Assembly (NCBI GenBank): GCA_963710645.1
Contig: CAVQBD010000002.1
Location: 138,828 to 202,827 of the forward strand
Reading direction: 5' to 3'
DNA from: an uncultured Holophagae bacterium
Lineage (GTDB): Bacteria > Acidobacteriota > Thermoanaerobaculia > Thermoanaerobaculales > Sulfomarinibacteraceae
DNA length: 64,000 bases
Part shown: piece by piece, positions 1-64,000 of the stretch
Position numbering within the stretch: the first letter of the stretch is position 1
How the letters are laid out: each line of letters opens with the position of its first letter
Program-made: the position numbers and the translations under genes
Notes under the pieces: model-generated
The model's database searches: none
Told to the model about the DNA's origin: nothing
The model's input: the letters and a program-made list of their open reading frames with translations, nothing else

Positions 1-3
1 CCC

Positions 4-4864
<4,861 letters not shown>

Positions 4865-4874
4865 TCGGTCACTG

Positions 4875-4916
4875 GTGAACGGTGAATAGTGAATAGTGAA
4901 TAGTGAATAGTGAATA
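4875..4916. repeat. Heptamer tandem array, GTGAATA x5 plus one degenerate unit
   Basis: Read directly from the DNA. It starts 11 nt after the TAG stop at 4862-4864. Confidence 0.95.
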
Positions 4917-4975
4917 GGGGGCAAGGGGGTAGGGGGCAGCCGAAAAAACGGTACAGGTCGCGGTGCGATGGAATC

Positions 4976-5071
4976 GTAGGCGCGCATCTCATGCGCGTTC
5001 CCGTGACGAATCAGCGATGCGGGAAGATCCTGCGATTGGCGGCCGACTGCGCGCGTAAGACGCGCGCCTAC
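4976..5071. other. GC-rich twin-hairpin element bounded by a 10-bp inverted repeat
   Basis: GTAGGCGCGC (4976-4985) pairs with GCGCGCCTAC (5062-5071). Internal hairpins are CGCGCAT-ctc-ATGCGCG (4981-4997) and GCGCGCG-taaga-CGCGCGC (5049-5067). Confidence 0.6.
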
Positions 5072-5089
5072 TGGTACCTTGAATCCGGC

Positions 5090-5142
5090 ATCTTGGATCT
5101 TGGATCTTGCATCTTGCATCTTGGATCTTAGATTTTGGATCT
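5090..5142. repeat. Heptamer tandem array, ATCTTGG/ATCTTGC, about 7.5 units
   Basis: Read directly from the DNA. It ends about 60 nt upstream of ATG 5202. Confidence 0.95.
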
Positions 5143-5201
5143 CCGACCAGTCACGCAAAAACCGTTGTACGCTTATAGGGCACTGGTCGAAAGGAGCGCT
5201 C

Positions 5202-5417
5202 ATGGAGATTCCAGGCAAGGTCTCCCTGTACTGTCCGCTGGTGGATGCAAAGGGCACTGCGGCAACCCTGGTCGCGGTCTCCCCACAGGGCTACTATCAG
5301 CTCGAGGTGATGGTCCAAGGCAATCGTCACACCATGTTCGTGCCGGTGGGTCATGCCGCGCTGTACTTCTCAGAACCCGAGATCGAACCCGACGAAGATC
5401 TCGAAATCGAACGTTGA
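5202..5417 (+). CDS. Small hypothetical protein (71 aa)
   Basis: ATG 5202 lies 6 nt after an AAGGAG RBS (5191-5196). It is the in-frame inner part of ORF 5079..5417, whose upstream part runs through ATCTTGG repeats. No family was recognised. Confidence 0.55.
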   Translation: MEIPGKVSLYCPLVDAKGTAATLVAVSPQGYYQLEVMVQGNRHTMFVPVGHAALYFSEPEIEPDEDLEIER

Positions 5418-5478
5418 ACGTCGCAGAACGCGGGATGAAGCGCGAATAATCGGGGGTCATGCTGCTGTTAAAGGTGGC

Positions 5479-6633
5479 GTGACCCAATTGGAAGATCTCC
5501 GCGATGTACTGGGCGAATCTCTGCCCGCGGTGCTGGAAAACCTCTCCGAGGCCGTGCTGATCCTGGATCACCAGCGCACGCTCAGGTTCGTCAATGAACG
5601 CGCCCGGCGTCTGCTCGGCTATGGCGAGTCCGAACCGCTGGGCGGCAGGTGTCGACTCACGACCCGTGGCATCGACTGCGAGAATGCGTGCCCCTTGACC
5701 TTCGCCCTGGAGAGTCGTCTGGACCGCGTCGACGATTTTGAAACGGTCTATCACACCCGGGACGGAAGAGCAGTTGCGCTCAAGGTGACGGTCATTCCGC
5801 TGAATGACTCCGATGGTGGCTTCCGAGGGGCTGTGGAGATCCTGAGGCCCACCGAGCCGGATCCCGGGGTGCTCCTTTCCGGACGAAGCGATGCGGCGCT
5901 GGCACTGCGTGACCGGGTCGCCGAGTTGGCCACATCCGATGCTCACCTGATGTTGGTCGGCGCGTCACCGGCGTGTTCGGACGTGGCGAGGACCATCCAC
6001 CGCTACTCCGGTGTGGCGGAGTCACTCTTCCATTGCTGGAATGGCTCCTGGAGTGGCATTCCGCCGTGGCCTCCGGGAACCATGTTTGCCGCCTCCGATG
6101 GCGAGGCGGGACCGTTGTCGGAAACCCCTCCCGAGGGATGGCGGGTCATCGTCGGTGTTGACGAACCGCCGGATGTGCACGGTGATGATTTGTTGCCGCA
6201 CGAGGTGGTGGAAATTCCGACGGCGAAAGACCTCCGGGTTGATATCCCGCTGATAGTGTCCGCTTGGTTGCGCGAGCTTGCTCCTTCGCTAAAAATCCAC
6301 CCGCTTGCCCTCGATAAGTTGACCAGGGTGGCTCAGGACGTGGGATTCGAACGATTTCAGAGGGTGCTGCATGGGGCGGTGGGAGCCGCCGGGGACCAAT
6401 TAGAAGAGCACCACATCCCCGAAGACGGATATCGGGCAGCCTATGTTGACGAGTTGTTGGCGCAGGACGATCCGTTGTCAGCCCTCGAGCGACGGTTGCT
6501 CTTCGAGGTGCTGGAACGCAGTGGCTGGCGGATGCAGGAGGCGGCCGATCGGCTCGGCATCTCCCGGGTGACCCTGTGGCGGAAACTCAAGGACCACGGC
6601 ATCGAACGGCCGAACAACCACTGTGAGAAGTGA
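5479..6633 (+). CDS. PAS-domain, degenerate sigma-54-activator-like protein with Fis-type HTH
   Basis: Part of ORF 5353..6633; the start is uncertain (GTG 5479 proposed). It has a Cys-rich PAS (GGRCRLTTRGIDCENACPL). The AAA+-like core has no Walker A (LVGASPACSD in its place) and no GAFTGA. The C-terminal HTH reads MQEAADRLGISRVTLWRKLK. Confidence 0.7.
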   Translation: MTQLEDLRDVLGESLPAVLENLSEAVLILDHQRTLRFVNERARRLLGYGESEPLGGRCRLTTRGIDCENACPLTFALESRLDRVDDFETVYHTRDGRAVALKVTVIPLNDSDGGFRGAVEILRPTEPDPGVLLSGRSDAALALRDRVAELATSDAHLMLVGASPACSDVARTIHRYSGVAESLFHCWNGSWSGIPPWPPGTMFAASDGEAGPLSETPPEGWRVIVGVDEPPDVHGDDLLPHEVVEIPTAKDLRVDIPLIVSAWLRELAPSLKIHPLALDKLTRVAQDVGFERFQRVLHGAVGAAGDQLEEHHIPEDGYRAAYVDELLAQDDPLSALERRLLFEVLERSGWRMQEAADRLGISRVTLWRKLKDHGIERPNNHCEK

Positions 6634-6653
6634 AGGGTTTGTGCGGGCCTTGG

Positions 6654-6690
6654 GGAATTAGAAATTAGAAATTAGAAATTAGAAATGTGA
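6654..6690. repeat. Heptamer tandem array, GAAATTA, about 5 units
   Basis: Located between convergent genes. A related degenerate array (CCCATTT CTATTTT CCCATTC TGCCTAT) at 6731-6760 abuts the stop of the minus-strand regulator. Confidence 0.9.
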
Positions 6691-6755
6691 AGTGGTTCCC
6701 GTCCGCCCGGGGAGCCTGGGATCCTCAAATTCCCATTTCTATTTTCCCATTCTGC

Positions 6756-7505
6756 CTATTCTTCCGGGTCGCCGGTGAACCGGTATCCCACTCCACGGAC
6801 GGTGTGGAAGTGAAGGGGGTGGCGGGGATCCTCCTCGAAGTGTTTCCGGAGCCGGTGGACAAAGGTGTCCAGAGTGCGTGTTGAAGTATCGAAAGTGTAG
6901 CCCCAGACCCTCTCGAGGAGTTCGCCGCGAGTGAGGACCCTGCCGTCGTTCTCGGCAAAGAAACGGACCAGCATCACCTCTCGTTCGGTCAACGATACCG
7001 GTCCATCGCTGGTATTGGCGCGCATGGTCGTCATGTCGAGTTCGTGCTCCCCGACGCGAATCACGGGCCCGGTTTGAGCGGGAGTGCGGGACCATGCGGC
7101 CCGCCGCAGGATGCCTCGGACCCTGAGTACCAGTTCCTCGACGACAAAGGGCTTTGGAAGGTAGTCGTCCGCGCCGAGCTGCAGACCCAAAACCCGATCG
7201 GCGTCGCTGCCTCGAGCCGTGAGGAACAATATGGGAATCGTGTCTCCCTGGGCGCGAAGCCGACGACAGACCTCGAGGCCATCGATGCCAGGCAGCATGA
7301 TGTCGAGAATTACCAGCCCGTAGTTCGGGTCCGCCCCGCCGATTTCCTCGAGAGCGTCCTCACCGCTGTGGACACTCGAGACCCCGAAGCCCTCCATCTC
7401 GAGATTGCGGCACAACCCCTGGGCAAGCCTCACATCGTCTTCCACGACGAGCAATCGCGGGGCGGGCCTGTCCTGATCGACGGTGTTCACACGGGCCTCC
7501 TGCAC
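6756..7505 (-). CDS. OmpR-family response regulator (winged helix)
   Basis: Receiver (LLVVEDD...LDIMLPGIDG...LTARG...ADDYLPKPF) plus the trans_reg_C signature (VHRLRKH...TVRGVGYRF). Confidence 0.9.
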   Translation of the reverse strand: MQEARVNTVDQDRPAPRLLVVEDDVRLAQGLCRNLEMEGFGVSSVHSGEDALEEIGGADPNYGLVILDIMLPGIDGLEVCRRLRAQGDTIPILFLTARGSDADRVLGLQLGADDYLPKPFVVEELVLRVRGILRRAAWSRTPAQTGPVIRVGEHELDMTTMRANTSDGPVSLTEREVMLVRFFAENDGRVLTRGELLERVWGYTFDTSTRTLDTFVHRLRKHFEEDPRHPLHFHTVRGVGYRFTGDPEE

Positions 7506-7689
7506 ATTGTCTGTACCTATTGTAGCCCCCCGGCCCGTCCAGCCGGTGTGGACGGTGTGGATTCCCGCATCCGAGTCCGTGCCCGATGAGGGCTCCGAAT
7601 TCCAAGCGAGTGGAAGAACCCAGATCCCGGAACCCGAAAACAGGCAGATTGTCGCCGGCTATAATCGCGATCTGTGCGGGAGGTGCCTG

Positions 7690-8208
7690 ATGAGGTCACG
7701 ACGTCTTTGGTTGGTTCCGATCCTCGCTCTGCTGCTCACCGGCACTGCTGCCGCCGGCAAGATCGGTTTTCTGGACGCCGAGCGCGCGGTGATCACCGTG
7801 GACGAGGGCAAGGCCCAGGTCAAGCAGCTCGAGGACTGGGCGAACCCGCAACGGGAGAAGGTCGAAGAGTTGGCGCAGCGCGTGAACGGGTTGCGGGAGC
7901 AGCTCGAGGCCCAACGCCGGGTGGCCTCTCCGGAGACCGTCGCTCAGCTCGAGCAGCAGGAGATGAGCGCCCGGCGCTCCTTCGAAGAAGCCCGCGTGAA
8001 TTTCGAACGACAGCTCGAACAGAAACAAAACGAGTTTTTGGCGGATGTGGCGGTGAAGGTGGGCCGGGTGGCCAGTGACTACGCCAAGGCCAACGATTTC
8101 GATGCGGTGTTCGTGCTCACGGCACAGCCCCTGGTGTACATTGCTGAATCCGCCGACCTCACCGACACCGTGATCAGGCTCTACAACGAACGGTTTCCGG
8201 CGAAATAG
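7690..8208 (+). CDS. skp: OmpH/Skp-family periplasmic chaperone
   Basis: ATG 7690, inner start of ORF 7483..8208. Signal peptide MRSRRLWLVPILALLLTGTAAA and a coiled-coil-rich body ending in DFDAVFV...VYIAESADLTDTVIRLYN. Confidence 0.8.
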   Translation: MRSRRLWLVPILALLLTGTAAAGKIGFLDAERAVITVDEGKAQVKQLEDWANPQREKVEELAQRVNGLREQLEAQRRVASPETVAQLEQQEMSARRSFEEARVNFERQLEQKQNEFLADVAVKVGRVASDYAKANDFDAVFVLTAQPLVYIAESADLTDTVIRLYNERFPAK

Positions 8209-8235
8209 TCGGTCGAAAGTCGAAAGTCGAAGGTT
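8209..8235. repeat. Heptamer tandem array, GTCGAAA, about 3.5 units
   Basis: It begins at the skp stop codon. The 11-mer AATAGTCGGTC, which contains the stop, is identical at 4860-4870 and 8204-8214. Confidence 0.9.
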
Positions 8236-8280
8236 GTCCTGGCCTTCCCGGAGCGCTAGGGCACGACGAGTGTTACCAAG

Positions 8281-8336
8281 CTGCCCGCTGCTCCCTGCCC
8301 CCTACTGCCTACTGCCTACTGCCTGCCGCCTGCCCG
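8281..8336. repeat. Heptamer tandem array, CTGCCCG/CTACTGC, 8 units
   Basis: CTGCCCG CTGCTCC CTGCCCC CTACTGC CTACTGC CTACTGC CTGCCGC CTGCCCG. Confidence 0.9.
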
Positions 8337-8423
8337 TTGGGCGGTTGGTCGGGCGGGGTTTTCGAATTTTACATTTCACATTTCGAATTGGGTGGGCGGG
8401 GGCCAGATATACTCGCCGCACCC

Positions 8424-11198
8424 ATGAGGCGCCTCACCCTCCCCGGATTGCGACTCGTCGCGCTGACCCTGGTGGTGGCGTTCTGGGCGGCCTTGGCCGC
8501 GGCCTCGGTGGAGGTTCTGGATCACCACGTTCCAGCCGAAGTGGAGCCGGGATCGAGGGCTACGGTAACGGTGGAGATCGCCAATCGAGGGGTTGATCCC
8601 TGGGATCCGGCGCTGGGGTACAAGCTCTCCTATCACTGGTTCGACGCAGACGGCGATGTGTTGGTATGGGATGGAGTGCGCACCGAGTTGTCGCGAGTCG
8701 TCGGAGTCGGAGAGGCGGTGGAACTCGAGGCTGTTATCGAGGTCCCCGGGCGGGAGGGCCGGCTTCAGCTGCAGTGGGACGTAGTCCAGGAGGGCCAGCG
8801 GTGGATGTCCGAGACCGACGATGCGACCGCGCGGCTCATAACGGTCGTCGCGGGCGTGGATTACGCATTTTCGATCGTGCGGGGCTCCGCCCCCCACCGC
8901 ATGGCGCCGGGCCGACGAACTGAACGTGAGCTGGTGGTTCGAAACGACGGCTCGCTGGAATGGCCGGCCGGGGCGGAAATCGCGGTCTCCTACCATTGGC
9001 TGACGCGGGACGGTGAGACTGTGGTGTGGGACGGGCTGCGGACGGCTCTGCCCACCAGAGTGTCTCCGGGACGCGAGGTCAAGGTCTCTGCCGTGGTGGA
9101 GGCACCAGGTCGATCGGGCAGGTATGAGCTGCAATGGGACCTGGTCCACGAGGGGGTTTTGTGGTTCAGCCAGCGGGATCCTTCGCCCGAGCCGCCATCA
9201 ACGGTTGCGGTGATGGGACTCGCCACCCTGGGGCTCGCAGGTTGGGCTGTGATCAGCCTGGGGCTTGCGATGGTGGCGGTTGTGGTTGCCGGCGGGCGGT
9301 TGCGACCGTTGGCCGGGTTGGTGGCGTTGGCGGACATCCCGTGGTGTGTCGCAGCCGTGATCGTGAAACAGAACGCCGTCCTGCTGGAGTTCGGACAGTC
9401 GCCGGGGTCGTGGTCCGTTCTTCTGACCGTGGCGGGGATTTTTGTGCTCTTGTTGCCGGCTCTGTTCTTTCCGCCGCGGTTTCGGGTGTGGTGCAGTTGG
9501 GTCCTGGCGGCCGTTGCTTCGGCGGTCCTGTACGCCGATCTGGTGTACGGGAGGTTCTTCGGTGACCTCCTGTCGGTGTCGGTGGCGGGCGCAGCGGGCC
9601 ACACCGACGAGGTGAGTGCCAGCATCATCAGCCTGCTGAGACCCGGTGACGTGTGGTTCTGGCTCGACCTTGTGGCCGGGGTCGTGCTGGTTGCCGCGGT
9701 GGCCCGGCTCGCCGCGATGCTCGATGAGCGGCCTCCGCGAGTTGTGGCCGGCGGGCTGGCGGCGGTCGTGATTCTCGGCGGGCTGGTGGCGATGTCCCTG
9801 GTCCGATCGCAGGCGGTCTCCGTCAGCCAGATCTTTCGTAACGTCTACCTCGCGAGGGAGATCGGCGTCCTCAATTTCCACGTCGTTGATGCTGGTGCGG
9901 GCCTGTTCCGGAGTGTTGAATCCGGTCCGCTTGATGAATCGGAGGTGGCGCGTCTGACGCAGTGGTTTGCCGACCGGTGGCCGTCGAGAACGGGTGTGGG
10001 GCCGGCTTTCGGTGCGGCGGCAGGTGCCAATGTGGTGATGGTGCAAGCCGAGTCGTTGCAGGCGTTCGTGCTCGGTCTTTCAGTCCGTGGCCAGGAGATT
10101 ACCCCATTCCTTAACCGCTGGTCCCAGAGTGCGCTGGTGTTTTCCAACGTCACCGACCAGACGGCACAAGGCCGGTCGTCCGACTCGGAACTCGCCACCC
10201 AGGTGTCGCTGTTGCCACCTCCCGCAGGGGCCGCGGCGTTCCTTTATGCGGGCAACGACTTCACCGGCATGGCCGGCATCCTGGACGGTCTTGGATATCA
10301 CACGCTGTCGGCGGTGGCGTTCGAGGCCTCGTTCTGGAATCGGCAGTTGACCCATGCCGGGTATGGCTACTCCGAGAGCCTCTTCGAGGGTGAATTCGAG
10401 GGCGGACCGGCCGTGGGATGGGGTCTGAACGACCGGAGTTTCTTCCAACAGATGGCCGGTCGGCTGGCCGGGCTGCCGGAGCCATTTTGCGCATATTTGT
10501 TGACCTTGTCGCTCCACCACCCCTTCGATGGTTTTCCTGAGCAGTTCAAAGAACTCGATCTGGGCGATCAGGAGGGACAACCGATTGGCAACTATCTCCA
10601 CACGATGCGGTTTTTTGACCGGGCCTTCGAAGCTCTGATCTCAGAGCTCGAGTCGACGGGGCTGGCCGAACGAACATTGGTGGTGGTCTGGGGGGACCAC
10701 GACGCGGGCTTCGAGTGGACGCCAGAGTTCGCGGCCCTGACCGGCCACAGGCCGGATCCGGTGGGCTGGTACCAGAGCCAAATGGTGCCGCTACTGATCA
10801 AAGTCCCGGGGGCCGAAGGACCGAGCGGCGATGTGGGGGCGCCGGCCGGACATCAGGATGTGGCGCCGACCCTTCTGGCATTGCTTGGAGTGGACCCGGC
10901 GCCGTATGCCTTCGTTGGTCGCAACCTGCTGGGCGATCCCGGCAGCGGTCCGGTGGTTGGCGAGTACCACTGTTGGCGTGACGCGCGGCACATTTTCCTC
11001 CAGGGCGGAGGTCGGCTGGAAGACGGAGAGTGCTTCATCCTGCCGGATCTCACACCGGTGGCCCCAGCGGCGTGTGCCGACGGATTCGCGGCCGCCATGG
11101 CTCAGGTCGATGCATCGCGGATCGTGCTCGAGCACGATCTGCAGGCGGAGATCCATCGGCGGTTGGTCAATGGAGATGGTGGGAAGGTGAAAAGGTGA
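8424..11198 (+). CDS. Membrane protein with two N-terminal Ig-like repeats and a C-terminal LTA-synthase/sulfatase (alkaline-phosphatase superfamily) domain
   Basis: ATG 8424 followed by a signal/TM segment. There is a duplicated roughly 110-aa module (YKLSYHWFDADGDVLVWDGVRT...LQLQWDVVQEG versus VSYHWLTRDGETVVWDGLRT...YELQWDLVHEG). A multi-TM block follows, then sulfatase-like motifs (VVMVQAESLQ, GWGLNDRSFF, LSLHHPF, VVWGDHDAG). Confidence 0.75.
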   Translation: MRRLTLPGLRLVALTLVVAFWAALAAASVEVLDHHVPAEVEPGSRATVTVEIANRGVDPWDPALGYKLSYHWFDADGDVLVWDGVRTELSRVVGVGEAVELEAVIEVPGREGRLQLQWDVVQEGQRWMSETDDATARLITVVAGVDYAFSIVRGSAPHRMAPGRRTERELVVRNDGSLEWPAGAEIAVSYHWLTRDGETVVWDGLRTALPTRVSPGREVKVSAVVEAPGRSGRYELQWDLVHEGVLWFSQRDPSPEPPSTVAVMGLATLGLAGWAVISLGLAMVAVVVAGGRLRPLAGLVALADIPWCVAAVIVKQNAVLLEFGQSPGSWSVLLTVAGIFVLLLPALFFPPRFRVWCSWVLAAVASAVLYADLVYGRFFGDLLSVSVAGAAGHTDEVSASIISLLRPGDVWFWLDLVAGVVLVAAVARLAAMLDERPPRVVAGGLAAVVILGGLVAMSLVRSQAVSVSQIFRNVYLAREIGVLNFHVVDAGAGLFRSVESGPLDESEVARLTQWFADRWPSRTGVGPAFGAAAGANVVMVQAESLQAFVLGLSVRGQEITPFLNRWSQSALVFSNVTDQTAQGRSSDSELATQVSLLPPPAGAAAFLYAGNDFTGMAGILDGLGYHTLSAVAFEASFWNRQLTHAGYGYSESLFEGEFEGGPAVGWGLNDRSFFQQMAGRLAGLPEPFCAYLLTLSLHHPFDGFPEQFKELDLGDQEGQPIGNYLHTMRFFDRAFEALISELESTGLAERTLVVVWGDHDAGFEWTPEFAALTGHRPDPVGWYQSQMVPLLIKVPGAEGPSGDVGAPAGHQDVAPTLLALLGVDPAPYAFVGRNLLGDPGSGPVVGEYHCWRDARHIFLQGGGRLEDGECFILPDLTPVAPAACADGFAAAMAQVDASRIVLEHDLQAEIHRRLVNGDGGKVKR

Positions 11199-11207
11199 GA
11201 AGGTGAG
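11176..11207. repeat. Period 7-8 array, (R)AAGGTG x4, overlapping the end of a CDS
   Basis: GGTGGGAAGGTGAAAAGGTGAGAAGGTGAGCGG. The TGA stop of the LtaS-like gene (11196-11198) lies inside the array. Confidence 0.8.
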
Positions 11208-11335
11208 CGGTCCCCCTCTCACCCGGAGCGTTCTTAGTGTCGGCCCTGGCACCGGGAGGCCCTGATAGCGGGACGAAGCGCCCGAAGTGTCGGCCCTGGC
11301 ACCGAGAGGGGCCCTTGTTCCATCTGGCACCGGGA

Positions 11336-11497
11336 GGCGCGTTCGGTTTGACTCGGTGATTTCGTCGCGCCCATCTCCCAACCGCGCTCCCCGCGGGAGC
11401 CACCCCTGACACTTATCGGGATCCGAGGACGTTGAGAACCCCAAGGGGACGACCCCGAAAGTGTCAGAAGTGGCACGCCCGCCCATCGCGCCCACAG
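11336..11497 (-). repeat. Dispersed roughly 160-nt repeat, copy A (inverted relative to copy B at 23806-23966)
   Basis: The reverse complement aligns by eye with 23806-23966. The shared cores are GGGCGCG(T)ATGGGCGGGCGTGCC and GTGTCAGGGGTGGC..C..CGGGGAGCGCGGTTGGGAGATGGGCGCG. Confidence 0.8.
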
Positions 11498-11651
11498 GCG
11501 CTCCGGATCGGTGAGGGCCACAACCCACAACCTACACCCTGGTCGGGCGGGGGAATTGACACTCCCGGTGCTTGCTTGTCCTATTGACTGTCGGCGGTGC
11601 CCTCCCTACGATGAACTGGTCCCGCCGCACCTCGGAATCAAAGGAGCCAAC

Positions 11652-12695
11652 ATGAATCAGAAGGCCGACAAGCTCAAGGCATTGGAGACCGCCATCGGGC
11701 AGATCGAACGGCAGTTCGGCAAGGGTGCGGTCATGCGCATGGGGGAGCAGCCGGGGATCCGGGTGAACATCATCCCCACCGGATCGATCGCTCTTGATGC
11801 GGCCCTGGGCGTGGGCGGTGTCCCCCGCGGCCGCGTGATCGAGATCTATGGGCCCGAGTCCTCCGGGAAGACGACCCTCGCCCTGCACGTGATCGCCAAT
11901 GCCCAGGCCACCGGCGGGCTGGCCGCGTTCATCGACGCGGAGCACGCTCTCGATCCGGAATATGCCGGCAAACTGGGGGTCAATCTGGACGAGCTCTTGA
12001 TCTCTCAGCCGGACTTTGGTGAACAGGCGTTGGAGATTGCCGAGACCTTGATCCGGTCGGGTTCGGTGGACGTCATTGTGGTGGACTCGGTGGCGGCGCT
12101 GGTCCCCAGGGCCGAACTCGAGGGCGACATGGGAGACGCGCAGATGGGACTTCAGGCCCGTCTGATGTCGCAGGCCCTGCGGAAGCTCGCGGGCATCGTC
12201 TCCAAGTCCAACACCAGCCTGGTTTTCATCAACCAGGTCCGGGAGAAGATCGGAGTCATGTTCGGCAACCCGGAGACCACCACCGGTGGCCGGGCCCTCA
12301 AGTTTTACAGCTCGGTGAGGATCGACATCCGGCGCACCAGCGCCATCAAACAGGGCGACGCGGTCATCGGCAACCGCACTAAGGCGAAGGTGGCCAAGAA
12401 CAAGGTCGCCGCACCATTCAAGATCGCCGAGTTCGACATTCTGTACGGTGAGGGGATCTCACGCACCGGCGAACTGCTGGATCTCGGTGTGGAGCACAAG
12501 CTGGTCCAGAAGTCGGGTTCCTGGTATTCGGCGGGGGAGACCCGGATCGGCCAGGGCCGTGAGGCGGCGCGGGCTTTTCTGGCCGAAAACTCTGAGTTGG
12601 CAGCGGAGATCGAGTACAAGCTGAGGGAGGCTCTGGGGCTGATTCCGACAAAGGAAACCAAGAGTCCGGATGCCGCTGAGAAACCCTCAGACTGA
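11652..12695 (+). CDS. recA: Recombinase RecA
   Basis: ATG 11652 follows an AAGGAG RBS. Walker [11 protein letters not shown], and the classic [16 protein letters not shown]-terminus. Confidence 0.97.
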
Positions 12696-12779
12696 GGTCC
12701 TCGGAATATCTGACCCCACCACACTGTGTTTTGATTGGCGGTGGCCCGGTGCGCCGCAGCGTTCTTCTGAGAGGTGAGC

Positions 12780-13904
12780 ATGAGTCCGAAATCCGCGTGG
12801 GCAGTGGTCATGATTCTGGCTGGGTTGGCGGTTGGAGTGGGAGCCGAAACTGCCGACCCGCCGGATCAGGATCCGGTACTGCTCCGTTTCATGGAACGTG
12901 CCATGACCTACTATCCGGACTCCACCTTCCGGGTGACTTCCATCGACCGCAGGCAGACACCGTCGGGTTCGTACCGCTTGGTCGAGGTCGACCGAGCGTG
13001 CGCAAACGACCGGCTCTCCGGTCCCCGGACCGTGGTGATTGACGACGTTTCGGATTTGGCGTGGTTTGGAAGCGCCGCCCAACTCCCACTGCAGGAAACC
13101 GGTGTCGGCGGCGATGCGTTGCGGAGCTTTCTCAACGAGTTCCTGCCCGGTGCCTTGAAATCGAGCCTGCGGATGAAGGCGACCCTGGACTGGTCCGACC
13201 CCCCTTACCGCAACGGCGCCTTACTGTCGTTTTGGCTGCTGGTGGACTCCGGCTACGGCGAGTACCGGAGGGCCGCTTCGGTCACCTCGGACGGAGCATA
13301 TGTGGTGCTCGGACCCGTCTACCCGCTCAACGTGGATCCGGTGGAGTATCGGCGCCGCTTGCTCTCTGACAGTGAGGTGGTGGTCTGGGATCATGTGGGC
13401 TCCGACGACGCCAAGGTGCAGATCGTGGAGTTTTCGGATTTCGAGTGCCCGGCGTGCCGGCGCACCTGGCCCACGGTCAAGACCGTGCTTGAAACCAAAG
13501 GCTCGACGGTCAGCCACGGGATGGTGAGCTACCCGCTGACCGTCATCCATCCGTGGTCCTTCCGGGCAGCGTCCGCATCGTGGTGCGTCAGCGCCCAGCA
13601 ACCGGATCTCATGCTGCCGTTCAAGGAGCTGTTCTACGATCTCCAGACTGAAATGGGTGTGTCGCTCGTAACCCCCACGGCAAACGACTTCGTGGCCGCC
13701 AATGGACTGGATGAGGTGGCTTTCGACGCCTGCTATTTGAAGTCGGAGTCCCTTGATGCCGTCCACCGCCAGATATCCCTCGCCCACGAGATCGGCATCA
13801 TTTCCACGCCCACCTATCTCGTCAACGGATATGTTCTCCAGGTTGTTGCAGAGGATTGGCTCGTGAAACTCATTGACGACCTGGCGGCCGGTGAGGAACC
13901 GTAG
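12780..13904 (+). CDS. Secreted thioredoxin-fold thiol:disulfide oxidoreductase (DsbA-like)
   Basis: Signal peptide (SAWAVVMILAGLAVGVGA) and a C-terminal thioredoxin-like domain with a CPAC active site (VEFSDFECPACRR). GTG 12774 is an alternative start. Confidence 0.7.
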   Translation: MSPKSAWAVVMILAGLAVGVGAETADPPDQDPVLLRFMERAMTYYPDSTFRVTSIDRRQTPSGSYRLVEVDRACANDRLSGPRTVVIDDVSDLAWFGSAAQLPLQETGVGGDALRSFLNEFLPGALKSSLRMKATLDWSDPPYRNGALLSFWLLVDSGYGEYRRAASVTSDGAYVVLGPVYPLNVDPVEYRRRLLSDSEVVVWDHVGSDDAKVQIVEFSDFECPACRRTWPTVKTVLETKGSTVSHGMVSYPLTVIHPWSFRAASASWCVSAQQPDLMLPFKELFYDLQTEMGVSLVTPTANDFVAANGLDEVAFDACYLKSESLDAVHRQISLAHEIGIISTPTYLVNGYVLQVVAEDWLVKLIDDLAAGEEP

Positions 13905-13906
13905 GA

Positions 13907-13988
13907 GAAAATTCGAAATTCGAAAACCCTCACCCTCCCGGTTGGGCGGGGGCCACTTCTCATTTCTCATTTCACATTTCTCATTTCC
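13907..13988. repeat. Heptamer arrays, AAATTCG x3 (13907-13927) and CATTTCT x5 (13954-13988), flanking a GGTTGGGCGGGGGCC motif
   Basis: The first array starts 3 nt after the TAG stop at 13902-13904. The second ends 7 nt before the sigma-54 -24 element. Confidence 0.9.
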
Positions 13989-13994
13989 CCCCCC

Positions 13995-14010
13995 GGCACA
14001 CCGATTGCAT
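13995..14010 (+). promoter_or_regulatory. Sigma-54 (-24/-12) promoter candidate for the small Cys protein and NuoEFG-like/GltD-HdrD operon
   Basis: CGGCACACCGATTGCA. GG at 13996-13997 and GC at 14008-14009 give canonical 12-nt register against TGGCAC-N5-TTGCW. It lies about 25 nt upstream of ATG 14034. Confidence 0.6.
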
Positions 14011-14033
14011 CGCCTCACACCAGGCGGTGGACC

Positions 14034-14276
14034 ATGGCCCAGCCAATTTTCGGGAGGGGTGACTGTCAAAGTTGCCGGTTCTTCATCGACGACCCTCACC
14101 AGTTGGAGAGGGTGCTCATCGGGGTTTTGGCGCTGTCCTCCACCTACGGTTCGACCCGCGGTGACAGCGGCATCTGCACCGTCCATGACACCTTCCAGTA
14201 CCCGTTGACCGACTGCGAACACTACCGTTCCCGAGACCGGTGTTTCGAGGTGGTGGCCGGAGATGTTACGCAATAG
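14034..14276 (+). CDS. Small Cys-rich hypothetical protein (80 aa)
   Basis: ORF 14034..14276 with G/C-rich third codon positions. Motifs CQSCRFF, GICTVHD and DCEHY. It lies directly downstream of a sigma-54-type promoter and overlaps the start of the next gene. Confidence 0.55.
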   Translation: MAQPIFGRGDCQSCRFFIDDPHQLERVLIGVLALSSTYGSTRGDSGICTVHDTFQYPLTDCEHYRSRDRCFEVVAGDVTQ

Positions 14277-16416
14277 TGACGGCGCCGGGTCCGGTCAGAT
14301 GATATCCGGGAGTTGGCAGGTGCAAAGCAAAGGCTCGACCCCCCGACCCGAACATCTGGCGGAGCTGGCGGATGATTTTCTGACCAGGTGTCGAGGCGAC
14401 GGACCAGCCAACTGCGCCGCCCGCTGTCCGCTGCACGTTGATGCTCACGGCTATATGCAGTTGACCCGCCTCGGCAGGTTTCGCGAGGCATTGCAGTTGA
14501 TTCGCGAGGAACTCCCGTTTCCGGGCATCCTGGGCCACGTGTGCGTCCATCCGTGTGAGCTGCACTGCAAGAGGATCGATACCGATTCGGCCGTTCGGAT
14601 CCGTGATGTGAAGCGTTTTCTCGCCCAATGGGAGCCCGGTGACCCGCAGCACGTGACCGATTGCCTCCCGTCGAAGGAACAGACCGTGGCCGTGGTGGGC
14701 TCCGGTCCGGCGGGGCTGATTGCCGGCTATGACCTCCGTCGCCAAGGCTACCGGGTGACGATTTTTGAAAAAGAGGACCGGATCGGCGGCTGTCTGACCC
14801 ACAGGATCCCGGAATGGCGGCTGCCGGCAGATGTGCGGCAGCGGGACCTGTCCATCGTCGATGCGGTGGGACTTGCCGTCGAGACGGGTGTGGAGGTCGG
14901 GAAGGACCTCAGCCTCGGCGAGCTCTGCGCCTCCCACCACGCCGTGCTTCTGGTGGTGGGCTTCGGTGGCGGGCAAATCCTGCTCGATCGGGAATCCTCC
15001 AGCCTTCGCCGGTCGGCACGTCAGACGATAATGGTGAATCCAAACACCGGCATGTCGGACATCGAGGGTGTGTTCGCCGGTGCTGATGCCGTGACCGGGC
15101 CTGGGACGGTGATCCACGCTCTGGCGTGGGGTCGGAGGTTGGCCAGGTCGGCGGAGAAGTTCCTCGACGGCCGAGACCCGGCCGAGGACCAATGGTCCCA
15201 CCGCCCGCCACCCCTGTTGTGGCGCCTCGAGGTGGACGAGGCCGAGCGACGTCGGCGAGAGCGACCGCCGGTGATGCTGCGACCGCCTCCAGAGGAGATG
15301 ACCGAGGCCGAAGCGGTGGCAGAGGGCGAGAGATGTCTCGACTGTGTCTGTGGACTCTGCACGGTTGAGTGCGAATTCCTGGCCAAGTATTGCGATGTGC
15401 CGAGGCAGCTGGCTGCAAAGATCCGGGACGGTCCGGAGCATCACCTCGACATGGTCTATTCCTGTAACCTGTGTGGTCTCTGCCGCCAGGTCTGTCCGGT
15501 GGACCTGGACACAGGTGAGTTGATGCTCGAGGCGAGACGGCGTGCTGTGCGCAGTGGGGTCGCTCCGCTTGATCGTCACCGCAAGGAATTGCGGTTCTTT
15601 CGACTGGGCGTCTCCAAGACCTTCTCGCTGGCAGCTCCGGAGCCGGGCCGCCGCACGGCCAACAGTTTGTTCTTCACCGGTTGCTCGTTGCCGGCCTCCT
15701 CCCCTGAAAACACCCTCCGCCTTTACCAGGAACTGCGACGCCTTTCCCCCGGCATCGGTGTTCTGATGCACTGTTGCGGTGCGCCGGCATTCGCCATCGG
15801 GATGGAGGAGGAAGCTCGCTCCGCCCGGCAAAACGTGCTGGAGATGGCCCAGAGCCTCGGTGCCGACGAGCTGATCGTGGCGTGTCCCGGGTGCCAGAAA
15901 ACCCTTGACCAGCCCGATTTCGGCCTCAAGGTGCGGTCCGCCTGGCAGCTCCTGGCCGAGTCCTGGTCACCTGAGGTGGACTGGAAGGGGCTCGACGTTT
16001 CGGTGCACGATCCGTGCGTGGCCCGTCACGACGCCGCCACCCAAGACGCGGTGCGATTGCTCATCAACGGGACCGGTGCAAGGACCGTCGACTTGGAGGC
16101 CTCGGGGGAGGACACGAGGTGCTGCGGTCTTGGCGGGAGGATTGGCGGCGTGGATCCCCAGCTTTCCCGGGCGGTTGCACAACGGCGGGTGGCCGAGGCC
16201 TCGGATCCGATCGTCACCTACTGCACGAGGTGCCGGGCCGCACTGCAGAGCGGTGGGGGAGCTCCGGTCCACCTCCTGGAACTATTGTTCGCCAATGATC
16301 TGGAGAGGGCCCTGGCCAGAAAACCGCTGGGTGCCATTCGGCGCTATGCCAATCGTTTGTTGGCCAAGAGATCATTGCGCCGTGGCCCGCTCACCGGCCG
16401 GGTGCAGGGCGGATGA
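14263..16416 (+). CDS. GltD/DsrL-like NAD(P)H flavoprotein fused to an HdrD/GlpC-like module (2x[4Fe-4S] and 2 CCG domains)
   Basis: N-terminus matches the glutamate-synthase small-subunit pattern (CAARCPLHVD...FPGILGHVCVHPCELHCKR; dinucleotide fold VAVVGSGPAGL...IFEKEDRIGG). Two ferredoxin motifs follow (CLDCVCGLCTVEC, CNLCGLCRQVCP). Two CCG motifs complete it (HCCGAP...ACPGC and CCGLGG...YCTRC). Confidence 0.75.
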   Translation: MLRNSDGAGSGQMISGSWQVQSKGSTPRPEHLAELADDFLTRCRGDGPANCAARCPLHVDAHGYMQLTRLGRFREALQLIREELPFPGILGHVCVHPCELHCKRIDTDSAVRIRDVKRFLAQWEPGDPQHVTDCLPSKEQTVAVVGSGPAGLIAGYDLRRQGYRVTIFEKEDRIGGCLTHRIPEWRLPADVRQRDLSIVDAVGLAVETGVEVGKDLSLGELCASHHAVLLVVGFGGGQILLDRESSSLRRSARQTIMVNPNTGMSDIEGVFAGADAVTGPGTVIHALAWGRRLARSAEKFLDGRDPAEDQWSHRPPPLLWRLEVDEAERRRRERPPVMLRPPPEEMTEAEAVAEGERCLDCVCGLCTVECEFLAKYCDVPRQLAAKIRDGPEHHLDMVYSCNLCGLCRQVCPVDLDTGELMLEARRRAVRSGVAPLDRHRKELRFFRLGVSKTFSLAAPEPGRRTANSLFFTGCSLPASSPENTLRLYQELRRLSPGIGVLMHCCGAPAFAIGMEEEARSARQNVLEMAQSLGADELIVACPGCQKTLDQPDFGLKVRSAWQLLAESWSPEVDWKGLDVSVHDPCVARHDAATQDAVRLLINGTGARTVDLEASGEDTRCCGLGGRIGGVDPQLSRAVAQRRVAEASDPIVTYCTRCRAALQSGGGAPVHLLELLFANDLERALARKPLGAIRRYANRLLAKRSLRRGPLTGRVQGG

Positions 16417-18944
16417 CGAGCCTGAGAAACGTGCGGGTCACGGTCGATGGAACGCCGGTCGACGTGCCGGTGGGCCGCTCTCTGCTGCAGGTCTTGCGAG
16501 ATCTTCGCGTACGCGTTCCGACCCTCTGTCATGACGACCGACTCACTCCCTACGGAGGATGTCGGCTGTGTGTGGTGGATCGAAGGGACGGTAACCGCGG
16601 TCTAGTGACCGCCTGCTCCACCCCAGTGGAGGAGGGGATGGTCGTGAGGACCCGGACGCCGGAGATCGTGGAGTCCCGGAGGCGGCAGCTGCAGCTGCTT
16701 TTGCTCAACCACCGGCTCGACTGTCCGGTGTGTCAACGCAACGGCGACTGTCGGTTGCAGGACCTGATCTACGAAATCGGCGTGCCGGACGAAGATCTGC
16801 CCTTTGAATCAACCCCGGTACCGGCGGACGACCCCTCGCCGATCATCCTTCGTGATCCTGGAAAGTGCATCGTTTGCGGGCGCTGTGTGCGACTGTGCGA
16901 GGAGGTGCAGGGCGTCGCGGCCATCGGTTTCAAGGGCAGGGGATTGGAGCTGCGGGTGGCGACCTTCGACGGTCGCCCGCTGGACTGTGAGTTCTGCGGC
17001 CAGTGCGTGAACGCGTGCCCGGTTGGAGCCCTCACGACGCGGACCGACGGTTCGGATGTGCCGGCCTGGTTGCGGGAGTCGGTCACCACGACCTGCGGTT
17101 TCTGCAGTTGTGGATGCCAGCTCACCGTGGAGTCAGACGAGGGCCGGCTGCAGCGAGTGACCTCTGCGCCGGGGAGTTCGCCCAACAACGGAAAGCTGTG
17201 TGTCAAGGGGTGGCTCGGGCATGACCTCTTGGCCGACCCCGATCGGTTGACAGAACCGCTGGTCCGCCGGGGTGGTCGGCTCGTTGCTGTTGGTTGGTCC
17301 GAAGCCTTGGCAGCGGCGGTTGCCGGAATCGAAGCCGCCGCGGGTTCGGGGCGGCCCGTGGTGGGTCTTGGAAGTGGCAGGCTGAGTTGTGAGGACGGCT
17401 ATCTGCTCCAGCGGTTCATGCGGGGTGTGCTGTCGTCGCCCCACGTGGCCCTCGCCCCCACCGGTGGTGTGGAAGCGCTGGTGGACGGGCTCGGCCGGGT
17501 TCTGACCCGGGCGGCCTCCACCGGCAGTTTCCAGAGCTTGGCGGAGGCCGATCTCGTGGTGGTTCTGCGTGCGGACCCGGGCCGCACCCATCCTCTGGTC
17601 AAGACGGAGATCGTCCAAGGGGTTCAGCAGCGCGGCCAACGGCTGATTCTGGCTCACGCCCTGTCGGGTGGTCTCGAGCGACACGCCGAAAGTTACGTGC
17701 GGTTGGAGCCGGGGTCGGAGGCCGATCTATTGGGAGGTGTGACCAGGGCGCTGCTCGAAGAACGGCCGGTTCTCGAGCATCGCATCGAGGAGATTCCTGG
17801 AGCGCGGGGATTTGTCGACAGTCTGGCCGGTTACACCGAGGGTTGGGTCTGCAGGCGGACGGGAGTGCCGGTAACTGAGTTTCGCCGGCTCGTACACCTC
17901 CTACTCCAGGCCCGCCGTCCCCAGTTGGTGGTTGTCACGGGTCTCGGAATTCCCGGTGACGAGGCGGCCGTTTCCCGGGCTGCCGTTCAACTGAGTGCTC
18001 TTCTTCCTGGGAATGGGGGCGTGCTGGTGCTCGGCGAAAAGGCCAACGTTCAGGGCCTGGTGGATGTTGGAGTCCACCCCCGGCTGCTTCCCGGACACCG
18101 CCCGGCATCGGATATCTCGGCCCGGGAGGATCTGACGGCCCTCATTGGATGCGATTTTGCGACCGGCGTTGGCTGGACGGCGCGCGAGGCATGTGATGCG
18201 GCGGTGGAAAGGGAGGTGGGCGCTCTGCTGCTTGCGGGTGTGGACCCGGTGCGGAATTTCCCCAGGGAGTATCAGGGTCGTGCCGCGGTGGACGGCGCCG
18301 GATTCGTGATCTGCCTCGACGCCTTTCCCACCGAATCCGCACGGATGGCGGACGTGGTGCTGCCGGTGGCGATCCTCGCCGAGCGAGATGGGAGTACGGT
18401 GGGATTGGACGGGGTCCGGCGGTCGTTGCGGCAAGCGCTCGCGCCACCGGTTCCCTTGCCCGGGGATGGTGATCTGTTGCGCCAGCTGGCGGTTCTGATG
18501 GGGTCCGACCTACCGGCGGGGGGGCGGCTCTCCAGTGAGATGGAGCGGGTGGTGGGATGGCCCTATCCCACCGCAGCTCTCCGGCGCCTGCTGCCGGCAC
18601 CGGAATCGGGAGGCGGCCTCGGCTGGTCGGGCATCCTGCTCGATGGATCGCCTCAGCTCTTTCACTCCGGCTCGGTGACGACCCGTAGCGCGAACCTCAG
18701 GGAGCTTGCTCCGCCTGTGGCCCTGCGTCTCCATCCGGAAGATGCTCTCGAGCTGGACGTGGGAGCCGGAGACGTGATTTCGGTGGCCAGCGGAGGCCGC
18801 GAGCTCCTGCTCCGGGCGAGAGTGGACTCCACGGTCCGCCGAAGCACGGCAGTCGTGCTTTGGGGGGCGGGCCGCCACGGAGCGTCGGAGCTGATGGACA
18901 GCGAATCACAGCCGGTCGCCGTCACCCTCCGGAGGTCCCGGTGA
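16413..18944 (+). CDS. NuoG/FdhA-like Fe-S protein with a molybdopterin-oxidoreductase-like domain that appears to lack a catalytic Cys/Sec
   Basis: ATGA overlap with the upstream gene. 2Fe-2S (CHDDRLTPYGGCRLC), CPVCQRNGDCRLQ, CIVCGRCVRLC, CEFCGQCVNACP and the CGFCSCGC...GKLCVKG cluster. The stretch where FdhA has its active-site C/U-H reads SSPHVALAPTGG, by my eye alignment. Confidence 0.7.
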   Translation: MTSLRNVRVTVDGTPVDVPVGRSLLQVLRDLRVRVPTLCHDDRLTPYGGCRLCVVDRRDGNRGLVTACSTPVEEGMVVRTRTPEIVESRRRQLQLLLLNHRLDCPVCQRNGDCRLQDLIYEIGVPDEDLPFESTPVPADDPSPIILRDPGKCIVCGRCVRLCEEVQGVAAIGFKGRGLELRVATFDGRPLDCEFCGQCVNACPVGALTTRTDGSDVPAWLRESVTTTCGFCSCGCQLTVESDEGRLQRVTSAPGSSPNNGKLCVKGWLGHDLLADPDRLTEPLVRRGGRLVAVGWSEALAAAVAGIEAAAGSGRPVVGLGSGRLSCEDGYLLQRFMRGVLSSPHVALAPTGGVEALVDGLGRVLTRAASTGSFQSLAEADLVVVLRADPGRTHPLVKTEIVQGVQQRGQRLILAHALSGGLERHAESYVRLEPGSEADLLGGVTRALLEERPVLEHRIEEIPGARGFVDSLAGYTEGWVCRRTGVPVTEFRRLVHLLLQARRPQLVVVTGLGIPGDEAAVSRAAVQLSALLPGNGGVLVLGEKANVQGLVDVGVHPRLLPGHRPASDISAREDLTALIGCDFATGVGWTAREACDAAVEREVGALLLAGVDPVRNFPREYQGRAAVDGAGFVICLDAFPTESARMADVVLPVAILAERDGSTVGLDGVRRSLRQALAPPVPLPGDGDLLRQLAVLMGSDLPAGGRLSSEMERVVGWPYPTAALRRLLPAPESGGGLGWSGILLDGSPQLFHSGSVTTRSANLRELAPPVALRLHPEDALELDVGAGDVISVASGGRELLLRARVDSTVRRSTAVVLWGAGRHGASELMDSESQPVAVTLRRSR

Positions 18945-21379
18945 TTGTCCACCCCTCCGGGGTCTCCACTGGCTATTACGGATCGCAGCCATCGGTGCCC
19001 CTGGAACCTGCGGTGGTGGATCTGGTGGACGCCTTCTTGTCCGCCAATCCGGGGGGTCGGGAGAGGTTGATTCCACTGTTGCAGTGCGTTCAGGACGAAG
19101 TCGGCCACCTACCCGTCGAGGCTCAGGAGCTGGTGGCAGATCGTCTGGCCATGTCACCGATCCAGGTCGCAGGAGTGGTCAGCTTCTACGATCTGTTCAC
19201 CCTCACGCCGCGGGCACCATTCGAAATCCGGGTCTGCGCGGGGACCGCCTGCCACGTTCAGGGTGGCGAAAGGGTGCTCGATGCGCTCACCGACGCTCTT
19301 GGAGTGACTGCCGGTGGCATCTCGGCAGACGGGTTGTTCAACCTCGAGCGAGGCCACTGCATCGGTGCCTGCGCCCTGGCCCCAGCGGTGATGGTCAACG
19401 GAGTTGTCCACGGGCGAATGACGGCCGGATCGGTGCGGCGGCTGGTGAGTCGGTTGCGTCACTCGGTCAAGGCTGCGGCGGAGCGGCCCGGTTCCATGGG
19501 TGCCGTCCGGTTGAGCCCTATGGGAGGCCTGTGGCGGAGCGCCCGTTGGCTGCCGACCGATGCATCCGGTGATGAAATCGGTGTGCGCACGATCCAGATC
19601 TGTTCAGGAAGCGGTTGCCTCGCCAACGGAGCTTTGGAGGTGGCGGAAGCCCTCAAGGCCTGTCTCCGCCGGCTGCGACGGGATGGTGGCCCGCGAGGTG
19701 CTTCGGTGGATCGGGTCAGGATAGAACTTGGAATCACTGGCTGTCGTGGCTTCTGCGCCGCCGGACCCCTGGTGAAGATCCCTGAAGTCGGTGTCCTGTA
19801 CTGCGGTGTAGGGGTCGACGACGCCGACGAGATCATCCAGAAGACGGTGTTCCAGGGTCACGTCATTCCGCGGCTGATATTTGGCGGCACAACTGGCGAC
19901 GGAAGGTACCGCAGCCAAGACGATATTCCCTTCTTCTCCGGCCAACAGCGACATGTGCTCGGGCTCTGCGGTGAAATCGACCCCGAGCGTATCGAACAAT
20001 ACGAATCTCAGGGTGGTTACCTGGCACTCGAACGGGTTGTCCGGGAATTCCGGCCGGACCAGGTGATCCAGCGGGTGATGGAATCCGGGTTGGTGGGTCG
20101 AGGCGGTTCCGGATTTCCGACCGGACGGAAGTGGCAGTTGGTCGCCGACGCCCCGGACGAGACCAAGGTCGTCATCTGCAATGGTGACGAAGGCGATCCC
20201 GGGGCGTTTATGGACCGCAGCTTGATGGAGGGCGACCCCCATTCGGTGCTGGAGGGAATGGCCATAGCGGGCTATGCGGTGGGCGCCCACATCGGCTACG
20301 TCTACCTGCGCGCCTCCTACGAGATGGCGGTGAGGAGAATGTTGCACGCCGTCGCGCAGGCACGTGAGCGCGGTTTTATCGGGGACGATGTCATGGCCAG
20401 CGGATACCACTTCGATGTCCGGATCGTGCAAGGTGGCGGCGCTTTCGTGTGCGGCGAGGAAACCGCGCTCATAGCCTCCATCGAGGGGCGACGAGCCATG
20501 CCCAGGACCCGTCCGCCACATCCTGCGACCCGCGGCCTGTGGGGACACCCCACGTTGATCAACAACGTCGAGACTCTGGCCAACATCCCGCAGATCTTGA
20601 TGCCGAGAAACCAACGGGGAGCCGGCCGCGCTACGACCAAGACGTTTGCGCTCACCGGTGCTGTTCGCAACGTCGGGCTGGTGGAGGTCACTCTGGGCAC
20701 CTCCCTGCGGGAGATCGTGTTCGGCATAGGTGGCGGACTGGCCGAGGGGCGAACATTCAAGGCGGCATGGATCGGCGGACCCGGAGGTGGGTGTCTCGGA
20801 GAGCCCCAACTGGACACCCCCATCGACTATGACTCCCTGGAGGAACAGGGAGTGGCCATGGGTTCGGGTGGGTTGGTGGTGGTGGACGACCGTACCTGCT
20901 CCGTTCGGCTGGCGCGTTTCATGCTCGCGTTTTGCGTCGAAGAATCGTGTGGCAAGTGTTCGCCCTGCCGAATCGGAACGCGGGTTCTGCTCGGTCTGCT
21001 GACTCGCGTCAGCGAGGGTGAGGGGCGGGCGGGAGACCTGGAGAGAATCGAACGCCTCGGAGAACACGTGCACAGGACATCTCTCTGTGGACTGGGACAG
21101 TCGGCCCCAATGCCGGTTCTGACTGCGCTCCGCCATTTCCGTTCGGAGTTCGAATCCCACCTCAACAGCCGCAGTTGCCCCGCCGGGGAGTGCTACCGGT
21201 TGTTGGATCTGCGTATCGATGCCGAATTGTGCGAGGGCTGTGGAGACTGCGTCGTGGTCTGTCCGGAGCAGGCGATCGTGGGAGAACCCGGTTCGAGCTA
21301 CGCCATCGACCTCGACCGATGCAACCGCTGCGGGCTATGTATCCACTGCTGCCCGTACGATGCTATCGAAACAGTGTAA
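18941..21379 (+). CDS. NuoE-like/NuoF-like fusion flavoprotein with an extra 2Fe-2S domain and a C-terminal 2x[4Fe-4S] ferredoxin domain (HydB/HydC- or Bfu-type)
   Basis: GTG 18941 overlaps the upstream TGA. NuoE motif (VCAGTACHVQG...GHCIGACALAP) and a second thioredoxin-like 2Fe-2S (CSGSGCLANG...GCRGFCAAGP). NuoF motifs GRGGSGFPTGRKW, CNGDEGDPGAFMDR and SCGKCSPCR...LCGLG. Ferredoxin motifs CEGCGDCVVVCP and CNRCGLCIHCCP. Confidence 0.8.
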   Translation: MIVHPSGVSTGYYGSQPSVPLEPAVVDLVDAFLSANPGGRERLIPLLQCVQDEVGHLPVEAQELVADRLAMSPIQVAGVVSFYDLFTLTPRAPFEIRVCAGTACHVQGGERVLDALTDALGVTAGGISADGLFNLERGHCIGACALAPAVMVNGVVHGRMTAGSVRRLVSRLRHSVKAAAERPGSMGAVRLSPMGGLWRSARWLPTDASGDEIGVRTIQICSGSGCLANGALEVAEALKACLRRLRRDGGPRGASVDRVRIELGITGCRGFCAAGPLVKIPEVGVLYCGVGVDDADEIIQKTVFQGHVIPRLIFGGTTGDGRYRSQDDIPFFSGQQRHVLGLCGEIDPERIEQYESQGGYLALERVVREFRPDQVIQRVMESGLVGRGGSGFPTGRKWQLVADAPDETKVVICNGDEGDPGAFMDRSLMEGDPHSVLEGMAIAGYAVGAHIGYVYLRASYEMAVRRMLHAVAQARERGFIGDDVMASGYHFDVRIVQGGGAFVCGEETALIASIEGRRAMPRTRPPHPATRGLWGHPTLINNVETLANIPQILMPRNQRGAGRATTKTFALTGAVRNVGLVEVTLGTSLREIVFGIGGGLAEGRTFKAAWIGGPGGGCLGEPQLDTPIDYDSLEEQGVAMGSGGLVVVDDRTCSVRLARFMLAFCVEESCGKCSPCRIGTRVLLGLLTRVSEGEGRAGDLERIERLGEHVHRTSLCGLGQSAPMPVLTALRHFRSEFESHLNSRSCPAGECYRLLDLRIDAELCEGCGDCVVVCPEQAIVGEPGSSYAIDLDRCNRCGLCIHCCPYDAIETV

Positions 21380-21390
21380 TCTCTGGAGCC

Positions 21391-22806
21391 ATGGCGTCTA
21401 CCAGCGAGACTCCGTTTGCCTATATCTTCGCCTCCGAGCTGCACGGGCGTCTGTTGTGGTTCGCGCGGCTGAGGTGGTTCGCGGTTGCGGTGCTGGCCGT
21501 CGCCTCGGTGGTCGGACCCCGATTCGGGTGGTCCGACGTCTGGCCAAGCCTCGCAATCATCGCGGGGCTCGTGGCAGTGTACAACCTGATCTTCACCAAG
21601 CGGCTCCGGAGTTATCTGCTGTGGGACAGGCCGTACCACGATCTACGAGCCGTAGCGATCGTGCAGATGCTGACCGACCTTGGTGCGCTGCTACTGGTGG
21701 TGCACTTCACAGGTGGCTGCCACAGCCCTGTGTTGCCGTTCGTGGTGTTCCACATGGCCATCGGCACGATCATGATCTCCACCCGGCTGATGTACGTGCT
21801 GGCGATGGTGACCATCATGGGCACGCTGGGATTGTTCGCCCTCGAGGGCTGGGTTCTGGAGCACCATCATCCCATCACGCCTCATACTGACGGCCTGGAG
21901 CTGTCATGCGTGCTCAACGCCGCGGTCATGGTGGTTCTGGTCTTCGGCATGGTCTACCTGACGGACACCGTGACCAGTCGTTTCAAGACCCGAGGCATCC
22001 AGCTCCACAAGACCAGCGAGCAGCTCAGATACCGGAAAGAAGAGCTCCAACAGTTGCTCCGCGAGCGTGAAGGCGTGGAGAGGCGCAAGTCTCACTACAT
22101 GCGGATCTCGGCCCACCAGTTGCGGTCGCCCCTCGGTACCATCAAGACTTCTCTGCAGGTCCTGGTGGACGGCATCGTCGATCCCGCCAGTGACGGTGGA
22201 CGGAGACTCATCGTGGGCGCCTCGGAGCGGGTGGATGATTTGCTGGAGATCGTCAACGACCTGCTGGAGCTGGCCAAGATGCGCGAGGGTCGGTTGCGGG
22301 CGCCCTGGGCTCGCCAGGTCTACATCAACCAGGTCCTGGCCGATATTTTTGACGCCATCGGACCGTTGGCCCAGGAGGGCCGGGTGGAGCTGGTGGCTGA
22401 TGTGGATGGTGTGGCGCTGCTCGACTGGGGGGTTCCGCCCGATCTGGTCTACGTCTTCGAGAACCTCATCGGTAACGCCATCAAGTACTCCCTCGAGGGT
22501 GGCGAGGTCCGGGTCAGATTGCGGGTCGAGGATGGCGTGGCGAAGGTCGAAGTGTCGGATCAGGGCATCGGTATTCCGGAAGAATTCTTGGACGATGTCT
22601 TCTTGGAGTTTGTTCGCGCGCCAAATGCCAAGAAACACGCGGCGGGCGGCACCGGTCTCGGCTTGTCCATTGTGCGCGAGGGTGTGGAGATGCACGGCGG
22701 CACCGTCGAGGTGGCAAGCGAGCCTGGCCGCGGCACCACCTTCACCGTCAAGCTCCCGTTGCATTTCGTTCCACCGGAGGTCGAGGATCGCGTCGATTCC
22801 GAATGA
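21391..22806 (+). CDS. Membrane sensor histidine kinase
   Basis: ATG 21391, inner start of ORF 21175..22806. Multi-TM N-terminus, H-box RISAHQLRSPLGT, N-box ENLIGNAIKYS and G-boxes DQGIGIP and GGTGLGLSIV. Confidence 0.85.
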   Translation: MASTSETPFAYIFASELHGRLLWFARLRWFAVAVLAVASVVGPRFGWSDVWPSLAIIAGLVAVYNLIFTKRLRSYLLWDRPYHDLRAVAIVQMLTDLGALLLVVHFTGGCHSPVLPFVVFHMAIGTIMISTRLMYVLAMVTIMGTLGLFALEGWVLEHHHPITPHTDGLELSCVLNAAVMVVLVFGMVYLTDTVTSRFKTRGIQLHKTSEQLRYRKEELQQLLREREGVERRKSHYMRISAHQLRSPLGTIKTSLQVLVDGIVDPASDGGRRLIVGASERVDDLLEIVNDLLELAKMREGRLRAPWARQVYINQVLADIFDAIGPLAQEGRVELVADVDGVALLDWGVPPDLVYVFENLIGNAIKYSLEGGEVRVRLRVEDGVAKVEVSDQGIGIPEEFLDDVFLEFVRAPNAKKHAAGGTGLGLSIVREGVEMHGGTVEVASEPGRGTTFTVKLPLHFVPPEVEDRVDSE

Positions 22807-22898
22807 CCGGATCCAGAGCATGGTGACCCGGACGGCCGGAGCGGCATATTGGGGATGGGACGGAGGGCCTGGAAGGGCCCCCCTCCTGGAGGATCCGC

Positions 22899-23588
22899 AT
22901 GGCAGGCACAGGGTGGAGCAGCAGGTGGTGGAAGCCCGCAGCCGGGGTGGCAGGGGTTGCGGTGGGAATATTGCTGGCCTGGCGGTTTGGCGCCTTTGAC
23001 CTGCTTACGGTTGACAACATCGACCGAATGGACCGGTGGTTCGACGTTCTTGGGATCTGGGCGCCGGTGGTCTTCATCCTGCTGTGGGTCGCAGCGGCGG
23101 TCTTCTTCCTTCCGGGGCTTCCCATATCCATCGCCGGGGGCCTGATCTTCGGTGCCGTCTGGGGCACCGTCTACACCACAATCGGCGCCAACCTGGGCGC
23201 GGCCGCAGCTTTTCTCATCGGCCGCTACCTGGCGCGGGACATGGTGGAGGGCCAGATCGAGAACAACGCCTCCCTGGTAAAAATCGACGAAGGCGTGAGG
23301 CGTCACGGCTGGCGCATGCTCATGATCACCCGGCTGGTGCCGGTCTTCCCCTTCAACATTCAGAACTACGTCTACGGTCTGACCGACATCGGACTCGGCA
23401 CCTACGTGTTGGTCAGTCTGGTGTGCATGGTGCCCGGGACCGTTGCCTACAACTTCGCGGCCGGCTCGGTCCGCACCGGGGATCTCGGCATGACCCTCTG
23501 GTATCTCGGAATCGCGGCCGTATTCTTCGTGCTGCTGTCGTTGCTGCCGGGGTGGATCAAGAAGCGGTATGGCGCAGGGGTGGAATAG
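22899..23588 (+). CDS. TVP38/TMEM64 (DedA-related, SNARE-associated) membrane protein
   Basis: Motifs FLPGLPISIAGGLIFG, GANLGAAAAFLIGRYLARD and RLVPVFPFNIQNYVYGLT. Confidence 0.75.
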   Translation: MAGTGWSSRWWKPAAGVAGVAVGILLAWRFGAFDLLTVDNIDRMDRWFDVLGIWAPVVFILLWVAAAVFFLPGLPISIAGGLIFGAVWGTVYTTIGANLGAAAAFLIGRYLARDMVEGQIENNASLVKIDEGVRRHGWRMLMITRLVPVFPFNIQNYVYGLTDIGLGTYVLVSLVCMVPGTVAYNFAAGSVRTGDLGMTLWYLGIAAVFFVLLSLLPGWIKKRYGAGVE

Positions 23589-23595
23589 GGTTCAA

Positions 23596-23782
23596 GTTGA
23601 AAGTCGAAAGTCGAAAGTCCCACCGGTCCAGGAGGCCAACAACTCGGGACTCGGGACTCGGGACTGAGGACTCGGGACTCGTCCCCCGCCCTCCCTCCCG
23701 GGACGACAACAGGGCGCGATGGGCGGGCGTACCACTCCGGGCACCTTCAAGTTGAAAGTTGAACGTTAAACGTTGAACGTTC
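23596..23782. repeat. Composite of heptamer arrays: GTYGAAA x3 (23596-23616), ACTCGGG x6 (23642-23683), AAMGTTG x5 (23748-23782)
   Basis: Each array is followed by CCC.CCCTCCCTCCC-GGACGACAACAGGGCGCG-ATGGGCGGGCGT. This makes a roughly 150-nt super-unit present twice in tandem (about 23590-23745 and 23746-23835). Confidence 0.85.
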
Positions 23783-23805
23783 CCACCCTCCCTCCCAGGA
23801 CGACA

Positions 23806-23966
23806 ACAGGGCGCGTATGGCGGGCGTGCCGTCTCTGACGATTTTGGGTTGAGGTCGAACAGTCTGCGTGTCGCGACGAGTCCCGAACAGTGTCAGGGGT
23901 GGCAACCTCGGGGAGCGCGGTTGGGAGATGGGCGCGTCGAAGCCGGTGAATCGAACCGTACGCCCG
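23806..23966 (+). repeat. Dispersed roughly 160-nt repeat, copy B
   Basis: See copy A at 11336-11497. The ORF-track translations of both loci share ...CQGW.PRGARLGDGR...ESNRT.... Confidence 0.8.
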
Positions 23967-24081
23967 TGCCCGGGTTCCGGCGCCAGCGGCAGCGTTCAGC
24001 GACAGTAACCAGCGACAGCAACCAGGCAACAGCGATCCGGGGGAGCGGCCGAACGGCTCACAGGGCGGGCGGCGGATCGAA

Positions 24082-24183
24082 CATCCAGGATCCAGCATCG
24101 AACATCCGGCATCCGGCATCCGGGTGGGCGGTGGATCTTGAATCTTGAATCTTGGGTCTTGCATCTTGGGTCTTGCATCTGGT
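24082..24183. repeat. Heptamer arrays, CATCCGG x6 (24082-24123) and ATCTTGR/GTCTTGC x7 (24135-24183)
   Basis: The arrays are separated by GGGTGGGCGGTGG. The second array belongs to the same unit family as 5090-5142. Confidence 0.9.
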
Positions 24184-24441
24184 CGGGTGGGTGGGGGCCC
24201 GGCGTTACGCGCTGGGAACGGCAAGAACGCCGGTGTCACAGCCAAATCCCAGGGTTCCGGGCGCCCTTTTGCGAAAGGCACAAGCGACAGCCGGCCCCAA
24301 GCCTTTCACCAACCGCGATTTCCGACGGTGGAGAGGGTTGGTGGGTGATCCGGGGAGACTCGAAATCATACCGTTTTCCTAAGGAATAGGAATTGCTCAA
24401 TTGTCCGGGGATGAGGTGTGCCTGTGGGCGATGGATCGAAT

Positions 24442-24471
24442 TTGAAATCCCTGCAAAATCTCCTCTATTTG
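24442..24471 (+). promoter_or_regulatory. Weak sigma-70-type promoter candidate for dsrMK
   Basis: TTGAAA (24442-24447), an 18-nt spacer, then TATTTG (24466-24471), inside the only AT-rich tract of the 940-nt spacer. Confidence 0.3.
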
Positions 24472-24529
24472 ATCGACTATCTCAATATTCCAGAAGAGAA
24501 TTCGGTATGATGGGCGAGGAGTGCTACTG

Positions 24530-25465
24530 ATGACTATTATTACTTATATGATCGCTTACTGTGGCATCGCAATCTTCCTGGTGGCCTGCGTGGCCCGGTT
24601 CAAGATGTGGTCGAAGATGCCCATGCACCTTCGCTGGGAACTCTACCCGGTGGCCCATGAGGGTGGCGGCAGAGCCGCGTACGGCGGTTCCTACCTCGAG
24701 GAAAGTGATTGGTGGACCAAGCCTCGCAACGTCTCGCTCGTGGGCGAGGCCAAGGTGATGGTGCCTGAAATCCTCTTTCTCGAGGCTCTCAAGGAGCACA
24801 ACAACCAGCTCTGGAAGCGCTCATTCCCGTTCCATTTCGGGCTCTACCTGGTGGCAGCGTGCACCATCCTGATGATGATCAACGGCATTCTGAGCGCCCT
24901 GCTGCCGGGGCTCATGGGTGGAATCATCGGGACGCTCTTCTCCTGGATGATCCCGATCACCGGCTACGCCGGGTTGATCATGGGATTGGTGGGTGCGGTG
25001 GGTCTGATCCAGCGGCGATTCGTCAAACCGCTGCGCGACTACTCGGCGCCCGTCGACGTGCTCAACCTCGTGTTCTTCGTGGTGGCCTTTGGTACGGCCC
25101 TGGTGACAGCACTTTGGGTCGACCACGGCTTCGAGCGGGTCACCGCGTTTGTCGGAAATCTGGTGACATTCCACGTCGCCCCGCTCCCGGGAACAGGGCC
25201 GGAGGTCCTGATGCCCATGATCTCGGCCATCCTGCTCGCTCTTCTGGTGGCCTACATTCCACTCACACACATGTCCCACTTCGTGGGCAAGTATTTCGCA
25301 TATCATTCCATCCGCTGGGCAGATGAACCCAATCTCCGCGGCGGAAAGCAAGAGAAGGTCATTCACGAGTTGTTGGACCAGCCCGTGTCATGGTCGGCCC
25401 CCCATATTCAGGGTGACGGCAAGAAGACGTGGTTGGATGTCGCGACGGAGGATCAGAAGAAATGA
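24530..25465 (+). CDS. dsrM: DsrM-like membrane b-type cytochrome (NarI/HdrE family)
   Basis: ATG 24530 lies 8 nt after a GAGGAG RBS. It is a polytopic membrane protein with the NarI-like N-terminus ...RFKMWSKMPMHLRWELYP. An ATGA overlap couples it translationally to the DsrK-like gene. Confidence 0.75.
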   Translation: MTIITYMIAYCGIAIFLVACVARFKMWSKMPMHLRWELYPVAHEGGGRAAYGGSYLEESDWWTKPRNVSLVGEAKVMVPEILFLEALKEHNNQLWKRSFPFHFGLYLVAACTILMMINGILSALLPGLMGGIIGTLFSWMIPITGYAGLIMGLVGAVGLIQRRFVKPLRDYSAPVDVLNLVFFVVAFGTALVTALWVDHGFERVTAFVGNLVTFHVAPLPGTGPEVLMPMISAILLALLVAYIPLTHMSHFVGKYFAYHSIRWADEPNLRGGKQEKVIHELLDQPVSWSAPHIQGDGKKTWLDVATEDQKK

Positions 25466-27066
25466 AGCAACCTGACAGCGTCAAGGATATTTCGAAGCAT
25501 CCGGGTCAGCCGCTGGCCCAGGTCAAGCCCATGGACCTGGTGCCGCTGCCACCCCCATTCGACAAGCTGGACGAGGAACCGGAGTTCGCTCAGTTGTCGG
25601 AAAAAGCTCGGCAGCAGTACGTTGTGCTTGACGACACCATCGCGGTGAACATCAAGAACCCCGAGACCAAGGAGGAGGAGGATCGCCTCGTCCAGAGCTT
25701 CTTGACCGGCATGAAGAAGTTGTTCACGAAGGAGGACAACTGGACGTTCCTACAGCCGCTCGAGATGTCCATGGAGCATTGCGCCAAGTGCATGACCTGC
25801 TCCGAGGCCTGCCACATCTTCGAGGAGTCGAATGAGAACGAGCTCTATCGGCCCACCTACCGGTCGGAGATCATTCGGCGGATCTACTTCAAGTACATCA
25901 AGAAGGCTTCACCCCTGATCCACGGCGACATCGATCTCAATTGGACCACCGTGGGCCGTCTCATCGAATTGAGCTATCGCTGCAATCTCTGCCGGCGCTG
26001 CGCCCAGACCTGCCCGATCGGTGTGGACAACGCGTTGTTGTCACGGGAGATCCGTAAGATCGCGTCCCAGGAGATGGGAATCGTTCCGAAGGAACTCCAC
26101 GACAATGGATCAGTACTGCAGCTCGAGGTTGGGTCTTCCACAGGGATGACCCCGATGATCGTCAAGGACAACATCGAGTTCATCGACGAGGACACGGCCG
26201 AGCGTACCGGCATCGTGTACGAGACCCCATGGGATGTTGAGGGAGCCGACATTCTGCTCATCCACAACGCGGGAGAAATCATGGCGTGGCCGGAGAACCC
26301 GGGCGCCTTTGGCACCATCTTTGATGCCGCCGGTCTGAGCTGGACCATGTCGTCGGAGATCGTGGCCTATGACGGCATCAATTACGGGGTTTGGTACGAC
26401 GACATGATGTTTGCCAAGGTGGCCGTCAAGCATGCTCAGGCGGCGGCCAAGCTCGGCGTCAAGAAGATCGTGCTCGGCGAGTGTGGCCACGCGCACAAGG
26501 CGCTTACCGTGATCGCCGACAGGGTGCTCACTGGAGACCTCAACATTCCCCGCGAAAGTTCCATGGTGACCCTGCTGGATATCGTCCGGTCGGGGAAGGT
26601 CAAGTTCGACAAGAGCCGGAACGACTTCCCGGTGACCCTTCACGATCCCTGCAATCTCGTTCGACTGATGGGTGTTGTCTCGCCGCAGCGGGAGATCATC
26701 GAGGCGGTGGTGCCCGAGGGCCGGTTCCGGGAGATGGCGCCGCACGGAGTCGAGAACTACTGCTGCGGAGGCGGATCGGGCTTTGCCATCATGTCCGGTC
26801 ACAATTTCGCCGATTGGCGTCACTACATGACCGGTCGCAGGAAGTTTCGCCAGATCCTCGACGCCTTCCAGGGCGAGGAAATGGACATGGACCATCCCAA
26901 GTATCTCTGCGCCCCGTGTTCCAACTGCAAGGGCCAGATCCGCGACATCATCACCTACTACGACGCATGGGAGAAAGCCGGTATCTACTACGGTGGCCTG
27001 GTGGAGTTGATGGTCAACGCCATGGTGGATGCCCAGCCGGGCTTCATCGATTGGGAGTGGCACTAG
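25462..27066 (+). CDS. dsrK: DsrK-like Fe-S/CCG heterodisulfide-reductase-type subunit (HdrD family)
   Basis: Ferredoxin motifs CAKCMTCSEACH and CNLCRRCAQTCP. CCG-type motifs GECGHAHK, HDPCNLVR, YCCGGGSGF and CAPCSNCKGQ. Confidence 0.8.
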   Translation: MKQPDSVKDISKHPGQPLAQVKPMDLVPLPPPFDKLDEEPEFAQLSEKARQQYVVLDDTIAVNIKNPETKEEEDRLVQSFLTGMKKLFTKEDNWTFLQPLEMSMEHCAKCMTCSEACHIFEESNENELYRPTYRSEIIRRIYFKYIKKASPLIHGDIDLNWTTVGRLIELSYRCNLCRRCAQTCPIGVDNALLSREIRKIASQEMGIVPKELHDNGSVLQLEVGSSTGMTPMIVKDNIEFIDEDTAERTGIVYETPWDVEGADILLIHNAGEIMAWPENPGAFGTIFDAAGLSWTMSSEIVAYDGINYGVWYDDMMFAKVAVKHAQAAAKLGVKKIVLGECGHAHKALTVIADRVLTGDLNIPRESSMVTLLDIVRSGKVKFDKSRNDFPVTLHDPCNLVRLMGVVSPQREIIEAVVPEGRFREMAPHGVENYCCGGGSGFAIMSGHNFADWRHYMTGRRKFRQILDAFQGEEMDMDHPKYLCAPCSNCKGQIRDIITYYDAWEKAGIYYGGLVELMVNAMVDAQPGFIDWEWH

Positions 27067-27070
27067 GTCA

Positions 27071-27126
27071 GTGACTCGTGAATAGTAAATAGTGAATAGT
27101 GAATAGTGAATAGTGAGTCGAGAATA
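27071..27126. repeat. Heptamer tandem array, GTGAATA family, 8 units
   Basis: It starts 5 nt after the dsrK TAG stop and belongs to the same unit family as 4875-4916, 22 kb away. Confidence 0.95.
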
Positions 27127-27154
27127 GTCGGAAGCTGACAGCATCAAATGATCA

Positions 27155-27236
27155 GAGACCGCCCACCCGCGTGGGCGGTTTTTTCAATGGCCCCGCCCTG
27201 GCCGATCCAAGAACGAAGAACGAAGAACGAAGATCC
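27155..27236 (+). repeat. 75-82-nt direct repeat, copy 1 (terminator hairpin, CAATGGCCCCGCCCTGGCCGATCC, then AAGAACG array)
   Basis: Apart from the AAGAACG unit count, I saw no difference from 27501-27575. This copy has three full AAGAACG units; copy 2 has two. Confidence 0.9.
27159..27184 (+). terminator. Rho-independent terminator downstream of dsrK (copy 1)
   Basis: CCGCCCAC-ccgc-GTGGGCGG gives an 8-bp GC stem with a 4-nt loop, followed by TTTTTT. Confidence 0.8.
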
Positions 27237-27263
27237 CCCCCACCCGCCCGGGTGGGGGTTTTT
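27237..27263 (+). terminator. Second hairpin and T-run terminator
   Basis: CCCCCACCC-gccc-GGGTGGGGG followed by TTTTT. Confidence 0.65.
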
Positions 27264-27500
27264 GTCGTCCCGTCCAGAGTGGGGGAGTGATCGGAACGAG
27301 ACCGCAACCCCGTTCCCGCTCCCGTTCCCGTTCCCGGGCACGGGGGCAGGCAGTACGGAGTGCAGTAGGGAGCAGGGGGCGGTCCACCTCTGAGCCCGTT
27401 GTCGTTACCGTTACCGAATACTCGGACCGGGGTGTCTGGGGGCCGTGAGCCGTGAGCTGTGCGCAGGCAGTCGGCAGGAACCCATAGAACCCAATCGATC

Positions 27501-27575
27501 GAGACCGCCCACCCGCGTGGGCGGTTTTTTCAATGGCCCCGCCCTGGCCGATCCAAGAACGAAGAACGAAGATCC
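27501..27575 (+). repeat. 75-82-nt direct repeat, copy 2
   Basis: See copy 1 at 27155-27236. Confidence 0.9.
27505..27530 (+). terminator. Rho-independent terminator (copy 2; identical hairpin to 27159-27184)
   Basis: Same CCGCCCACCCGCGTGGGCGG hairpin and T6, inside the second copy of a 75-82-nt direct repeat. Confidence 0.7.
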
Positions 27576-27813
27576 CCCATCCGCTCGAGGAGCGCGTTCG
27601 GAGAAAGTCGTTCTTCGGAGGTGCCTGGACTCCTGACGTTGTGGAGCAGCCGTCTCGGCTGCAATTCTTGCCCCAATTGAATGCATAAATGCGGGCCGGA
27701 GGATTGCTCCACAGTGACTCTCCGGTCTTGTACGTGTCTCGTATCTGCGCGGGCGGGTGGGCGGGGGTCTCATAGCTTATAGCGCAGGGCTTATAGCCTG
27801 AACGGCCGGGTGG

Positions 27814-27848
27814 GCCCGAACCCGGAACCCGGAACCCGGAACCAACGA
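27814..27848. repeat. Heptamer tandem array, CCCGGAA x5
   Basis: GCCCGAA CCCGGAA CCCGGAA CCCGGAA CCAACGA. Confidence 0.9.
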
Positions 27849-28017
27849 GGATGGCCCGCGGCCAGCGGTTCATGGCTTGCGACCGGAGCAAACTGCGATC
27901 CCCGACGGTCGTCTTCCATTGCAACTTGCGACGGTGCCGCTCGTGGATTGCCGGGAAGTCAGCCCGAAATATTGATTTTAAGAGACTTGTGCATAATTTC
28001 ACGAAATCTAGGAAAAT

Positions 28018-28033
28018 GGCACGCCGGTTGCTG
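28018..28033 (+). promoter_or_regulatory. Sigma-54 (-24/-12) promoter candidate for the beta-propeller and hmc-like operon
   Basis: TGGCACGCCGGTTGCT matches the consensus at every conserved position (GG 28019-28020, GC 28031-28032). It lies about 60 nt upstream of ATG 28092, with an AT-rich tract just upstream. Confidence 0.7.
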
Positions 28034-28091
28034 TTTCTCATCGTGGAGGGAGGGATTTGCCCTCCGCTTGGCACGGAGAAAGGGAGTGGCC

Positions 28092-29354
28092 ATGGTTGAC
28101 CTGGAGGGCTGGAATTGGGAGGAGGGACGGAGGGCCGTCGCCGACGTTTCCCGACTGCGGGAGCAGTTTGCAGATGTCCATGAGTTTGCGGTCAGCGGCG
28201 ACGGAGAGGTCATCGCCGCGCCGGTGGTCGACGAGTCGGGTGGCTTTGGTGTCTGGGTCAACGGCGCACTCTGGGAGGGAGAGTTCGAGAAAGCGTGGCA
28301 TCTCGTTTTCACTCCGGATCAGCGGTTGACGGCGTTGGTCCGCGTCGACGATGAGTGGACTCTGGCGGTGGACGGAGAGCTCTGGGATCAACGCTGGGAA
28401 TTTGCCTGGAACCCGACCTTCAGCCGCGATGGTCGGGTGATTGCGTTGCAGATCAAGGACAACATGGAGTACTCGGTTGCCGTCAACGGAACGCCGTGGG
28501 ACTGCCGCTTTCCCTCGAGCCGCGGTCTGGCGGTGAGCGACGACGGCAACACCGTGGCCGCGCTGGTTCAGGTGGTTCCGTTGGCAGAGGCGGACATCGT
28601 CGGCTTCATGGATGGAACCTGGTCCATCGCGGTCAACGGCGAGCCGTGGCAACAGAAATTCATCAACGTCTACGGCCTCGCGATCAGCGAAGACGGCTCG
28701 GGCGTTGCCGCCGAGGTCCGGCTTGACATCTGCAAGTACACGCTGGCTGAGAACTCACGGCCCTGGGAGAGCCGCTTCGGGTGCGTGTGGGAGCCCGCCT
28801 ATCGAAACGGCAGCCGGAATCTCCTGGCGCCGGTGCGGGTCGAGGGCTCGTGGACAATCGCGGAGAACGGGAGCCCCATCTGGTCGAGTCGCTTCATGCA
28901 GCTGTGGAACCTGCGGCTGAGTCAGGACGGAAGGCGGCTCGCCGCGGTGGCCGCGGGGGCTTTTGGCTCGTGGACGGTGGTGGTCGACGATCGGCCGTGG
29001 CCGGTCTCGTTCAACGATTTGATCCTGCCGCCGGTCTTCTCGCCAGACGGCCGAAGGGTCGCCGCAGGAGTCCGCCATGACGGCGTGTGGAGCGTGGCCG
29101 TCGACGGTACCCGCTGGCAGGAGACCTACGACATGGTCTGGGATCCGGTCTTTGCGCCCGACGGTGCGCGGGTGGTGGCGAAGGTGGAGCGCGACAGGAA
29201 GTTTGCCGTCGCGGTCGACGGCGAGGTCCGCGGCCCGTGGTTCGAGGCGATGTGGGAACCGGTGGTGAGCCCCGATGGGCAGCGGCTGCTGGTACGGGCC
29301 GTCGAGGACGGTGTCTACACCCGCCGGGTCGTTTCGTTCGACGGTCTCGGCTGA
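28092..29354 (+). CDS. Cytoplasmic repeat protein, about 10 PD40/WG-like beta-propeller blades
   Basis: ATG 28092 follows a GAAAGGGAG RBS; no signal peptide. The roughly 40-aa unit FSPDGrrvAa.v..dg.WsvAVdG..W...fd.vWdPv recurs about 10 times (for example FSRDGRVIALQ, VSDDGNTVAAL, FSPDGRRVAAG, FAPDGARVVAK, VSPDGQRLLVR). Confidence 0.7.
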   Translation: MVDLEGWNWEEGRRAVADVSRLREQFADVHEFAVSGDGEVIAAPVVDESGGFGVWVNGALWEGEFEKAWHLVFTPDQRLTALVRVDDEWTLAVDGELWDQRWEFAWNPTFSRDGRVIALQIKDNMEYSVAVNGTPWDCRFPSSRGLAVSDDGNTVAALVQVVPLAEADIVGFMDGTWSIAVNGEPWQQKFINVYGLAISEDGSGVAAEVRLDICKYTLAENSRPWESRFGCVWEPAYRNGSRNLLAPVRVEGSWTIAENGSPIWSSRFMQLWNLRLSQDGRRLAAVAAGAFGSWTVVVDDRPWPVSFNDLILPPVFSPDGRRVAAGVRHDGVWSVAVDGTRWQETYDMVWDPVFAPDGARVVAKVERDRKFAVAVDGEVRGPWFEAMWEPVVSPDGQRLLVRAVEDGVYTRRVVSFDGLG

Positions 29355-29369
29355 TCGAGAGGAGGGAGC

Positions 29370-30017
29370 ATGTTCGACTTCATCAGCGGTCCGCTCGTTT
29401 GGATCGCCTTCGCCGGCCTCTTTGGAGGGCTCGCCTACCGGCTGGTCACGATGGCTGCACTGGCGCGGCGGGAGCGGGTGGTCTACCCGACGCTGGACGC
29501 CAAGTACGGCACCCGCTCACTGCTCCATTGGCTGATCCCCTTCGCGGGAAGAAAGACTCGTCTGCACCCTGCCTACACCTTGGTGTCATACGCCTTTCAC
29601 GTCTGTCTGCTGGTGACGCCGTTGTTTGCCGCCGGGCACGTCCTGCTCTTCAAGCGGTCATGGGGATTCGGCTGGTGGACCCTGCCCGACGCGGTCGGCG
29701 ACGGGATGACCCTCGTGGTGGTCTTCGCCTGCCTGTTTTTTATGATCCGGCGCCTGCTGCAGCCTGAGGTTCGCAACGTCAGCGACGCCTCAGACTTCCT
29801 CCTCGCGGGCGTGGTCCTGGTTCCATTCGCGACGGGGTTCCTCGCCCACCGGCAGTGGCTCTCCTACGAACCGATGCTCATCATCCACGGTCTTTCCGGC
29901 GTGCTGGCCCTGTTGCTGATCCCGTGGACGCGTCTGGTGCACCTGCTGTGGTTCACCTTCACCCGCGCTTTCATGGGCTCCGAGTTCGGGGCCGTCCGTC
30001 ACGCGAGGGATTGGTAA
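29370..30017 (+). CDS. hmcE: HmcE-like membrane b-type cytochrome (NarI/HdrE/DsrM family)
   Basis: 215 aa and polytopic, with His residues inside TM helices (AFHVCLL...AAGHVLL...IIHGLSG...LVHLLW). It sits directly upstream of an HdrD-like subunit. RBS GAGGAGGG. Confidence 0.65.
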   Translation: MFDFISGPLVWIAFAGLFGGLAYRLVTMAALARRERVVYPTLDAKYGTRSLLHWLIPFAGRKTRLHPAYTLVSYAFHVCLLVTPLFAAGHVLLFKRSWGFGWWTLPDAVGDGMTLVVVFACLFFMIRRLLQPEVRNVSDASDFLLAGVVLVPFATGFLAHRQWLSYEPMLIIHGLSGVLALLLIPWTRLVHLLWFTFTRAFMGSEFGAVRHARDW

Positions 30018-30059
30018 TGAACCGCCACCATCAACCGATACCGACTGGAGCACGGCAGC

Positions 30060-31379
30060 ATGGCTGATCTGCAGGACATCCAGGTCATGGATCCCGGCGT
30101 TGACGACAATATCGCCAAACTGACGCCGGAGCGTATCGAGACCACTATCAACAGGGTGCTGACCGACGAGTGCGGCGCGCGGCTGCGGGTCTATCTCGAC
30201 ACGTGTGTCCACTGCGGCCTGTGTGCCGAGGCGTGCCAGAGCTACGTCTCCCGCAACGGCGACCCGGACTACGCGCCGGTGGCCAAGGTCAAGGACACGT
30301 TGTGGGAAATGGTCAAGCGCAAGGGTCGCGTGGACGGCGAATTCCTCCACAACGCGGCCCGAATCGCCTTCATTGACTGCGGGGCGTGCCGCCGCTGCAG
30401 CATGTACTGCCCATTTGGGATCGACATCGCCTATCTGATCATGACCGTGCGTCGGATCCTCAACCTGCTCGGGGTGGTTCCCCAGTACCTTCAAGACACC
30501 ACCAACAGCCACGCCGCCACCATGAACCAGATGTGGGTCCAGCAGGATGACTGGATCGACACCCTGATGTGGCAGGAGGAGGACGCCCAGGAGGAGCTGG
30601 CGGGCACCAGGATCCCGCTCGACAAGGAGGGCGCCGACATCATGTACTCGGTGATCGGTCCCGAACCCAAGATCCTCGCCCAGCTGATCGCCAACATGGC
30701 GATCATCTTCAAGGTGGCCGGCGCCGACTGGACCATGCCGTCCACCGACGGCTGGGACAACTCGAACATGGCCATGTACTCGGGCGACTTCGAAACCATG
30801 GGACGGGTCGAGCGGCTGCACTGGGAACGTGCCATGCAGCTCAAGGTCAAACGGGTGGTGATGGGCGAGTGCGGCCACGCCTACCGCGGGGCGGTTTACG
30901 ACGGACCGAGGTGGCTTGGTTGGACCAAGCCACCCATTCCCATGGTGCACGCCGTCGAGTACTACTACGAGATCATCAAGAGCGGTCGGCTGAAGATCGC
31001 CCGAAAGATCGAAGAGCCGGTCACGGTGCAGGATCCCTGCAACATCGTCCGCGGCCGCGGGCTTCACGACAAACTGAGGTACGTCGTCAACGCGATCTGC
31101 GAGGACTTCCGGGACATGGATCCCCGTTACGAGCACAACTACTGCTGTCAGGCCGGAGGAGGGCTGATCAATTGCGGCCCACCGTGGAAGGTGTCTCGGA
31201 TGAAGAGCAACAAGATCAAGGCGGAACAGATCGTCGGCACCGGGGCCCACACGGTCATCACCCCGTGCCACAACTGCCACAGCGGCATCGAAGACATCAT
31301 CGGTTACTACAAGCTCGGCGCCCATGTGTCGTTCATCAGCGAGCTCCTGGTCAAGACCATCGAGCTTCCGGAAGCCTGA
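30060..31379 (+). CDS. hmcF: HmcF-like Fe-S/CCG protein (HdrD/DsrK family)
   Basis: Motifs CVHCGLCAEACQ, CGACRRCSMYCP, GECGHAYRG, QDPCNIVR, YCCQAGGG and TPCHNCHSG. Confidence 0.7.
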   Translation: MADLQDIQVMDPGVDDNIAKLTPERIETTINRVLTDECGARLRVYLDTCVHCGLCAEACQSYVSRNGDPDYAPVAKVKDTLWEMVKRKGRVDGEFLHNAARIAFIDCGACRRCSMYCPFGIDIAYLIMTVRRILNLLGVVPQYLQDTTNSHAATMNQMWVQQDDWIDTLMWQEEDAQEELAGTRIPLDKEGADIMYSVIGPEPKILAQLIANMAIIFKVAGADWTMPSTDGWDNSNMAMYSGDFETMGRVERLHWERAMQLKVKRVVMGECGHAYRGAVYDGPRWLGWTKPPIPMVHAVEYYYEIIKSGRLKIARKIEEPVTVQDPCNIVRGRGLHDKLRYVVNAICEDFRDMDPRYEHNYCCQAGGGLINCGPPWKVSRMKSNKIKAEQIVGTGAHTVITPCHNCHSGIEDIIGYYKLGAHVSFISELLVKTIELPEA

Positions 31380-31382
31380 GGG

Positions 31383-32903
31383 GTGGTGGGAATGTCCGCA
31401 CGCAATTGGTATCTGGCGGTTTGGTGTGTTGTGCTGTTGCTCGCGGCCACGGTTGGGGTCTCGGCCGGGGAGGTCGGGGCTTTGCGGGCCATCGGCCCGT
31501 CGATCATCGTCATGGACAACATTGGCGCCTTCGACGTCATGGAGCGGCCATCGGTGGAGTTCGACCATGCGGCACACGCCGATGCGATGAAGTCTGAGGG
31601 CTGCACGGCGTGCCATCGGGTCGAGAACGAACGGCTGATGCCCAAACTGTCCGGGATTCCCAACGTCGGCGACCGAGATGAGTTGCTCGACGGCTTTCAT
31701 GGGAGGTGTATCGGTTGCCACTCCGAGCGCGCCGATGCGGCCCAGTCCAGCGGTCCGGTGACCTGCGGCGAGTGCCACGTCCGTCGGCCGGACGGTGTCT
31801 CGACTCGGGCGGCCATGTCCTTCGATTACTCGCTCCACGCACGCCACGCGCAGGCCTACCCCGAGCGGTGCGAGGAATGCCATCACGTCTACGACGAGCA
31901 GCAGCAGAAGTTGGTTTACGTCAAGGGCGAAGAAGATGCGTGTCGCTCGTGTCACGGAGAGTCGGACGTGAATGATACGCCCTCGCTCGAAAATGCCTCC
32001 CACCGAGGCTGCATCTCGTGCCACCTGAATCGGCAGGCGGCCGAGCTCGAGGCCGGCCCGGTGCGGTGCGTCGGGTGCCATGATCTCGATCACCAGCTTG
32101 CGATCAAGACCCTCGACGCGGCCGAGATTCCCCGCCTGCTGCGAGGCCAGCCGGACAGCGTCTGGATCGTCGACGACGAGGCTCGGACCAGGGTCGTGGC
32201 CTTTGATCACAAGGGACACGAGTCGGTCACCACCTCGTGCTCCACCTGCCATCACCAGACGATGAAGCCCTGTGGTGAGTGCCACACGTTGGTTGGCTCA
32301 ACGGAGGGTGGTGGGGTCACCATGGCGGTGGCTTATCACCTCGATGGCTCCGAACACAGCTGTGTGGGGTGCCATACGCTCGAAACTCGCGAGCAGGAGT
32401 GCTCCGGCTGCCACGCCCAGCCCTCGGTGGCACCGGCCGAAAGTACTTGCACGGTGTGTCATGCGGGTCCGGTCGCTGGACCCGAGGTGGCCGAGATGCC
32501 GGTGCCGGTTGCTCAACAATCGGAAATGGCGGCTCTTCCCCAGATCTCGGAATCCTACCCGGAGACGGTGGAGATCGCCGTGCTGGTGGACCGATACCAG
32601 TCCTCCAAGCTGCCCCACGCCAAGATTGTGGCCCGGCTCGACGCAGCGGTACGGGCCAGCGATCTGGCCGGTCGATTCCACCAGAATGTGGAGACCTTGT
32701 GCGCGGGCTGTCACCACCACAGTCCGGCGGGGATCCGGCCGCCGCCGTGTCGCGCGTGCCACGCCGAGGCTGCCGCCACCCGGGACATGCCCGGACTCAA
32801 GGTTGCCTACCACCGGCAGTGCATGGGCTGCCATGCCGAGATGGGGATCAAGGCTCAGAGCTGTACGGATTGCCACGCAGAGAGGGAGGGCGAAGAGTCA
32901 TGA
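31383..32903 (+). CDS. hmcA: Periplasmic 16-heme cytochrome c (HmcA-like)
   Basis: Signal peptide, and 16 CXXCH motifs counted in the translation: CTACH, CIGCH, CGECH, CEECH, CRSCH, CISCH, CVGCH, CSTCH, CGECH, CVGCH, CSGCH, CTVCH, CAGCH, CRACH, CMGCH, CTDCH. Confidence 0.85.
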   Translation: MVGMSARNWYLAVWCVVLLLAATVGVSAGEVGALRAIGPSIIVMDNIGAFDVMERPSVEFDHAAHADAMKSEGCTACHRVENERLMPKLSGIPNVGDRDELLDGFHGRCIGCHSERADAAQSSGPVTCGECHVRRPDGVSTRAAMSFDYSLHARHAQAYPERCEECHHVYDEQQQKLVYVKGEEDACRSCHGESDVNDTPSLENASHRGCISCHLNRQAAELEAGPVRCVGCHDLDHQLAIKTLDAAEIPRLLRGQPDSVWIVDDEARTRVVAFDHKGHESVTTSCSTCHHQTMKPCGECHTLVGSTEGGGVTMAVAYHLDGSEHSCVGCHTLETREQECSGCHAQPSVAPAESTCTVCHAGPVAGPEVAEMPVPVAQQSEMAALPQISESYPETVEIAVLVDRYQSSKLPHAKIVARLDAAVRASDLAGRFHQNVETLCAGCHHHSPAGIRPPPCRACHAEAAATRDMPGLKVAYHRQCMGCHAEMGIKAQSCTDCHAEREGEES

Positions 32904-33937
32904 GCATCACACGCCGGTCCATGATCGGAGGCCTGGTTGGTGGGGCGGCCGCCATGGCGGCCGAGTCCGCCGATGCCGGCTCCCATAAGCATTTCGAGGG
33001 CTATCCGGGCCGCTACGGGCTCCTCCACGACACCACCCTGTGTGTGGGCTGCCGGTCCTGCGAGATGGCCTGTGGCGAGGTCAACGATCTGCCCGCCCCA
33101 GAGGCTCCCATTGGTGACCAGCGTGTCTTTGAGGACACGCGGCGGACCACTGCCACCCATCTGACGGTCGTCAACCGCTATGTTGAACGAAGCGGCAATC
33201 AGCCGGAGGTGTTCCGCAAGCTCCAGTGCATGCACTGCAACGAGCCGTGCTGCGCCACCGTGTGCCCGGTTGGAGCATTCACAAAAACCCCCGAGGGACC
33301 GGTGCTCTATGACGCCGAGGTCTGCATGGGTTGCCGCTACTGCATCATGGCCTGCCCCTACAACGCCTTGGCCTATGAGTATGACAATCCGCTGACGCCA
33401 AGGGTCATGCGCTGCACCATGTGCTATCAGCGGATCGTGGAGGGCCAGGTTCCGGGTTGTGCCGAAGCCTGTCCAACAGGCGCCATCACCTTCGGCCGGC
33501 GCGACGAACTCATTAAAGTGGCCAGAGAGAGGATCCGCAAGGAACCCGGCCGCTACATCGACCACATCTTCGGTGAGAACGAGTTCGGCGGCACGAGCTG
33601 GCTGCTGCTGGCCGGCGTGCCCTTCAGTCAGCTCGATCTGCACGAGGGTCTGACCTATGAGCCCCTGCCGGCCATCGCGACCAGCTATCTCAGCGTCGTG
33701 CCACTGGTGATCACGATCTACCCGGGCCTGCTCCTCGGTCTGCACGCCTTCAGCAAACGCCAGGAGGCGGTGGCCCGCAAAGAGCGGGATGAGGCGGTGG
33801 CCGAAGCCCTGAAAAAGGCCGACGACGACGCGAAACAGAAGCTCACCAAGGCCGCCGAGAAGGCGAAGAAGGACCAGCAACGGGCGGTTGACATGGCGGT
33901 TAAAAAGGCGCTCGAGGAGCACGGGGGTGGAGCATGA
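32900..33937 (+). CDS. hmcB: HmcB-like Tat-exported 4x[4Fe-4S] protein (DsrO/PsrB/NrfC family) with a C-terminal TM anchor
   Basis: ATG 32900, with an ATGA overlap to hmcA. Twin-arginine leader MSITRRSMIGGLVGG. Four Cys clusters (CVGCRSCEMAC, CMHCNEPCCATVCP, CMGCRYCIMACP, CTMCYQR...CAEACP) and a late hydrophobic helix. Confidence 0.8.
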   Translation: MSITRRSMIGGLVGGAAAMAAESADAGSHKHFEGYPGRYGLLHDTTLCVGCRSCEMACGEVNDLPAPEAPIGDQRVFEDTRRTTATHLTVVNRYVERSGNQPEVFRKLQCMHCNEPCCATVCPVGAFTKTPEGPVLYDAEVCMGCRYCIMACPYNALAYEYDNPLTPRVMRCTMCYQRIVEGQVPGCAEACPTGAITFGRRDELIKVARERIRKEPGRYIDHIFGENEFGGTSWLLLAGVPFSQLDLHEGLTYEPLPAIATSYLSVVPLVITIYPGLLLGLHAFSKRQEAVARKERDEAVAEALKKADDDAKQKLTKAAEKAKKDQQRAVDMAVKKALEEHGGGA

Positions 33938-35121
33938 GTCAGGCCGGTGTCGAGAGTCTGCAGCCGGCGCCGTCAAAGCCCGGTCTGCTGACTCCGTTCA
34001 ACGTGGTGTCGGGGATCATATTGATCGGTGGTGCGGCGATCCTGGCCCTCCGATTCATCAAGGGGTTGGAGGCGACGACCAACCTCACCGACACCTATCC
34101 GTGGGGGCTGTGGATCGGCTTCGATGTCATGAGTGGGGTCGCGCTGGCAGCCGGTGGCTTCGTCACTTCGACTGCCGTTTACCTCTTCGGCATGAAGGAG
34201 TACAAGCCCATCGTCCGGCCGGCGATCCTGACGGGATTCCTCGGTTATTTCCTGGTGGTCCTCGGGCTGCTTGCGGATCTCGGACGCCCCTGGCGCCTTC
34301 CCTATCCCTTTATCAAACAGGCGGGCCCGACCTCACCGTTATTCGAGGTGGCGCTCTGCGTGGCGTTGTACCTGACGGTGTTGTTCATCGAGACGACGCC
34401 GGCCGCGCTGGAGTGGCTCGGTCTGAAACGGTGGCGCAGGGTGGTGGGCAGCCTGACCATCGCGCTCACCGTTTTCGGCTTGATATTGTCCACCATGCAT
34501 CAGTCCACCCTCGGGGCCATGTACATGGCGGCGCCCACCAAGGTGCACCCGCTTTGGTACTCGGCCCACATGCCGGTGCACTTCTTCGTGTCGGCGGTGG
34601 CGGCGGGCATCGGCATGGTTATCGTGGAAGGGGCCATCTCCCACCGGGCCTTCCACCATCAAGTACAGATCACCCAGGATCAATTCAGGGATATCAACAT
34701 CGGACTGGCCAAGGCCGGTGCGGTGGCTCTGGCTGTCTATTTCGCCGTCAAGGTGGTCGGTCTCGCCATCGAGGACGAATGGGCGTTGTTGGGCACGGGC
34801 TGGGGTGCGTGGTTTCTTCTGGAGATCCTCGGTTTTGTTCTGCTGCCCTGCATCCTCTTTGCGGTTGCATACCGGGAAAGGAATGTGGTGCTGGCCCGAG
34901 TCGCGGGCGTCCTCACGGTTGTGGGCGTCGTCCTGAACAGATTCAATATCACGTTTGTCGTATTCAACTGGAATTACACGACCGAGCCCAGGTACTACCC
35001 GAACTGGATGGAGATCTGGGTGACCGTCGCGTTCATCACATTCGCGGTGGTGGTGTTCAAGTTGATCGCGAGCTACATGCCGATCATGTACGAACACCCC
35101 GACTGGAAAGGCGAGCACTGA
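33934..35121 (+). CDS. hmcC: HmcC-like NrfD/PsrC/DsrP-family integral membrane quinone-interacting subunit
   Basis: ATGA overlap with hmcB. 395 aa and polytopic, with the NrfD-type N-terminus ...TYPWGLWIGFDVMSGVALAAGGF. Confidence 0.8.
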   Translation: MSQAGVESLQPAPSKPGLLTPFNVVSGIILIGGAAILALRFIKGLEATTNLTDTYPWGLWIGFDVMSGVALAAGGFVTSTAVYLFGMKEYKPIVRPAILTGFLGYFLVVLGLLADLGRPWRLPYPFIKQAGPTSPLFEVALCVALYLTVLFIETTPAALEWLGLKRWRRVVGSLTIALTVFGLILSTMHQSTLGAMYMAAPTKVHPLWYSAHMPVHFFVSAVAAGIGMVIVEGAISHRAFHHQVQITQDQFRDINIGLAKAGAVALAVYFAVKVVGLAIEDEWALLGTGWGAWFLLEILGFVLLPCILFAVAYRERNVVLARVAGVLTVVGVVLNRFNITFVVFNWNYTTEPRYYPNWMEIWVTVAFITFAVVVFKLIASYMPIMYEHPDWKGEH

Positions 35122-35131
35122 GGAGATGACA

Positions 35132-35278
35132 ATGTACACCTTGTTCGATTTCCTGACCCACACCAAAGGCATCGGGTACATCGTGGCCGGGTTGCTGCTG
35201 GTGAGCTTTATTCCGTTCTGGCGCTTCCTCACAGAGCGGGAGACGAACGACGACGCACTGTCGCAGCGGTCCCATTGA
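35132..35278 (+). CDS. Small single-TM protein (48 aa), HmcD-like by position and size
   Basis: Below the 60-aa ORF-track cutoff; found by reading the DNA. AGGAG at 35121-35125, ATG at 35132 (also at 35126), TGA at 35276-35278. Translation MYTLFDFLTHTKGIGYIVAGLLLVSFIPFWRFLTERETNDDALSQRSH contains one hydrophobic helix. Confidence 0.55.
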   Translation: MYTLFDFLTHTKGIGYIVAGLLLVSFIPFWRFLTERETNDDALSQRSH

Positions 35279-35291
35279 AACGGAGGCAACC

Positions 35292-35657
35292 ATGGGTCAC
35301 ACGGTTCTTGTGGTGGACGACGAGCCGGATGTCAGGACATTTCTGATGGCCGTGCTCAAAAAGAGGGGATACGAGACCTTGTCCGCCTCCGATGGCCGGG
35401 AGGCTTTCGAGGTCTTGCAGCGTGAGAAACCGGACTTGGTCATCCTGGACCTCCAAATGCCCAATCAGACCGGGACTGACTTTTTCCGCCGACTGACCAA
35501 GGACAAGGAACTCAGTCAGACGCCGGTGATCGTCGTCAGTGGACTTGCCGGACGCCACCTGGCCTTCAAGGAGCCGGTGGCTGTCTTTGATAAACCGATC
35601 GACCCCGACGAGTTCGGCGAAATGGTCGACAAAACCCTCGGCGTGGACGAGGGGTGA
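35292..35657 (+). CDS. Single-domain CheY-like response regulator
   Basis: VLVVDDEPDVR...DLVILDLQMPNQTG...VIVVSG...DKPIDPDEF. Confidence 0.9.
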   Translation: MGHTVLVVDDEPDVRTFLMAVLKKRGYETLSASDGREAFEVLQREKPDLVILDLQMPNQTGTDFFRRLTKDKELSQTPVIVVSGLAGRHLAFKEPVAVFDKPIDPDEFGEMVDKTLGVDEG

Positions 35658-35691
35658 CGGAGAGGGTCAACCCCTCGGAAGGGAGGCGACG

Positions 35692-36504
35692 ATGTCTCTT
35701 TTGGAGAAAAAGGACTATAAGCACGAGAACCCTCAGGTTCGACTCAAGGCGGTGGAAGAAATGAGTGACCCGGAGATGCTGGTCTCGGTGGCCTGCACAG
35801 ATGACTCTCCCCGGGTCCGGCTGACGGCCGTCGCAAAACTGAAGGACGATCAGACGCTGGAACGAATCGCCCGTGGCGCGGAGTCCCTCGATGCTCGTCT
35901 GGTTGCGGTGGAGAGGATCTTCTCGCAGGGGGTCATCGCTGACTTGTTGAAGGACCCCAAGAACTTCGAGCTCATGTCGGTGTGCTTTTCACGCATCAGC
36001 GATCGCCGCATCATCGAGTCCATCGCCCAGGACGAAGCCTACGGTGGGGTCGTCCGTCGGATGGCGGTGGAGTACTTTGCCGATTCGGGATACCTGGACG
36101 AGGTCGCGGAAGGCGCCGTGGCTGAGATTCCGGAGACCACAGCAGATCAGAGGGTGGAAGCATTTGTCGAAGTCTACGGTGGGGGCCTGCGGGGAGTCCG
36201 CGCCATCGGCCGATTCCGCCGTTCGGAAAAGGCCCTCAAGGCACTGGGGACAATCGCCCGCAAGGGTGGCGAGACAGGTGGACTGGCGATCGAATATCTG
36301 TGTTCGGCCCTGGCCAGCCCCAACCCCAAACTGGCTGACTGTGCTGCGGATGAACTCGGGGTTCTCAAGGATTCCGAGGCGGTGGACAGTTTGATCCGTG
36401 CGATGGACAATCCCAACCTGCGAGAGCCGGTTCGGCGCGTGCTTCGCAGGATCGGGACGCCTGAAGCCGTCGCCGCTCTCGGCGACGAATCGTGGATCAG
36501 CTAG
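35692..36504 (+). CDS. HEAT-repeat protein
   Basis: ATG 35692 follows a GGGAGG RBS. Repeated ...NPQVRLKAVEEM.., DDSPRVRLTAVAKL.., SLDARLVAVERI.. and NPNLREPVRRVLRRIG segments typical of PBS-lyase/HEAT-like repeats. Confidence 0.7.
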   Translation: MSLLEKKDYKHENPQVRLKAVEEMSDPEMLVSVACTDDSPRVRLTAVAKLKDDQTLERIARGAESLDARLVAVERIFSQGVIADLLKDPKNFELMSVCFSRISDRRIIESIAQDEAYGGVVRRMAVEYFADSGYLDEVAEGAVAEIPETTADQRVEAFVEVYGGGLRGVRAIGRFRRSEKALKALGTIARKGGETGGLAIEYLCSALASPNPKLADCAADELGVLKDSEAVDSLIRAMDNPNLREPVRRVLRRIGTPEAVAALGDESWIS

Positions 36505-36525
36505 ACCGCATGCAGGGAGAGCATC

Positions 36526-36900
36526 ATGGCGAAGAAAATTCTGATCATCGATGACGAGAAGGACATGCAGGTCTATCTCGGCACTCTGTTTCGGAAGGCG
36601 GGTTTCGAGACCAAGACCGCCTCAAATGGCGAGGAGGGCCTCAAGCTGGCCTTGACCTTCGAACCGGATCTCATCACGCTCGACGTGTTGATGCCGAAAC
36701 AGTCCGGGGTCAAGGCCTACCGAGGTCTCAGGACCTCCTCGCAGACCGCCTCGATTCCCATCGTCGTGCTGACCGGGCTCACCCGGCTGGATGACTTTTT
36801 TGGAGATCTCGGCGATTTGCGGAAACCGGACGCTCTGGTGGAGAAACCCATCGACCGGGACACCTTCCTGACCACGATCGAAGGACTCCTCAACGGCTGA
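36526..36900 (+). CDS. Single-domain CheY-like response regulator
   Basis: KILIIDDEKDMQ...DLITLDVLMPKQSG...IVVLTG...VEKPIDRDTF. Confidence 0.9.
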   Translation: MAKKILIIDDEKDMQVYLGTLFRKAGFETKTASNGEEGLKLALTFEPDLITLDVLMPKQSGVKAYRGLRTSSQTASIPIVVLTGLTRLDDFFGDLGDLRKPDALVEKPIDRDTFLTTIEGLLNG

Positions 36901-36983
36901 TTTTCTATCAGATAGCCCGGGGATTTTCGCGGGGCCGAAGACTGCGACCTCATCGTCGGCGTTGGGCCAACATCCGATCGTGG

Positions 36984-38510
36984 TCAACGAGCAACGGGCA
37001 AAACCACGGCAAACGTGCTGCCCTCGCCGACCTTGGATTCGACCTTGATCTCACCGCCGTGTTTCTGAATGATGCCGAGCGACACGGAAAGACCGAGCCC
37101 GGTCCCGCTGCCGCTCGATTTGGTGGTAAAAAAGGGATCGAAAATCGCTTTGAGTACGCGAGGCGACATTCCGGGGCCGGTGTCCCCGATGTAGATTGCG
37201 ACACATCCGGTGTCCAGGCTCACGTCACTGCTCAGGGTGAGTGTGCCCCCACTCTCCATTGCGTCGATCGCGTTGAGGATCAGATTGAGAAACACCTGGC
37301 TCAGATACTGCCGATCACCGTTGATCTCCGGCAGATCATCGGAGATGTCATAAACCTGCCTGACCCCGGAGAGTTTGAGCTGGTTGGACGCGAGTCTGAG
37401 TGCGTTTCCGACCACCTCGTCGAGGCTCAACCGTTCGGTCTTGATCTCGCTCTCGCGAGCGAAGTCGAGGAGATTTCGGACGATCTTACGGGCCCGCTCC
37501 GCCTGTTCTGATACGTCTCTGATCAACTCCTGTTTCTCGCCGTCTGGCAGGCTTTCGAAATCCTCCTCGAGAACCGCTGCGGTCAGCATGATGTTGTTGA
37601 TTGGGTTGTTGACCTCGTGGGCGATACCGGCGGTCAGGGATCCGACGGCTCGAAGCTTCTGGGACTGGAGGAGGAATTCCTCCCGGCGCACGAGTTCGCG
37701 GGTCATCCTGTTGATCGCGATCGCGAGATCGGTGAACTCGTCACGGGATTTTCGAACCGGCACGATCGGGGAAAAATCACCGGCCCCGATACGGCGTGCG
37801 GCGGCCATCAGAAGATCGAGGCGCAGCATGATATGGCGCCACATGAAGGTCGCCGCATAGACCGACAACGTGACCACCAGGAGCAGATAGACCGCGGGAA
37901 AGACCTTTGAAACAGCCAATAGCCTGCGAACGCTGTCGCGCTCCCTGTCGGCGACCTTCTGACCGCAGGAGACCAGGCCCGATCCGCAGTCTCGGAGCTC
38001 CTGGTCAAGCGCCTGACGGGAGGTTGACATCGCGGGTTCGCCGGACTGTTCGAGGTCACGAAGCTCGCCGATGAGCTCGCGGTAGTGTCGCAAATTTTTT
38101 TCGAGGAACTCGATACATTCGCCGCTCACCGAGACAGTGAGATCCTGCATTGACTGTTCCACGGCTGCTGCTGCGGCGTCGATGTGGTAGTCGACGTGCT
38201 GAAGGTCGCTGCCATAGAGCAAAAAGTTCTTCTCGAATCGCCGAGTTTGGAGAATCTCGTAGTTCAGCTGATCGGCGACACCGATCAAGGTGATTTTTCG
38301 CTCGATCCGGGACACCAGGACCCACGTTACGGCGGTGATCGCCACGGATCCGATGGCGAACAGGGCGAACATTGTGGCGAGTCGCATGCGGATACTAACC
38401 TTTGGGCGAGAGAGGAGGGTTCTTTCGGCCTCAGTGGTCGTCACCACACTGTGTTCGACGAGGTCGAACCCTCCGACAAGCGTTTCAGGGTTCTGCCCCG
38501 TATCCGTCAT
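36984..38510 (-). CDS. Membrane sensor histidine kinase (HAMP, HisKA, HATPase)
   Basis: Two TM segments flank a roughly 150-aa sensor region. H-box AGIAHEVNNPINNI, N-box LNLILNAIDA, and G-boxes GDTGPGM and GSGTGLGLSVS. Confidence 0.85.
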   Translation of the reverse strand: MTDTGQNPETLVGGFDLVEHSVVTTTEAERTLLSRPKVSIRMRLATMFALFAIGSVAITAVTWVLVSRIERKITLIGVADQLNYEILQTRRFEKNFLLYGSDLQHVDYHIDAAAAAVEQSMQDLTVSVSGECIEFLEKNLRHYRELIGELRDLEQSGEPAMSTSRQALDQELRDCGSGLVSCGQKVADRERDSVRRLLAVSKVFPAVYLLLVVTLSVYAATFMWRHIMLRLDLLMAAARRIGAGDFSPIVPVRKSRDEFTDLAIAINRMTRELVRREEFLLQSQKLRAVGSLTAGIAHEVNNPINNIMLTAAVLEEDFESLPDGEKQELIRDVSEQAERARKIVRNLLDFARESEIKTERLSLDEVVGNALRLASNQLKLSGVRQVYDISDDLPEINGDRQYLSQVFLNLILNAIDAMESGGTLTLSSDVSLDTGCVAIYIGDTGPGMSPRVLKAIFDPFFTTKSSGSGTGLGLSVSLGIIQKHGGEIKVESKVGEGSTFAVVLPVAR

Positions 38511-38553
38511 GATCCTCCGGTCTGCAGCGATGGAGTGTCCAGCGGTGCCACCT

Positions 38554-38934
38554 TCAGCGTTTCATTTCTTTGATCGCTCGCAGGATGATTTCGCGCAAAT
38601 CATCAGGCTTGAATGGTTTCGCAATGAAGTCGAAGGCACCGCGTGTGAGAGCCTCGCGCGCGACCTCCACCGTGGCGTAGCCGGTGATGAGGATCACCTT
38701 TGTGTGAGGCGACTTTTCGAGCACGTGCTCGAGCACTTCCATGCCGCTGAAGCCCTCCATCCGCACATCGGTCACGACGATGTCGAATGCCTTTTCCACC
38801 ACGCGCGCAACAGCCAGACGACTTTCCTGGAAGATCTCCACGTCATAGTCGGACTTCTCAAGCGCGGTCTTCAACCGCTTGCCAACAATTTCCTCGTCAT
38901 CGAGCACCAGAATCTGGATCTTCGGTTCGCTCAT
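38554..38934 (-). CDS. Single-domain CheY-like response regulator
   Basis: IQILVLDDEEIV...DIVVTDVRMEGFSG...VILITGY...FIAKPFKPDDL. Confidence 0.9.
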   Translation of the reverse strand: MSEPKIQILVLDDEEIVGKRLKTALEKSDYDVEIFQESRLAVARVVEKAFDIVVTDVRMEGFSGMEVLEHVLEKSPHTKVILITGYATVEVAREALTRGAFDFIAKPFKPDDLREIILRAIKEMKR

Positions 38935-38967
38935 CCGCTGCCTCCCGACCGCCCGGCACCGGGCCGT

Positions 38968-40062
38968 TCAGTTTTCGTTTGAAACAACCGCCGATTCCGC
39001 GAGCCGCCGCCGTATCGATGCCTGCCTGCGAAAAGCCTTGATGACGTTGAAAATAATCACCACAACGCCTGATACACCGGCAACAAAGAGCATACCCTTG
39101 CTGACGGCGTTCAATTGTCCGACCCAGACCTCATCAAAACTGACCAAGCCGAGTTGGCGGAGGTACACCGGTATGGCGACGCCGCGCGAGATGACGCAGA
39201 GCAGGATGACGATACTCGTCACCAACCGGATCACGACCTCTTTGACGACTTTAGTCCCGTAGGTACCGATGTAGATACCGATCAGAGACCCCAGGTACAG
39301 CAAGACCACCAAACGCACGTCGATGAACCCCTCGAGAACATAGTTCAGGGCTCCAAAGGCGCCCATGAACATGGCCAGAAAAAGTTCGGTCCCGGTGGCC
39401 ACGGCGGTCGGAACTCCAAAGACGTAGATCATCGCTGGAACGCCTATGAACCCTCCGACTCCGATAGTTCCGGCGAGGTACCCGGTGGCAAGCCCGACGA
39501 GGGCCAGCACCCACAGCGATACCTTCACGTCGGCCACCGGAAATTCAATCACCGGCGACAAACGCATACGTCCCAGTCTCTCGGCGATCTTCCGAGAAGG
39601 GCCCTCCTCCGCTCTGGATTTCACCACGTCCCGAAGCATGGAAATCGCAACCGCCGACAGAATACAGACAAAGACCAGACTGATGTACAGGTTGGCAGCC
39701 GCCCCCTTGCCGCCGCCGTGGGTGTCGGCGACCCCAAAGAGGGTGGCATTGATCCACACCGCGAGGCGGATTCCGACGAATGAGGTCGCGAGCAGGAAGA
39801 TGCCGAGTTTTTTGTCGACGTTGCCGAGTTCACCGTGTTTTCGAGATCCCATGAGGGCCTTGCCGAATTTGTGGGTGATATTGCTGCCGACGGCGATCAC
39901 GCCGGGAACACCCAGGTTCATCATTCCGGGGGTCATGAAGAATGCCCCACCGCTGCCGATGAAGCCACTGAGCACTCCGCCGATGAAACCGAGCAGAACC
40001 ACCTGGAGCGAGGTGCCGAGATCGAGAACGATGAAATCCTTGAATATCAGTTCTGGCATCAA
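38968..40062 (-). CDS. TauE/SafE-family (TSUP) anion exporter-like membrane protein
   Basis: 364 aa and polytopic. GG-rich helix motifs occur in both halves (GGVLSGFIGSGGAFFMTPGM... and ...GYLAGTIGVGGFIGVPAMIY). Confidence 0.7.
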   Translation of the reverse strand: MMPELIFKDFIVLDLGTSLQVVLLGFIGGVLSGFIGSGGAFFMTPGMMNLGVPGVIAVGSNITHKFGKALMGSRKHGELGNVDKKLGIFLLATSFVGIRLAVWINATLFGVADTHGGGKGAAANLYISLVFVCILSAVAISMLRDVVKSRAEEGPSRKIAERLGRMRLSPVIEFPVADVKVSLWVLALVGLATGYLAGTIGVGGFIGVPAMIYVFGVPTAVATGTELFLAMFMGAFGALNYVLEGFIDVRLVVLLYLGSLIGIYIGTYGTKVVKEVVIRLVTSIVILLCVISRGVAIPVYLRQLGLVSFDEVWVGQLNAVSKGMLFVAGVSGVVVIIFNVIKAFRRQASIRRRLAESAVVSNEN

Positions 40063-40134
40063 TCAACTTCCGGCCAGGGAATTTTGTCACCGCCGTTCGT
40101 CGCCATGGCGGTGGCTGCGCGGCCCAAGTCTTTG

Positions 40135-41664
40135 TCACTCCACATGGAACAACTTCAGGACGGTTCCGGCGAGCGTACCGTATATCACGGCGAAGACCGG
40201 CACAAAGACCAACAGAACCGCGGCGGCCACCACTTTTGCCCCGGCTGTCGCGGGTGAAAAAAACGCCAACATTTCGTACTGATGATCGAAGACCAGGAGG
40301 ACAACAGCGACCACGATGGCCGCCAGCGCAATCATCTTCGCGTAGTCGGACCAGCCGGTGTGAACCATCTGACCAAGATCCTCGGCGTTGACCACTGGCG
40401 CCTTGATGACATCTCCGAGCCGTCCTACCAGCTCTCTTGTCTTTCGGAGTCTCGTGGCGTGGCCGTGGTCCAGATATACGTCACCGACGACCACCAGACT
40501 GCAGGGAATCGATCGGTCAATGACCGCACCGATTCTCCCAACGTCAACCGGGAGTCGGCTTGCGCTGCCGGCGATTCCGCGAGCGTTCAATTCACCGATC
40601 ATCTCGCGCAGGTCGGCATCCTTCCCGGGTTGTCCAGGTGCGAGCTCCACATCCTCTTCGATCCCGCCGTCCACCTGGCGGACGTTGAACAACGGGAGAG
40701 GGTCGGCGTTCGCCGCACCGGCGTCAGTACTGTCTGTCACCGCCGAAAGCGAGGTGGCCGGGGTGAGAGTCACGAGCTCCACGGCCGAGTGCCAATGGGT
40801 CGCGGTCTTGACGACTGCCTCGAAGGTGGAACCCGTTGCCTGAAAACGCTCTTGCACCCACAGGATGTTGGTGGCCGCCATGGCGCAGGTCAGGTCTTTC
40901 ACACCCGGAATCGAACCGACGACCTCGGGCGCCCTGACGCCGACGGCCGCATCCTGCGGAAGAAAGGAGACCGCCACGAAGCCGGCCTCCGCCCTCACCG
41001 AGAATCTCGCCGCCCAGGTGCGTTCATCCCTGGCCAGGGCGATCCTTATCCGGGCGGCAAGCAACAGGTTCTCGAGCACCTTGATGGATGCAGGGAATGC
41101 CTGGAACTCTGGAAGTTGTGCATAATCGCATAGGGCCGTAGTGGCGCCTCCGACATCGACGCGATCGAGGTTGACGACCAGGTCATGCCCGGTCCACGGG
41201 TCCCCGCTCACGTTGTACATTGTCCGAATCCAACGTGCGATGTCCTCGTTCACGCTCTCCACATACTGCTTGGCTTTTGCGCGATCGAGGGACAATCGGC
41301 CCATGACCTCGGCGATGTGGGTGTCGGTGTCGATGGCCGTGCGGATGCGCAAGACGTGTGTCAAGCCCGGCGCCGCCAGATGAGCGGCTCGCCCGTGAAA
41401 CACCAGATCGTCCTCGATGGCGCGTTCGCACAGCACCCGCGTCATGAAGGCCAGAAAATGCTCTTTTTCCAGAATCTGCCGTTCACTCAACTGACGTCTC
41501 TTGACTGCTGCCGTTTCAAGTTTGCCGACGGCAATTCCGTCTCGGATAGCCAACTCGACAATGTCCTCCTGGCTGAGGCACCGGAAATCGAGTTTCTGGG
41601 CGAGGGTTTGAGCAAAGAGCTTGCCCTTCTCCTGCTCTCCCCGCGAGACACATACTATGCGCAC
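40135..41664 (-). CDS. Cytidylate-kinase-like (PF13189-type) / BON-like / membrane-anchored protein
   Basis: GTG start with a GGGGAGG RBS. The N-terminus MRIVCVSRGEQEKGKLFAQTLAQKLDF... has a degenerate P-loop, and the LTHVLRIRT...DIARWIRTMY...DLVVNLD pattern follows. A BON-like segment ends in GSIPGVKDL. Two TM helices lie at the C-terminus. Confidence 0.6.
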   Translation of the reverse strand: MRIVCVSRGEQEKGKLFAQTLAQKLDFRCLSQEDIVELAIRDGIAVGKLETAAVKRRQLSERQILEKEHFLAFMTRVLCERAIEDDLVFHGRAAHLAAPGLTHVLRIRTAIDTDTHIAEVMGRLSLDRAKAKQYVESVNEDIARWIRTMYNVSGDPWTGHDLVVNLDRVDVGGATTALCDYAQLPEFQAFPASIKVLENLLLAARIRIALARDERTWAARFSVRAEAGFVAVSFLPQDAAVGVRAPEVVGSIPGVKDLTCAMAATNILWVQERFQATGSTFEAVVKTATHWHSAVELVTLTPATSLSAVTDSTDAGAANADPLPLFNVRQVDGGIEEDVELAPGQPGKDADLREMIGELNARGIAGSASRLPVDVGRIGAVIDRSIPCSLVVVGDVYLDHGHATRLRKTRELVGRLGDVIKAPVVNAEDLGQMVHTGWSDYAKMIALAAIVVAVVLLVFDHQYEMLAFFSPATAGAKVVAAAVLLVFVPVFAVIYGTLAGTVLKLFHVE

Positions 41665-41808
41665 TCTCGAACCTCCCCGAGCGACTCCTTCACATCGAAA
41701 ATCAACAGCCCCTGCATGGCGACCCCATCGCTTTCTGTTCAGCCCAGCGGCTCGATTGTACTCCCGGTCGTGGGATTTCCCGCAACAGACAAATGGTTAG
41801 GCTGTGGC

Positions 41809-44800
41809 CTACCTATTCACCACCTCGATCAACGGACACGGACGTTCGTCGGTGCCCTCGTGGGCTTGTCCGTGAATTGCCTCGATCGCACGGGCGCGGG
41901 TCGGAAAGACCGACTCCCGGCCAATGGTCGCGAGACAGCCGGTCCGTTCGAGAATGTCGAAAATGTCATCCTTGAGACCGCTGATTGAAACCTGGTAACC
42001 GGCGCTTCGAAGATCCAGTACCAGGTCACCAAGGTCCTCCGCCGCGATCTCATCCACGGTCGAAAGACCGTGACACGCGAGCAGGATGTGGCGCGTCTCG
42101 GGGCGCGCGGCGACACGCGCCTTGATCTCGTGCGCGACGAAATCCACGGTCGCAAAATTGAGAGGCCCGTCGATCCGCATGGCTGCGATAAATCGGCAGA
42201 CGGCGAGACCATAGTGGTCGGCGTTGCGGAGCGATCCGTCCGCATGCATCGAAATCTCCACGACCCGAGGCAGGAGCGGCTGCATCGGGCAGTGCTCCTC
42301 AGAGTGTCCACGATGGGCCTCGGCGTACATGCTGGCCACTGCAGAGTCCGCGGTCGGGAAGATATTGTCCAACCCGATTTCGTCGGCAACACCCGACCGT
42401 CCGAGCTCCTCGAAAACGTGATCTCTGAAGCTGCAGAACGACACCGAAAAAGCCGCCTTTCTCAGGCGTTCCACCAACTCGCGAAGCCTTTGTGCGTCTT
42501 CCGAGCCGTGTCGTTCAAGGGTGTGAGCGACAAACAAAATGTGAGTCACCTCAAGCCGATTCTTGACCCACTTGGTGAGCTCCAACTCCAGAGCCGCCGG
42601 GTTGGCGAGAATCAACGGTCCATCGAAGCGAAGGGCCGCGATGTGAGAACACAGTCCAAGGCCGTGCCGTCGAGCTTCGCGCAAACTCCCGTCAGGATGC
42701 AAGGAAAGTTCGGTGACACGGGGCGCCATGGGCTGGAACGGGCAGTTCGGCTCGCTCGATTCGGCGTGCGCCTGCGAGCACAGGGCGGCGATCGCTGCGA
42801 ATTGGGTGGGGAAGCGGTGATTTGAGCCGATGACCTGGTCAGTGTCAATCCGGTCGAGGACCTCCAGGACTTCATCCCGGAAGCCCGAGAACGACACGCC
42901 CAAACCCTGCTCGCGGAGACGGTTGACGACCTGAACGAGCTTCTGCGCCCCGGACGGATCGACCTCCGCAATACCGTGGGCGACGAATATGACCTGTCGC
43001 AGCTCCGATCTCCCCTCCAATTTCAGGAGGATCTCCTGCTCGAGGAAATCCGTGTTGGCATAGGTGAGCGGATCGTCGAAGCGGAGGACTGCCATGTGCC
43101 GGCACAACTGGAGGTCATGGCGTACAGCATCGCGAAGCGAACCGTCGGGATGGACCGAGAGTTCCGCGAGTCGGGGCATCACCGATCGATAGGGGCAACC
43201 CGGCTCGGGATCAGTGTGGGCCGAGGCGTAGATCGCAGCGATGGCCTGGGCCTGAGTGGGGAACTGGTGGTCCCCGCCGAGGACATCGTAGAGGTGGGAC
43301 CGTTTGAGCACGTCGACGACCTGGTCCTTGAGGCCGCAGAAAGAGACGTCGTACTTCGCCTCCCGCAAGTGCTCCACCAGGTGGCGCAACATTTCCTCAC
43401 CCGAGGCGTCGACCTCGTTGATGCCCTCGGCCACGACCAGGACGTGCTTGAGATCCGGCATCTTGGAGACCCGATCGAGCACCTCGTCCTCGAGGTAGGA
43501 GGCGTTGGCGAAGTTCAGCGGGCCGTCGAACCGTATTGCGGCCAGGTACCGGCATTGCTCGAGGCCATGCCTCCTGGCGTCCTTCAAACCGCCCTCCGAA
43601 TGGGGGGCCAATACGGCCACGCTGGGACGCATCGTACGGAAGAGGTACCCGCCAAGCGACAGGGTCACCCCGATCAGGATCCCCCACTCGAGGTGCGGCG
43701 CAAGAATGAGAGTGCACACGAAGGTCACGACCGACACGAAACCGTCGAATGGTTGGGTCCGCCAAGCATGGACAAAACCACTCACGTTGAGCAGGCCGAA
43801 TACGGCCATCATGATGATCGACGCCAGCACCGCCTGTGGCAGGTTGTAGAGCATGGGTGAGAAAAAGAGCAGGACGATCGCGACGATCAACCCGGAGAAG
43901 ACGTTGGACATGCCGGTGCGCGCTCCCGCCTGCAGGTTGACGGCCGAGCGCGAGAACGATCCCGAGACGGCATAGCTCTGACCCATGCAGCCAACGATGT
44001 TTGCCAACCCCTGACCGATCAGCTCCTGGTTCGGGTCGAGCTTCTGCTTTGTCTTGGCGGCCATCGCTTTGGCGATCGAGATCGCTTCCATGAATCCGAG
44101 GATGGAGATGATGATCGCTGCGGCGATGAGCTTGGGTATGACCTGGAAGTCGATGACGGGCGGACTGATTGGCGGGAGGCCGGCGGGGATTGTCCCGACC
44201 ACAGCCCCTCCTCCTGTCATCATCAAATTCTCTTGATCGATGGCGACGTTGCCCACCTTGATCCGCCATGTGCCAGGTTCCACCTCGAGATCCTGGGCCG
44301 ACTCACCCCGCACGATGAATTGGGGCTCACCCTTTGCATCGACGGCGCGCTGGAAGCGGTAGCCTCTCAGCTCGGTTCGAACATCCGACACGTGGTGTTT
44401 GAGTTCCTCGATCCGAATGTCGATCAAGCCTGCCATTTGGTGAAGGGCCAGCGTCCTGCGCTCGAAATCGCCCGCCACAGCCGGACCACCGCCTGACCCA
44501 AACCCCGTCGCCGAGCGCAGCGCGTGGCAACCCATGCACTGAGTGACGAGATCGCTGTTCTGGTCGTCGAGGAGGACGTTCCCGGAGGCCCTCGCTTCCT
44601 CCAAGAGTCGCTCCTCGAGCACGGCGTCGTTGAACTCAGTGATCTGCTCTTTCACTTTTTCGGATTCGATCTGGTTGCCCTGGACGTTCTCGTTCCTTTC
44701 AAATCCGAGCGTTGCGGCAAGCGCGGTGGTTACGACAACTGCCACCAGCACATTCGGGATCCGGGGGTTGAGTCGCCTCAACGTGATCATGATTGCGAAC

Positions 44801-45414
44801 GACAAGATTGCCATCGCGAGCGTTGGAAGGTGGGTGTAGTGGAGGGCGGCCTCGAAGACCCGGTAGATGGTCCCGTAGTGATGTTCCGCCTTGTCTACAT
44901 AGACGCCGAAGATTTTCGACAATTGGGACGTTGCGATGATCAGGGCGGCGGCATTGGTGAAGCCGTTGACCACCGGATGGGAGAGGAAATTGACAATCAG
45001 GCCGAGGCGAAGGATGCCAAGGGCGAGCTGGAAAACGCCCACCATCAACGCCAGCAAAATGGCGTAGGCGATGTACTGCTGGCCGCCTGCAGTGGCGAGT
45101 GGCTCGAGTGCGGCGGCGGTCATCAGCGACACCACCGCAACAGGTCCCGTCGCCAACTGCCGGCTCGAGCCGAAGAGGTTGGCTACGATGGGCGGCAGAA
45201 AGGCCGCATAGAGCCCGTAGTAGGCCGGCAGCCCGGCCAGCTGCGCATACGCCATCGACTGGGGAACGAGAACGAGGGCTACCGTGAGCCCTGCGATGAA
45301 GTCACTTCTGAGAGTCGAGGCGTCATAGCCCTGGAACCATGTGAGAAATGGGAAAAGGCGTCGCAGGATGGTCATATCCCAGATACTCCAAGCTTTCGGA
45401 GTATACGACAGCAC
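41809..45414 (-). CDS. SulP/SLC26-family anion transporter with an inserted soluble loop and four tandem C-terminal STAS domains
   Basis: SulP signature region (LRSDFIAGLTVALVLVPQSMAYAQLAGLP...). There is a roughly 165-aa non-membrane insertion (residues about 239-404) before the VVGTIPAGLPP motif. Four roughly 150-aa STAS-like repeats occupy residues about 600-1201. Confidence 0.85.
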   Translation of the reverse strand: MLSYTPKAWSIWDMTILRRLFPFLTWFQGYDASTLRSDFIAGLTVALVLVPQSMAYAQLAGLPAYYGLYAAFLPPIVANLFGSSRQLATGPVAVVSLMTAAALEPLATAGGQQYIAYAILLALMVGVFQLALGILRLGLIVNFLSHPVVNGFTNAAALIIATSQLSKIFGVYVDKAEHHYGTIYRVFEAALHYTHLPTLAMAILSFAIMITLRRLNPRIPNVLVAVVVTTALAATLGFERNENVQGNQIESEKVKEQITEFNDAVLEERLLEEARASGNVLLDDQNSDLVTQCMGCHALRSATGFGSGGGPAVAGDFERRTLALHQMAGLIDIRIEELKHHVSDVRTELRGYRFQRAVDAKGEPQFIVRGESAQDLEVEPGTWRIKVGNVAIDQENLMMTGGGAVVGTIPAGLPPISPPVIDFQVIPKLIAAAIIISILGFMEAISIAKAMAAKTKQKLDPNQELIGQGLANIVGCMGQSYAVSGSFSRSAVNLQAGARTGMSNVFSGLIVAIVLLFFSPMLYNLPQAVLASIIMMAVFGLLNVSGFVHAWRTQPFDGFVSVVTFVCTLILAPHLEWGILIGVTLSLGGYLFRTMRPSVAVLAPHSEGGLKDARRHGLEQCRYLAAIRFDGPLNFANASYLEDEVLDRVSKMPDLKHVLVVAEGINEVDASGEEMLRHLVEHLREAKYDVSFCGLKDQVVDVLKRSHLYDVLGGDHQFPTQAQAIAAIYASAHTDPEPGCPYRSVMPRLAELSVHPDGSLRDAVRHDLQLCRHMAVLRFDDPLTYANTDFLEQEILLKLEGRSELRQVIFVAHGIAEVDPSGAQKLVQVVNRLREQGLGVSFSGFRDEVLEVLDRIDTDQVIGSNHRFPTQFAAIAALCSQAHAESSEPNCPFQPMAPRVTELSLHPDGSLREARRHGLGLCSHIAALRFDGPLILANPAALELELTKWVKNRLEVTHILFVAHTLERHGSEDAQRLRELVERLRKAAFSVSFCSFRDHVFEELGRSGVADEIGLDNIFPTADSAVASMYAEAHRGHSEEHCPMQPLLPRVVEISMHADGSLRNADHYGLAVCRFIAAMRIDGPLNFATVDFVAHEIKARVAARPETRHILLACHGLSTVDEIAAEDLGDLVLDLRSAGYQVSISGLKDDIFDILERTGCLATIGRESVFPTRARAIEAIHGQAHEGTDERPCPLIEVVNR

Positions 45415-45541
45415 TTCCTTTATGCGATGTCGGATGGAGAATCAGACAAGATCATGCGACAGTTTGACAGCCGAGATGGCGACTGACAGAATTCTGGTGC
45501 CTGCGATGTGATGTCGGGGCTTGAGCCGAGGGGGTCGAAAC

Positions 45542-46767
45542 GTGGCGATCATTACGATCGACAGTGCGACGTTCTGCCACGGGCCGGAGGTGGCATCTTC
45601 AGTGGCCGACCGTCTGAAACTGGACCGCCTCGAGGACGACGCGGTCTTTGCGGCCGCCGCCGCCGTCGCCGGTATGGATGCAGCCAAGCTGGTCCGTATC
45701 GTCTACGGTCCGGCGCCCATTTTCCCGGTCGGGGTGCGTGACACGGCGAAGGCAGTCGCCGCCCTCCGCGTCGCCTTGATCGAGGTCATCAGCGCGGATC
45801 AGCTGGTGTACCACGGTCTCCTCGGTCGGCTGCTTCCCCAAAAGCTGTCTCATGTGCTGCGAGTGTGCTTGGCAGGCGACACCGATTTTCGAATCGGGGA
45901 GGCGGACAGGCAGGGAGTTCCGCCCGGGAGGCGAAACGCCGCATCAAGGCCGACGACGACGCGCGGGCGGACTGGATCGACCTCGTGGTTGGTATGGGCC
46001 CATGGGACACGAGCATGTACGACATTTTCGTGGCCATGGACAAGACGTCTCTCGAAGGTGCGGTCGAGTTGGTCTGTGATCACGCGACTCGGCCGCTTCT
46101 GGATCTGACTCGAGCGGGCGAACGCGCCCTGGCCGAAGCTCGCCTTTCAGCGGAGGTCAATCTCGAACTCGCCCGCGAGGGCCACGACGTCGACGTGGTG
46201 TGCGACGATTCTCGGGCCACCATTTTGATCAAGAAGGAAAGCGTATTCAGGGACCGGCAGCGGAAGGAGTTCGAGAAAATTGCCCTCGGTGTCGAGGGGG
46301 TGTCTGCCGTCGAGGTCCGGCGTGGACCGCGCTTCAAGGAGCCGGACATATCATTCAAGATCGACCTCGACGTGCCGTCAAAGGTGCTGTTGGTCGATGA
46401 CGAGCAGGAGTTCGTCAACACCCTGTCCGAGCGGCTCGAGACCCGGAGCATGACGCCGGCAATCGCCTACGACGGCGAAGAGGCTCTGGCGATGGTCGCC
46501 GACGATCAGCCGGAGGTGATGGTGCTCGACCTCAAAATGCCGGGCATCGACGGCCTCGAGGTGCTGCGCAGAATGAAGAAGAGCCACCCCGAAACCCAGG
46601 TCATCATCCTCACAGGGCATGGTTCGGCGGCGGAGGAGGAATTGGCCGCCGAACTTGGCGCCTTTGCATACCTGCGCAAGCCGGTGGACATCGAGGAACT
46701 CACGGCGACAATGAGAAAAGCGTATCGTGAGATCGAGGCGCGACGCGAAGGACGCGACGACGACTGA
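45542..46767 (+). pseudogene. Cytidylate-kinase-like / BON-like / receiver-domain protein split by a frame change near 45900 (pseudogene, assembly indel or recoding)
   Basis: ORF 45521..46108 carries the N-terminal half of the kinase-like domain (...LSHVLRVCLAGDTDFRI). The continuation (SAREAKRRIKADDDARADWI...YDIFVAMD..., a BON-like segment, then a full receiver VLLVDDEQ...MVLDLKMPGIDG...ILTGHG...LRKPVD) is in the -1 frame (ORF 45865..46767). Colinearity with the paralog at 40135..41664 spans the junction. Confidence 0.7.
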
Positions 46768-46771
46768 GAAA

Positions 46772-48505
<1,734 letters not shown>

Positions 48506-48510
48506 ATTGA

Positions 48511-48894
48511 ATGAGTCGTCTTCGAGTCTTGTTCGTCGACGATGAAGAGGAGTTCGTATCGGCGGTCGTCGAACGACTCCAACTTCGAGGGATCGAAGCC
48601 ACAGGTGCGATAACTGGTGCAGAGGCTCTCGATCTGATCGACCGGGAAACCTACGACGTCGTCGCGGCCGATGTGAAGATGCCGGGGCTCGGAGGGCTCG
48701 AGATCGTCCGGCGCATCAAGGATCGACATCCCGGGCTGCAGGTGATTCTGCTGAGCGGTCACGGCTCGCGAGATGATGCCGAGGAGGGGCGTCGGCTCGG
48801 TGCCTGCGATTACTTGGAAAAACCCATCGACATCGAGATTCTGATAGAAATCTTGCGCAAGGCTGCCGCGTCGGCAGGGCCGGTGGTCCGGTGA
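48511..48894 (+). CDS. Single-domain CheY-like response regulator
   Basis: RVLFVDDEEEF...DVVAADVKMPGLGG...VILLSGHG...YLEKPIDIEIL. Confidence 0.9.
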   Translation: MSRLRVLFVDDEEEFVSAVVERLQLRGIEATGAITGAEALDLIDRETYDVVAADVKMPGLGGLEIVRRIKDRHPGLQVILLSGHGSRDDAEEGRRLGACDYLEKPIDIEILIEILRKAAASAGPVVR

Positions 48895-49613
48895 CCGACT
48901 CCGATTCCTCTCGAAAACGGGATGAGGGCCTTGCTTTCTTCGGCACGATGATCGCCGGACAATCCCACGAGCTCACCAACGTCCTCAATATCATCAAGGA
49001 GTTGGCCGGCCTGCAACACGATCTTCTGGAGGCAGGAAACACCGGGCGCCCCGTCGATCTTTCGAGGATTCAGGAGGTCGCATGCAGGATCCAAAACCAG
49101 GTCATGCGGGGCGACACGATCATTCGCAACCTCAACCATTTTGCTCACAGCGTCGACCTGCCGACGGCGGTATTCGATCTCAGGGAGGCGATTGAAAGGG
49201 TTGTGTTCTTCGCCGAGCGGTCGGCCCGGCTGGCCCGGGTCGAGTTGAGTCCGGACCTGCCGGAGGAATCGATGGCCCTCGAGAACAACCCGTTCAGCCT
49301 CCAGCAGGCGTTGTTCATTTGCATCGATCTTGCTCTGCAGTCCGCCACTGACGAACGAAAGGTGACCGTGGATTACAGCGTCTGCGAAGACGGGGCGAAG
49401 ATCCGGATCAACTCGGCCGACAGGCTGGCCAACGATGGTCTCGTCGCCGAGAAACTGGGGTTCCTCAGGCTGTTGCTGTCGGACCTTGGCGGGGTCCTCC
49501 TCAGGGGTCCTGGAGAGGAGCCGTACAACGCGATCGTTTTCAAAATCGGGCTGCACCGGGGCGAGCCATCCGGGCGGCTCGGATCGGCCCGAAGCTCAGG
49601 GGAAGAGAATTGA
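48891..49613 (+). CDS. Soluble histidine-kinase-like protein with a DHp/H-box but a degenerate ATPase domain
   Basis: GTGA overlap with the upstream gene. The H-box-like IAGQSHELTNVLNIIKELAG aligns with AGVAHEINNPLAII of the neighbouring kinase. The downstream region has no recognisable N, G1 or G2 boxes. Confidence 0.55.
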   Translation: MTDSDSSRKRDEGLAFFGTMIAGQSHELTNVLNIIKELAGLQHDLLEAGNTGRPVDLSRIQEVACRIQNQVMRGDTIIRNLNHFAHSVDLPTAVFDLREAIERVVFFAERSARLARVELSPDLPEESMALENNPFSLQQALFICIDLALQSATDERKVTVDYSVCEDGAKIRINSADRLANDGLVAEKLGFLRLLLSDLGGVLLRGPGEEPYNAIVFKIGLHRGEPSGRLGSARSSGEEN

Positions 49614-49668
49614 TACAGTGCGGACACCGGAACCGGCGGCCGGTGACGGCGGGTCGGAATGGAGGCGG

Positions 49669-50103
49669 ATGATGCGCGTCGAGAGCGTGTTGTTGGTTGA
49701 TGACGAAGTGGAGTTTGTTCAGACACTTGCAGAACGCATGCAGGCACGGGGACTGGCCGTCGAGTACGTCACCAACGGCCACGATGCCATCGAATCGGCG
49801 AGATCCAAGACCTACGATGCGGTGGTCCTCGATTTGGCCATGCCTGGAATGAACGGTCTCGAGACCCTCAAGATCCTCCTCCGAGATCATCCCGGCCTCC
49901 AGATCATGCTTCTCACCGGGCAGGCCACCGTTGGCGATGCCGTCGAGGCAACAAAGATCGGGGCGGTGGACGTCTTCGAAAAACCCACCGACATCGAGAC
50001 CCTGGTGGAGAAGATCCGCGAAGCCAGGAAAGCGCGACTCGCCCTGGAGGAGCAACACGCCCTCGATGAGATCGACAAGATCATGTCCACCAAGGGTTGG
50101 TGA
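49669..50103 (+). CDS. CheY-like response regulator with a short C-terminal helical tail
   Basis: ATG 49669 or 49672 follows GGAGG. VLLVDDEVEF...AVVLDLAMPGMNG...LLTGQA...VFEKPTDIETL. Confidence 0.85.
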   Translation: MMRVESVLLVDDEVEFVQTLAERMQARGLAVEYVTNGHDAIESARSKTYDAVVLDLAMPGMNGLETLKILLRDHPGLQIMLLTGQATVGDAVEATKIGAVDVFEKPTDIETLVEKIREARKARLALEEQHALDEIDKIMSTKGW

Positions 50104-50218
50104 GATATTCAGGCTGGCTAGCTCATATTGCGCGCGGAAAAGCGGTCCGGGTTTTCTGATTTTCCAAGCAGCATCAGGACGTCCCCTTCGCCGAAACGAG
50201 TATCGGCCGGAGGCGCAT

Positions 50219-52282
50219 TCAGCCTGCCCTCTCGAACCGTTCGAGGTGTTGTTCACTCCCCAACACCAGCATCACATCGCCCTCCTGAAAGACGTAGCCC
50301 GCACTGGGCATTTCGTCGATAAAAGTTTCCCCGTCGCTGCTCTTTCGCTTGATGAGCAGAAGGTTGACACCAAATTTCTGTCGAATGTCGAGCGAACCCA
50401 GACTCTGACCGAAGAAACTGGCGGGGACCGGGACCTCGGCAAGGCTCATGCCCCGAACTCCTGGGAGCGCTCGGGCTGACGGACCATTCCCCATTGTTCC
50501 GGCCATGGTCGAGGCCATATCGCGCTTGAGAATCTCGCCATTGTATGCCTCGATCACATCCTGCGGCCACAGGGTGCCCACGAGCCGTCCGCGATCCACC
50601 ACCGGCGCCATGAACCGATACCGTCCGAACCGCCTCATGACCTCGTCGAGCGGATCGTCGGGACCGAATACAGGGAAGCCGGTTTCCCTCATCATATCCT
50701 CGGCGATGACCAGACCTCGTGCCGATGCCGGATCGGTCATGAGGGGTCTGATGTCATCGATGGTAATCAGACCCAGGAGGTGGTGATTGGCGTCGGTCAC
50801 GAACACCGTATCGCCGGGGCGTTCGACAAAACGAGAAATCACGGGCATCAAATGGTCTTCTCGTCGGACCACGGTGACCTCGGTTCGCATCGCCTCGCGT
50901 GCGTTGAGCTGGCCAAGCACGTTGGCCGAGTATCCGCCCCGAATGTCGACCCCGCGTCGAAGCAGCTTGAGTGTATAGATCGACGCTGTCTGCATCCGTG
51001 TCGCGAGCAGAGTGGCGATGATGCAGCTGATCATCAGGGGAAGAATGATCTTGTAGTCGCCCGTGAGCTCGAAGATCATCACGATGGCGGTGATGGGAGC
51101 GTGGGTTCCCGCCGCGACAACGGCACCCATCCCCACCAGTGCGTAGGCGCCGGGGCTGGCCGACGCGTCGGGCCATAGGGAATGCACGATAGTCCCGACC
51201 GCCCCGCCGGCCATCGCGCCGATGAACAATGAGGGAGCGAAGATGCCGCCGGATCCGCCTGAACCGATGGTCAGGGAGACCGCCACGATCTTTACCAAGA
51301 CCAGGATCAGCAGCAGCTTCCACCCCAGTCCACCACTCAGTGCCTCGTTGATGGCTTCGTAGCCGACTCCAAGAACCTCCGGGAATTGGATCGCGATCAA
51401 TCCGATGAGCGCCCCGCCCATCGCTGGTTTGACGACAGCTGGAAGACTGAGAGCATCGAAGAGGTCTTCTGCGCCGTACAACGCACGAACAAAAACCAGG
51501 GCCACCAACCCGGCGATGATGCCCAACGCACCGTAGGCGAAGAGTTCGAGTGGGCTTGCGAGGCTGTAGGCCGGCACCTCAAATGCCGGGAAATTACCAA
51601 GGAAGTGTCGACTCACCACTGTTGCCGTGACAGATGAAATCACGATGGGAGAAAACTGGGTGACTCCAAAATCGCCGAGGATGATCTCCACTGAGAACAG
51701 GGCCCCGGCCACCGGCGCATTGAATGTGGCCGCGATCCCGGCCGCCGCGCCGCAGCCGACCAGGGTCCGCAGTCGCCGTTCTCCCACGCCCAACCACTGA
51801 CCGAGGGATGATCCGATCGCAGAGCCGATCTGGACGATCGGTCCTTCCCGACCCACTGACCCTCCAGATGCGATACACACGCCCGAGGCGAGGAGCTTGG
51901 CGACAACCACACGCGGACGGATCCGACCGCCCCGAAGGGCCACCGCCTCCATGACTTCCGGCACACCATGCCCCTTGGCTTCGGCAGCATAACGGACGAT
52001 GATCAGCCCGACGATCAGACCACCCACCGCCGGCGACAGCACTTTCCACCAACTCGGCAGACTTCTGAGGTATGCAAGAGTTACGTTGTCCGTTTGCCAG
52101 GCGACGGCCTGGAAGAGGCGTATGGACTCCCGGAACCCAACCGCACCAAGTCCACCGAGCAGCCCGATGACAACGGCCACGAGCACCATGTACGAGTGTT
52201 CGGTGTACTTCAGGAACAGGTGGGCACGCTCCGCCGCCTGGCGAACAAGATTGACAACCGGGATTCGGCTCAGCCAGCCCAT
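50219..52282 (-). CDS. ClC-family chloride channel/antiporter with a CBS pair and a C-terminal TrkA-C (RCK_C) domain
   Basis: GSVGREGPIVQIGS, GSGGSGGIFAPSLFIGA and the CBS region. The terminal segment VPASFFGQSLGSLDIRQKFGVNLLLIKR...GDVMLVLG is TrkA-C-like. Confidence 0.85.
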   Translation of the reverse strand: MGWLSRIPVVNLVRQAAERAHLFLKYTEHSYMVLVAVVIGLLGGLGAVGFRESIRLFQAVAWQTDNVTLAYLRSLPSWWKVLSPAVGGLIVGLIIVRYAAEAKGHGVPEVMEAVALRGGRIRPRVVVAKLLASGVCIASGGSVGREGPIVQIGSAIGSSLGQWLGVGERRLRTLVGCGAAAGIAATFNAPVAGALFSVEIILGDFGVTQFSPIVISSVTATVVSRHFLGNFPAFEVPAYSLASPLELFAYGALGIIAGLVALVFVRALYGAEDLFDALSLPAVVKPAMGGALIGLIAIQFPEVLGVGYEAINEALSGGLGWKLLLILVLVKIVAVSLTIGSGGSGGIFAPSLFIGAMAGGAVGTIVHSLWPDASASPGAYALVGMGAVVAAGTHAPITAIVMIFELTGDYKIILPLMISCIIATLLATRMQTASIYTLKLLRRGVDIRGGYSANVLGQLNAREAMRTEVTVVRREDHLMPVISRFVERPGDTVFVTDANHHLLGLITIDDIRPLMTDPASARGLVIAEDMMRETGFPVFGPDDPLDEVMRRFGRYRFMAPVVDRGRLVGTLWPQDVIEAYNGEILKRDMASTMAGTMGNGPSARALPGVRGMSLAEVPVPASFFGQSLGSLDIRQKFGVNLLLIKRKSSDGETFIDEMPSAGYVFQEGDVMLVLGSEQHLERFERAG

Positions 52283-52304
52283 GGGGCAAGTCTACGCCCT
52301 TCAG

Positions 52305-52748
52305 TCACCGGTTGCGGCGCCACTCGCGCCACGCACGCCAAGCATGGCGCGAGGAGAGGAGCAGCGCCACTCCAACTGCGATATAGACCGCGCCGACGAT
52401 GCCACGCGTGACCGCGCCACGCAGCAGGCGGCCGGCAGCGATCATCACAATGACCAACGCCCAGGTGCTCAGCGAGAGGAAGCCACCGAGACATCGGCCG
52501 TCGCCGCGGGCACGGATTCGTTCGACGACCTTCCGCGCCGCACGATCGAGCACCAGCTGTGACTTGATCGCACCGACGACGACCGCGCCGGCCGCGATCC
52601 ACGGCGCGGCCGCGGGTGCCGCCCCCCACAGCCACCGAACTCCGAAGCCCGCCAGGGCCGCCCCCACCACCGCCCACATGAGCCACGCCAACATCAGGTG
52701 GGTCGGTACCGACGCCGCCGGTTTGTGGTTTTCTGCCCAATGGGTCAA
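52305..52748 (-). CDS. Hypothetical small membrane protein (about 4 TM)
   Basis: 147-aa ORF located 22 nt upstream of the ClC gene on the same strand, with hydrophobic helices. No family was recognised. Confidence 0.5.
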   Translation of the reverse strand: MTHWAENHKPAASVPTHLMLAWLMWAVVGAALAGFGVRWLWGAAPAAAPWIAAGAVVVGAIKSQLVLDRAARKVVERIRARGDGRCLGGFLSLSTWALVIVMIAAGRLLRGAVTRGIVGAVYIAVGVALLLSSRHAWRAWREWRRNR

Positions 52749-53019
52749 TGGAGTCCTCCGCGTGGGGGGTGCAGCCGGTCCCGTGAGAGAGAACCCGTTC
52801 GGATGATTATGACCCGATCACGCTCAATGGGGTGACCATGCGTGGAAATTTCATAGAGAGATTCGGTCGCTCGGCGCGACAGGATTCCTGGCTCTGTTGG
52901 ATTCTTCGGAGTTGGGACTGTCGGATTGGCCCGAGTGCCGATCTGGCATTTGATCCGACAGCGGAGTCCACAGCGAAGCCTTGTTTTGGGTACGCCGCTT
53001 GCATTTCAGGTGGGCGAAT

Positions 53020-53937
53020 ATGAATGTCCAGCAGGTGATTTCCACCGTGACAGATCCAGTGGCTGCAGGGCCGGGGACCGGGTCGGTCGTCGGATCGGTC
53101 AATGAGGGACACGATCCGCCACGGCGAGGTGTGCCATTGAGCCTGCTCCTCGGAGTGACCATCTCGGCGCTGGTTGTTCTTCTGCTCGGTGCGCTCACGA
53201 CCCTTCAGCTGCGACGTGAGGAACGGAGGGAGATCACTGCCCGAGAGGCCTTATTGGCCCAGTCGCTCGTGCCGCTGGCCCAGGAAGTCGAGCAGGCGGG
53301 CAGCCTCGGTGAGATCGAGCAGGTCCTATCCTCTTGCCGGGTCGGCGAGATCGCTCTCGGCCGATCCGGCTACAACGTGGTGTTTCGCGATGACCGAGGC
53401 CGCGTGTTGGTCTCGGCTGATGCATCGGGCGGGGTTTCGCCGCCCGACGATTCGCTTCGGGCGAGTGTGGCGGTGCGTTCGAATGTGCTTTCCGCGGGAG
53501 GCGGAACACTCGCAGCGTGGCAGGACACCTCGAGTCTCGCCAAAGAGATGATGTTACGTCGAAAGGTGGCCTGGGTCGATATCGCGATCACCGGATTGGC
53601 CGTCATAGTCGTCATCCAGTTGGCGGTATATCTCCTCGTCACGCGGCCCATGAACCGGTTGCTGACAGCCATCGACAGATTCGAACAGGGGTATCCCGCA
53701 AAGTTCCGAAATGGCGCCGTCGCGCGCGAACTGCGCTGGTTGGGGTGGCGGTTCCACCGGATGAACACCAGCCTGACCGACAACGCCCGTTGGTTGGTGG
53801 CTGCGCACCGGCGAGCAGTGGAAACCTCGAGATCTCGGCGACAACAAGAAACTGGATCCTCTGCCCTTCGACCCTCTCGACCTGGATCGCGCCGAGGTGA
53901 CGGCTGGAAACGAGATCATGCGGCGCTTCTTGAGTGA
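53020..53937 (+). CDS. Membrane protein with two TM segments and a HAMP-like linker
   Basis: ATG 53020. TM1 LSLLLGVTISALVVLLLGAL, then a roughly 140-aa outer region, then TM2 VDIAITGLAVIVVIQLAVYLLV, then a HAMP-like segment TRPMNRLLTAIDRFEQG. Codon-position GC indicates that the last roughly 35 codons of the listed frame are probably not the true frame (see findings). Confidence 0.6.
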   Translation: MNVQQVISTVTDPVAAGPGTGSVVGSVNEGHDPPRRGVPLSLLLGVTISALVVLLLGALTTLQLRREERREITAREALLAQSLVPLAQEVEQAGSLGEIEQVLSSCRVGEIALGRSGYNVVFRDDRGRVLVSADASGGVSPPDDSLRASVAVRSNVLSAGGGTLAAWQDTSSLAKEMMLRRKVAWVDIAITGLAVIVVIQLAVYLLVTRPMNRLLTAIDRFEQGYPAKFRNGAVARELRWLGWRFHRMNTSLTDNARWLVAAHRRAVETSRSRRQQETGSSALRPSRPGSRRGDGWKRDHAALLE

Positions 53938-54635
53938 CCGATGTGCGTGGCTCGAAGGTTGTAGTCCGGAAAATCCAGAGGCTCGGGACGACCGCCCTGG
54001 AGGTATGGACAAACGATGTCGTCGATGCTGAGCGATTTGGTGAGATGGCCCTCCGCGCGCGGCTCGAGAACGCCGCCCTGAAGGTCCTCGATCCGGAGGC
54101 CTTCGATGGGGTGAGCAGAGGACTGGAGTCGATGGTCGCTGCGCAGGCCACGTGGTGTGCTGCGACCGAAGCGGCCATCGTCTCGGCACTTTCCGCCGAT
54201 GGCGTGCAGTATGTGGCGATCCAGCGCAGGGCCAAGCACGTCGCGGGGGTGTGGCGAAAAATGAAAGAGAAACACCTTGCCCTTGAAGACGTGCAGGATT
54301 TGTTCGCCTTTCGGATCATCGTTCCAGGGCAGGATGAATGCTATCTGGCTCTTGCCACCGTCCATCGTTTGTTCGACCCGGAGCCGTTTCGATTCAAGGA
54401 CTACATAGCAAATCCCAAGGCGAACGGCTACCAGAGCCTCCACACCAGTGTCCGTGATCGGGGCGGTTTTGCATTCGAGATCCAAATCCGAACCGTCGAC
54501 ATGCACCGTGCGGCTGAGGAGGGTGCTGCCGCCCATTGGCGTTACCGAGCCGGCAAATCCGTGCGCAACAGGGCATCGGCGAGGTCTGCGGGTCTGGGTG
54601 GTCTTGGTGCTCTGATCAGGCGTCGGCGTGGGTGA
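53934..54635 (+). CDS. RelA/SpoT-domain small alarmone synthetase-like protein
   Basis: Synthetase-domain motifs RAKHVAGVWRKMKEK, DLFAFRIIV, YIANPKANGYQSLHTSV, FEIQIRTVDMH and AAHWRYR. GTG 53934 overlaps the upstream TGA. Confidence 0.8.
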   Translation: MTDVRGSKVVVRKIQRLGTTALEVWTNDVVDAERFGEMALRARLENAALKVLDPEAFDGVSRGLESMVAAQATWCAATEAAIVSALSADGVQYVAIQRRAKHVAGVWRKMKEKHLALEDVQDLFAFRIIVPGQDECYLALATVHRLFDPEPFRFKDYIANPKANGYQSLHTSVRDRGGFAFEIQIRTVDMHRAAEEGAAAHWRYRAGKSVRNRASARSAGLGGLGALIRRRRG

Positions 54636-56049
54636 CGGGCGTCAGGGACGGGGTGGCTGGTAGGGTTACGGTGAAGGTCGTGCCCTTGCCCTGCTCCGTG
54701 GTGAAGGTGACGTCCCCGCCATGTTCTTCGGCGACCTTCTGAACCACCAGAAGACCGATGCCGGTGCCCTCGCTGCCCTTGGTCGAGAAAAAGTCCTCGA
54801 AGACCCGGCTGTTCATCTCGTCGGGAATCCCGGCGCCATCGTCCTCCACCTCGAGGATCATGGAGCCCTTGATGTCGGTGGTGCAGCGAAGGGTGATGGT
54901 GTGGTGTTCCTTCGCGTCTGACGGATCGAAACGACAGGCGTCGATGGCATTGGCGACCAGGTTGGTGAGCATGTTGTGGAGTCCGCCGGGATCGAAGGTG
55001 CCATAGACCGGCGGGTCACAGAGTTCGGTTTCCAGGGTGATGCCCTCTTCGGCCATGCGGTCGGCAAAGAGATCGCGGACCTCCATCAGAATGGTGTTCG
55101 GGCAGACCCCGTCCTTGAAATCCGGGGTCCGATCCTTGGAACAATAGAGCAGATCCATGACGATCCTCGAGACCCGGTGGACGTTTCGTTCGACCATTTC
55201 CCACCCTTCAGCAATGGTCTCGCGATCATCGGTTTCGAGCCCTGTGTTGACGACGAAAATGCCGCCCTCGAGCCCCATCAAAATATTCTTGATTCGATGT
55301 GCCATACCGGCTACGGCACGTCCCATGAGGGCCAACTGGCGTTGCAGCGCCTTGACCTCGGTGACGTCGGTGAACACCTCCATGACGGCGCTGATCTCGC
55401 CATCGTCGTCCACGATGGGCATTGTGTGCACCACGGCATTGACCCGTCTGTGATCCCGCGTCACGAGAATCTCTTCGTCGGAGTGGATCAGGCCGTCGGC
55501 AAAGGTCAGGTCCACCACGCAGTTTGGACACTTGCTCGTGCGTTTCTTGCACACCTCGTAACAGAAAGAACGGTTGGTCGCCCCGAACTCCTCGCGGTAC
55601 ATGGCGTTGGCCTCGAGGATTCGATGGTCCCGGTCGATGACGCAGATAAAGCATGGGACGGAGGTGAAGAGGCGTTCGAAACCACGTCGAGTTTGATTGA
55701 GTTCACGTTTGAGATCGTTGAAGGGTGGCGCGTCGACGACTCTCGGTCGCCGGGTGAAGACCCACACGCCGAGGCTTGCCAGGCAGAAGAAGAGGGTCGC
55801 CGCGATGACGATGGGAGACAGGAATCGAACTCCACCCGCCACCGCAACGCACAGGATCGAGATGACCGAAAAATACACCGCGACGATGCGCCGCCGCTGA
55901 ATGATCGGGTCGTTAACCTTCCTGGTGACCTTCGGGCCTGCCGGCGGGACGATGTCGTTGGGTGGAGTTCTGGTGTGGTGATGGGCCGGGGCACCATTGC
56001 GCTGATCTTGAGAGGGTGTTGTCCCGTCAGGTATGTCCATCGACGCCAC
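54616..56049 (-). CDS. Membrane sensor histidine kinase with a Cys-rich PAS domain
   Basis: Two TM segments, a PAS with SFCYEVCKKRTSKCPNCVV, H-box AGMAHRIKNIL, N-box LTNLVANAIDA, and G-boxes DDGAGIP and GTGIGLLVV. Confidence 0.85.
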   Translation of the reverse strand: MASMDIPDGTTPSQDQRNGAPAHHHTRTPPNDIVPPAGPKVTRKVNDPIIQRRRIVAVYFSVISILCVAVAGGVRFLSPIVIAATLFFCLASLGVWVFTRRPRVVDAPPFNDLKRELNQTRRGFERLFTSVPCFICVIDRDHRILEANAMYREEFGATNRSFCYEVCKKRTSKCPNCVVDLTFADGLIHSDEEILVTRDHRRVNAVVHTMPIVDDDGEISAVMEVFTDVTEVKALQRQLALMGRAVAGMAHRIKNILMGLEGGIFVVNTGLETDDRETIAEGWEMVERNVHRVSRIVMDLLYCSKDRTPDFKDGVCPNTILMEVRDLFADRMAEEGITLETELCDPPVYGTFDPGGLHNMLTNLVANAIDACRFDPSDAKEHHTITLRCTTDIKGSMILEVEDDGAGIPDEMNSRVFEDFFSTKGSEGTGIGLLVVQKVAEEHGGDVTFTTEQGKGTTFTVTLPATPSLTPVTHADA

Positions 56050-56361
56050 TCCCAGCGCCTCTTTCCGGTTGATCGGCGTCAGCCCGTTTGGAGGCCTGCT
56101 GCGCTAGTATGGCACACTCGTTTTCGCGGGGCGTCCGGCGGCTCGTGCTGCGGGTACAACCTCGGCCATGGGCCGAGCGTCAATCAGGTCTTGAGAAAAA
56201 TAGCTGAACAGGCCGATCGAATACCAGCTCGAAGGCTGATCAGAGGTCCATGGCCTGCCGTTGCGGTTGAACTACGACACGGCGCGACATACCTTGGATT
56301 GCGGGAGCCGAGTTGGCGGCAGCGCAGAGCCGGGAGGTTGGGTTCGGCTGAGGAAGATTCG

Positions 56362-57720
56362 ATGGATAACAGTGATTTCGATCCGGCACAGATCATTCTT
56401 GACAGCGTCGCCGACGGGGTCTTCACCGTCGATCGCCAGTGGCGCATCAGCTCGTTCAACCGGGCAGCGGAAGAGATTACAGGCGTGCCCCGGGAAGAAG
56501 CTCTGGGACAACGCTGCTGCGATGTGTTTCGGGCCAGCATCTGTGAATCCGGTTGCGCCCTCAGACACACCCTCGAAACCGGGGAAAATGTCGTCAACAA
56601 AAAGGTTTTCATTGTCGATACCGACGGTACCAAACTCCCGGTGAGCGTTTCGACGGCGATCCTCAGGGACGCCGATGGGCAACCCAAGGGTGGTGTCGAG
56701 ACCTTTCGCGATCTCAGCCACGTCGAGCAGCTGCGCAAGGAACTCGAGGGCCGTTTCTCGCTCGGCGACATCATTGGCCGCAGTCGTCCCATGAGGGACC
56801 TTTTCGAAGTGCTTCCGGCGATCGCGGCCAGCGAGAGCACCGTCGTCGTCCACGGCGCCAGCGGGACAGGCAAGGAGCTCTTCGCCCGTGCGATCCACCA
56901 GCTGTCACCGAGACGGGACAAACGGTTTGTTGCCATCAACTGTGGTGCTCTTCCGGACACTCTGCTTGAAAACGAACTCTTCGGCCACGTGGCCGGCGCC
57001 TTCACCGACGCCCGTCGTGACAGGCCGGGTCGTTTCGCCCATGCGGAAGGGGGCACCATCTTCTTGGATGAGATCGGGGATATTTCCCAGGCGATGCAGG
57101 TTCGTCTGCTGCGGGTTCTCCAGGAGCACGTCTACGAGCCTCTCGGCTCGGTGGAGCCGGTGACAGCCGACGTCCGGGTCATCGTCGCCACTCACCGCGA
57201 TCTCGCAAGCCTCGTTGAGGATGGAGTTTTCAGGGAAGACCTCTACTATCGCATCAACGTGATGAAGCTGGAGCTGCCGGCATTGAAAGAGCGCCGGGAG
57301 GACATTCCGCTGCTGGTGGATCATTTTGTCCAGCGATTCAACCGGCTTCAGGACAAGGACGTCGTCGGAGTGTCGGACGAGGTTCTCAGCCTGCTCATGA
57401 CATATTCGTTCCCAGGCAACGCCCGGGAGTTGGAAAACGTCATCGAGCACGCCTTCGTGCTCTGCAATGAAGGCTGCATCGAACTCAGACACCTGCCACC
57501 TGAAATCAGTCAGGGATCCGAAGTTCCTCCGGTGGAATCCCGGGGGGGAATGACTCTCCGTGAGATGGAAGCCCTGCAAATATCGCTTGCACTCCACCGC
57601 CATGGCGGAAACCGGAAGGCGGCGGCCGATGAGCTTGGGATCCACCCGAGCACCCTCTTCCGGAAACTCAAGGATCTGGAGATCGAGCCGCCGGAGCGCG
57701 ACGGTCGGAATAGTCAGTAG
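56362..57720 (+). CDS. Sigma-54-dependent transcriptional activator with an N-terminal Cys-rich PAS domain
   Basis: ATG 56362 is residue 463 of listed ORF 54976..57720; the upstream 462 codons are the antisense shadow of the kinase gene. PAS with GQRCCDVFRASICESGCAL, Walker A GASGTGKE, GAFTDA loop and a C-terminal Fis-type HTH. Confidence 0.9.
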   Translation: MDNSDFDPAQIILDSVADGVFTVDRQWRISSFNRAAEEITGVPREEALGQRCCDVFRASICESGCALRHTLETGENVVNKKVFIVDTDGTKLPVSVSTAILRDADGQPKGGVETFRDLSHVEQLRKELEGRFSLGDIIGRSRPMRDLFEVLPAIAASESTVVVHGASGTGKELFARAIHQLSPRRDKRFVAINCGALPDTLLENELFGHVAGAFTDARRDRPGRFAHAEGGTIFLDEIGDISQAMQVRLLRVLQEHVYEPLGSVEPVTADVRVIVATHRDLASLVEDGVFREDLYYRINVMKLELPALKERREDIPLLVDHFVQRFNRLQDKDVVGVSDEVLSLLMTYSFPGNARELENVIEHAFVLCNEGCIELRHLPPEISQGSEVPPVESRGGMTLREMEALQISLALHRHGGNRKAAADELGIHPSTLFRKLKDLEIEPPERDGRNSQ

Positions 57721-57748
57721 GCCGTGAGCGGCCCACCCACCCGCCCAG

Positions 57749-57834
57749 GCAGTAGGGAGTAGCGCCCGCCCCCCCCAGGCAGTGTTCCGGGTTTCGAGTT
57801 GCCCCCCACCCGGATGCGAGATACGAGATGCGAG
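57749..57834. repeat. Heptamer units GCAGTAG/GGAGTAG (57749-57762, the reverse complement of the CTACTGC family) and ATGCGAG/ATACGAG x3 (57814-57834)
   Basis: Located between the activator stop codon and the IS3 left end. Confidence 0.8.
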
Positions 57835-57889
57835 TTCCCCCTCCGGTGGCGTCCTGTAATAGGTTGACACTCGAGAAGGGGGTGGGCCT

Positions 57890-58291
57890 ATGGCGGGAAG
57901 GACGATGCGATACAGTGAGGCATTCAAGCAGCAGGTAGTGGACGAGCTCGAGGCGGGGCGATTTGGGAGTCCACATGAGGCATCACAGGCCTACGGTGTT
58001 GATTCGGGGTCGGTGAAGCGTTGGGCTAGACAGTACGGCAAGGGGCACTTGCTGCGGAAGGTGGTACGAGTGGAGAAGCAAGACGAGCCTGGGGAGATCA
58101 AGCGTTTGAAGGAACGGGTGCGAGGCTTGGAAGCTGCGTTGGCGGATTCGGTGATGGACCAGGCGTTGGATCAGGCGTTTTTCGAGATTCTGTGCGAGCG
58201 GATGGGCATCGACGCGAGAGAGTTTAAAAAAAAGCACGCTGGTCAGGCGTCCACCGGGCGGGCAAGAAACTCCAAGGACGACGCGGAGTAA
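57890..58291 (+). CDS. IS3-family transposase OrfA (HTH)
   Basis: MRYSEAFKQQVVDELEAG...VKRWARQY plus a leucine-zipper-like region, typical of IS3 OrfA. Confidence 0.85.
   Translation: MAGRTMRYSEAFKQQVVDELEAGRFGSPHEASQAYGVDSGSVKRWARQYGKGHLLRKVVRVEKQDEPGEIKRLKERVRGLEAALADSVMDQALDQAFFEILCERMGIDAREFKKKHAGQASTGRARNSKDDAE
58228..58234 (+). other. Programmed -1 ribosomal frameshift heptamer A AAA AAG in the IS3 element
   Basis: TTTAAAAAAAAG at 58223-58234. In the orfA frame the codons are AAA AAA AAG. The -1 frame downstream reads ARWSGVHRAGKKLQGRRGVSIERLCCKVGMTRQNYY with no stop codon before orfB. Confidence 0.7.
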
Positions 58292-58302
58292 GCATCGAGA
58301 GG

Positions 58303-59109
58303 TTGTGCTGCAAGGTGGGCATGACCCGGCAGAACTACTACAAGCAGAGGCGGCGGCGAAGACGGAGAGAAGTCGACGAGAGTCTGATCATCGCTCTGGT
58401 CAGGCGGGAGCGACAGCAGCAGCCGCGGCTTGGTTGTAGGAAGCTCCATCGGCATTTGCGTCAGCAGTTTCGAGACGCCGGTATCCAGGTCGGTAGAGAC
58501 CGGATGTTTGAGGTTCTTCGTCATCACGGGATGCTGGTCAGACCGTTGCCGAAGAAACCCCGCACTACGTTTTCGGGGCACTCTTTGCCGGTGTATAGGA
58601 ATCTCATCTCTGAGCTTGAGGCCACGGCTCCAAACCAGATCTGGGTCAGCGACGTGACCTACATCCGGACGTGGGGGGGGTTTGAGTACCTCACTCTGAT
58701 CATGGACCTGCACTCCCACAAGATCGTCGGCTATCACTGTGGAGAAAGCCTCGACACCAAGACTTCCATGAAAGCGTTGGATCAGGCGATTGCGGATCTG
58801 CCAGACGACAGGTATCCAATTCACCATTCAGATCGAGGAAGCCAGTACTGTAGCCACAAGTATGTCGAACGCCTGAATGGTCGCTACTTGCCGGTGAGCA
58901 TGACCGAGTTGAATCACTGTGCCGAAAACTCAACTGCAGAGAGACTCAACGGCATCCTCAAACAGGAGTATGGCCTCGGAAGAACTTTCCTCAGCCGGCA
59001 GCAGGTACGACGCGCTGTCGATGAAGCCGTCTGGCTCTACAACCACCGCCGACCCCACATGACCCTCGATTACCAATACCCTGCCAAGGTCCATGAACTG
59101 GCCGCCTGA
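58303..59109 (+). CDS. IS3-family transposase OrfB (rve/DDE integrase core)
   Basis: IWVSDVTYI (D), HHSDRGSQY (D) and AENSTAERLNGILKQE (E). The -1 frame is open from the slippery site at 58228 through to this ORF. Confidence 0.9.
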   Translation: MCCKVGMTRQNYYKQRRRRRRREVDESLIIALVRRERQQQPRLGCRKLHRHLRQQFRDAGIQVGRDRMFEVLRHHGMLVRPLPKKPRTTFSGHSLPVYRNLISELEATAPNQIWVSDVTYIRTWGGFEYLTLIMDLHSHKIVGYHCGESLDTKTSMKALDQAIADLPDDRYPIHHSDRGSQYCSHKYVERLNGRYLPVSMTELNHCAENSTAERLNGILKQEYGLGRTFLSRQQVRRAVDEAVWLYNHRRPHMTLDYQYPAKVHELAA

Positions 59110-59603
59110 CAAGGCTGGCTCCTTCACACAACTTGATCACTTCTCCACAGCCTGATGAACCACCGCGCGGCCCACCCTCCCGACTGCGGAGTTGCGGAAA
59201 GCTGGCCCCCTCCCCACCTCCCTCCACCTTCCCACAGCCTCCGCAGCCACGACGACGAATAGTGACAACTTTTCGCCAGGACTTGACCAGCGTTTCATCT
59301 TGGCATCCTGAGCGAGGCCCACCGGGCCGAGTCGAAGGATCTGGGTGGGTGGGGAGCCGATGCGTTCTTGCCCCCACCCAGACCCTTCGTCGCTCCGCTC
59401 CTCAGGATGACATCTGTCTTCCTCATTCTCGAGTTCAATCGAGGCTGGAACTGCCTACTGCCTACTGGCATCAATCGCGAAATGCGACGGTAGCCTCCGT
59501 TGCCCGGGCAGCGTTCTGCGAGGCAGCCGTGGCGCGTCTCGTTCGTTCGTTCGTAACTATATTTTTTTGAACATCTTAAGACCGAGAGTGCAGCAGAAAG
59601 AGT

Positions 59604-59619
59604 TGGCAGGATCATTGCT
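59604..59619 (+). promoter_or_regulatory. Sigma-54-like -24/-12 element abutting the NifX-like start codon
   Basis: TGGCAGGATCATTGCT has correct GG-N10-GC spacing. However, the predicted transcription start would fall at or within 2 nt of ATG 59631. Confidence 0.35.
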
Positions 59620-59630
59620 ATAGCTGGAGC

Positions 59631-60095
59631 ATGCGACTCGCCGTACCAGCTTGGGAAGGCCGAGTGTCGCCGCTCTTCGACGTGGCGAAGTGGCTTATGG
59701 TCATTGACGTCATCGGCGGTGAGGCGACCTTCACAAAGGTCTATCCAATCGGCGGCCCCAACCGCAAGCGGGTTGTCTCTGAGCTCGGCATCGATGTCCT
59801 GATCTGCGGCGCCATTTCCCGTGAACTCGAGGACGGATTGGTGGCCAGCGGGGTCGAGGTGGTCGCCGAGATCAGGGGCCGGATCGAGGACGTCGTGCGA
59901 GCGCATACCCAGGGCAGCCTGGTTCAGCCGCGGTTCTTGATGCCGGGATGCCATGGTCGGCGTCGCCGTGCCCGGACCCGGGCGAGCCGCATGGAGACGG
60001 TGGACGCGTCCGAGCGGCGATCCGCCGAAAGGGCTGATGGCGCTTCCGGAGGTTGGCCTGACGGTGGGGGACCGGAGGGTTGGATGGTCCACTAG
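59631..60095 (+). CDS. NifX/NifB-like (dinitrogenase Fe-Mo cofactor-binding fold) small protein with an Arg/Gly-rich tail
   Basis: MRLAVPAWEGRVSPLFDVAKWLMVIDV...GIDVLICGAISRELEDGLVASGVEVV is the typical pattern of this family. The C-terminal roughly 50 aa are low complexity. Confidence 0.65.
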   Translation: MRLAVPAWEGRVSPLFDVAKWLMVIDVIGGEATFTKVYPIGGPNRKRVVSELGIDVLICGAISRELEDGLVASGVEVVAEIRGRIEDVVRAHTQGSLVQPRFLMPGCHGRRRRARTRASRMETVDASERRSAERADGASGGWPDGGGPEGWMVH

Positions 60096-60250
60096 CCTGG
60101 TCGAGACCGAAAACCCGTGCGGTTCGCGGGACGAGGTAGATGGGTCGAAACGTGGCAAGGCCGTTGTCGTTACTGACTCGTGACACTTTTCACGAGTTCC
60201 CGCCCATGGTCGAGCAATCGGCTCGGAGAGCACCATTTTACATGTCTCAA

Positions 60251-60296
60251 CCTATTGCAAATAGGAATCTTAGAAAGCACGTTACGGTCTCGTAAC
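60251..60296 (+). promoter_or_regulatory. Two small palindromes, candidate activator-binding (UAS) sites upstream of the 60391 promoter
   Basis: CCTATTGCAAATAGG (60251-60265) and GTTACGGTCTCGTAAC (60281-60296) lie 95-140 nt upstream of the -24 element. Confidence 0.3.
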
Positions 60297-60390
60297 TGAA
60301 ACCCGGGTTGACCGCCGGGCAACTGTGGGTGGCGCGAGGCAATCCTCAGTTGTTGCAATGGCTTGCGTCACCGGACGCCGGCTGTCTCTC

Positions 60391-60406
60391 TGGCACAGCG
60401 GTTGCA
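60391..60406 (+). promoter_or_regulatory. Sigma-54 (-24/-12) promoter candidate for yeiH-like and dsrAB
   Basis: TGGCACAGCGGTTGCA (GG 60392-60393, GC 60404-60405). It lies about 47 nt upstream of ATG 60453. Confidence 0.7.
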
Positions 60407-60452
60407 CTGCTCCAATGGGCTGAGGTGTGTTTCGAAACCATCGGAGCGTGAG

Positions 60453-62105
60453 ATGGCCAGCGGAATCAAGAAATTCTGGACGACCGAAGACTACTGGGCC
60501 GTGTGGCTCGGTCTCGGGATTGTCTTGCTGGCGCTTGGCGCGTTTGCGGCGGGGGGCTCCATCAAGGGGTGGGCGGTCACGCCTGGTTCCTGGTCGACTC
60601 CGGGCGAGTTGGGGGCAGACCTTGCCAATCATTGGTCCGGCTATCTGACCATTTTTCTGCTCTTTGGTGTGGTGTTCTCGGTTTCCATCGCCGTGATGGG
60701 CCGCAAGATCTCAGAGTTCGTTCCAGGATTCACCATCTTGTACCTCGGTTCGTTGGCCATCTTCTACCTGGCCGCCAATCCATTCGTTGGCAAGACCCTC
60801 CATCTGGGTGCTCCCCTCCTGGCCCTCATTCTCGGTCTCATCATCGGCAACGTGATCCACTTGCCGGAGTGGTTTTCCGCCGCGTTGAGAACCGAGTACT
60901 ACATCAAGACGGGCATCGTGCTGCTAGGGGCGACCCTGCCGCTGACGCTGATTTTCAAGGCCGGACCGATTGCCTTCGTGCAGGCCACCATCGTTTCGGT
61001 CTGCACGTGGCTCACCATCTACCTGGCGGCCACGAGGGTTTTCCGGTTGGAACCGCAGTTCGCTGCTGTGCTCGGTGCCGGCGGCGCGGTCTGTGGAGTT
61101 TCGGCCTCCATTGCCGTGGGAGGTGCGGTGAAGGCCAAGAAAGACCACATCGCCATCGGAATCGCGGTGGTGTCGGTTTGGGCCATCGTCATGATCCTGG
61201 TCCTCAGCGTGGTGGTGAAGCTGATGGTGCCGACGCCGATCTCACCCGGAGAGGCGGGCGCGTGGGTGGGGACTTCGGAGTTTGCCGACGCTGCCGGTTT
61301 CGCGGTGGTGGCGGAGCTGTCAACGGTCATCGAAGCGGGCGTCATACGGGCTGCCGACGGCTCGATGATGAACCCCGACGACCCCATCAACACCTTCACC
61401 CTGATGAAGGTGATCGGGCGCGATATCTGGATTGGCATCTGGTGTCTGATCCTGGCCGTTGTGTCGGTGATGTTCTGGGAGAAGGACGAGGGAGCCCAGC
61501 GGACGGTGGGGCCTGGAGTGATCTGGGAGCGGTTCCCGAAATTCGTGCTCGGTTTCTTTGCCGCGTCGATCATCATGACGGCGGTGTCTGCCAACCCGCC
61601 CACAGACCACGTGGGGCGGGCATCGGTTGAGGGCACCTACAAGACCAGTGCCGAAAAGATCGTGTATGACGCCGACTTCTCCGACTACGCGGCACCGGGG
61701 GAACTGGCCGGCCGATTCGCCTACGATGCGCCCGCTGGCGAGATCACATACCTGGGCGAGATGAGGCTTTCCGAATACGACGACCTGGCGGCCGCGATTC
61801 CGGCGAGCGATCCCGATCTCAAGGACAAGAAGGGAGCCCTGAAACAGCTTCGCTTCAAATCCGACTGGTTCGAGTCCGAGCTCAGACCGCGGGTGATCTC
61901 ACCCATCAAAAAACTCCGGTCATGGGCCTTCGTGCTGTGCTTTCTGTGCATCGGGTTGTCCACCAGGTTCAAGGATCTGCTGACCTTCGGGCTCAAACCG
62001 TTCTGGGCCTTCACCATCGGTGTGGCGGTCAATGTGCCCCTCGGGTACTTTTTATCAACTGTCGTTTTTTCAAAGTTTTGGAGCAATATCAGCGACATGA
62101 TGTGA
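60453..62105 (+). CDS. YeiH/UPF0324-family putative sulfate-exporter-type membrane protein with a roughly 110-aa soluble insertion
   Basis: ATG 60453 follows GGAGCG. Polytopic, with a family-like core (...YIKTGIVLLGATLPL...VLGAGGAVCGVSASIAVGGAV...). A hydrophilic insert (ANPPTDHVGRAS...FKSDWFESELRPR) precedes the last TM segments. Confidence 0.65.
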   Translation: MASGIKKFWTTEDYWAVWLGLGIVLLALGAFAAGGSIKGWAVTPGSWSTPGELGADLANHWSGYLTIFLLFGVVFSVSIAVMGRKISEFVPGFTILYLGSLAIFYLAANPFVGKTLHLGAPLLALILGLIIGNVIHLPEWFSAALRTEYYIKTGIVLLGATLPLTLIFKAGPIAFVQATIVSVCTWLTIYLAATRVFRLEPQFAAVLGAGGAVCGVSASIAVGGAVKAKKDHIAIGIAVVSVWAIVMILVLSVVVKLMVPTPISPGEAGAWVGTSEFADAAGFAVVAELSTVIEAGVIRAADGSMMNPDDPINTFTLMKVIGRDIWIGIWCLILAVVSVMFWEKDEGAQRTVGPGVIWERFPKFVLGFFAASIIMTAVSANPPTDHVGRASVEGTYKTSAEKIVYDADFSDYAAPGELAGRFAYDAPAGEITYLGEMRLSEYDDLAAAIPASDPDLKDKKGALKQLRFKSDWFESELRPRVISPIKKLRSWAFVLCFLCIGLSTRFKDLLTFGLKPFWAFTIGVAVNVPLGYFLSTVVFSKFWSNISDMM

Positions 62106-62179
62106 GGAGTTTGTGTCGGGTGGGCCATCGTTGGTCTCCCCGCCGAGAAAATTTCTGAAATCAATGGAAAGGAGTGGCC

Positions 62180-63391
62180 ATGACAGAAGAGAGAAAAACG
62201 CCGCTGCTTGACGAGCTCGAAAAGGGACCGTGGCCGAGCTTTGTCAAGGAGATCAAGAAGGAGGCCGTTCGCAACGATATGTCGAACGACGTCCTGGGCA
62301 TCCTCGAACGGTCCTACGAGGAGCACATCAGCCACTGGAAGCATGGCGGACTAGTGGGTGTGATGGGGTATGGCGGGGGCGTCATCGGACGCTACTGCGA
62401 TATCCCCGAGGATTTCCCCAACGTCAGGGAGTTCCACACCTATCGCGTCAATCAGCCGTCGGCGTGGTTCTACAACACCGCGGCCCTGCGCCAGCTGTGT
62501 GATATCTGGGAGAAGTACGGCTCCGGTCTGACAAACATGCACGGCTCCACCGGCGACATCGTCTTCCTCGGGTCCGACACTGCGGCCCTGGAACCCTGTT
62601 TCGCCGAACTGAGCCACGAGCGTGAAGGTGAGCCGAGCTGGGACCTGGGCGGATCGGGCTCCAACATGCGGACCCCGAGCTGCTGCGTCGGTCCGGCGCG
62701 GTGCGAGTGGGCCTGTTACGACACCCTGGATGCCTGCTACGACATCACCCAGACCTTCCAGGACGAACTGCACCGGCCGTTCTTCCCCTATAAGTACAAG
62801 TTCAAGTTCGCCGGCTGCCCCAATGACTGTGTGGCGTCCATCGCACGATCGGACTGCTCGGTTATCGGCACCTGGAAGGACGACATCCAGGTCGATCAGG
62901 CCAAGGTTGCGGAGTACGCCGCGGGCGGCACCGACATCCAGGCCGAGGTCATCGACTACTGCCCCACCGCCTGCATGGCGTGGGACGGCAAGACCCTGGA
63001 CATCGACAACTCCAACTGCGTCAAGTGCATGCACTGCATCAACGTGCTCCACTTAGCCCTCAAGCCCGGCAAAGAGCGCGGCGCCACCATCCTCGTTGGT
63101 TCGAAGGCTCCGATCGTCGGCGGCGCGCTGCTGTCGTCGGTTTTCGTGCCTTTCCTCGAGATGGAACCCCCGTACGAAGATCTCAAGGAGCTCACCGAAG
63201 CGATCTGGGATCTCTGGGGTGAGCACGGCAAGGCCCGTGAGCGCACAGGCGAGTTCATCCAACGGGTGGGCCTCGGCAACTTCCTCGACGAGATCGGTCT
63301 CGAGCCGATCCCGGAGATGGTCATGCATCCACGCACCAACCCCTACATCTTCTTCGACACCGAGCTCGATGAAGATGAAGACGAAGAATAG
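62180..63391 (+). CDS. dsrA: Dissimilatory sulfite reductase alpha subunit
   Basis: ATG 62180 follows GAAAGGAG (GTG 62174 is an alternative). [21 protein letters not shown]-terminus, siroheme/Fe-S Cys motifs ([19 protein letters not shown]) and a ferredoxin insert (CPTACMAW...[10 protein letters not shown]). Confidence 0.93.
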
Positions 63392-63404
63392 AAGGGAGGC
63401 CCTC

Positions 63405-64000
63405 ATGACTGAATTCGAACGCCAAACCGATATCGGGCCGCCACACTACGGGCAGTTTCTTCCGCCCGTCATCAAGAACAACTACGGCAAGTGGGACCAT
63501 CACGAGATCCTCAAGCCGGGCGTGATGGTGCACGTGGGTGAGACAGGCGACAAGCTGTTCACCGTGCGCGCAGGAACACCGCGACTCCTGGCGATCACCT
63601 CGATTCGTGAGATGGCTGACCTGGCGGACAAATATTGTGATGGATACCTTCGTTGGACCAGCCGCAACAACGTCGAGTTCCTGCTCACCGACGAGTCCAA
63701 GATCGAGCCGTTGATCAAGGACGTGGAGACGCTGGGCTATCCCGTCGGCGGGACTGGCAACCAGATTTCCAACATCGTTCACACCCAGGGCTGGGTCCAC
63801 TGCCACTCCTCCGCGTCGGACGCGTCGGGTGTGGTCAAGTCCGTCATGGACGAGCTCTTCCCGTACTTCAGCGGTGAGAAGAGCCTGCCGGCCAAGCTTC
63901 GGGTGGCCTACGCGTGTTGCCTCAACATGTGCGGCGCGGTGCACTGCTCGGACATCGCGATCCTCGGGGTCCACACAAAGGTGCCGGCGATCAACCACGA
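63405..64000 (+). CDS. dsrB: Dissimilatory sulfite reductase beta subunit (5' part; runs off the window end)
   Basis: Not in the ORF track because it has no stop in the window. ATG 63405 follows a GAAGGGAGG RBS. My translation is [40 protein letters not shown]...[18 protein letters not shown]...[13 protein letters not shown]...[18 protein letters not shown]. Confidence 0.9.

Follow-up and report, generated by a model that had tools for sequence, protein, structure and literature searches.

A Bfu-type operon with an Hdr-like CCG module in a dsrAB-bearing acidobacterial window: a candidate NADH-linked disulfide reductase

The operon and its genomic surroundings

The window analysed here, a stretch of 64,000 nucleotides from an uncultured acidobacterium, contains an operon of four overlapping genes, all of which were confirmed as first described; like every other feature given below, they lie on the forward strand. 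Gene 1 (14034..14276) is an open reading frame for an 80-aa four-Cys protein of an unnamed family, gene 2 (14263..16416) encodes a 717-aa fusion in which an NfnA/DsrL/GltD-like module is joined to an HdrD-like domain and two CCG domains, gene 3 (16413..18944) encodes by domain calls and alignments a BfuA-like (NuoG/FdsA-like) subunit of 843 aa, and gene 4 (18941..21379) encodes by domain calls and matches to solved structures a BfuC::BfuB fusion. The overlaps of the four genes, seen in the sequence itself, are real: the last 14 nt of gene 1 also belong to gene 2, genes 2 and 3 have the ATGA at 16413 in common, and genes 3 and 4 the GTGA at 18941. The start of gene 4, placed at the TTG at 18860 in the original prediction, has to be corrected to the GTG at 18941, which has a GGAGG ribosome-binding site upstream and gives a protein of 812 aa. 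Moreover, a fifth gene, for a PilS-like six-transmembrane histidine kinase (21391..22806), begins with an ATG at 21391, 12 nt past the stop of gene 4; this kinase is syntenic in most related loci, and it is the only product of the operon with a membrane domain.

Upstream of gene 1, the sigma-54 promoter that had been claimed is recognizable as a -24/-12-type element, CGGCACACCGATTGCA (13994..14009), 26 nt before the first ATG. The 64 kb hold just three copies of the pattern GGCAC-N5-TTGC, where 0.6 would be expected, and the three sit just upstream of operons concerned with the energy metabolism of sulfur: this operon, the tmc/hmc genes (28018-28031, followed by tmcD with its ATG at 28092) and the yeiH-dsrAB genes (60392-60405, followed by the yeiH-like gene with its ATG at 60453). 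Of 50 related loci, about 20 have a related element within the 400 nt before the operon, in a search that tolerated C/T variation at several positions, and such an element also precedes the dsr operons of relatives (loci L084 and L081).

Downstream, a profile search reveals a pair of genes (24521..27066) for a 314-aa protein with no family match, presumed to be a membrane partner, and a 545-aa DsrK-like protein, which scores 321 bits on the DsrK model NF045796, under its cutoff of 400; the neighbour first read as dsrMK is thus a pair of the DsrM2K2-like kind. The pair is followed by the genes of a Tmc/Hmc complex, tmcD, tmcC, tmcB, hmcA, hmcB and hmcC (28018..35121, with the element). A yeiH-like gene, dsrA and the start of dsrB, assigned by profile matches, then occupy 60392..64000 together with their element; dsrA (62174-63391) reaches 575.8 bits on TIGR02064, whose cutoff is 392.85, and dsrB (63405 to the window end), whose protein is truncated by the window, scores 275.7 bits on TIGR02066. 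With dsrA and dsrB in the window itself and Tmc/Hmc after the neighbouring pair, the proposed link to sulfur metabolism is firmer than first thought.

The genes for the fusion, the NuoG-like and the NuoE/F subunits are adjacent in about 50 loci (from about 50 species-level genomes), mostly of Acidobacteriota, with two genomes labelled Methylomirabilota and Eisenbacteria. At least five further genomes have dsrA on the operon's contig or in the same MAG; for example, contigs with the same lengths, 967,976, 217,079 and 82,929 bp, come up in the operon and the dsrA searches, and the MAGs CAYSHZ and JANTFG carry both. Against the Dsr link, some lineages with the operon, such as the Vicinamibacterales, are not known as Dsr organisms. 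Among related acidobacterial dsr loci, DsrT (RsbRD_N) is found, as is a gene of 77-79 aa with no family match at the position of dsrD.

The 80-aa protein has no Pfam or NCBIfam match. Its family comprises 272 homologues of 64-141 aa, in which C11, C14, C48 and C61 are invariant, and the window member bears an LSSxxGSxRGxxGxC motif; among the 120 matches listed no Pfam domain of its own was found, and one homologue of 141 aa bears PF00753. About half of the related loci have the operon without this gene, a point against its being the acceptor's partner in the whole family, and it is found inside the dsr operons of other Acidobacteriota, so that it alternates between dsr and the present operon type. 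In loci L083 and L087 a pair of the DsrM2K2-like type lies directly between the four-Cys gene and yeiH-dsrAB. Altogether three ties connect the operon to Dsr, namely the dsrAB genes in the window, the shared sigma-54 element and the four-Cys gene in dsr operons.

Domains and predicted cofactors of the subunits

Pfam annotation, which had been proposed as a check, gave calls above the curated cutoffs. In the flavoprotein half of the fusion, Fer4_20 (65.7 bits; aa 41-124, 14383..14634) provides the ligands for two [4Fe-4S] clusters, and FAD Rossmann-type families are matched as well. C43, C51, C55, C94, C98, C102 and K117 are invariant among the homologues, where K117 aligns with Lys170, a ligand of cluster A7 in NfnA, whose Lys-ligated cluster has been described (PMC11829005). 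In the region of the FAD-binding domain (aa 141-301, 14683..15165) the alignment to 9bov_A is interrupted: residues 23-234 of the fusion correspond to 75-287 of the chain and residues 245-337 to 442-532, so that at a junction of aa 235-244 (14965-14994) the NAD(P)H-binding Rossmann subdomain of about 155 aa is absent. The same gap is seen against NfnB of T. maritima (4ylf_B) and against acidobacterial DsrL, and the homologues of the fusion, all about 710 aa long, lack the NADP(H)-binding subdomain family-wide. Of the GltD/DsrL-type Fe-S and FAD/NAD(P)H pattern read in the original prediction, the Fe-S and FAD part therefore stands while the NAD(P)H part does not, the pattern being that of FAD alone. 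The nearest solved relatives of this half are NfnA/StnC of the Nfn-Bfu enzymes (9bov_A with an E-value of 1e-59, then 9n5u_A and 8oh5_C), and AlphaFold models the fusion with confidence as one body (pLDDT 88, pTM 0.79).

The other half, in which two ferredoxin and two CCG motifs had been noticed, bears both. The HdrC/HdrD-type 2x[4Fe-4S] ferredoxin domain (Fer4_17, aa 357-416, 15331..15510) scores 28.1 bits, above its cutoff of 22.2, and all nine of its cysteines are invariant. The two CCG motifs (15667..16242) are complete, as C474-x29-C504 C505-x35-C541-x2-C544 and C585-x34-C620 C621-x32-C654-x2-C657, and CCG is matched in two stretches with 72.4 bits, well over the threshold of 20.6; their cysteines are invariant (10 of 10, in 59 sequences), as in HdrB. 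Among NCBIfam models this half is matched best by TfrB (77.6 bits), a CCG enzyme that oxidises thiols.

For gene 3, Fer2_4, NADH-G_4Fe-4S_3, Fer4_Nqo3, Molybdop_Fe4S4, Molybdopterin and Molydop_binding are called, and the ligands of one [2Fe-2S] and four [4Fe-4S] clusters (A1-A5) are 100% conserved. The catalytic residues of formate dehydrogenase, which could not be found at the first reading, are indeed missing: Sec140, His141 and Arg333 of FdhH align with G352, V353 and G541, and the Sec/Cys, His and Arg are absent from the window subunit and 40 relatives, with a Cys at the Sec position in 0 of these 41 homologues and an in-frame TGA there in none. Judged from its sequence, this subunit is a wire of clusters A1-A5 with a dead molybdopterin domain.

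Gene 4 matches 2Fe-2S_thioredx (two stretches), Complex1_51K, NADH_4Fe-4S and two Fer4 domains, arranged in the order of a NuoE-like [2Fe-2S] domain, a second thioredoxin-like domain, the NuoF FMN/NADH site, an N3-type [4Fe-4S] cluster, a CxxxxC motif and a C-terminal 2x[4Fe-4S] domain. Its top solved matches comprise 7t2r_B (E-value 1.3e-190, with query 218-810 on residues 8-595 of a chain of 597), 7q4v_B, 8a6t_B, 7p5h_B, 8oh5_B, 9bov_B and 9n5u_B; the view of this protein as a HydB/Bfu-type NuoE-NuoF fusion is borne out by its BfuB part, which aligns over the full length with chains of HydB and NfnB from bifurcating enzymes. Since the 717-aa fusion has lost its NAD(P)H subdomain, NADH can enter through the NuoF-like subunit only, and the sole pyridine-nucleotide site of the complex, with FMN, sits on NuoE::NuoF. 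A subclade in Thermoanaerobaculales has a BfuB without the ferredoxin-type C-terminal domain that the window version has, and therefore bifurcation would not be common to the whole family.

Comparison with known systems

Judged by its domains, the complex has its closest solved relative in the NfnABC/StnABC transhydrogenases, i.e. the Nfn-Bfu enzymes NfnABC of Caldicellulosiruptor saccharolyticus and Thermococcus sibiricus and StnABC of Sporomusa ovata. Both have a BfuBC core of the same type, an NfnL/GltD-like module with FAD and two [4Fe-4S] clusters, one of them Lys-ligated, the same order of flavoprotein and then NuoG/Fdh-like module with a common linker peptide behind the FAD domain, and an Fdh-like domain devoid of pterin (PMC11829005). 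Unlike Nfn-Bfu, the window system lacks the NADP(H)-binding subdomain and has an added HdrD-like dicluster and two CCG domains; moreover its flavoprotein and NuoG-like parts are separate overlapping genes instead of one NfnA polypeptide, and its NuoE and NuoF are fused.

The defining BfuB and BfuC domains of the Bfu family (HydABC-type; Schut et al. 2022, PMC9304861) are present, and a BfuA with A1-A5 fed by an extra subunit corresponds to the 'Type 3' layout of that survey. The functions given there concern H2, formate, NADP, F420, CO, pyruvate, aldehydes, aryl-CoA, H2O2 and quinone, and this list has no CCG/Hdr-type module for a third substrate on a flavoprotein adaptor; Acidobacteria are mentioned neither in its main text nor in one of its supplementary files. 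Its sole member with an Hdr-type module, of the HdrA type, is Bam-Bfu (BamB-I class II benzoyl-CoA reductase). The HdrA, MvhD-like and tungsten AOR subunits of Bam are all missing from the window operon. The Bam complex also holds a CCG-domain subunit.

HdrBC, HdrD and TfrB resemble the fusion in having an HdrC-like 2x[4Fe-4S] domain and then two complete CX(n)CCX(n)CXXC motifs; unlike these modules, the window system has no HdrA, MvhD or HdrE partner, and a fused GltD-like flavoprotein is fed by a Bfu core. FlxABCD-HdrABC of Desulfovibrio, with which the window complex would share the job of coupling NADH oxidation to reduction of a DsrC disulfide (and possibly of ferredoxin) in a Dsr organism, is a functional analogue only: the proteins are unrelated, and the window operon has neither the Flx subunits nor an HdrA flavoprotein. 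Acidobacterial DsrL (DsrL-2) has Fer4_20, FAD, the linker and a C-terminal ferredoxin domain in the order seen in the fusion, with 34% identity over the N-terminal 190 aa; however, in DsrL the NAD(P)H domain is retained (at about residues 245-399) and CCG domains are absent, the reverse of the fusion on both points.

The domain combination, not recognized as a described enzyme at the first reading, is indeed without description as a whole in the Bfu survey (PMC9304861) and the full-text literature searched, but the architecture of the fusion is partly known from a distant clade, NCBIfam NF045663 ('pyridine nucleotide-disulfide oxidoreductase/dicluster-binding protein'), with about 30% identity. 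The fusion matches this model over one unbroken stretch of 655 positions with 502 bits, below the cutoff of 530. This continuous match and a short Pyr_redox_2 in a Sporomusa homologue suggest that the clade also lacks the NAD(P)H subdomain. Its members (Desulfovibrio, Sporomusa, Clostridia) have no Bfu genes nearby; a DUF7479 zinc ribbon is fused or adjacent, and the neighbours are Mo-hydroxylase, radical SAM, rhodanese or C_GCAxxG_C_C genes.

Possible function and alternatives

The original interpretation is thus partly supported: the NADH module, the CCG motifs, the dead formate dehydrogenase site, the sigma-54 element and the sulfur link stand, and the NAD(P)H pattern falls. The explanation that we consider somewhat favoured, drawn from the sequences and by analogy, is a soluble NfnABC-like Bfu complex in which the NADP(H) site would be replaced by a disulfide-reducing Hdr-type site with an acceptor in the Dsr pathway. 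Following the NfnABC structure, electrons from NADH would pass through FMN/B1/C1 to A1, A2 and A3 of the NuoG-like subunit, from A3 through the two Fer4_20 clusters of the fusion to FAD, and from there through the HdrC-like dicluster to two noncubane [4Fe-4S] clusters, which could cleave a disulfide or related S-S bond by two electrons, as in HdrB. The acceptor would most likely be a Dsr-pathway protein that acts as a thiol/disulfide carrier, such as oxidised DsrC, a DsrC trisulfide or the four-Cys protein. In versions with the C-terminal domain of BfuB, including that of the window, reduced ferredoxin is probably co-oxidised, or ferredoxin is reduced by bifurcation, while the subclade without this domain would have a plain NADH:acceptor reductase. 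The potentials of known disulfide couples are well above -400 mV, and a reversible NAD/ferredoxin bifurcation would therefore be thermodynamically odd; the complex may simply burn NADH and reduced ferredoxin. Transcription would be sigma-54-dependent and probably in concert with that of tmc/hmc and yeiH-dsrAB.

It is unlikely, yet deserves attention, that the CCG module only relays electrons and the complex, handing those of NADH (and ferredoxin) to a quinone or to a partner that is a membrane or another protein, is a peripheral NADH:quinone or NADH:partner oxidoreductase, in the manner of EtfD, GlpC and LutA. CCG domains are mere electron relays in GlpC, LutA and SdhE, and the C-terminal half has weak NCBIfam matches to LdhH, which is quinone-linked, and to GlpC. 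Moreover its top structural match is EtfD of M. smegmatis (9ojn), in which the CCG clusters only relay electrons, as a wire to menaquinone (PMC13083937), and a conserved basic amphipathic helix at aa 691-707 (with N697, R698 and K702 kept) could anchor the protein to a membrane or a partner. However, in the non-catalytic EtfD the second Cys is replaced by Thr and a capping His is present (PMC13083937), and neither change is found in the fusion, which keeps the second bridging Cys in both motifs and has CPGC as its first CxxC without the capping His, traits of catalytic HdrB. Pfam matches nothing in the fusion beyond soluble redox domains, its AlphaFold model has no long terminal helical segment except the amphipathic one, and a membrane domain is confined to the kinase.

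A reverse flow, in which a dithiol or protein-bound sulfane sulfur is oxidised and NAD+ reduced, with or without ferredoxin, much as sHdr or DsrL would act where sulfur is oxidised or disproportionated, seems less probable still. Acidobacterial Dsr systems carry DsrL and their possible reversibility is discussed in the literature, Bfu enzymes are in principle reversible, and TfrB acts in the thiol-oxidising direction. Ordinary thiol/disulfide couples are, however, more positive than NAD+/NADH and far more so than ferredoxin, so that reduction of NAD+ or ferredoxin from thiols would be uphill and need an extra driving force. DsrT of the related dsr loci, which also have the small gene without a family match in the dsrD position, is tied by the literature mainly to reductive-type Dsr; the window DsrA, with its 575.8-bit TIGR02064 match, may be of the reductive or the oxidative type. 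That an ordinary enzyme was misread is hardly credible: FdsA chains are the best solved matches of the NuoG-like subunit (E-value 5e-86) and NfnA and StnC those of the flavoprotein half, as expected for an NAD-dependent formate dehydrogenase (FdsABG type) or an Nfn-type NADH/ferredoxin:NADP+ transhydrogenase (NfnABC/StnABC). But both are rejected at the sequence level, the former by Gly, Val and Gly at the catalytic positions with neither Cys nor in-frame TGA, the latter by the loss of the NADP(H)-binding subdomain in the whole family, and both by the CCG domains, which neither enzyme has.

If the favoured reading of a Bfu complex with a disulfide-reducing Hdr-type site is true, the operon would provide a candidate route from cytoplasmic NADH to the thiol/disulfide chemistry in the dissimilatory sulfur metabolism of a sulfite-reducing acidobacterium.

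Domain composition of the four-gene operon

The four open reading frames of the operon (14034-21379, plus strand) were translated from the window DNA and found as the original prediction had described them, and their translational coupling can be read straight from the sequence. The 80-aa ORF (14034-14276) and the 717-aa ORF (14263-16416) overlap by 14 nt, the 717-aa and 843-aa ORFs share an ATGA at 16413, and the 843-aa ORF overlaps the NuoE::NuoF gene in a GTGA at 18941, which has a GGAGG ribosome-binding site 8 nt upstream. The NuoE::NuoF gene had formerly been started at the TTG at 18860, and this start has to be moved to the GTG at 18941, because gene calling done independently on this DNA starts the gene there, with 812 aa, as the overlap and the GGAGG also indicate. 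A fifth gene, for a PilS-like histidine kinase, begins 12 nt past the NuoE::NuoF stop. Directly 5' of the operon (11511-13904), the window carries recA and a gene for a 376-aa DsbA/Thioredoxin_4-like protein with a weak match to the Rcas_1661 (seleno)lipoprotein family, and this recA/DsbA-like order is kept across acidobacterial classes. The HMM domain annotation proposed for the operon gave Pfam scores far over the curated cutoffs.

The fourth gene shows two 2Fe-2S_thioredx stretches, Complex1_51K, NADH_4Fe-4S and two Fer4 domains, with 422 bits to TIGR01959. More specifically, the NuoE-like BfuC part with its C1 [2Fe-2S] is matched by PF01257 at aa 58-199 (whole-protein score 163.5 bits), and a second PF01257 stretch represents the N-terminal thioredoxin-like domain of BfuB (the B2/B5 site, [2Fe-2S] or Zn); then follow the NuoF FMN/NADH domain (PF01512, 161.1 bits), the N3-type [4Fe-4S] B1 (PF10589, 103.8 bits) and the C-terminal 2x[4Fe-4S] domain of B3/B4, with Fer4-type matches at aa 785-837 as counted in the 839-aa reading of the protein. 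This last ferredoxin-type domain does not occur in non-bifurcating homologues. The top solved match is HydB (7t2r_B, E 1.3e-190; query 218-810 against 8-595 of the 597-residue chain), followed by 7q4v_B, 8a6t_B, 7p5h_B, StnB and NfnB of two species, so that the protein aligns over its full length, C-terminal 2x[4Fe-4S] domain included, with B subunits of structurally proven bifurcating enzymes, in support of the predicted HydB-type NADH module; NuoF and FdsB, which do not bifurcate, have much lower scores and are without the termini. The BfuB and BfuC domain set that defines the Bfu family (Schut et al. 2022) is present, and every family feature that sequence can address, in the domains and clusters of BfuB, BfuC and BfuA, was found in the window complex.

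The third gene carries the full NuoG-type set of domains together with Molybdopterin and Molydop_binding, and among solved structures it matches FdsA-type formate dehydrogenases best. An NAD-dependent formate dehydrogenase of the FdsABG/FdhH type, which is defined by a Sec/Cys that binds Mo/W, a His next to it and a catalytic Arg, is nevertheless rejected for the window complex, where all three are missing: Sec140, His141 and Arg333 of FdhH (1aa6_A) align with G352, V353 and G541. The original prediction had searched in vain for this Cys/Sec-His site, and its absence is confirmed by alignment of 41 homologues from related loci, all of which have Gly at the Sec/Cys position and none of which has Arg at the Arg333 position. 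The 41 sequences agree in every ligand of a [2Fe-2S] cluster and of four [4Fe-4S] clusters (A1-A5; 100% conservation), and their cluster domains are better conserved than the molybdopterin-like part. This seemingly dead part has its parallel in NfnA, whose pterin site is incomplete and empty (PMC11829005). The NuoG-like subunit is a wire of clusters that corresponds to BfuA with A1-A5.

The N-terminal half of the 717-aa fusion most resembles the NfnL/GltD-like domain of Nfn-Bfu transhydrogenases. Its Fer4_20 domain scores 65.7 bits in Pfam, its best sequence matches are 9bov_A (E 1e-59) and then 9n5u_A and 8oh5_C, namely NfnA/StnC chains of Nfn-Bfu enzymes, and a fold search with the predicted model (pLDDT 88, pTM 0.79) returned the same top matches. 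By residue alignment, fusion residues 23-234 correspond to 9bov_A 75-287 and residues 245-337 to 9bov_A 442-532, while about 155 residues of NfnA in between (9bov_A 288-441; about 238-386 in 4ylf_B) have no counterpart in the fusion, which has ten residues instead. Alignment with T. maritima NfnB (4ylf_B) or with an acidobacterial DsrL, whose NAD(P)H domain (residues about 245-399) remains unmatched, leaves the same gap; the piece absent from the fusion is the NAD(P)H-binding Rossmann subdomain of NfnA, NfnB and DsrL. As all homologues have about 710 aa, the whole family has this deletion. The FAD motifs, the Fer4_20 ligands and K117 are kept, invariant in 59 homologues, with the FAD-motif residues G146, G148, G151 and D275 invariant or nearly so, and K117 aligns with Lys170 of 9bov_A, a ligand of NfnA cluster A7. 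Therefore, of the FAD/NAD(P)H pattern formerly assigned to this half, the FAD part stands and the NAD(P)H part falls with the deleted pyridine-nucleotide subdomain. The module of FAD and two [4Fe-4S] clusters, of which one has a Lys ligand, is alike in NfnABC/StnABC; however, those enzymes have an NADP(H) Rossmann subdomain by the FAD, and with this subdomain deleted both an NADP-linked Nfn transhydrogenase and a glutamate-synthase-like enzyme are excluded.

The C-terminal half carries the CCG domains (PF02754, 72.4 bits against a cutoff of 20.6), and both motifs proposed earlier are over the HMM threshold and complete: C474-x29-CC-x35-CxxC and C585-x34-CC-x32-CxxC, with 10 of 10 cysteines invariant in the homologues and spacings slightly outside the textbook ranges of the HdrB/HdrD reference pattern CX(31-39)CCX(35-36)CXXC. 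Beside them lies an HdrC-like 2x[4Fe-4S] domain with invariant cysteines (PF13534, Fer4_17; 28.1 bits against 22.2). The best NCBIfam match of this half is TfrB and its best solved fold is mycobacterial EtfD, where the CCG clusters are only a wire, for two reasons: the first motif has Thr as its second Cys position, and the other cluster is capped by a His in the first CxxC (PMC13083937). Neither change occurs in the fusion, where CCG is kept in both motifs and the first CxxC, CPGC, has no capping His, and because both are absent the site is of the catalytic HdrB kind by sequence criteria; as in HdrB/HdrD, the putative bridging second Cys is kept in each CCG. The only curated model of the fusion is NCBIfam NF045663 (diclust_near_Sec), for which the window protein lies just under the cutoff (502.3 bits against 530, model positions 664-759 unmatched); the window fusion is a member of a sister clade.

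Distribution of the operon and of the four-Cys gene

More than 950 relatives of the fusion were found in the protein collection, and in about 50 loci, on contigs with one genome per species, the fusion, NuoG-like and NuoE/NuoF genes lie side by side. These loci belong to Holophagae, Thermoanaerobaculia, Vicinamibacterales and other Acidobacteriota, with one Methylomirabilota and one Eisenbacteria MAG outside the phylum, and in them recA and the DsbA-like gene usually stand before the operon and the kinase gene after it. Most of these loci have NuoE and NuoF as separate ORFs; the fused form occurs in the window and in two related loci (L001 and L003). In a Thermoanaerobaculales subclade BfuB ends just past CxxxxC and lacks the ferredoxin-type 2x[4Fe-4S] domain; such short genes, mainly from Thermoanaerobaculales, are seen in loci L015, L020, L027, L029, L047 and L053, with the CxxxxC absent in L015. 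Most short-BfuB loci have no recognisable four-Cys ORF directly upstream of the fusion, L053 being an exception by tblastn. In one long-read MAG contig (L081, 7001-14318), genes for a histidine kinase, an NtrC-type regulator and a porin stand before the operon, the call for the HdrD-like gene has 488 aa and no flavoprotein half, and the NuoG-like gene is broken up into several pieces; these gene calls are probably due to a frameshift error.

A distant clade of the fusion, with about 30% identity, occurs in Desulfovibrio, Sporomusa and Clostridia and corresponds to NF045663; no Bfu genes were found near it. Its members are accompanied by a DUF7479 zinc ribbon, fused or adjacent, as in a Desulfovibrionaceae and a Sporomusa locus (L054, 7149-15036; L057, 9399-14909), and have Mo-hydroxylase, radical SAM, rhodanese and C_GCAxxG_C_C genes as neighbours. 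In these two loci the Mo-hydroxylase is MOP-like and the radical SAM enzyme bears an HMPTM zinc ribbon, and the Sporomusa C_GCAxxG_C_C gene (12898-13389) is two genes downstream of the fusion homologue.

The small four-Cys gene lies 5' of the fusion in the window, in L084 and in about one in two related loci. Moreover, its homologues are found within dsr clusters of other Acidobacteriota. In two such loci (L083, 7001-7252; L087, 6001-6231) the order is C_GCAxxG_C_C gene, small gene, DsrM-like, DsrK-like, yeiH, dsrA and dsrB, with the four-Cys gene overlapping the DsrM-like gene 3' of it, and in a third (L086, 6001-6252) it is C_GCAxxG_C_C gene, small gene, yeiH and dsrAB; the C_GCAxxG_C_C genes, directly 5' of the four-Cys gene, are at 5932-6711, 5204-6004 and 4759-5649, respectively. 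The C_GCAxxG_C_C proteins are named 'putative redox-active'. In two further loci (L078, 7608-7823, minus strand; L080, 5403-5681, minus strand) the small gene stands between dsrKMOP-type genes and yeiH-dsrAB, and these come from the same two MAGs (CAYSHZ and JANTFG) whose Bfu operons are without it. One orphan context was also seen (L082). The gene thus alternates between this operon and dsr operons.

As to what the 80-aa protein is, two known families come into question. DsrT is a protein with an RsbRD_N domain encoded next to dsrM (PMC8477390), and true DsrT genes of this kind (171-216 aa) are present in two acidobacterial dsr loci, L088 and L089, while the 80-aa protein has no Pfam match and so is not DsrT. 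Kinship with the DUF7479 zinc ribbon of the Desulfovibrio/Sporomusa clade was also considered and rejected, as the motifs differ and Pfam gives no match. The AlphaFold model of the protein (pLDDT 62) is too poor for a fold search. The four-Cys family is an unnamed, Dsr-associated one, distinct from DsrT and DsrD.

Dsr genes and sigma-54-type elements in the window

The window contains dsrA (62174-63391, 405 aa; TIGR02064 575.8 bits against a cutoff of 392.85), preceded by a gene for a YeiH-like putative sulfate exporter (ATG at 60453) and followed at the window end by the 5' part of dsrB (62174-64000 for both); with dsrA and the start of dsrB in hand, the source organism is a Dsr-carrying acidobacterium, to which Holophagae MAGs are the nearest species-level genomes. 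For such Acidobacteriota, a recent discovery, activity in peat and wide occurrence in marine sediments are reported. A DsrM2K2-like pair lies 3 kb downstream of the operon; its reading as a split EtfD is rejected, since it matches M. smegmatis EtfD (9ojn) weakly (E 5.6e-05 over 68 aa) and NCBIfam prefers DsrK. In peatland Acidobacteria, dsrM2K2 paralogues 5' of dsrAB and unnamed syntenic genes have already been noted.

Further on lies a hybrid tmcDCB-hmcABC operon (27810-35121), where TmcD (493 bits), TmcC and the 16-haem HmcA are over their cutoffs, TmcB reaches 706 of 735 bits, and HmcB and HmcC are also encoded. Compared with Desulfovibrio, it is unusual for Tmc and Hmc subunits to be combined in this way. 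The window also encodes, both on the minus strand, an unusually long SulP sulfate permease of 1201 aa with several STAS stretches (41809-45414) and a TauE/SafE sulfite exporter-like protein (38968-40062).

Co-occurrence of dsrA and the operon in relatives was judged by proxy, through identical contig sizes and common MAG accession prefixes. DsrA homologues lie on contigs of 967,976, 217,079 and 82,929 bp, which are the exact sizes of contigs with fusion homologues, and the CAYSHZ and JANTFG MAGs carry the Bfu operon on one contig and a full dsr cluster on another.

The predicted sigma-54 promoter is represented by a GGCAC-N5-TTGC element 26 nt before the small ORF. The window has exactly three copies of this strict core, at 13995, 28018 and 60392, all on the plus strand, where 0.6 would be expected; 3 of 100 shuffles come to that number. 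The other two copies are 61 nt before tmcD and 48 nt before yeiH-dsrAB. The evidence for these putative promoters is confined to the core, as a looser pattern with up to two mismatches gives 24 matches in the window where 25.7 are expected, so that it is not enriched and is uninformative. The same element is found 5' of dsr operons and of this operon in relatives. Altogether, these placements suggest that the Bfu-Hdr, tmc/hmc and yeiH-dsrAB operons may form a common sigma-54 regulon. Two sigma-54 activators are encoded in the window, an NtrC-type response regulator (3476-4864) and a protein with PAS, AAA+ and HTH domains (within 54976-57720). An IS-type integrase with rve domains (58303-59109) sits between the latter gene and yeiH-dsrAB, unlike in the acidobacterial locus L089, where activator gene and yeiH-dsrAB are adjacent. 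The link to sulfur metabolism, which had been proposed from the neighbouring dsrMK, is thus strengthened by dsrAB in the window, by the common promoter element and by the four-Cys gene in dsr operons.

Proposed electron path and meaning for the Bfu family

To sum up the parts, what is established from the sequences is the inventory of cofactor-binding sites, with a single NADH site and no NADPH or formate sites, a CCG site of the catalytic type, and the conservation of the operon. The complex is put together from parts already known, namely a Bfu core, an NfnA-type adaptor and an HdrD site, and by analogy would work as they do. In NfnABC the path runs from FAD through A7, A6, A3, A2 and A1, then through B1-FMN-C1 and then to B3/B4 (PMC11829005). 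Following that structure, the same wire would here be used in the opposite sense, from NADH at the FMN to the FAD of the fusion, and from there electrons would pass to the HdrC-like dicluster and to the noncubane pair, where an S-S bond would be reduced. As no hydride donor or acceptor reaches it, the FAD of the fusion would be a converter between one- and two-electron steps, or a relay.

Coupling to ferredoxin is likely in the window version, which has B3/B4; it is not universal, because the Thermoanaerobaculales subclade is without that domain, and this argues for electron flow from NADH to the acceptor as the core chemistry, with an acceptor whose potential equals or exceeds that of NADH, as expected of a disulfide. 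On genomic grounds the best candidates for this acceptor are DsrC(ox), DsrC trisulfide or the four-Cys protein. A more far-reaching reading, in which the complex is an HdrA-independent heterodisulfide reductase with flavin-based bifurcation, its FAD a second coupling centre and the four-Cys protein a new carrier of the Dsr pathway, seems to us, with all these parts taken jointly, rather improbable. According to it, the FAD without an NADPH site would be reduced one electron at a time, like the FAD of HdrA, and would be placed in series with the FMN site of the Bfu core; in the Dsr pathway of Acidobacteriota, the four-Cys protein would have the part of a dithiol/disulfide (or sulfur) carrier, served both by the membrane DsrM2K2 and by the soluble NADH/ferredoxin-linked enzyme.

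It is still debated how cytoplasmic NADH and ferredoxin are coupled to the thiol/disulfide chemistry of DsrC, with Flx-Hdr, DsrL and Nfn among the proposals. The operon offers a concrete and conserved candidate for that coupling, under a sigma-54-type promoter element that it has in common with dsr genes, and it brings to light the unnamed four-Cys protein family. No description of the combination was found by full-text searches, in the Bfu survey or in papers on acidobacterial and global Dsr organisms. That survey lists no third substrate of thiol/disulfide type (PMC9304861), and the operon would add one to the Bfu family. Here a transhydrogenase scaffold seems to have been re-tooled, with the NADPH domain deleted and an Hdr site grafted on, and the complex, whose function is a predicted one, may be of relevance to anaerobic bioenergetics and to sulfur cycling.

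Follow-up and report, generated by a model that had tools for sequence, protein, structure and literature searches.

The gene pair at 24530-27066 of the window (the whole stretch of DNA analysed, 64,000 nucleotides long) is a member of the known 'alternative DsrMK' (dsrM2K2) family and not the DsrMK of a DsrMKJOP complex. Its products, M' and K', quite probably form an additional DsrMK of this type, an HdrED-like oxidoreductase that acts on DsrC, beside a canonical cluster that is expected just past the edge of the window. Where a short window or a fragmented MAG shows a DsrMK-like pair that lacks dsrJOP, a 'minimal' Dsr system is easily read into it; the pair in this window belongs to a known second type of DsrMK. 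What is added to the already known family is a further member in an Acidobacteriota lineage, and with it one more diderm lineage that has the archaeal/Gram-positive type of DsrMK plus (as expected) DsrMKJOP.

The M'K' pair and its family

Both open reading frames called as dsrM and dsrK in an earlier sequence-only reading were confirmed in place, on the forward strand, as are all other features described below. The first, dsrM' (dsrM2-type; 24521/24530-25465, with the ATG at 24530 as the likely start), encodes a NarI-family membrane cytochrome b subunit of 311-314 aa with about five transmembrane segments. The second, dsrK' (dsrK2-type; 25462-27066), encodes a cytoplasmic HdrD-like subunit of 534 aa with two [4Fe-4S] clusters and matches to Pfam Fer4_8 and CCG. 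M' gave no match in a Pfam search, nor to the NCBIfam DsrM model NF038037 at E<=0.01 (cut-off 300 bits), with which canonical DsrM scores 450-466 bits. Profile-profile comparison (hhalign) related it to canonical DsrM with 98.7% probability and to TmcC with 93.6%. K' scored 321 bits with NCBIfam DsrK (NF045796), under the 400-bit cut-off; for comparison, the K'-type protein of locus L070 scored 342 bits, and the canonical DsrK proteins of loci L070 and L030 scored 745 and 740. A sequence search of the PDB returned no solved relative of DsrM or DsrK, just a weak CCG-domain match to 9ojn_A. M' adjoins K' in every locus compared (75/75).

K' has all the elements by which a DsrK/HdrD-like catalytic subunit is defined (PMC10861901). 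These are two ferredoxin motifs CxxCxxCxxxC (C107-117 and C174-184), a single complete five-Cys CCG motif, CXnCCGXnCXXC (C397, C434, C435, C486 and C489), and GECGH at 339-343. The catalytic CCG cysteines, on which the sequence-only reading had made its DsrK call depend, are present on alignment. Its count of three CCG-type proteins in the window (14263-16416, 25462-27066 and 30060-31379) was exact; its description of each as carrying paired CCG motifs was wrong, as two full motifs occur only in the GltD::HdrD fusion at 14263-16416. K' and the 30060-31379 protein have one CCG-type motif each plus a GECGH remnant, with CCQ in place of CCG in the latter. This agrees with published DsrK, TmcB and HmcF, which have a single CCG motif and GECGH apiece (PMC10861901).

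K' shares about 60% identity with the DsrK proteins of Pyrobaculum neutrophilum, Calderihabitans maritimus, Archaeoglobus spp. and Bacillota, and 57% over the full length with A. fulgidus K538, compared with about 27-28% for canonical DsrK. M' shares 42% identity and the motif HLRWELYPVxHE with A. fulgidus M308, and ~22-25% identity with canonical DsrM. In bootstrapped neighbour-joining trees (~450 columns, limited sampling), K' falls in a clade with A. fulgidus K538/K521, Pyrobaculum, Ca. Methanodesulfokora, Calderihabitans and a Bacillota MAG (92%), apart from canonical DsrK (96%); a sister position of K' to canonical DsrK received 0%. GECGH, CCG and CAPCSNC are common to K' and these archaeal and Bacillota proteins. 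The earlier assignment to a DsrMK-only type is borne out at the family level by this grouping, and the alternative DsrMK type is kept at ~60% identity across domains. One Bacillota member of the clade carries the NCBI name 'DsrK'.

The K'-type family is also linked to dsr genes: 33 of 93 loci have dsrA, dsrC or canonical dsrK/J no more than 10 kb away, and in many relatives M'K' lies immediately next to dsrA or dsrC. The window combines the marks of an alternative DsrMK: NarI-like and HdrD-like neighbours without dsrJOP, the clade placement described above and a dsrA gene on the same stretch. Pereira et al. 2011 is reportedly the primary source on multiple dsrMK copies. An 'alternative DsrMK type' has been recognised besides DsrMKJOP (PMC8477390), dsrM2K2 paralogs in a position upstream of dsrAB have been called 'not uncommon' (PMC6018796), and archaea share a basal DsrMK-only clade with Clostridia and with additional copies from deltaproteobacteria (PMC10504309).

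Canonical dsr genes at the window edge and in relatives

The 64-kb window encodes no DsrJ, DsrO, DsrP, DsrC, DsrT or canonical DsrM, and the canonical gene order, with dsrJOP after dsrK and dsrT before dsrM, is not found at M'K'. A. fulgidus, Desulfovibrio and Allochromatium are the organisms in which canonical DsrMKJOP has been characterised; the NCBIfam models NF038037, NF045796, NF038038, NF045797 and NF045798 served for its subunits. A gene for a VTT/DedA-family membrane protein (22899-23588), conserved in Acidobacteriota relatives shortly before dsrM'K', occupies the place that dsrT has relative to canonical dsrM. At the other end of the window lie dsrA (62174-63391; TIGR02064, 576 bits) and the 5' part of dsrB (63417-64000; 65% identity by tblastn over residues 3-193), which runs past the last base, so that the window ends ~600 bp into the gene.

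Canonical dsrM begins 7.9-8.9 kb downstream of where dsrA starts in all 12 of the closest dsrA relatives (71-86% identical) that have at least 9.5 kb of downstream DNA, and in 28 of 30 relatives overall. Their order is dsrAB-dsrL-dsrN-dsrC-dsrT-dsrM, followed by dsrK/J where the contig extends so far. For example, L084, one of the 12, has the synteny hmcABC-HEAT...yeiH-dsrA in common with the window and was annotated with dsrB and with genes for a DsrL-like protein, DsrN, DsrC, DsrT and DsrM (466 bits). Because dsrA starts at 62174 here, this spacing would put canonical dsrM 6-7 kb past base 64000, and dsrT-dsrMKJOP is expected ~6-7 kb beyond the window, after dsrAB-dsrL-dsrN-dsrC. Judging from these relatives, dsrMKJOP is expected in the source genome itself. 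Supporting this, DsrMKJOP has been reported for Ca. Sulfomarinibacter, a published relative in the same class (PMC8528874).

Both kinds of DsrMK occur within 10 kb of each other in at least 14 of 80 genome loci. The order is dsrA-B-N-C-M'K'-dsrMKJOP in Syntrophaceae, and dsrMKJOP-cysG-M'K' in Acidobacteriota bin48 and Fibrobacteraceae. In such side-by-side loci, the canonical subunits exceed the NCBIfam cut-offs (DsrM 450, DsrK 745, DsrJ 160, DsrO 310 and DsrP 475 bits) and the M'K' members stay under them. Since relatives carry a full dsrMKJOP kilobases past the point where the window ends, M'K' is very probably an extra copy beside canonical DsrMKJOP, in an ordinary arrangement. The earlier description of dsrMK as standing alone is accurate in that no dsrJ, dsrO or dsrP lies beside the pair; for the rest, it reflects mostly the position of the window's edge.

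Neighbouring modules

dsrK' is followed by a non-coding spacer (27056-27590) with terminator hairpins and 14-nt tandem repeats. It contains a 72-nt perfect direct repeat (27155-27226 and 27501-27572), each copy of which carries a GC hairpin and then a T-run, and an additional terminator at 27237-27258. An 81-aa open reading frame at 27148-27393 was considered as dsrJ or dsrC and rejected as spurious, as it has no family match and overlies terminator hairpins and repeats. Further on, at 28017-28032, a perfect sigma-54 promoter consensus (TGGCAC-N5-TTGC) lies ~60 nt ahead of the ATG of tmcD; it is one of two perfect matches in the window, each of which precedes an operon. Because the terminators follow dsrK' and the sigma-54 consensus precedes tmcD, M'K' is predicted to be its own terminated transcription unit, apart from the tmc/hmc operon.

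This operon opens with a tmcD homolog (28092-29354; NCBIfam TmcD 493 bits, cut-off 440) and a tmcC/hmcE-type NarI-like cytochrome b gene (29370-30017; TmcC 267 bits, cut-off 240; HmcE 174, cut-off 275), whose product keeps all four NarI-type histidines. The third gene, at 30060-31379, had been named HmcF. Its product is indeed an HdrD-like CCG-type protein, here labelled tmcB/hmcF-type; the HmcF name did not hold, as the TmcB model scores higher (706 bits, cut-off 735) than HmcF (401, cut-off 750). Then come hmcA, whose product is a periplasmic cytochrome c that carries a signal peptide and 16 CxxCH motifs (31383-32903; HmcA 468 bits, cut-off 400), hmcB, for a Tat-exported Fe-S subunit homologous to DsrO (32900-33937; HmcB 407 bits, cut-off 420; Tat motif TRRSMIGG), and hmcC, for an NrfD-type membrane subunit homologous to DsrP (33934-35121; HmcC 532 bits, cut-off 550; Pfam NrfD). 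HmcB and HmcC were considered as displaced DsrO and DsrP and rejected, as HmcB scores 407 bits vs 95 with DsrO, and HmcC scores 532 with no DsrP match. HmcD and a tetraheme TmcA were not found; the cytochrome of the operon is of the 16-heme HmcA type. The Gram-negative features pointed out in the sequence-only reading are real: Skp/OmpH, the HmcB Tat motif and the 16-CxxCH cytochrome with its signal peptide. Overall, tmcDCB-hmcABC is predicted to be a chimeric operon that lies beyond terminators and has a sigma-54 promoter of its own.

Upstream of M'K' lies the fusion of a GltD-like flavoprotein with an HdrD-like domain, in which both CCG motifs are complete (14263-16416; Pfam CCG x2, Fer4_20 and NAD_binding_8; 502 bits with NF045663, cut-off 530). 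It is followed by a NuoG-like Fe-S/molybdopterin-fold subunit (16413-18944) and a NuoE-NuoF fusion with a C-terminal 2x[4Fe-4S] domain, an NADH/FMN module (18860-21379, start codon uncertain). The NuoG-like subunit was considered as a formate dehydrogenase and rejected, as no Cys/Sec-His active-site motif was found in it. NuoE-NuoF (FMN/NADH) and NuoG-like genes thereby adjoin the gene of a flavoprotein with a double-CCG HdrD domain at its end. Nuo/GltD-HdrD genes occur upstream of M'K' in 10 of 55 related loci, and tmcB downstream in 17 of 56. The tmc/hmc operon and GltD::HdrD-NuoG-NuoEF are best read as separate, lineage-variable modules, which also end in HdrD-like catalytic subunits.

Proposed function and comparison with known systems

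M'K' would act as a two-subunit, HdrED-like membrane oxidoreductase in which the M' cytochrome b subunit exchanges electrons with the menaquinone pool. The two [4Fe-4S] clusters of K' would pass electrons to one noncubane cluster in the five-Cys CCG motif, which, aided by the GECGH cysteine, would reduce a DsrC trisulfide or disulfide; in reverse, M'K' would oxidise DsrC-bound sulfur. Homology and synteny point to DsrC as the substrate, and the literature surveyed describes no biochemically characterised member of the K'-type family. The earlier idea of three parallel routes to DsrC in this organism is plausible when extrapolated from published work on HdrD-like proteins, and there would be more than three if the expected DsrMKJOP and DsrL are counted.

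The sequence-only reading had implied a diderm that, like Gram-positive and archaeal sulfate reducers, reduces sulfite with DsrMK alone, without DsrJOP, and compensates through Hmc and the NADH-linked HdrD module. The absence of dsrJOP, dsrT and canonical dsrM from 64 kb fits this, as does the orthology of M'K' to the DsrMK of DsrMK-only lineages, and HmcB and HmcC, as DsrO and DsrP homologs, might conceivably provide a periplasmic module. However, the window stops short of the position at which all 12 closest relatives carry canonical dsrM, same-class relatives have been published with DsrMKJOP (PMC8528874), and the two DsrMK types are found together in at least 14/80 loci, so that this proposal was not borne out and is very improbable.

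A partner other than DsrC is improbable, too, if slightly less so: M'K' could be the quinone-linked partner of GltD::HdrD-NuoEFG or of Tmc/Hmc, or another disulfide or polysulfide reductase. The block GltD::HdrD-NuoG-NuoEF-HK-M'K'-tmcDCB-hmcABC is kept in several Acidobacteriota relatives (L001-L013, L041), NuoG/NuoEF homologs are found ahead of M'K' also in L102 and L105, which are more distant loci, and DsrC as the substrate of the M'K' family is itself a proposal from homology and synteny. Against this, these neighbours are variable across loci, whereas core dsr genes lie within 10 kb in 33 of 93 and many have M'K' right beside dsrC or dsrA, terminators and a separate sigma-54 promoter divide M'K' from tmcD, and in DsrMK-only archaea and Bacillota the K' type is the sole candidate DsrC reductase (PMC10504309). 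That last point, that K' is the only DsrMK type in some sulfite reducers, also weighs against M'K' being chiefly a redox sensor or regulator that signals the state of the quinone or thiol/disulfide pool to receiver-domain proteins, the least probable of these alternatives. A stand-alone receiver-domain gene does directly follow K' in 10 of 80 loci, a HEAT-repeat protein and a response regulator follow K' in Gemmatimonadota and hmcC in the window, and several phyla have a related HdrD-like::receiver-domain fusion upstream of M'K'. Yet receiver domains are associated with a minority of loci, and the full catalytic cofactor set is kept at 60-90% identity across phyla and domains.

The histidines of M' were unexpected and count against the reading of M'K' as an alternative DsrMK acting on DsrC, as does the 35 kb between the pair and dsrA in the window. 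Across 88 M' homologs, H36, H46, H105, H250, H253, H262 and H295 are invariant. The NarI-type diheme pattern has two histidines in TM2 ~10 residues apart and two in TM5 ~18 apart; only H105 and H253 of M' align with these ligands, so that M' keeps one pair of the two. The other pair is absent from all 88 M' sequences and present in 41 canonical DsrM and 24 TmcC. The simple picture of a diheme cytochrome b like DsrM may thus be wrong for the M' family. A bolder proposal, rather unlikely in our estimate, gives the alternative DsrMK family, to which both the window pair and the only DsrMK of archaeal and Gram-positive sulfite reducers belong, a mechanism distinct from that of DsrMKJOP-type DsrMK. 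M' would keep only the cytoplasm-side (proximal) heme site, with five more invariant histidines on the predicted cytoplasmic face, and may bind one heme or ligate a second in a new way. Quinol oxidation would then be coupled to DsrC reduction without a periplasm-side quinol site, diderms would keep M'K' beside DsrMKJOP as a non-redundant route, and the Acidobacteriota clade would gather M'K', Tmc/Hmc and the NADH-linked double-CCG enzyme as a ~21-kb 'DsrC-recycling' island. The missing distal heme ligands would bear on energy conservation in DsrMK-only organisms and offer a testable difference.

Among known systems, the alternative DsrMK of other taxa (peatland Acidobacteria dsrM2K2, A. fulgidus M308-K521-K538, Pyrobaculum and Bacillota) is the same two-gene unit as M'K'. 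Elsewhere it lies near dsrAB or dsrC; the window pair is linked to dsrA too, but from 35 kb away and not directly upstream. Unlike these references, it is followed by a tmc/hmc operon, and it has a single K', whereas A. fulgidus has a tandem K-K in which the GECGH of the first copy has Ser for Cys. Canonical DsrMKJOP resembles M'K' in its homologous M and K, in a single CCG motif accompanied by GECGH, in a pair of ferredoxin-type clusters and in DsrC as presumed substrate. It differs in having dsrJOP, dsrT and the second NarI-type His pair, which M'K' lacks, and in the final residue of the CCG motif, which is Cys in K' and Asp in the canonical DsrKs compared. HdrED of methanogens likewise combines a membrane cytochrome b with a cytoplasmic CCG Fe-S subunit and links a quinone-like carrier to a disulfide; however, HdrD has two CCG motifs where K' has one, and its substrate is different.

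The neighbouring modules also depart from their models. The GltD::HdrD-Nuo genes, which we take to be comparable to NADH-linked HdrD/HdrABC-type systems (FlxABCD-HdrABC; HydABC/Bfu-like NuoEFG modules), have a GltD::HdrD fusion and no HdrA, and both bifurcation and DsrC as acceptor are putative. The operon at 28092-35121 holds homologs of TmcD, TmcC/HmcE, TmcB/HmcF, HmcA, HmcB and HmcC from the Hmc (HmcABCDEF) and Tmc (TmcABCD) complexes of Desulfovibrio, several of them (TmcB, HmcB and HmcC) slightly under the curated cut-offs. Its order, D-C-B-A-B-C, is unlike that of either complex, and its E/F-type subunits score as Tmc and its A/B/C subunits as Hmc.

The gene pair and its setting in the window

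The DsrM-like membrane protein M' (24521-25465) and the DsrK-like Fe-S protein K' (25462-27066) form a genuine DsrM/DsrK-like pair. M' has no Pfam match; profile-profile comparison places it as a homologue of TmcC (93.6% probability) and of canonical DsrM, that of DsrMKJOP-type complexes (98.7%). K' carries two CxxCxxCxxxC motifs, GECGH (339-343) and the full five-Cys CCG motif (C397, C434, C435, C486 and C489), with every catalytic CCG cysteine present on alignment. A combined motif and profile scan found exactly three CCG proteins in the window, as the sequence-only reading had counted. That reading gave all three paired CCG motifs, which is true of the GltD::HdrD fusion (14263-16416; two), whereas K' and the protein at 30060-31379 have one each plus GECGH, as described for DsrK, TmcB and HmcF by Barbosa et al. 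2024 (PMC10861901). The latter protein had been called HmcF, a name better replaced, as it scores 706 bits as TmcB versus 401 bits as HmcF. The pair observation holds, with these small corrections. Several HdrD-like modules within one sulfate or sulfite reducer are a well-known pattern.

The window has a G+C content of 58-66%, and the best genome matches in the K' scan are Acidobacteriota MAGs labelled Holophagae, Thermoanaerobaculia or Ca. Sulfomarinibacteraceae, whose DsrK-like protein is 81-90% identical to K'. Genes for Skp/OmpH (7483-8208), RecA (11511-12695), a histidine kinase (21175-22806) and a VTT/DedA membrane protein (22899-23588) lie upstream of the pair. Far downstream, regulators, TauE, SulP-STAS, a CLC channel and an IS element (36984-59109) are followed by a YeiH-like gene (60363-62105, plus strand), dsrA (62174-63391; 576 bits) and the first ~193 codons of dsrB (63417-64000), cut by the window end.

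Three putative sulfur-anion transporters are encoded near the dsr genes: a SulP permease of unusual length (41809-45414, minus strand; 1201 aa) in which several STAS matches occur, a TauE/SafE sulfite exporter (38968-40062, minus strand) and the YeiH-family protein, which adjoins the dsrA 5' end in a pairing kept in relatives. The insertion sequence is of IS3 type (57890-59109; HTH_Tnp_1 ORF plus rve integrase ORF), and the 25-kb stretch that holds it, between the hmc operon and yeiH-dsrAB, is missing from several relatives. Several sigma-54 activators are also encoded in the window (3476-4864, 54976-57720).

Canonical DsrMK in relatives

Inside the window dsrMK does stand alone, as had been claimed: no look-alike of dsrJ, dsrO, dsrP, dsrT, dsrC or canonical dsrM occurs within these 64 kb. 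For the genome the claim almost certainly fails, since relatives carry canonical dsrM downstream of dsrA, and the suggested DsrMK-only organism is most probably an artefact of the window edge. A metagenome scan with the window DsrA returned 80 loci. Where DsrA was at least 60% identical and at least 9.5 kb of downstream sequence was available, canonical dsrM followed in 28 of 30 loci, starting 5.9-11.6 kb past the dsrA start; the 12 closest loci (DsrA 71-86% identical) all had it, at 7.9-8.9 kb. Based on this spacing in relatives, canonical dsrM is expected near 70-71 kb, 6-7 kb beyond the window end. For example, one metagenomic locus (L084) shares the synteny hmcABC-HEAT…yeiH-dsrA with the window and continues with dsrB and genes for a DsrL-like protein, DsrN, a DVU0298-family protein, a TPR protein, DsrC, DsrT (RsbRD_N) and DsrM (466 bits). 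Another (L101) holds recA-trx-VTT-M'K'-dsrAB-…-dsrC-dsrMKJ on one contig. DsrMKJOP, DsrL and DsrD have been reported in Ca. Sulfomarinibacter (Flieder et al. 2021, PMC8528874).

The decisive result is that the K' family is found together with a second DsrMK. Scanning species-representative genomes with K' yielded 80 loci (60%-90% identity to the window K') in Acidobacteriota, Planctomycetota, Fibrobacteraceae, Gemmatimonadota, Myxococcota, Zixibacteria, Ignavibacteria and Syntrophaceae/Smithella, with an M' gene immediately 5' of K' in all 75 loci with upstream DNA. Syntrophaceae loci have the order dsrA-dsrB-dsrN-dsrC-M'K'-dsrM-dsrK-dsrJ-dsrO-dsrP, while Acidobacteriota bin48 (L030) and Fibrobacteraceae loci have dsrMKJOP-cysG-M'K'. 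NCBIfam models part the canonical from the M'K'-type subunits cleanly. In locus L070, the canonical subunits exceed the cut-offs for DsrM (450 bits, cut-off 300), DsrK (745 bits, and 740 in L030; cut-off 400), DsrJ (160, cut-off 100), DsrO (310, cut-off 200) and DsrP (475, cut-off 350). The K'-type proteins of the window and L070 fall below the DsrK cut-off of 400 (321 and 342 bits), and their M'-type partners do not match the DsrM model (cut-off 300).

Neighbouring modules and transcription units

The neighbours of M'K' vary across related loci, with tmcB downstream in 17/56 and Nuo/GltD-HdrD genes upstream in 10/55. Of 93 loci, 33 have core dsr genes no more than 10 kb away, and (yeiH-)dsrAB directly adjoins M'K' in several relatives. 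In the window, the upstream module combines the GltD::HdrD fusion with a NuoG-like subunit (16413-18944), which is missing the formate-dehydrogenase active-site motif, and a NuoE-NuoF fusion (18860-21379); an NADH-linked function is the simplest prediction.

The operon at 28092-35121 has Hmc-type architecture (16-heme cytochrome, NrfCD-like pair, cytochrome b and CCG protein). Among its products are a TmcD homologue and cytoplasm-facing subunits that score as TmcC and TmcB; neither HmcD nor the tetraheme TmcA was found in it. By its gene content it reads as a chimeric operon, tmcD (28092-29354), tmcC (29370-30017), tmcB (30060-31379), hmcA (31383-32903; 16 CxxCH), hmcB (32900-33937; Tat motif) and hmcC (33934-35121). 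This operon is conserved in Acidobacteriota relatives and Gemmatimonadota (L044, L069), and no description of the arrangement turned up among the papers searched. A further Hmc-like variant adjoins alternative dsrMK or lies 5' of dsrAB in six loci (L008, L009, L013, L050, L143, L155), with HdrD-like (29-33% identity to DsrK), TmcC-like, HmcB-like (about 40%) and HmcC-like (about 45%) proteins.

Terminators (hairpin plus T-run) lie 3' of dsrK', one pair of them inside a 72-nt perfect direct repeat, and a perfect sigma-54 consensus (TGGCAC-N5-TTGC) occurs at 28017-28032, ~60 nt 5' of the tmcD ATG. Given these signals, M'K' and tmcDCB-hmcABC are separate transcription units. The only other perfect sigma-54 match in the window (60391-60406) precedes yeiH-dsrAB. 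The spacer after dsrK' (27056-27590) is repeat-rich, with five 14-nt tandem units (AGTGAATAGTGAAT-like); its 72-nt repeat copies are 346 bp apart, each with a terminator-like hairpin. About 900 bp 5' of dsrM' (23590-24330) are likewise non-coding and rich in short direct and tandem repeats (e.g. 49-nt copies at 23685 and 23782), and a 171-aa minus-strand ORF there looks spurious.

Receiver domains also recur near alternative dsrMK. A separate HdrD-like family (2x[4Fe-4S] plus CCG) with a response-regulator receiver domain fused to its C terminus (L044:3541-5301; also L035, L053, L068, L069, L073, L075) sits a few kb 5' of the pair in Gemmatimonadota, Syntrophaceae and others. Of 80 loci, 10 have a stand-alone receiver-domain gene, closest in sequence to window 35292-35657, immediately 3' of alternative dsrK (loci with this or the HEAT arrangement: L042, L046, L048, L053-L059, L062, L065; L044, L045, L069). 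In Gemmatimonadota, a HEAT-repeat protein and a response regulator follow alternative dsrK; in the window, the same trio (response regulator/HEAT/response regulator, 35292-36900) comes after hmcC, a layout that looks like an insertion of the tmc/hmc operon between dsrK' and the trio.

Family, mechanism and heme ligands

K' is about equally far, at 27-30% identity, from canonical DsrK, from TmcB and from two further HdrD-like families. NJ bootstrapping supports a K' clade (96%) and a canonical DsrK clade (100%), and the two never came out as specific sister groups; clustering and bootstrapping thus back the NCBIfam split. A search of 50%-identity representatives reached Archaeoglobus fulgidus AAB90694/O29707, in a locus encoding M (308 aa)-K (521 aa)-K (538 aa) and adjoining a divergent M-K pair. 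Its K538 is 57% identical to the window K' over the full length, and M308 is 42% identical to M', including the HLRWELYPVxHE motif. In this cluster (L161, AE000782, 486553-504118), the first K has GESGH for GECGH, while the second keeps the Cys. K538 homologues at 65-72% identity include those of Pyrobaculum neutrophilum, Ca. Methanodesulfokora, Calderihabitans maritimus, a Bacillota MAG and Syntrophales. Together with K538, these archaeal, Bacillota and Syntrophales proteins cluster with the window K' (~60% identity, 92% bootstrap), and all have GECGH, CCG and CAPCSNC in common.

This grouping with archaeal and Bacillota DsrK bears out the earlier assignment to a "DsrMK-only type" family and indicates that M'K' belongs to a family already named in the literature: the "alternative DsrMK type" of DiSCo (PMC8477390). 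A basal DsrMK-only clade has been described that comprises archaea, Clostridia and extra deltaproteobacterial copies (Neukirchen et al. 2023, PMC10504309), and peat Acidobacteria copies 5' of dsrAB were named dsrM2/dsrK2 and called "not uncommon in SRM" (Hausmann et al. 2018, PMC6018796).

By homology with HdrED and DsrMK (PMC10861901), M' would exchange electrons with menaquinone, and the two cubane clusters of K' would pass electrons to a noncubane cluster on the CCG motif, which would reduce DsrC trisulfide with the assistance of the GECGH cysteine. Only H105 and H253 of the NarI-type heme histidines are kept in M' (88/88 sequences); their counterparts in canonical DsrM are the first His of TM2 and the second of TM5. 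In NarI, the corresponding histidines are ligands of the proximal heme. Five more histidines are invariant in the 88 sequences (H36, H46, H250, H262 and H295), including those of HLRWELYPVxHE. The other NarI-type His pair, kept in 41/41 canonical DsrM and 24/24 TmcC, is missing from M'. The pattern is at odds with M' being a simple copy of DsrM, and M' may have one heme or ligate a second differently. In summary, M'K' adds one member to the already known alternative DsrMK family; modest leads are the difference from DsrM in heme ligands and the chimeric tmc/hmc operon.

Follow-up and report, generated by a model that had tools for sequence, protein, structure and literature searches.

Anatomy and comparative history of a repeat-rich intergenic spacer between dsrMK-like and tmcDCB-hmcABC-like operons in an uncultured Holophagae bacterium

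What fills the roughly 950 nt between the DsrK-like gene and the next operon of this contig, and does any of it serve a dedicated purpose? A preliminary description of the window (the whole 64,000-nt stretch of DNA that was analysed) had found no gene between positions 27067 and 28017. It had read the interval as a mosaic of terminators, a duplicated module and microsatellites that could represent unusual insulation between two respiratory operons or mark small RNAs. Here we establish how the interval is built and how it has changed among relatives, show that it is non-coding and find the promoter that follows it to be conserved. The interval is likely an expanded, fast-evolving intergenic spacer that holds no dedicated device.

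The spacer between the two operons is non-coding

25462–27066, plus strand: gene of a DsrK-like Fe-S/CCG protein (Pfam Fer4_8 and CCG)
27064–27066, plus strand: TAG stop codon of this gene, at which the spacer begins
28092–35121, plus strand: downstream operon of tmcD, tmcC, tmcB-like, hmcA, hmcB-like and hmcC-like genes (NCBIfam)

The upstream gene, initially named dsrK, is DsrK-like and has orthologues of 60–95% identity in 85 loci, but its score for the NCBIfam DsrK model (321 bits) stays below the cut-off of 400. Judged by these relatives, the host is an uncultured member of the Acidobacteriota near Thermoanaerobaculia / Ca. Sulfomarinibacteraceae. The downstream operon is syntenic in relatives. 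Its earlier designation as hmc-like applies to the hmcABC-like half, while according to NCBIfam tmcD-tmcC-tmcB-like genes come first. Gene names for both flanking operons are thus approximate.

Three lines of evidence agree with the original assignment of 27067–28017 as non-coding. The codon-position GC content of the spacer is flat at 0.58–0.62 in all six frames, whereas genuine genes of the window have a GC3 of 0.74–0.87 and a GC2 of 0.38–0.52. Pfam searches with the spacer ORFs yielded nothing credible, the sole match (E 0.06) being at chance level, and every frame is broken by three 1-nt indels relative to the 98.6%-identical sequence of the relative L008. The 296-aa minus-strand ORF is a repeat artefact, as had been suspected. 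The peptide FVLRSWIGQGGAIEKTAHAGGRS, said to occur twice in it, does so only once; the second copy is in another frame because the distance between the underlying DNA copies, 346 nt, cannot be divided by 3.

Two of the three terminator hairpins are copies of one sequence

27155–27233, plus strand: module copy 1, with hairpin hp1 (27158–27179), T6 (27179–27184), a 24-nt linker and (AAGAACG)x3.6
27237–27263, plus strand: hairpin hp2 (stem 27237–27258, T5 27259–27263), intrinsic-terminator-like and of a second kind
27501–27579, plus strand: module copy 2, with hp1 (27504–27525), T6 (27525–27530), a linker and (AAGAACG)x2.6

The duplicated terminator module is a direct repeat that is exact over 72 nt (27155–27226 and 27501–27572), a match that none of the shuffled sequences reproduced. 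It reaches about 80 nt when one additional AAGAACG unit is tolerated, and this unit is the sole difference between the two copies. The duplication is known from a single assembly. Each copy contains the hairpin ACCGCCCACCCGCGTGGGCGGT followed by T6, with a folding energy of −21.8 kcal/mol (z −4.7 and −4.5) and a stem of nine G-C-rich pairs that can be extended to 13. The third hairpin that had been noted with a T5 run, hp2, has 9 bp, of which eight are G-C (−22.8 kcal/mol, z −3.0). All three structures, found within 375 nt, combine a GC-rich stem-loop with an adjoining sense T-run, which are the hallmarks of Rho-independent terminators. The T-runs are all on the plus strand, 3′ of the DsrK-like stop codon; hairpins on the minus strand have no T-run.

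The arrangement of the spacer differs among close relatives

27214–27530, plus strand: block in common with L008 (pairwise alignment, 288 of 292 aligned bases, 98.6%)

Spacer length among relatives ranges from 305 to 1348 nt, with 305–437 nt in the more distant ones. The closest match in a TmcD protein search was 71% identical, and the comparison of the spacer is therefore limited to the between-species level. In one of the two nearest genomes, L005, the slot reads stop, (CGTAAGC)x4, GGAACCCATAGA, hp1, and thus holds one terminator. In the other, L008, it reads stop, (AAGAACG)x2.7, hp2, arrays, hp1, with two terminators and a nearly identical hp2. The window repeats the arrangement of L008 and adds to it a second hp1, orphan DNA and a GTGAATA array. 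Judged from this order of elements, the hp1 of copy 2 is in the putative ancestral position, because L005 and L008 both show a GCCGTRA array, GGAACCCATAGA and hp1 in succession.

Tandem terminators as such are familiar, rrnB T1-T2 of E. coli being the textbook case. As there, a single operon is followed on its sense strand by several GC-rich hairpins with T-runs, which would terminate additively. Unlike rrnB T1-T2, two of the three hairpins are recent exact copies, and sister genomes carry one, two or three of them. This copying and the variable number make the redundancy look like a by-product of duplication and not like a conserved design. The notion of unusual insulation as a design is not supported, for the same reasons: a single sequence, copied with 0 substitutions in 72 nt, makes up two of the three terminators, and the nearest genomes get by with one (L005) or two (L008). 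In addition, the spacers of distant relatives are far shorter, and an equal patchwork occurs in other spacers of the window.

The 317-nt block in common with L008 contains hp2, the CCCGTT, CGTTAC and GCCGTGA arrays, the GGAACCCATAGA box and the hp1 of copy 2. Elsewhere the two genomes agree less closely, with 71–89% identity in the coding flanks of the block, 69–84% in other intergenic DNA and about 83% in the sigma-54 region; over the end of dsrK (its last 200 nt), identity is 96%. Differences between window and L008 are mostly in array copy number, and a 21-nt indel equals three AGGGAGC units. The identity of the block is above the expectation for neutral spacer DNA. From the alignment, some of it may be constrained or recently exchanged.

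A small RNA, or several, delimited by the hairpins might account for this identity, either as a transcript of at most 267 nt that ends at the hp1 of copy 2 (27264–27530) or as an RNA processed out of the 3′ UTR of the dsrMK message. The contrast between the block and both its coding flanks and other intergenic DNA is consistent with such an RNA, as is the strong hairpin terminator in which the block ends. We nevertheless consider it unlikely. Rfam 15 gave no match for 26500–28500 at E≤1 or for the whole window at gathering score, no sigma-70-like promoter was found on the plus strand of the spacer, and the fold of 27264–27532 is not significant (z −1.7). In L005, as close a relative by dsrK, the block is missing. 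It consists largely of arrays of low complexity, and their copy number is not the same in the two genomes that have it. Moreover, 290-nt windows of the coding flanks reach an identity to L008 of up to 0.97, so that the match can be explained by a tract of recombination or by ancestry shared until recently.

Heptamer arrays are a general feature of intergenic DNA in the window

27070–27128, plus strand: (AGTGAAT/GTGAATA)n array (TRF: 8.4 copies, 78% matches), AT-rich, with four exact GTGAATA
27309–27336: CCCGTT, 4.7 copies
27403–27414: CGTTAC, two copies
27442–27461: GCCGTGA, 2.9 copies
27776 and 27790: CTTATAG, two copies, in the orphan segment
27818–27843: GAACCCG, 3.7 copies, in the orphan segment

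Tandem Repeats Finder (TRF) detected seven arrays in the interval, five of them with period 7, compared to means of 0.18 and 0.03 in 200 dinucleotide-preserving shuffles. The GTGAATA, CGTTCCC-type, CGTTAC and GCCGTGA arrays were recovered where they had been reported. Copy numbers were corrected for two others: CTTATAG, given as threefold, has two exact units and one CTCATAG, and CCCGGAA, given as fivefold, has three exact units (3.7 copies by TRF). The AAGAACG array of each module copy is an addition to the preliminary description. It varies in length, with 3.6 and 2.6 copies in the window and 2.7 in L008.

Such arrays are not confined to this spacer. The window contains 19 period-7 arrays versus 1.6 in shuffles, and those with a score of ≥40 are without exception outside genes. 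About 20 different heptamer units occur in the 64 kb, ranging from 14% to 86% in GC content. The spacers at 4865–5352 and 23589–24520 likewise combine 7-nt arrays with modules that were duplicated locally; the latter spacer holds a duplicated 49-nt module. The repeat pattern thus appears as a genome-wide mutational habit that is not specific to this junction. The arrays are over-represented, intergenic near stop codons and variable in copy number, as in heptamer-type intergenic SSRs.

Several heptamer repeats are known from other bacteria, including the cyanobacterial STRR heptamers. An excess of heptamers in bacterial intergenic DNA, with slippage as the explanation, is attributed to Mrazek, Guo & Shah (2007, PNAS) as cited in PMC4692102. 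In Xanthomonas and Nostoc, GGGAATC and GGGGAYT repeats lie between co-directional genes, with the stop codon at most 50 bp away, and vary in length among close relatives (PMC4692102). Heptanucleotide elements have also been described in Geobacter metallireducens (PMC2700814), and TAACTGA repeats of Beggiatoaceae are located just 5′ of start codons (PMC4679880). Like published heptameric SSRs, those of the window are short arrays of two to eight 7-nt units, over-represented, intergenic and mostly between co-directional genes, and close relatives differ in both their copy number and their sequence. They differ in having no single consensus and in that few are G-quadruplex-prone. None of the units found here (GTGAATA, AAGAACG, GCCGTGA, GAACCCG and others) is a published one, in contrast to STRR1-3, GGGAATC/GGGGAYT and TAACTGA, and in contrast to TAACTGA of Beggiatoaceae, which precedes start codons, the arrays here follow stop codons. 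A full-text literature search gave no report of heptamer repeats in Acidobacteriota. Our data extend the phenomenon to another phylum, with many different units, and this diversity speaks for a mechanism that depends on repeat length, for example slippage of the polymerase, more than for one that depends on sequence.

The position of the arrays raises the question of whether those after stop codons are functional, either bound by a protein that recognizes RNA or DNA or acting as stops in all frames; regulation would then account for their abundance in the spacer. The GTGAATA array begins 4 nt past the DsrK-like stop codon, and a GTGAATA array with a similar leader (88% over 50 nt) also follows the stop codon at 4864. 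Of 37 arrays, 15 begin no more than 25 nt past a stop codon, at offsets of 0–7 nt, as opposed to 5.3 expected under uniform placement, many of them representing one orthologous site, and in the window stop-proximal arrays occur in six independent spacers. At least 10 relatives have a heptamer array straight after the dsrK stop, in which the position is kept and the unit sequence is not. Stop-adjacent arrays are AT-richer than others (GC 0.33 vs 0.47, p 0.014), and the placement in Xanthomonas and Nostoc is comparable. Against a function speak the great diversity of units, which is hard to reconcile with a sequence-specific binder, the non-independence of the many cases at one orthologous position, and the lack of an array directly after the dsrK stop in L003 and L008. 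Stop triplets as an all-frame signal found no support, with 11 of 16 stop-adjacent units containing one versus 8 of 19 others (p 0.18). Furthermore, the stretch from stop codon to terminator is the least constrained part of a spacer. On balance, a functional role of these arrays seems improbable.

The two proposals are not exclusive. A functional RNA in 27214–27530 tied to the dsrMK/tmc-hmc respiratory locus, a 3′-end element formed by the AT-rich post-stop heptamers, or both, can be considered jointly, and we regard this as doubtful. If true, the post-stop arrays would constitute an element defined by period and not by sequence. Irrespective of this, the excess of stop-proximal arrays hints at more than neutral slippage.

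The orphan segment and the duplicated module are unlikely to be mobile

27580–27873, no strand assigned: orphan segment of about 290 nt, seen in the window alone and without a counterpart in L008 and L005

The orphan segment had no match in related loci, plasmids or phages. It contains an imperfect 80-nt hairpin (27637–27716; −35 kcal/mol, z −2.5). This hairpin, the occurrence of the module in two copies, the identity of the block far above that of its flanks and the over-representation of the 10-mer CCGCCCACCC (7 vs 0.46 expected) would be in line with a small mobile or dispersed element of the MITE or REP type in the module, block or orphan. We consider this very unlikely. Neither the remaining 63 kb of the window nor 0.9 Mb of related loci contained a further copy of module or block, the exact hp1-module pattern had no match in GTDB representatives (one genome per species), and nothing was found in plasmids or phages. 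A search of JGI metagenomes with a 23-mer of the block returned two contigs that share those 23 bases alone and are chance matches, and the borders of the indels relative to L008 showed neither terminal inverted repeats nor target duplications.

That the spacer is what erosion has left of a gene carried in this slot by relatives, either a minus-strand MIP (aquaporin) gene (L001, L002, L003, L032) or a sigma-54 activator gene or fragment (L012, L013, L014, L018, L055; 120 aa in L012), is extremely unlikely, as tblastn with two MIP proteins and the activator fragment against 27067–28091 gave nothing at E=10, the nearest genomes L005 and L008 are without both genes, and so are the distant relatives with short spacers, which makes insertion elsewhere at least as likely as loss.

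The spacer ends in a conserved sigma-54 control region

27888–27898, plus strand: box GCAAACTGCGA, columns conserved when 17 relatives are aligned
27917–27931, plus strand: box CATTGCAACTTGCGA, conserved columns in the same alignment
28017–28032, plus strand: sigma-54 promoter TGGCACGCCGGTTGCT (TGGCAC-N5-TTGCT), 75 nt 5′ of the tmcD start (28092)

The term mosaic, initially used for all 950 nt, is appropriate for most of the interval; its last ~130 nt (27885–28017) are conserved regulatory DNA. This region spans 27885–28032, where a pair of upstream boxes is followed by an AT-rich stretch and the promoter. The sigma-54 promoter that had been placed behind the interval is kept in at least 14 relatives: the pattern was observed at −47 to −86 in 13, and also in L005, where it is close to the contig end. 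Sigma-54 promoters have GG at −24 and GC at −12, and their enhancer-binding protein binds ~100–200 nt upstream. The spacing of TGGCAC-N5-TTGCT from the start codon, the upstream boxes and the AT-rich stretch between them and the promoter resemble known sigma-54 promoters. The boxes are located about 160–205 nt 5′ of the start codon and 85–130 nt 5′ of the promoter and, by position and conservation, are probably bound by a sigma-54 activator. Two sigma-54 activator genes are present in the window (3476–4864 and 54976–57720), neither of which adjoins the promoter. In contrast to established sigma-54 systems, the box sequence GCA-N3-4-TGCGA is not linked to a known activator. A sigma-70-like match on the minus strand (28002–27975) was discarded as chance, with one found versus 1.7 expected.

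A model for the spacer and its implications

Read as an expanded and fast-evolving spacer, the interval is organized as follows. The dsrMK-like operon has a 3′ untranslated end that opens with the AT-rich 7-nt array past the stop codon. The intrinsic terminator hp1 appears to have been duplicated locally, over about 80 nt, and is met twice, 346 nt apart, with hp2 as a putative second hairpin terminator between the copies. The dsrMK transcripts most likely end at the first hp1, at about 27184, and the remaining two terminators would be redundant back-ups, a residue of DNA rearrangement. Then come the lineage-specific orphan DNA of about 290 nt and the conserved control region of tmcDCB-hmcABC, from which the downstream operon would be initiated separately by sigma-54 together with an activator that occupies the boxes. 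The arrays probably arise from slipped-strand mispairing with a 7-nt step that is favoured in all intergenic DNA of this lineage, and their copy number would change faster than bases are substituted.

For annotators, the model suggests that long, seemingly empty spacers of this group of sediment Acidobacteriota with several terminators and long spurious ORFs reflect 7-nt slippage and small duplications and not hidden genes or special insulators. The conserved sigma-54 promoter and its boxes provide a lead on the control of the tmcDCB-hmcABC electron-transfer operon. The arrays could serve as strain markers in metagenomes, if they are variable within populations.

Predicted G-quadruplex motifs are over-represented

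27235–27249, minus strand: GGGCGGGTGGGGGGG, G3N1G3N1G3N1G3, from the C-rich arm of hp2
27751–27767, plus strand: G-quadruplex-type motif GGGCGGGTGGGCGGGGG, in the orphan segment, including GGGCGGGTGGGCGGG at 27751–27765

The element GGGCGGGTGGGCGGGGG is present as originally listed. With a motif defined as four runs of at least three G and loops of 1–7 nt, six predicted G-quadruplexes occur in the window, compared to 0.05 expected.

Anatomy and coding potential of the dsrK spacer

The spacer downstream of dsrK is flanked by the following genes and contains the following elements (window positions):

24521-25465, DsrM-like gene, upstream of the spacer
25462-27066, DsrK-like gene, upstream of the spacer and paired with the DsrM-like gene
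27070-27128, (AGTGAAT)n array
27155-27226 and 27501-27572, exact 72-nt direct repeat (the module)
27237-27263, second hairpin type (hp2) followed by T5
27580-27873, orphan DNA
27751-27767, G-run motif
28092-35121, operon of tmcD, tmcC, tmcB-like, hmcA, hmcB-like, and hmcC-like genes (NCBIfam)

The DsrK-like protein carries the Pfam domains Fer4_8 and CCG, and its NCBIfam DsrK score of 321 bits is below the cut-off of 400. Its close relatives come from Acidobacteriota metagenome-assembled genomes, variously labelled Holophagae, Thermoanaerobaculia, or Candidatus Sulfomarinibacteraceae; many of these genomes share the gene order dsrM-dsrK-spacer-tmcD-tmcC-tmcB. The downstream operon is of hybrid make-up, a tmcD/tmcC/tmcB-like part being followed by an hmcA/hmcB-like/hmcC-like part.

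Each module copy contains the palindrome ACCGCCCACCCGCGTGGGCGGT followed by T6 (hairpin hp1), and an AAGAACG array of 3.6 and 2.6 units, respectively, lies behind the two copies. Further arrays are built on CCCGTT, CGTTAC, GCCGTGA, and GAACCCG. All elements listed in the preliminary description were recovered, with slightly too high copy numbers given for two arrays. The pattern far exceeds chance: the interval contains 7 tandem arrays compared to 0.18 in shuffled sequence, in which the 46-nt module core did not occur at all. The hairpins have folding energies of -21.8 and -22.8 kcal/mol (z -3.0 to -4.7).

The interval is non-coding, as had been proposed. GC content by codon position is flat (0.58–0.62) in all six frames, whereas genuine window genes have a GC3 of 0.74–0.87 and a GC2 of 0.38–0.52. 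For the five longest ORFs of the spacer, Pfam gave no credible match (the sole match, E 0.06, is at chance level), an Rfam search of the spacer returned nothing, and three frame-breaking 1-nt indels occur in comparison with a relative showing 98.6% identity across 292 nt. A peptide said to be repeated within a 296-aa ORF occurs there only once, since 346 nt separate the two DNA copies.

History of the spacer

The nearest sequences at the DNA level are two related loci, L008 (upstream flank 87–89% identical) and L005 (dsrK 88.7% identical). The elements following the dsrK stop codon are ordered as follows:

L005: (CGTAAGC)x4, GGAACCCATAGA, hp1 with T7
L008: (AAGAACG)x2.7, hp2, CCCGTT and AGGGAGC arrays, (GCCGTGA)x2.9, GGAACCCATAGA, hp1
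window: GTGAATA array, extra hp1, the L008 series, repeated linker and AAGAACG array, about 290 nt of orphan DNA

The window contains the entire L008 series at 27214-27530; the GTGAATA array and an extra hp1 are added ahead of it, and behind hp1 the linker and AAGAACG array appear a second time. By these orders, hp1 at 27504-27530 is in the ancestral position. Directly behind its stop codon, L008 has AGCCGCCACCCG, which resembles the left arm of hp1; on this short similarity, the duplication may predate the split between the window and L008, with a later deletion in L008. Over 72 nt, the two hp1 copies show no difference, yet the adjoining arrays differ by one unit, and most differences between the window and L008 are in the number of array units, one example being a 21-nt indel that equals three AGGGAGC units. 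The arrays thus change faster than substitutions accumulate, as slippage would predict.

The shared block at 27214-27530 is 98.6% identical to L008 (288/292 bases), whereas identity is 69–84% in the neighbouring spacer, about 83% in the sigma-54 region, and 72% in tmcD. Such local conservation could mark a putative functional RNA; however, no promoter and no Rfam match were found for the block, its fold is insignificant (z -1.7), and it is missing from L005. Identity of the coding flanks to L008 is itself very uneven (0.63–0.97 in 290-nt windows) and reaches 96% in the final 200 nt of dsrK, so that a tract of recombined DNA, or descent of this piece from a recent common ancestor, would suffice to explain the block. 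Across 19702-33391, identity to L008 swings within that same range, and tmcD is far more diverged (72%) than the surrounding genes (84–89%), which suggests a mosaic history through recombination. No further copies of block or module were found in the window, related loci, GTDB representatives, JGI metagenomes, plasmids, or phages.

The slot between dsrK and tmcD is the variable part of an otherwise shared gene order. A comparison of spacer lengths, which the preliminary description had proposed, gave mostly 305–437 nt, with other relatives reaching 1348 nt; most relatives have an empty slot. Sigma-54 activator genes occupy it in L013, L014, L018, and L055, a 120-aa fragment of such a gene in L012 (7826-8188), and 3.7 kb of other DNA in L022. 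Four relatives carry a minus-strand aquaporin (MIP) gene:

L001, 11729-12436, minus strand
L002, 11863-12561, minus strand
L003, 11804-12502, minus strand
L032, 8032-8721, minus strand

The window slot, 1025 nt long, is gene-free, and no MIP or sigma-54 activator remnant was found in it.

Sigma-54 control region and proposed insulation

Alignment of the 260 nt 5' of tmcD from 17 relatives revealed the pattern TGGCAC-N5-TTGCW at -47 to -86 (28017-28032 in the window), in agreement with the sigma-54 promoter proposed to follow the spacer. Also conserved are an AT-rich stretch and two boxes:

27888-27898, conserved box 1, GCAAACTGCGA
27917-27931, conserved box 2, CATTGCAACTTGCGA

The arrangement matches that typical of sigma-54 promoters with activator sites further upstream, the boxes being putative sites of this kind. 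The window codes for at least two sigma-54 activators. The sigma-54 promoter in front of the hybrid tmc-hmc operon is kept across the family. On the minus strand, a sigma-70-like match (GTGAAA, 16 nt, TAAAAT) at 27975-28002 is directed left into the spacer; one such match was found compared to 1.7 expected, which is no better than chance. The match lies in a stretch conserved with relatives bearing the divergent aquaporin gene and could therefore be an orphaned promoter of that gene.

Transcripts of dsrMK would most likely end at the first hp1, leaving the second hp1 and hp2 redundant, and the tmc-hmc operon would start separately through sigma-54. The preliminary description had regarded three terminators as unusual insulation. 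The non-coding DNA, the terminator-like hairpins, and the downstream promoter stand, but insulation by design is not supported: three sister genomes have 1, 2, and 3 terminators, terminator number follows the rearrangements, and no sign of selection for extra insulation was seen. The arrangement is probably a by-product of slippage and duplication, into which design was over-read.

Heptamer arrays in the window and in other bacteria

The window has 51 tandem arrays, 19 of them with period 7 (1.6 in shuffled sequence); all strong period-7 arrays lie outside genes, and the habit is genome-wide. The excess is common to the close relatives L001, L005, and L008 and mostly missing in more distant ones. 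The 932-nt spacer 5' of dsrM (23589-24520) is of the same style, with five heptamer-based arrays (AAGTCGA, ACTCGGG, GTTGAAC, CATCCAG, ATCTTGA). It also has two copies of a 49-nt module, at 23685 and 23782, which are 88% identical and each contain a C-rich quadruplex-type motif.

Six window spacers open with a heptamer array 3–22 nt past the stop codon. Of 37 arrays in the acidobacterial loci, 15 are found no more than 25 nt from a stop codon (5.3 expected under uniform placement), although many of these cases represent one orthologous site behind dsrK and are therefore not independent. Stop-adjacent arrays are AT-richer than the remaining ones (GC 0.33 versus 0.47). In at least 10 relatives, an array begins 0–7 nt behind the dsrK stop codon, its position being kept while the unit differs (GTCTAAA, CGTAAGC, ATTCGGA, TTTGAGT, GGAATTA, GAATTCG):

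L001, 11613-11662
L005, 1684-1711
L019, 7611-7652
L021, 7606-7638
L024, L026, L028, L031, and L060, around 7606-7643

[quoted passage not shown] As cited there, Mrazek et al. 2007 described a heptameric excess in bacteria in general and the idea of polymerase slippage as its origin. As related cases, Beggiatoaceae carry TAACTGA repeats ahead of start codons (PMC4679880), and Geobacter metallireducens carries heptanucleotide elements (PMC2700814). A full-text literature search found no heptamer repeats reported for Acidobacteria. The dsrK spacer adds a new case to an established class, that of heptameric intergenic repeats, here joined by a duplicated terminator; the phylum is new for this class, and the units are unusually varied.

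Behind the sigma-54 activator gene at 3476-4864, the spacer opens with the same GTGAATA array as the dsrK spacer, and the two spacer starts are 88% identical over 50 nt. At 4864-4917, the array directly follows the stop codon of this NtrC-type gene, and one array unit is formed by the final codons of the gene itself (GAA TAG T). The motif G3-N1-G3-N1-G3-N1-G3 occurs six times, mostly between genes (61, 23685, 23782, 27235, 27751, and 57732; 0.05 expected), and the 10-mer CCGCCCACCC seven times (0.46 expected).

Follow-up and report, generated by a model that had tools for sequence, protein, structure and literature searches.

The window analyzed here is a 64-kb stretch of DNA from an uncultured Thermoanaerobaculia acidobacterium. 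It contains a two-gene sulfur-metabolism operon that ends in a dsrK/hmeD-like gene, followed by a 1025-nt spacer and a sigma-54-driven tmcDCBA operon. Near the locus lie histidine kinase, DedA, dsrMK-like and tmcDCBA genes (based on Pfam hits for the tmcD neighbors). The relatives of the dsrK-like protein come from Acidobacteriota MAGs that are labelled either Thermoanaerobaculia or 'Holophagae' and lie near Candidatus Sulfomarinibacteraceae, and a 100% identical 534-aa record of this protein is available (P0138). The genes, all on the + strand, are as follows, with coordinates counted along the window.

24521-25465, + strand: membrane subunit gene, overlapping the dsrK-like gene through an ATGA start/stop (read from the sequence)
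25462-27066, + strand: dsrK/hmeD-like Fe-S oxidoreductase gene, 534 aa, with Pfam Fer4_8 and CCG domains
28092-29354, + strand: tmcD, the first gene of tmcDCBA, with homologues named 'electron transfer complex subunit TmcD' in their sources
29370-30017, + strand: tmcC
30060-31379, + strand: tmcB
31383-32903, + strand: tmcA, multiheme

The overlap of the first two genes indicates, at the level of sequence, that they are translationally coupled. The sigma-54 pattern search returned two matches in the window, compared with 0.05 expected. One lies 60 nt upstream of tmcD and is kept in four related loci (L003, L001, L081 and L090), and the second is at 60391-60406. A near-palindrome, TGTGC-N6-TCACG (27988-28003), is conserved just upstream of the tmcD element and may be a regulator site.

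Both copies of a small module lie inside the spacer between dsrK and tmcD, and the module carries the terminator of the dsrK-like operon. The features of the spacer are listed below.

27070-27128, + strand: (AGTGAAT) x8.4 array (TRF), beginning 4 nt past the dsrK-like stop codon
27155-27239, + strand: module copy 1, 85 nt, AAGAACG x3, read through to the AAGATCCCCC tail
27158-27166 and 27171-27179, + strand: stem of hairpin A1 (copy 1), with loop CCGC and a T-run to 27184
27185-27208, + strand: copy 1 linker, 24 nt
27209-27229, + strand: copy 1 heptamers, (AAGAACG)x3, with the AAGATCCCCC tail at 27230-27239
27237-27263, + strand: terminator T2, CCCCCACCC-GCCC-GGGTGGGGG followed by TTTTT (terminator scan), directly 3' of copy 1
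27264-27500, + strand: segment X, which separates the copies and is a patchwork of short, decayed arrays (TRF)
27501-27578, + strand: module copy 2, 78 nt, AAGAACG x2, read through to the AAGATCCCCC tail
27504-27525, + strand: hairpin A2 (copy 2)
27531-27554, + strand: copy 2 linker, 24 nt
27555-27568, + strand: copy 2 heptamers, (AAGAACG)x2, with the AAGATCCCCC tail at 27569-27578
27579-27841, + strand: spacer segment Y1, unique to the window, beginning GCTCGAGGAGC
28017-28032, + strand: sigma-54-type -24/-12 promoter element TGGCACgccggTTGCT

An earlier note on this DNA had described a module duplicated 346 nt apart, with heptamer number as the only difference between its copies, and both points are borne out. 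A repeat search combined with reading of the sequence gives an exact direct repeat of 72 nt (27155-27226 and 27501-27572) at an offset of 346 nt, and the 64-kb window matches the 54-nt core at just these two sites when up to 3 mismatches are allowed, compared with none expected from 100 shuffles. The sole difference between copy 1 and copy 2 is one 7-nt AAGAACG unit, and TRF reports the two arrays as x3.6 and x2.6, each with a 100% match, such that the units are perfect and head to tail. The starts given in the earlier note stand, while its ends (27236 and 27575) fall 3 nt short of those reached when the tail is read through (27239 and 27578). To the left of the module the copies share 8 nt of weak similarity (AATGATCA compared with AATCGATC), and past these 8 nt the flanks are no more alike than shuffled sequence (p ~0.1 on each side). 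An older, longer duplication that has since decayed was considered and rejected, as local alignments of the 80-nt left and right flanks score no higher than shuffles or other spacers. The 346-nt unit, composed of hairpin A, the linker, the AAGAACG array, T2 and X, is present 1.23 times in the window.

Hairpin A (ACCGCCCAC-CCGC-GTGGGCGGT followed by six T) has a 9-bp stem and a 4-nt loop on the sense strand, and the predicted fold of the module is -29 kcal/mol. As modelled, it is a canonical intrinsic (Rho-independent) terminator with predicted activity. T2 has a predicted fold of -21 kcal/mol and is kept in L003, and hairpins A and T2 are both inverted repeats of the 11-nt motif CCGCCCACCCG. 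A1 and T2 would act as tandem terminators of the upstream operon, and A2, located before the sigma-54 promoter of tmcDCBA, would be a third and redundant terminator, if their predicted activity holds. The duplication itself is probably neutral.

The origin of the module has been probed by comparison with orthologous spacers. BLAST of the spacer against 80 related loci gave a single match, L003, at the orthologous position, and 11 further loci added only L090, a JGI contig, again at the orthologous position. The dsrK-like gene of L003 is 89.0% identical to that of the window, and the gene of L090 is 88.6% identical to the window and 92.5% identical to L003. The window layout reads AGTGAAT array-A-linker-heptamers-T2-X-A-linker-heptamers-Z. 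The L090 spacer reads stop-TTTTTC-(GTAAGCC)x4-spacer-AGACCGCCCACCCGCATGGGCGGTTTTTTT and is without the linker, the AAGAACG array, T2 and the 5' part of X; its array and spacer match X at the 3' end when aligned (GCCGTGA array ... AGGAACCCATAGA ...), such that the 3' part of X (~27442-27500) is orthologous to the post-stop spacer of L090. The L003 spacer reads stop-AGCCGCCA-linker'-(AAGAACG)x2-T2-X-A, followed at once by GTCTCGAG..., where linker' is identical to the window linker at 13/17 positions (76%). The layout of L003 is consequently that of one unit in a permuted phase, in which the module is split and its halves lie at either end. Arrays within X include CCCGTT x4.7, a GCAGTAGG-type array, GTTACC x2 and GCCGTGA x2.9, and X as a whole is identical to L003 at 232/236 aligned positions.

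Each of the orthologues, L003 and L090, has one terminator A. A2 together with its left flank is the orthologue of this single hairpin, and the motif GTCT(C/T)GAG.AGC follows the terminator in L090 and L003 and follows copy 2 in the window. Likewise, the GCTCGAGGAGC sequence at the start of Y1 is the orthologue of the post-terminator sequence in L003 and L090. A1 starts 90 nt past the dsrK-like stop codon and the counterpart hairpin in L090 starts 87 nt past it; the L090 hairpin differs from A by one stem base and the L003 hairpin is identical to A. The same distance from the same stop codon in L090 argues that hairpin A was inherited and not inserted. As read from these three spacers, it is an old, vertically inherited terminator of the dsrMK-like operon, and its second copy is specific to the window lineage. 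Just before its linker, L003 also carries AGCCGCCACCCG, which resembles the 5' arm of hairpin A and is possibly the remnant of a first hairpin. L081 has a hairpin (CACCGCCACGCCGCGTGGCGGTG) similar to A and a CAATGGTCCC stretch similar to the linker, arranged the other way round; this likeness was judged too weak to use.

Other parts of the spacer vary among relatives. The AGTGAAT array is absent from L003 and L090, and its 'stop + array' has a stretch of 88% similarity at 4864-4913 in the window. Y1 has no BLAST match in any of the 91 related loci compared. Its features are a long hairpin with imperfect pairing (27637-27715), a G tract of four runs (GGGCGGGTGGGCGGGGG, 27750-27768), a direct repeat of GCTTATAGC and an array of GAACCCG (x3.7). 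In L001 (7770-8470) and L083 (2931-3632), the dsrK-tmcD spacer holds a MIP/aquaporin gene on the opposite strand, and such a gene likewise lies in this spacer in L084, L085 and L089. Its presence in several relatives suggests that the dsrK-tmcD spacer is a hot spot of DNA gain and loss. The spacers of TmcD relatives at 68-71% identity (L081-L087) are short or contain the aquaporin gene, and are without the module.

The comparison with L003 reveals an anomaly in one part of the spacer.

27209-27531, + strand: block E (heptamers of copy 1, T2, X and A2), 98.4% identical to L003 (307/312 aligned positions)

Within the 13.7 kb compared between the window and L003, no other 300-nt stretch is as conserved as block E. 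Third-codon identity between the two is 76.6% in the dsrK-like gene and 53-77% in the tmc genes, the tmcD promoter region (Y2) is 74% identical, and Fisher tests of block E against third-codon positions, the linker and the promoter region give p values from 5e-4 to 1e-21. The AGTGAAT ('G') array and Y1 of the window have no counterpart in L003. The 36 nt to the left of A show 0/36 differences from L003 and 8/36 from L090 at equal coding divergence, which argues that the identity reflects recent ancestry and not constraint. Among the differences from L003 within E, indels are as frequent as substitutions, and they include a 21-nt indel of three heptamers and 1-nt changes in homopolymer runs, several of which may be Nanopore errors. 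Differences that are this sparse and often of the indel type fit a very recent common ancestry. On these comparisons, block E was exchanged recently between the window and L003 lineages and is not under selection.

Functional explanations for the conservation of block E were also considered. A conserved ncRNA was rejected, as the homologous flank in L090 shows divergence at a neutral level. No Rfam match to E was found at gathering scores or at E<=10, the fold z-score of E is ~-2 on both strands with the terminator dominating, and no sigma-70-like promoter was found inside E. A coding role was rejected because every frame is broken by 1-nt indels relative to L003, and the minus-strand frame that stays open across E gave no match when searched as protein. 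Elsewhere in the comparison, coding patches at 30494-30918 and 21669-22143 are 96-97% identical to L003 (~90% at third-codon positions), and mean identity over the 13.7 kb is 85% with a mosaic pattern. This suggests that recombination or gene flow between the window and L003 lineages is repeated and not rare.

It is proposed, with a probability of roughly 0.68, that a 346-nt unit occurs 1.23 times, that the two copies are where its ends overlap, and that they arose from recent local recombination and not from insertions of a mobile cassette. The repeat comprises exactly A, the linker and the heptamers, which are both ends of the exchanged block plus the gap that was not exchanged (the linker), and both copies have this gap in the window's own form. 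A repeat made up of block ends and a non-exchanged gap is the footprint expected of an ends-in single crossover or of a local unequal exchange. Two features of an insertion-type product are observed: identical direct repeats (A, linker and heptamers) flank an insert (T2 and X), and foreign insert and arms contrast with a native gap and native outer flanks (98.4% identity to L003 for E, compared with 76% for the linker and 74% for Y2).

In the most economical route, the donor would be DNA of an L003-like relative carrying heptamers-T2-X-A, and the recipient would be a native locus with the layout stop-array-A-linker-heptamers-Z. The sole shared stretches would be the heptamer array and hairpin A, which stand in opposite order in donor and recipient, and this opposite order implies an exchange of the insertion (ends-in, Campbell-like) type. 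Gap repair would then copy the recipient's linker, and resolution would insert T2-X and leave the homology segment, including the recipient linker, as flanking direct repeats. Alternatively, the same structure would arise within one chromosome if two pre-existing A hairpins took part in an unequal exchange or a template switch, although this route needs an additional, separate gene-flow event to account for the identity pattern. Subsequently, one copy would have gained or lost one AAGAACG unit by slipped-strand mispairing. This scheme spans three lineages (window, L003 and L090), in which neither the order of events nor the roles of donor and recipient can be polarized, and a pre-insertion allele of the form stop-array-A-linker-heptamers-Z was not found among the readable spacers of the relatives. 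A second cassette in the window, at 23589-23830, combines an AAGTYGA-type array with a GC-rich palindrome (CCCACCCTCCCTCCCGGGACGACAACAGGGCGCG..GGCGGGCG). It is present in two copies in the window (88% identical) and three in L003 (3950-4290), a difference that supports the same kind of local copy-number change in another spacer.

The product resembles the repeats left by Campbell-type or unequal exchange in several respects. Identical homology copies in the same orientation flank the insert, the boundaries are sharp with no target-site duplication or terminal inverted repeat, the period of 346 nt is the sum of the insert and one repeat, and the insert is closer to the other lineage than its flanks are. 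Unlike the usual Campbell-type cases, the homology arms are very short (~24-31 nt) and the event is reconstructed from three genomes.

Direct repeats a few hundred nucleotides apart are known to undergo conversion, which lends some weight to an alternative in which the tandem duplication is old and was already present in the ancestor of the window and L003. Its copies would have been kept identical by gene conversion or by selection, the latter if repeated terminators or insulators were favored, with deletions in L003 and L090. This account is unlikely. Its attraction is that the differences among the window, L003 and L090 require deletions only, and that AGCCGCCACCCG before the L003 linker resembles the 5' arm of A; however, CCGCCCACCCG occurs often in these spacers, and the apparent remnant may be due to chance. 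Moreover, an old duplication leaves unexplained why E is 98.4% identical to L003 when the linker within the repeat is 76% identical, it needs independent and precise losses in both L003 and L090, and no decayed homology extends past the edges of the repeat.

An extension of the recombination model is that the 346-nt unit, or E, is a small piece of DNA that moves horizontally among related Thermoanaerobaculia by homologous single crossover, which we consider a long shot. If true, the entry points would be conserved terminator hairpins and heptamer arrays, and the spacers of this clade would be built and exchanged as cassettes, a transposase-free analogue, based on recombination, of the spread of REP/BIME elements.

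The earlier note had also proposed that the hairpin and array were copied as a unit in a MITE- or REP-like manner. Its first half stands, in that hairpin, linker and array are duplicated together; the manner does not, as no terminal inverted repeats or target-site duplications are present. Several observations would be expected of a small non-autonomous element (MITE, REP/BIME or IS200/IS605-PATE-like) copied by a transposase: the module contains a perfect palindromic hairpin, the CCGCCCACCCG motif is enriched 3.5-fold and in many spacers adjoins heptamer arrays, hairpins lie close to both ends of block E, and E is common to two species at 98.4% identity, as for a horizontally moving element. 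An element of this type would also be expected in many further copies across the genome. The ends of the module, GAGACCGCCC (5') and AAGATCCCCC (3'), are nevertheless not terminal inverted repeats, and the internal hairpin is the sole palindrome. No target-site duplication is present at either copy (copy 1 flanks ..TGATCA-module-CCACCC.. and copy 2 flanks ..TCGATC-module-ATCCGC..). The note held that a core confined to this locus would count against its reading, and so far the core has been found in this spacer only: there are two copies in one spacer of the 64-kb window, further copies of any part of the spacer are likewise absent from the window, and the 91 related loci are without copies beyond the orthologous site. 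The search for a dispersed palindrome gave a similar result, as the hairpin sequence occurs just twice in the window and only the 11-nt half-motif is enriched. Exact-match scans found neither the 24-nt linker in GTDB species representatives or JGI metagenome contigs nor the 28-nt hairpin in JGI metagenomes or IMG/VR, and blastn against PLSDB gave no match; the GTDB, JGI and IMG/VR scans cover exact sub-strings only, and copies within the genome were looked for in the 64-kb window. In addition, the linker belongs to the duplicated module and yet lies outside the recently shared block (76% compared with 98.4%), such that what was copied differs in extent from the 'young' unit, and hairpin A, being equally placed after the same stop codon in L090, is inherited. 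Taken as a whole, copying by a transposase is highly improbable.

Comparison with known elements is instructive in this regard. Like MITEs, the module is small, non-coding, structured and intergenic; unlike MITEs, no terminal inverted repeats, target-site duplication or dispersed family was found for it in the 64-kb window searched. Like the REP/BIME elements of Enterobacteria and Pseudomonas, the module offers GC-rich palindromes in a spacer just past a stop codon; REP/BIME elements are sometimes clustered with strain-variable copy number, and some are terminators or mRNA stabilizers. REPs, however, have tens to hundreds of dispersed, RAYT-linked copies, compared with two copies at one locus in the 64-kb window here. 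Hairpin A, unlike REPs, has a U-tract, by which it is recognizable as an intrinsic terminator of the ordinary kind.

The weakest alternative, to which we give very little credence, is that the assembly is at fault and one true module was doubled by a graph loop or by reads of a co-occurring L003-like strain threaded through the shared heptamer array and hairpin. The shared stretches (~24-31 nt) are far below long-read overlap lengths, the source contig is 660,187 nt long and its nearest relatives were sequenced deeply by Nanopore, such that the 424-nt structure should fit within single reads. The relatives in question derive from Microflora Danica samples (PMC12313526). An artefact would account for E being as close to L003 as a conspecific strain would be (98.4%) and for the 100% identity of the two copies, and a chimeric path from recipient to L003-like sequence and back to recipient would give exactly this structure. 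An independent assembly bears on this point. A Logan short-read contig (ERR12037370), in which TmcD and TmcC are encoded exactly as in the window, has its start at window position 27543, which is 549 nt ahead of tmcD. A second contig matched through TmcD and TmcC, of 1359 nt, stops short of the spacer. The repeated 31-mers start at 27501-27542 and 27543 is the first 31-mer unique to copy 2, such that a k=31 graph breaks exactly at the repeat edge. This break requires the window's own linker, and not the L003 linker, to be followed by both two and three units, which counts against an artefact, although heptamer heterogeneity at a single copy could also yield that branch. The contig of a further relative, L091, ends (6605) at the dsrK-like stop codon, much as the Logan contig starts at the repeat edge. 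Short-read assemblies probably break at the arrays and repeats of these spacers, and such features are likely under-represented in public data.

The duplication is an ordinary kind of event in a little-known organism and is of limited importance alone. It offers a clean natural case in which very short homologies, here a terminator hairpin and a 7-nt array, duplicate a terminator and import foreign spacer DNA, and in which heptamer arrays slip by whole units within the time-scale of a single duplication. It also provides a caution for annotators, as a 'hairpin + repeat' module found twice is not evidence for a family of mobile elements. The heptamer-packed spacers of this clade, with arrays that often follow stop codons and have species-specific units, form the more interesting background and may deserve a genome-wide study.

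The claim of the earlier note that the arrays expand and contract between fixed flanks is supported by further comparisons. There are 3 AAGAACG units in copy 1, 2 in copy 2 and 2 in the L003 orthologue, with flanks unchanged, and an AGGGAGC array differs between the window and L003 by a 21-nt indel, or three units. Additionally, the window and L003 differ in an ACTCGGG array (5.7 and 2.3 units, respectively). It is already known that heptamer SSRs are in excess in the intergenic DNA of bacteria (PMC4679880, PMC4692102, PMC2700814). Known examples include the cyanobacterial STRR arrays, TAACTGA in Beggiatoaceae (PMC4679880), GGGAATC in Xanthomonas and Nostoc (PMC4692102), and heptanucleotide elements in Geobacter metallireducens (PMC2700814). 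Like these, the arrays described here are short, perfect 7-nt arrays that are almost wholly intergenic, their unit number varies among close relatives, and a few units recur at many loci. Unlike these, they belong to the phylum Acidobacteriota (Thermoanaerobaculia) and have other units, and many lie 4-23 nt past stop codons and not upstream of starts. The nearest relatives, L001 and L003, have an array density like that of the window, and most others do not.

The window has 24 period-7 arrays, including those at 4882-4917, 6656-6686, 8212-8231, 13909-13925, 23594-23619 and 27070-27128; 21/24 fall in the ~11% of the DNA that is non-coding, and six of the arrays start 4-23 nt past a stop codon. 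The heptamer that follows the same dsrK-like stop codon differs among relatives: GTCTAAA x7 in L001, TTCGGAA x8 in L005, ATTTCGG in L013, GGAATTA in L020 and GTAAGCC x4 in L090. The (GGCCC)CCGCCCACCCG motif has 18 matches in the window at up to 1 mismatch, compared with 5.1 expected (3.5-fold), with starts that include 60, 8389, 13939, 24121, 24184, 27159, 27236, 27505, 27754, 57733 and 57802. The CCGCCCACCCG matches are mostly in spacers and directly adjoin heptamer arrays; on the sense strand the motif is C-rich downstream of genes and G-rich upstream of them. Finally, some units recur at unrelated loci, including GTGAATA at 4882 and 27070 (where the sequence before the array is included in the 88% similarity), AAGTCGA at 8212 and 23594, ATCTTGR at 5090 and 24135, and CAGTAGG at 8301, 27350 and 59450.
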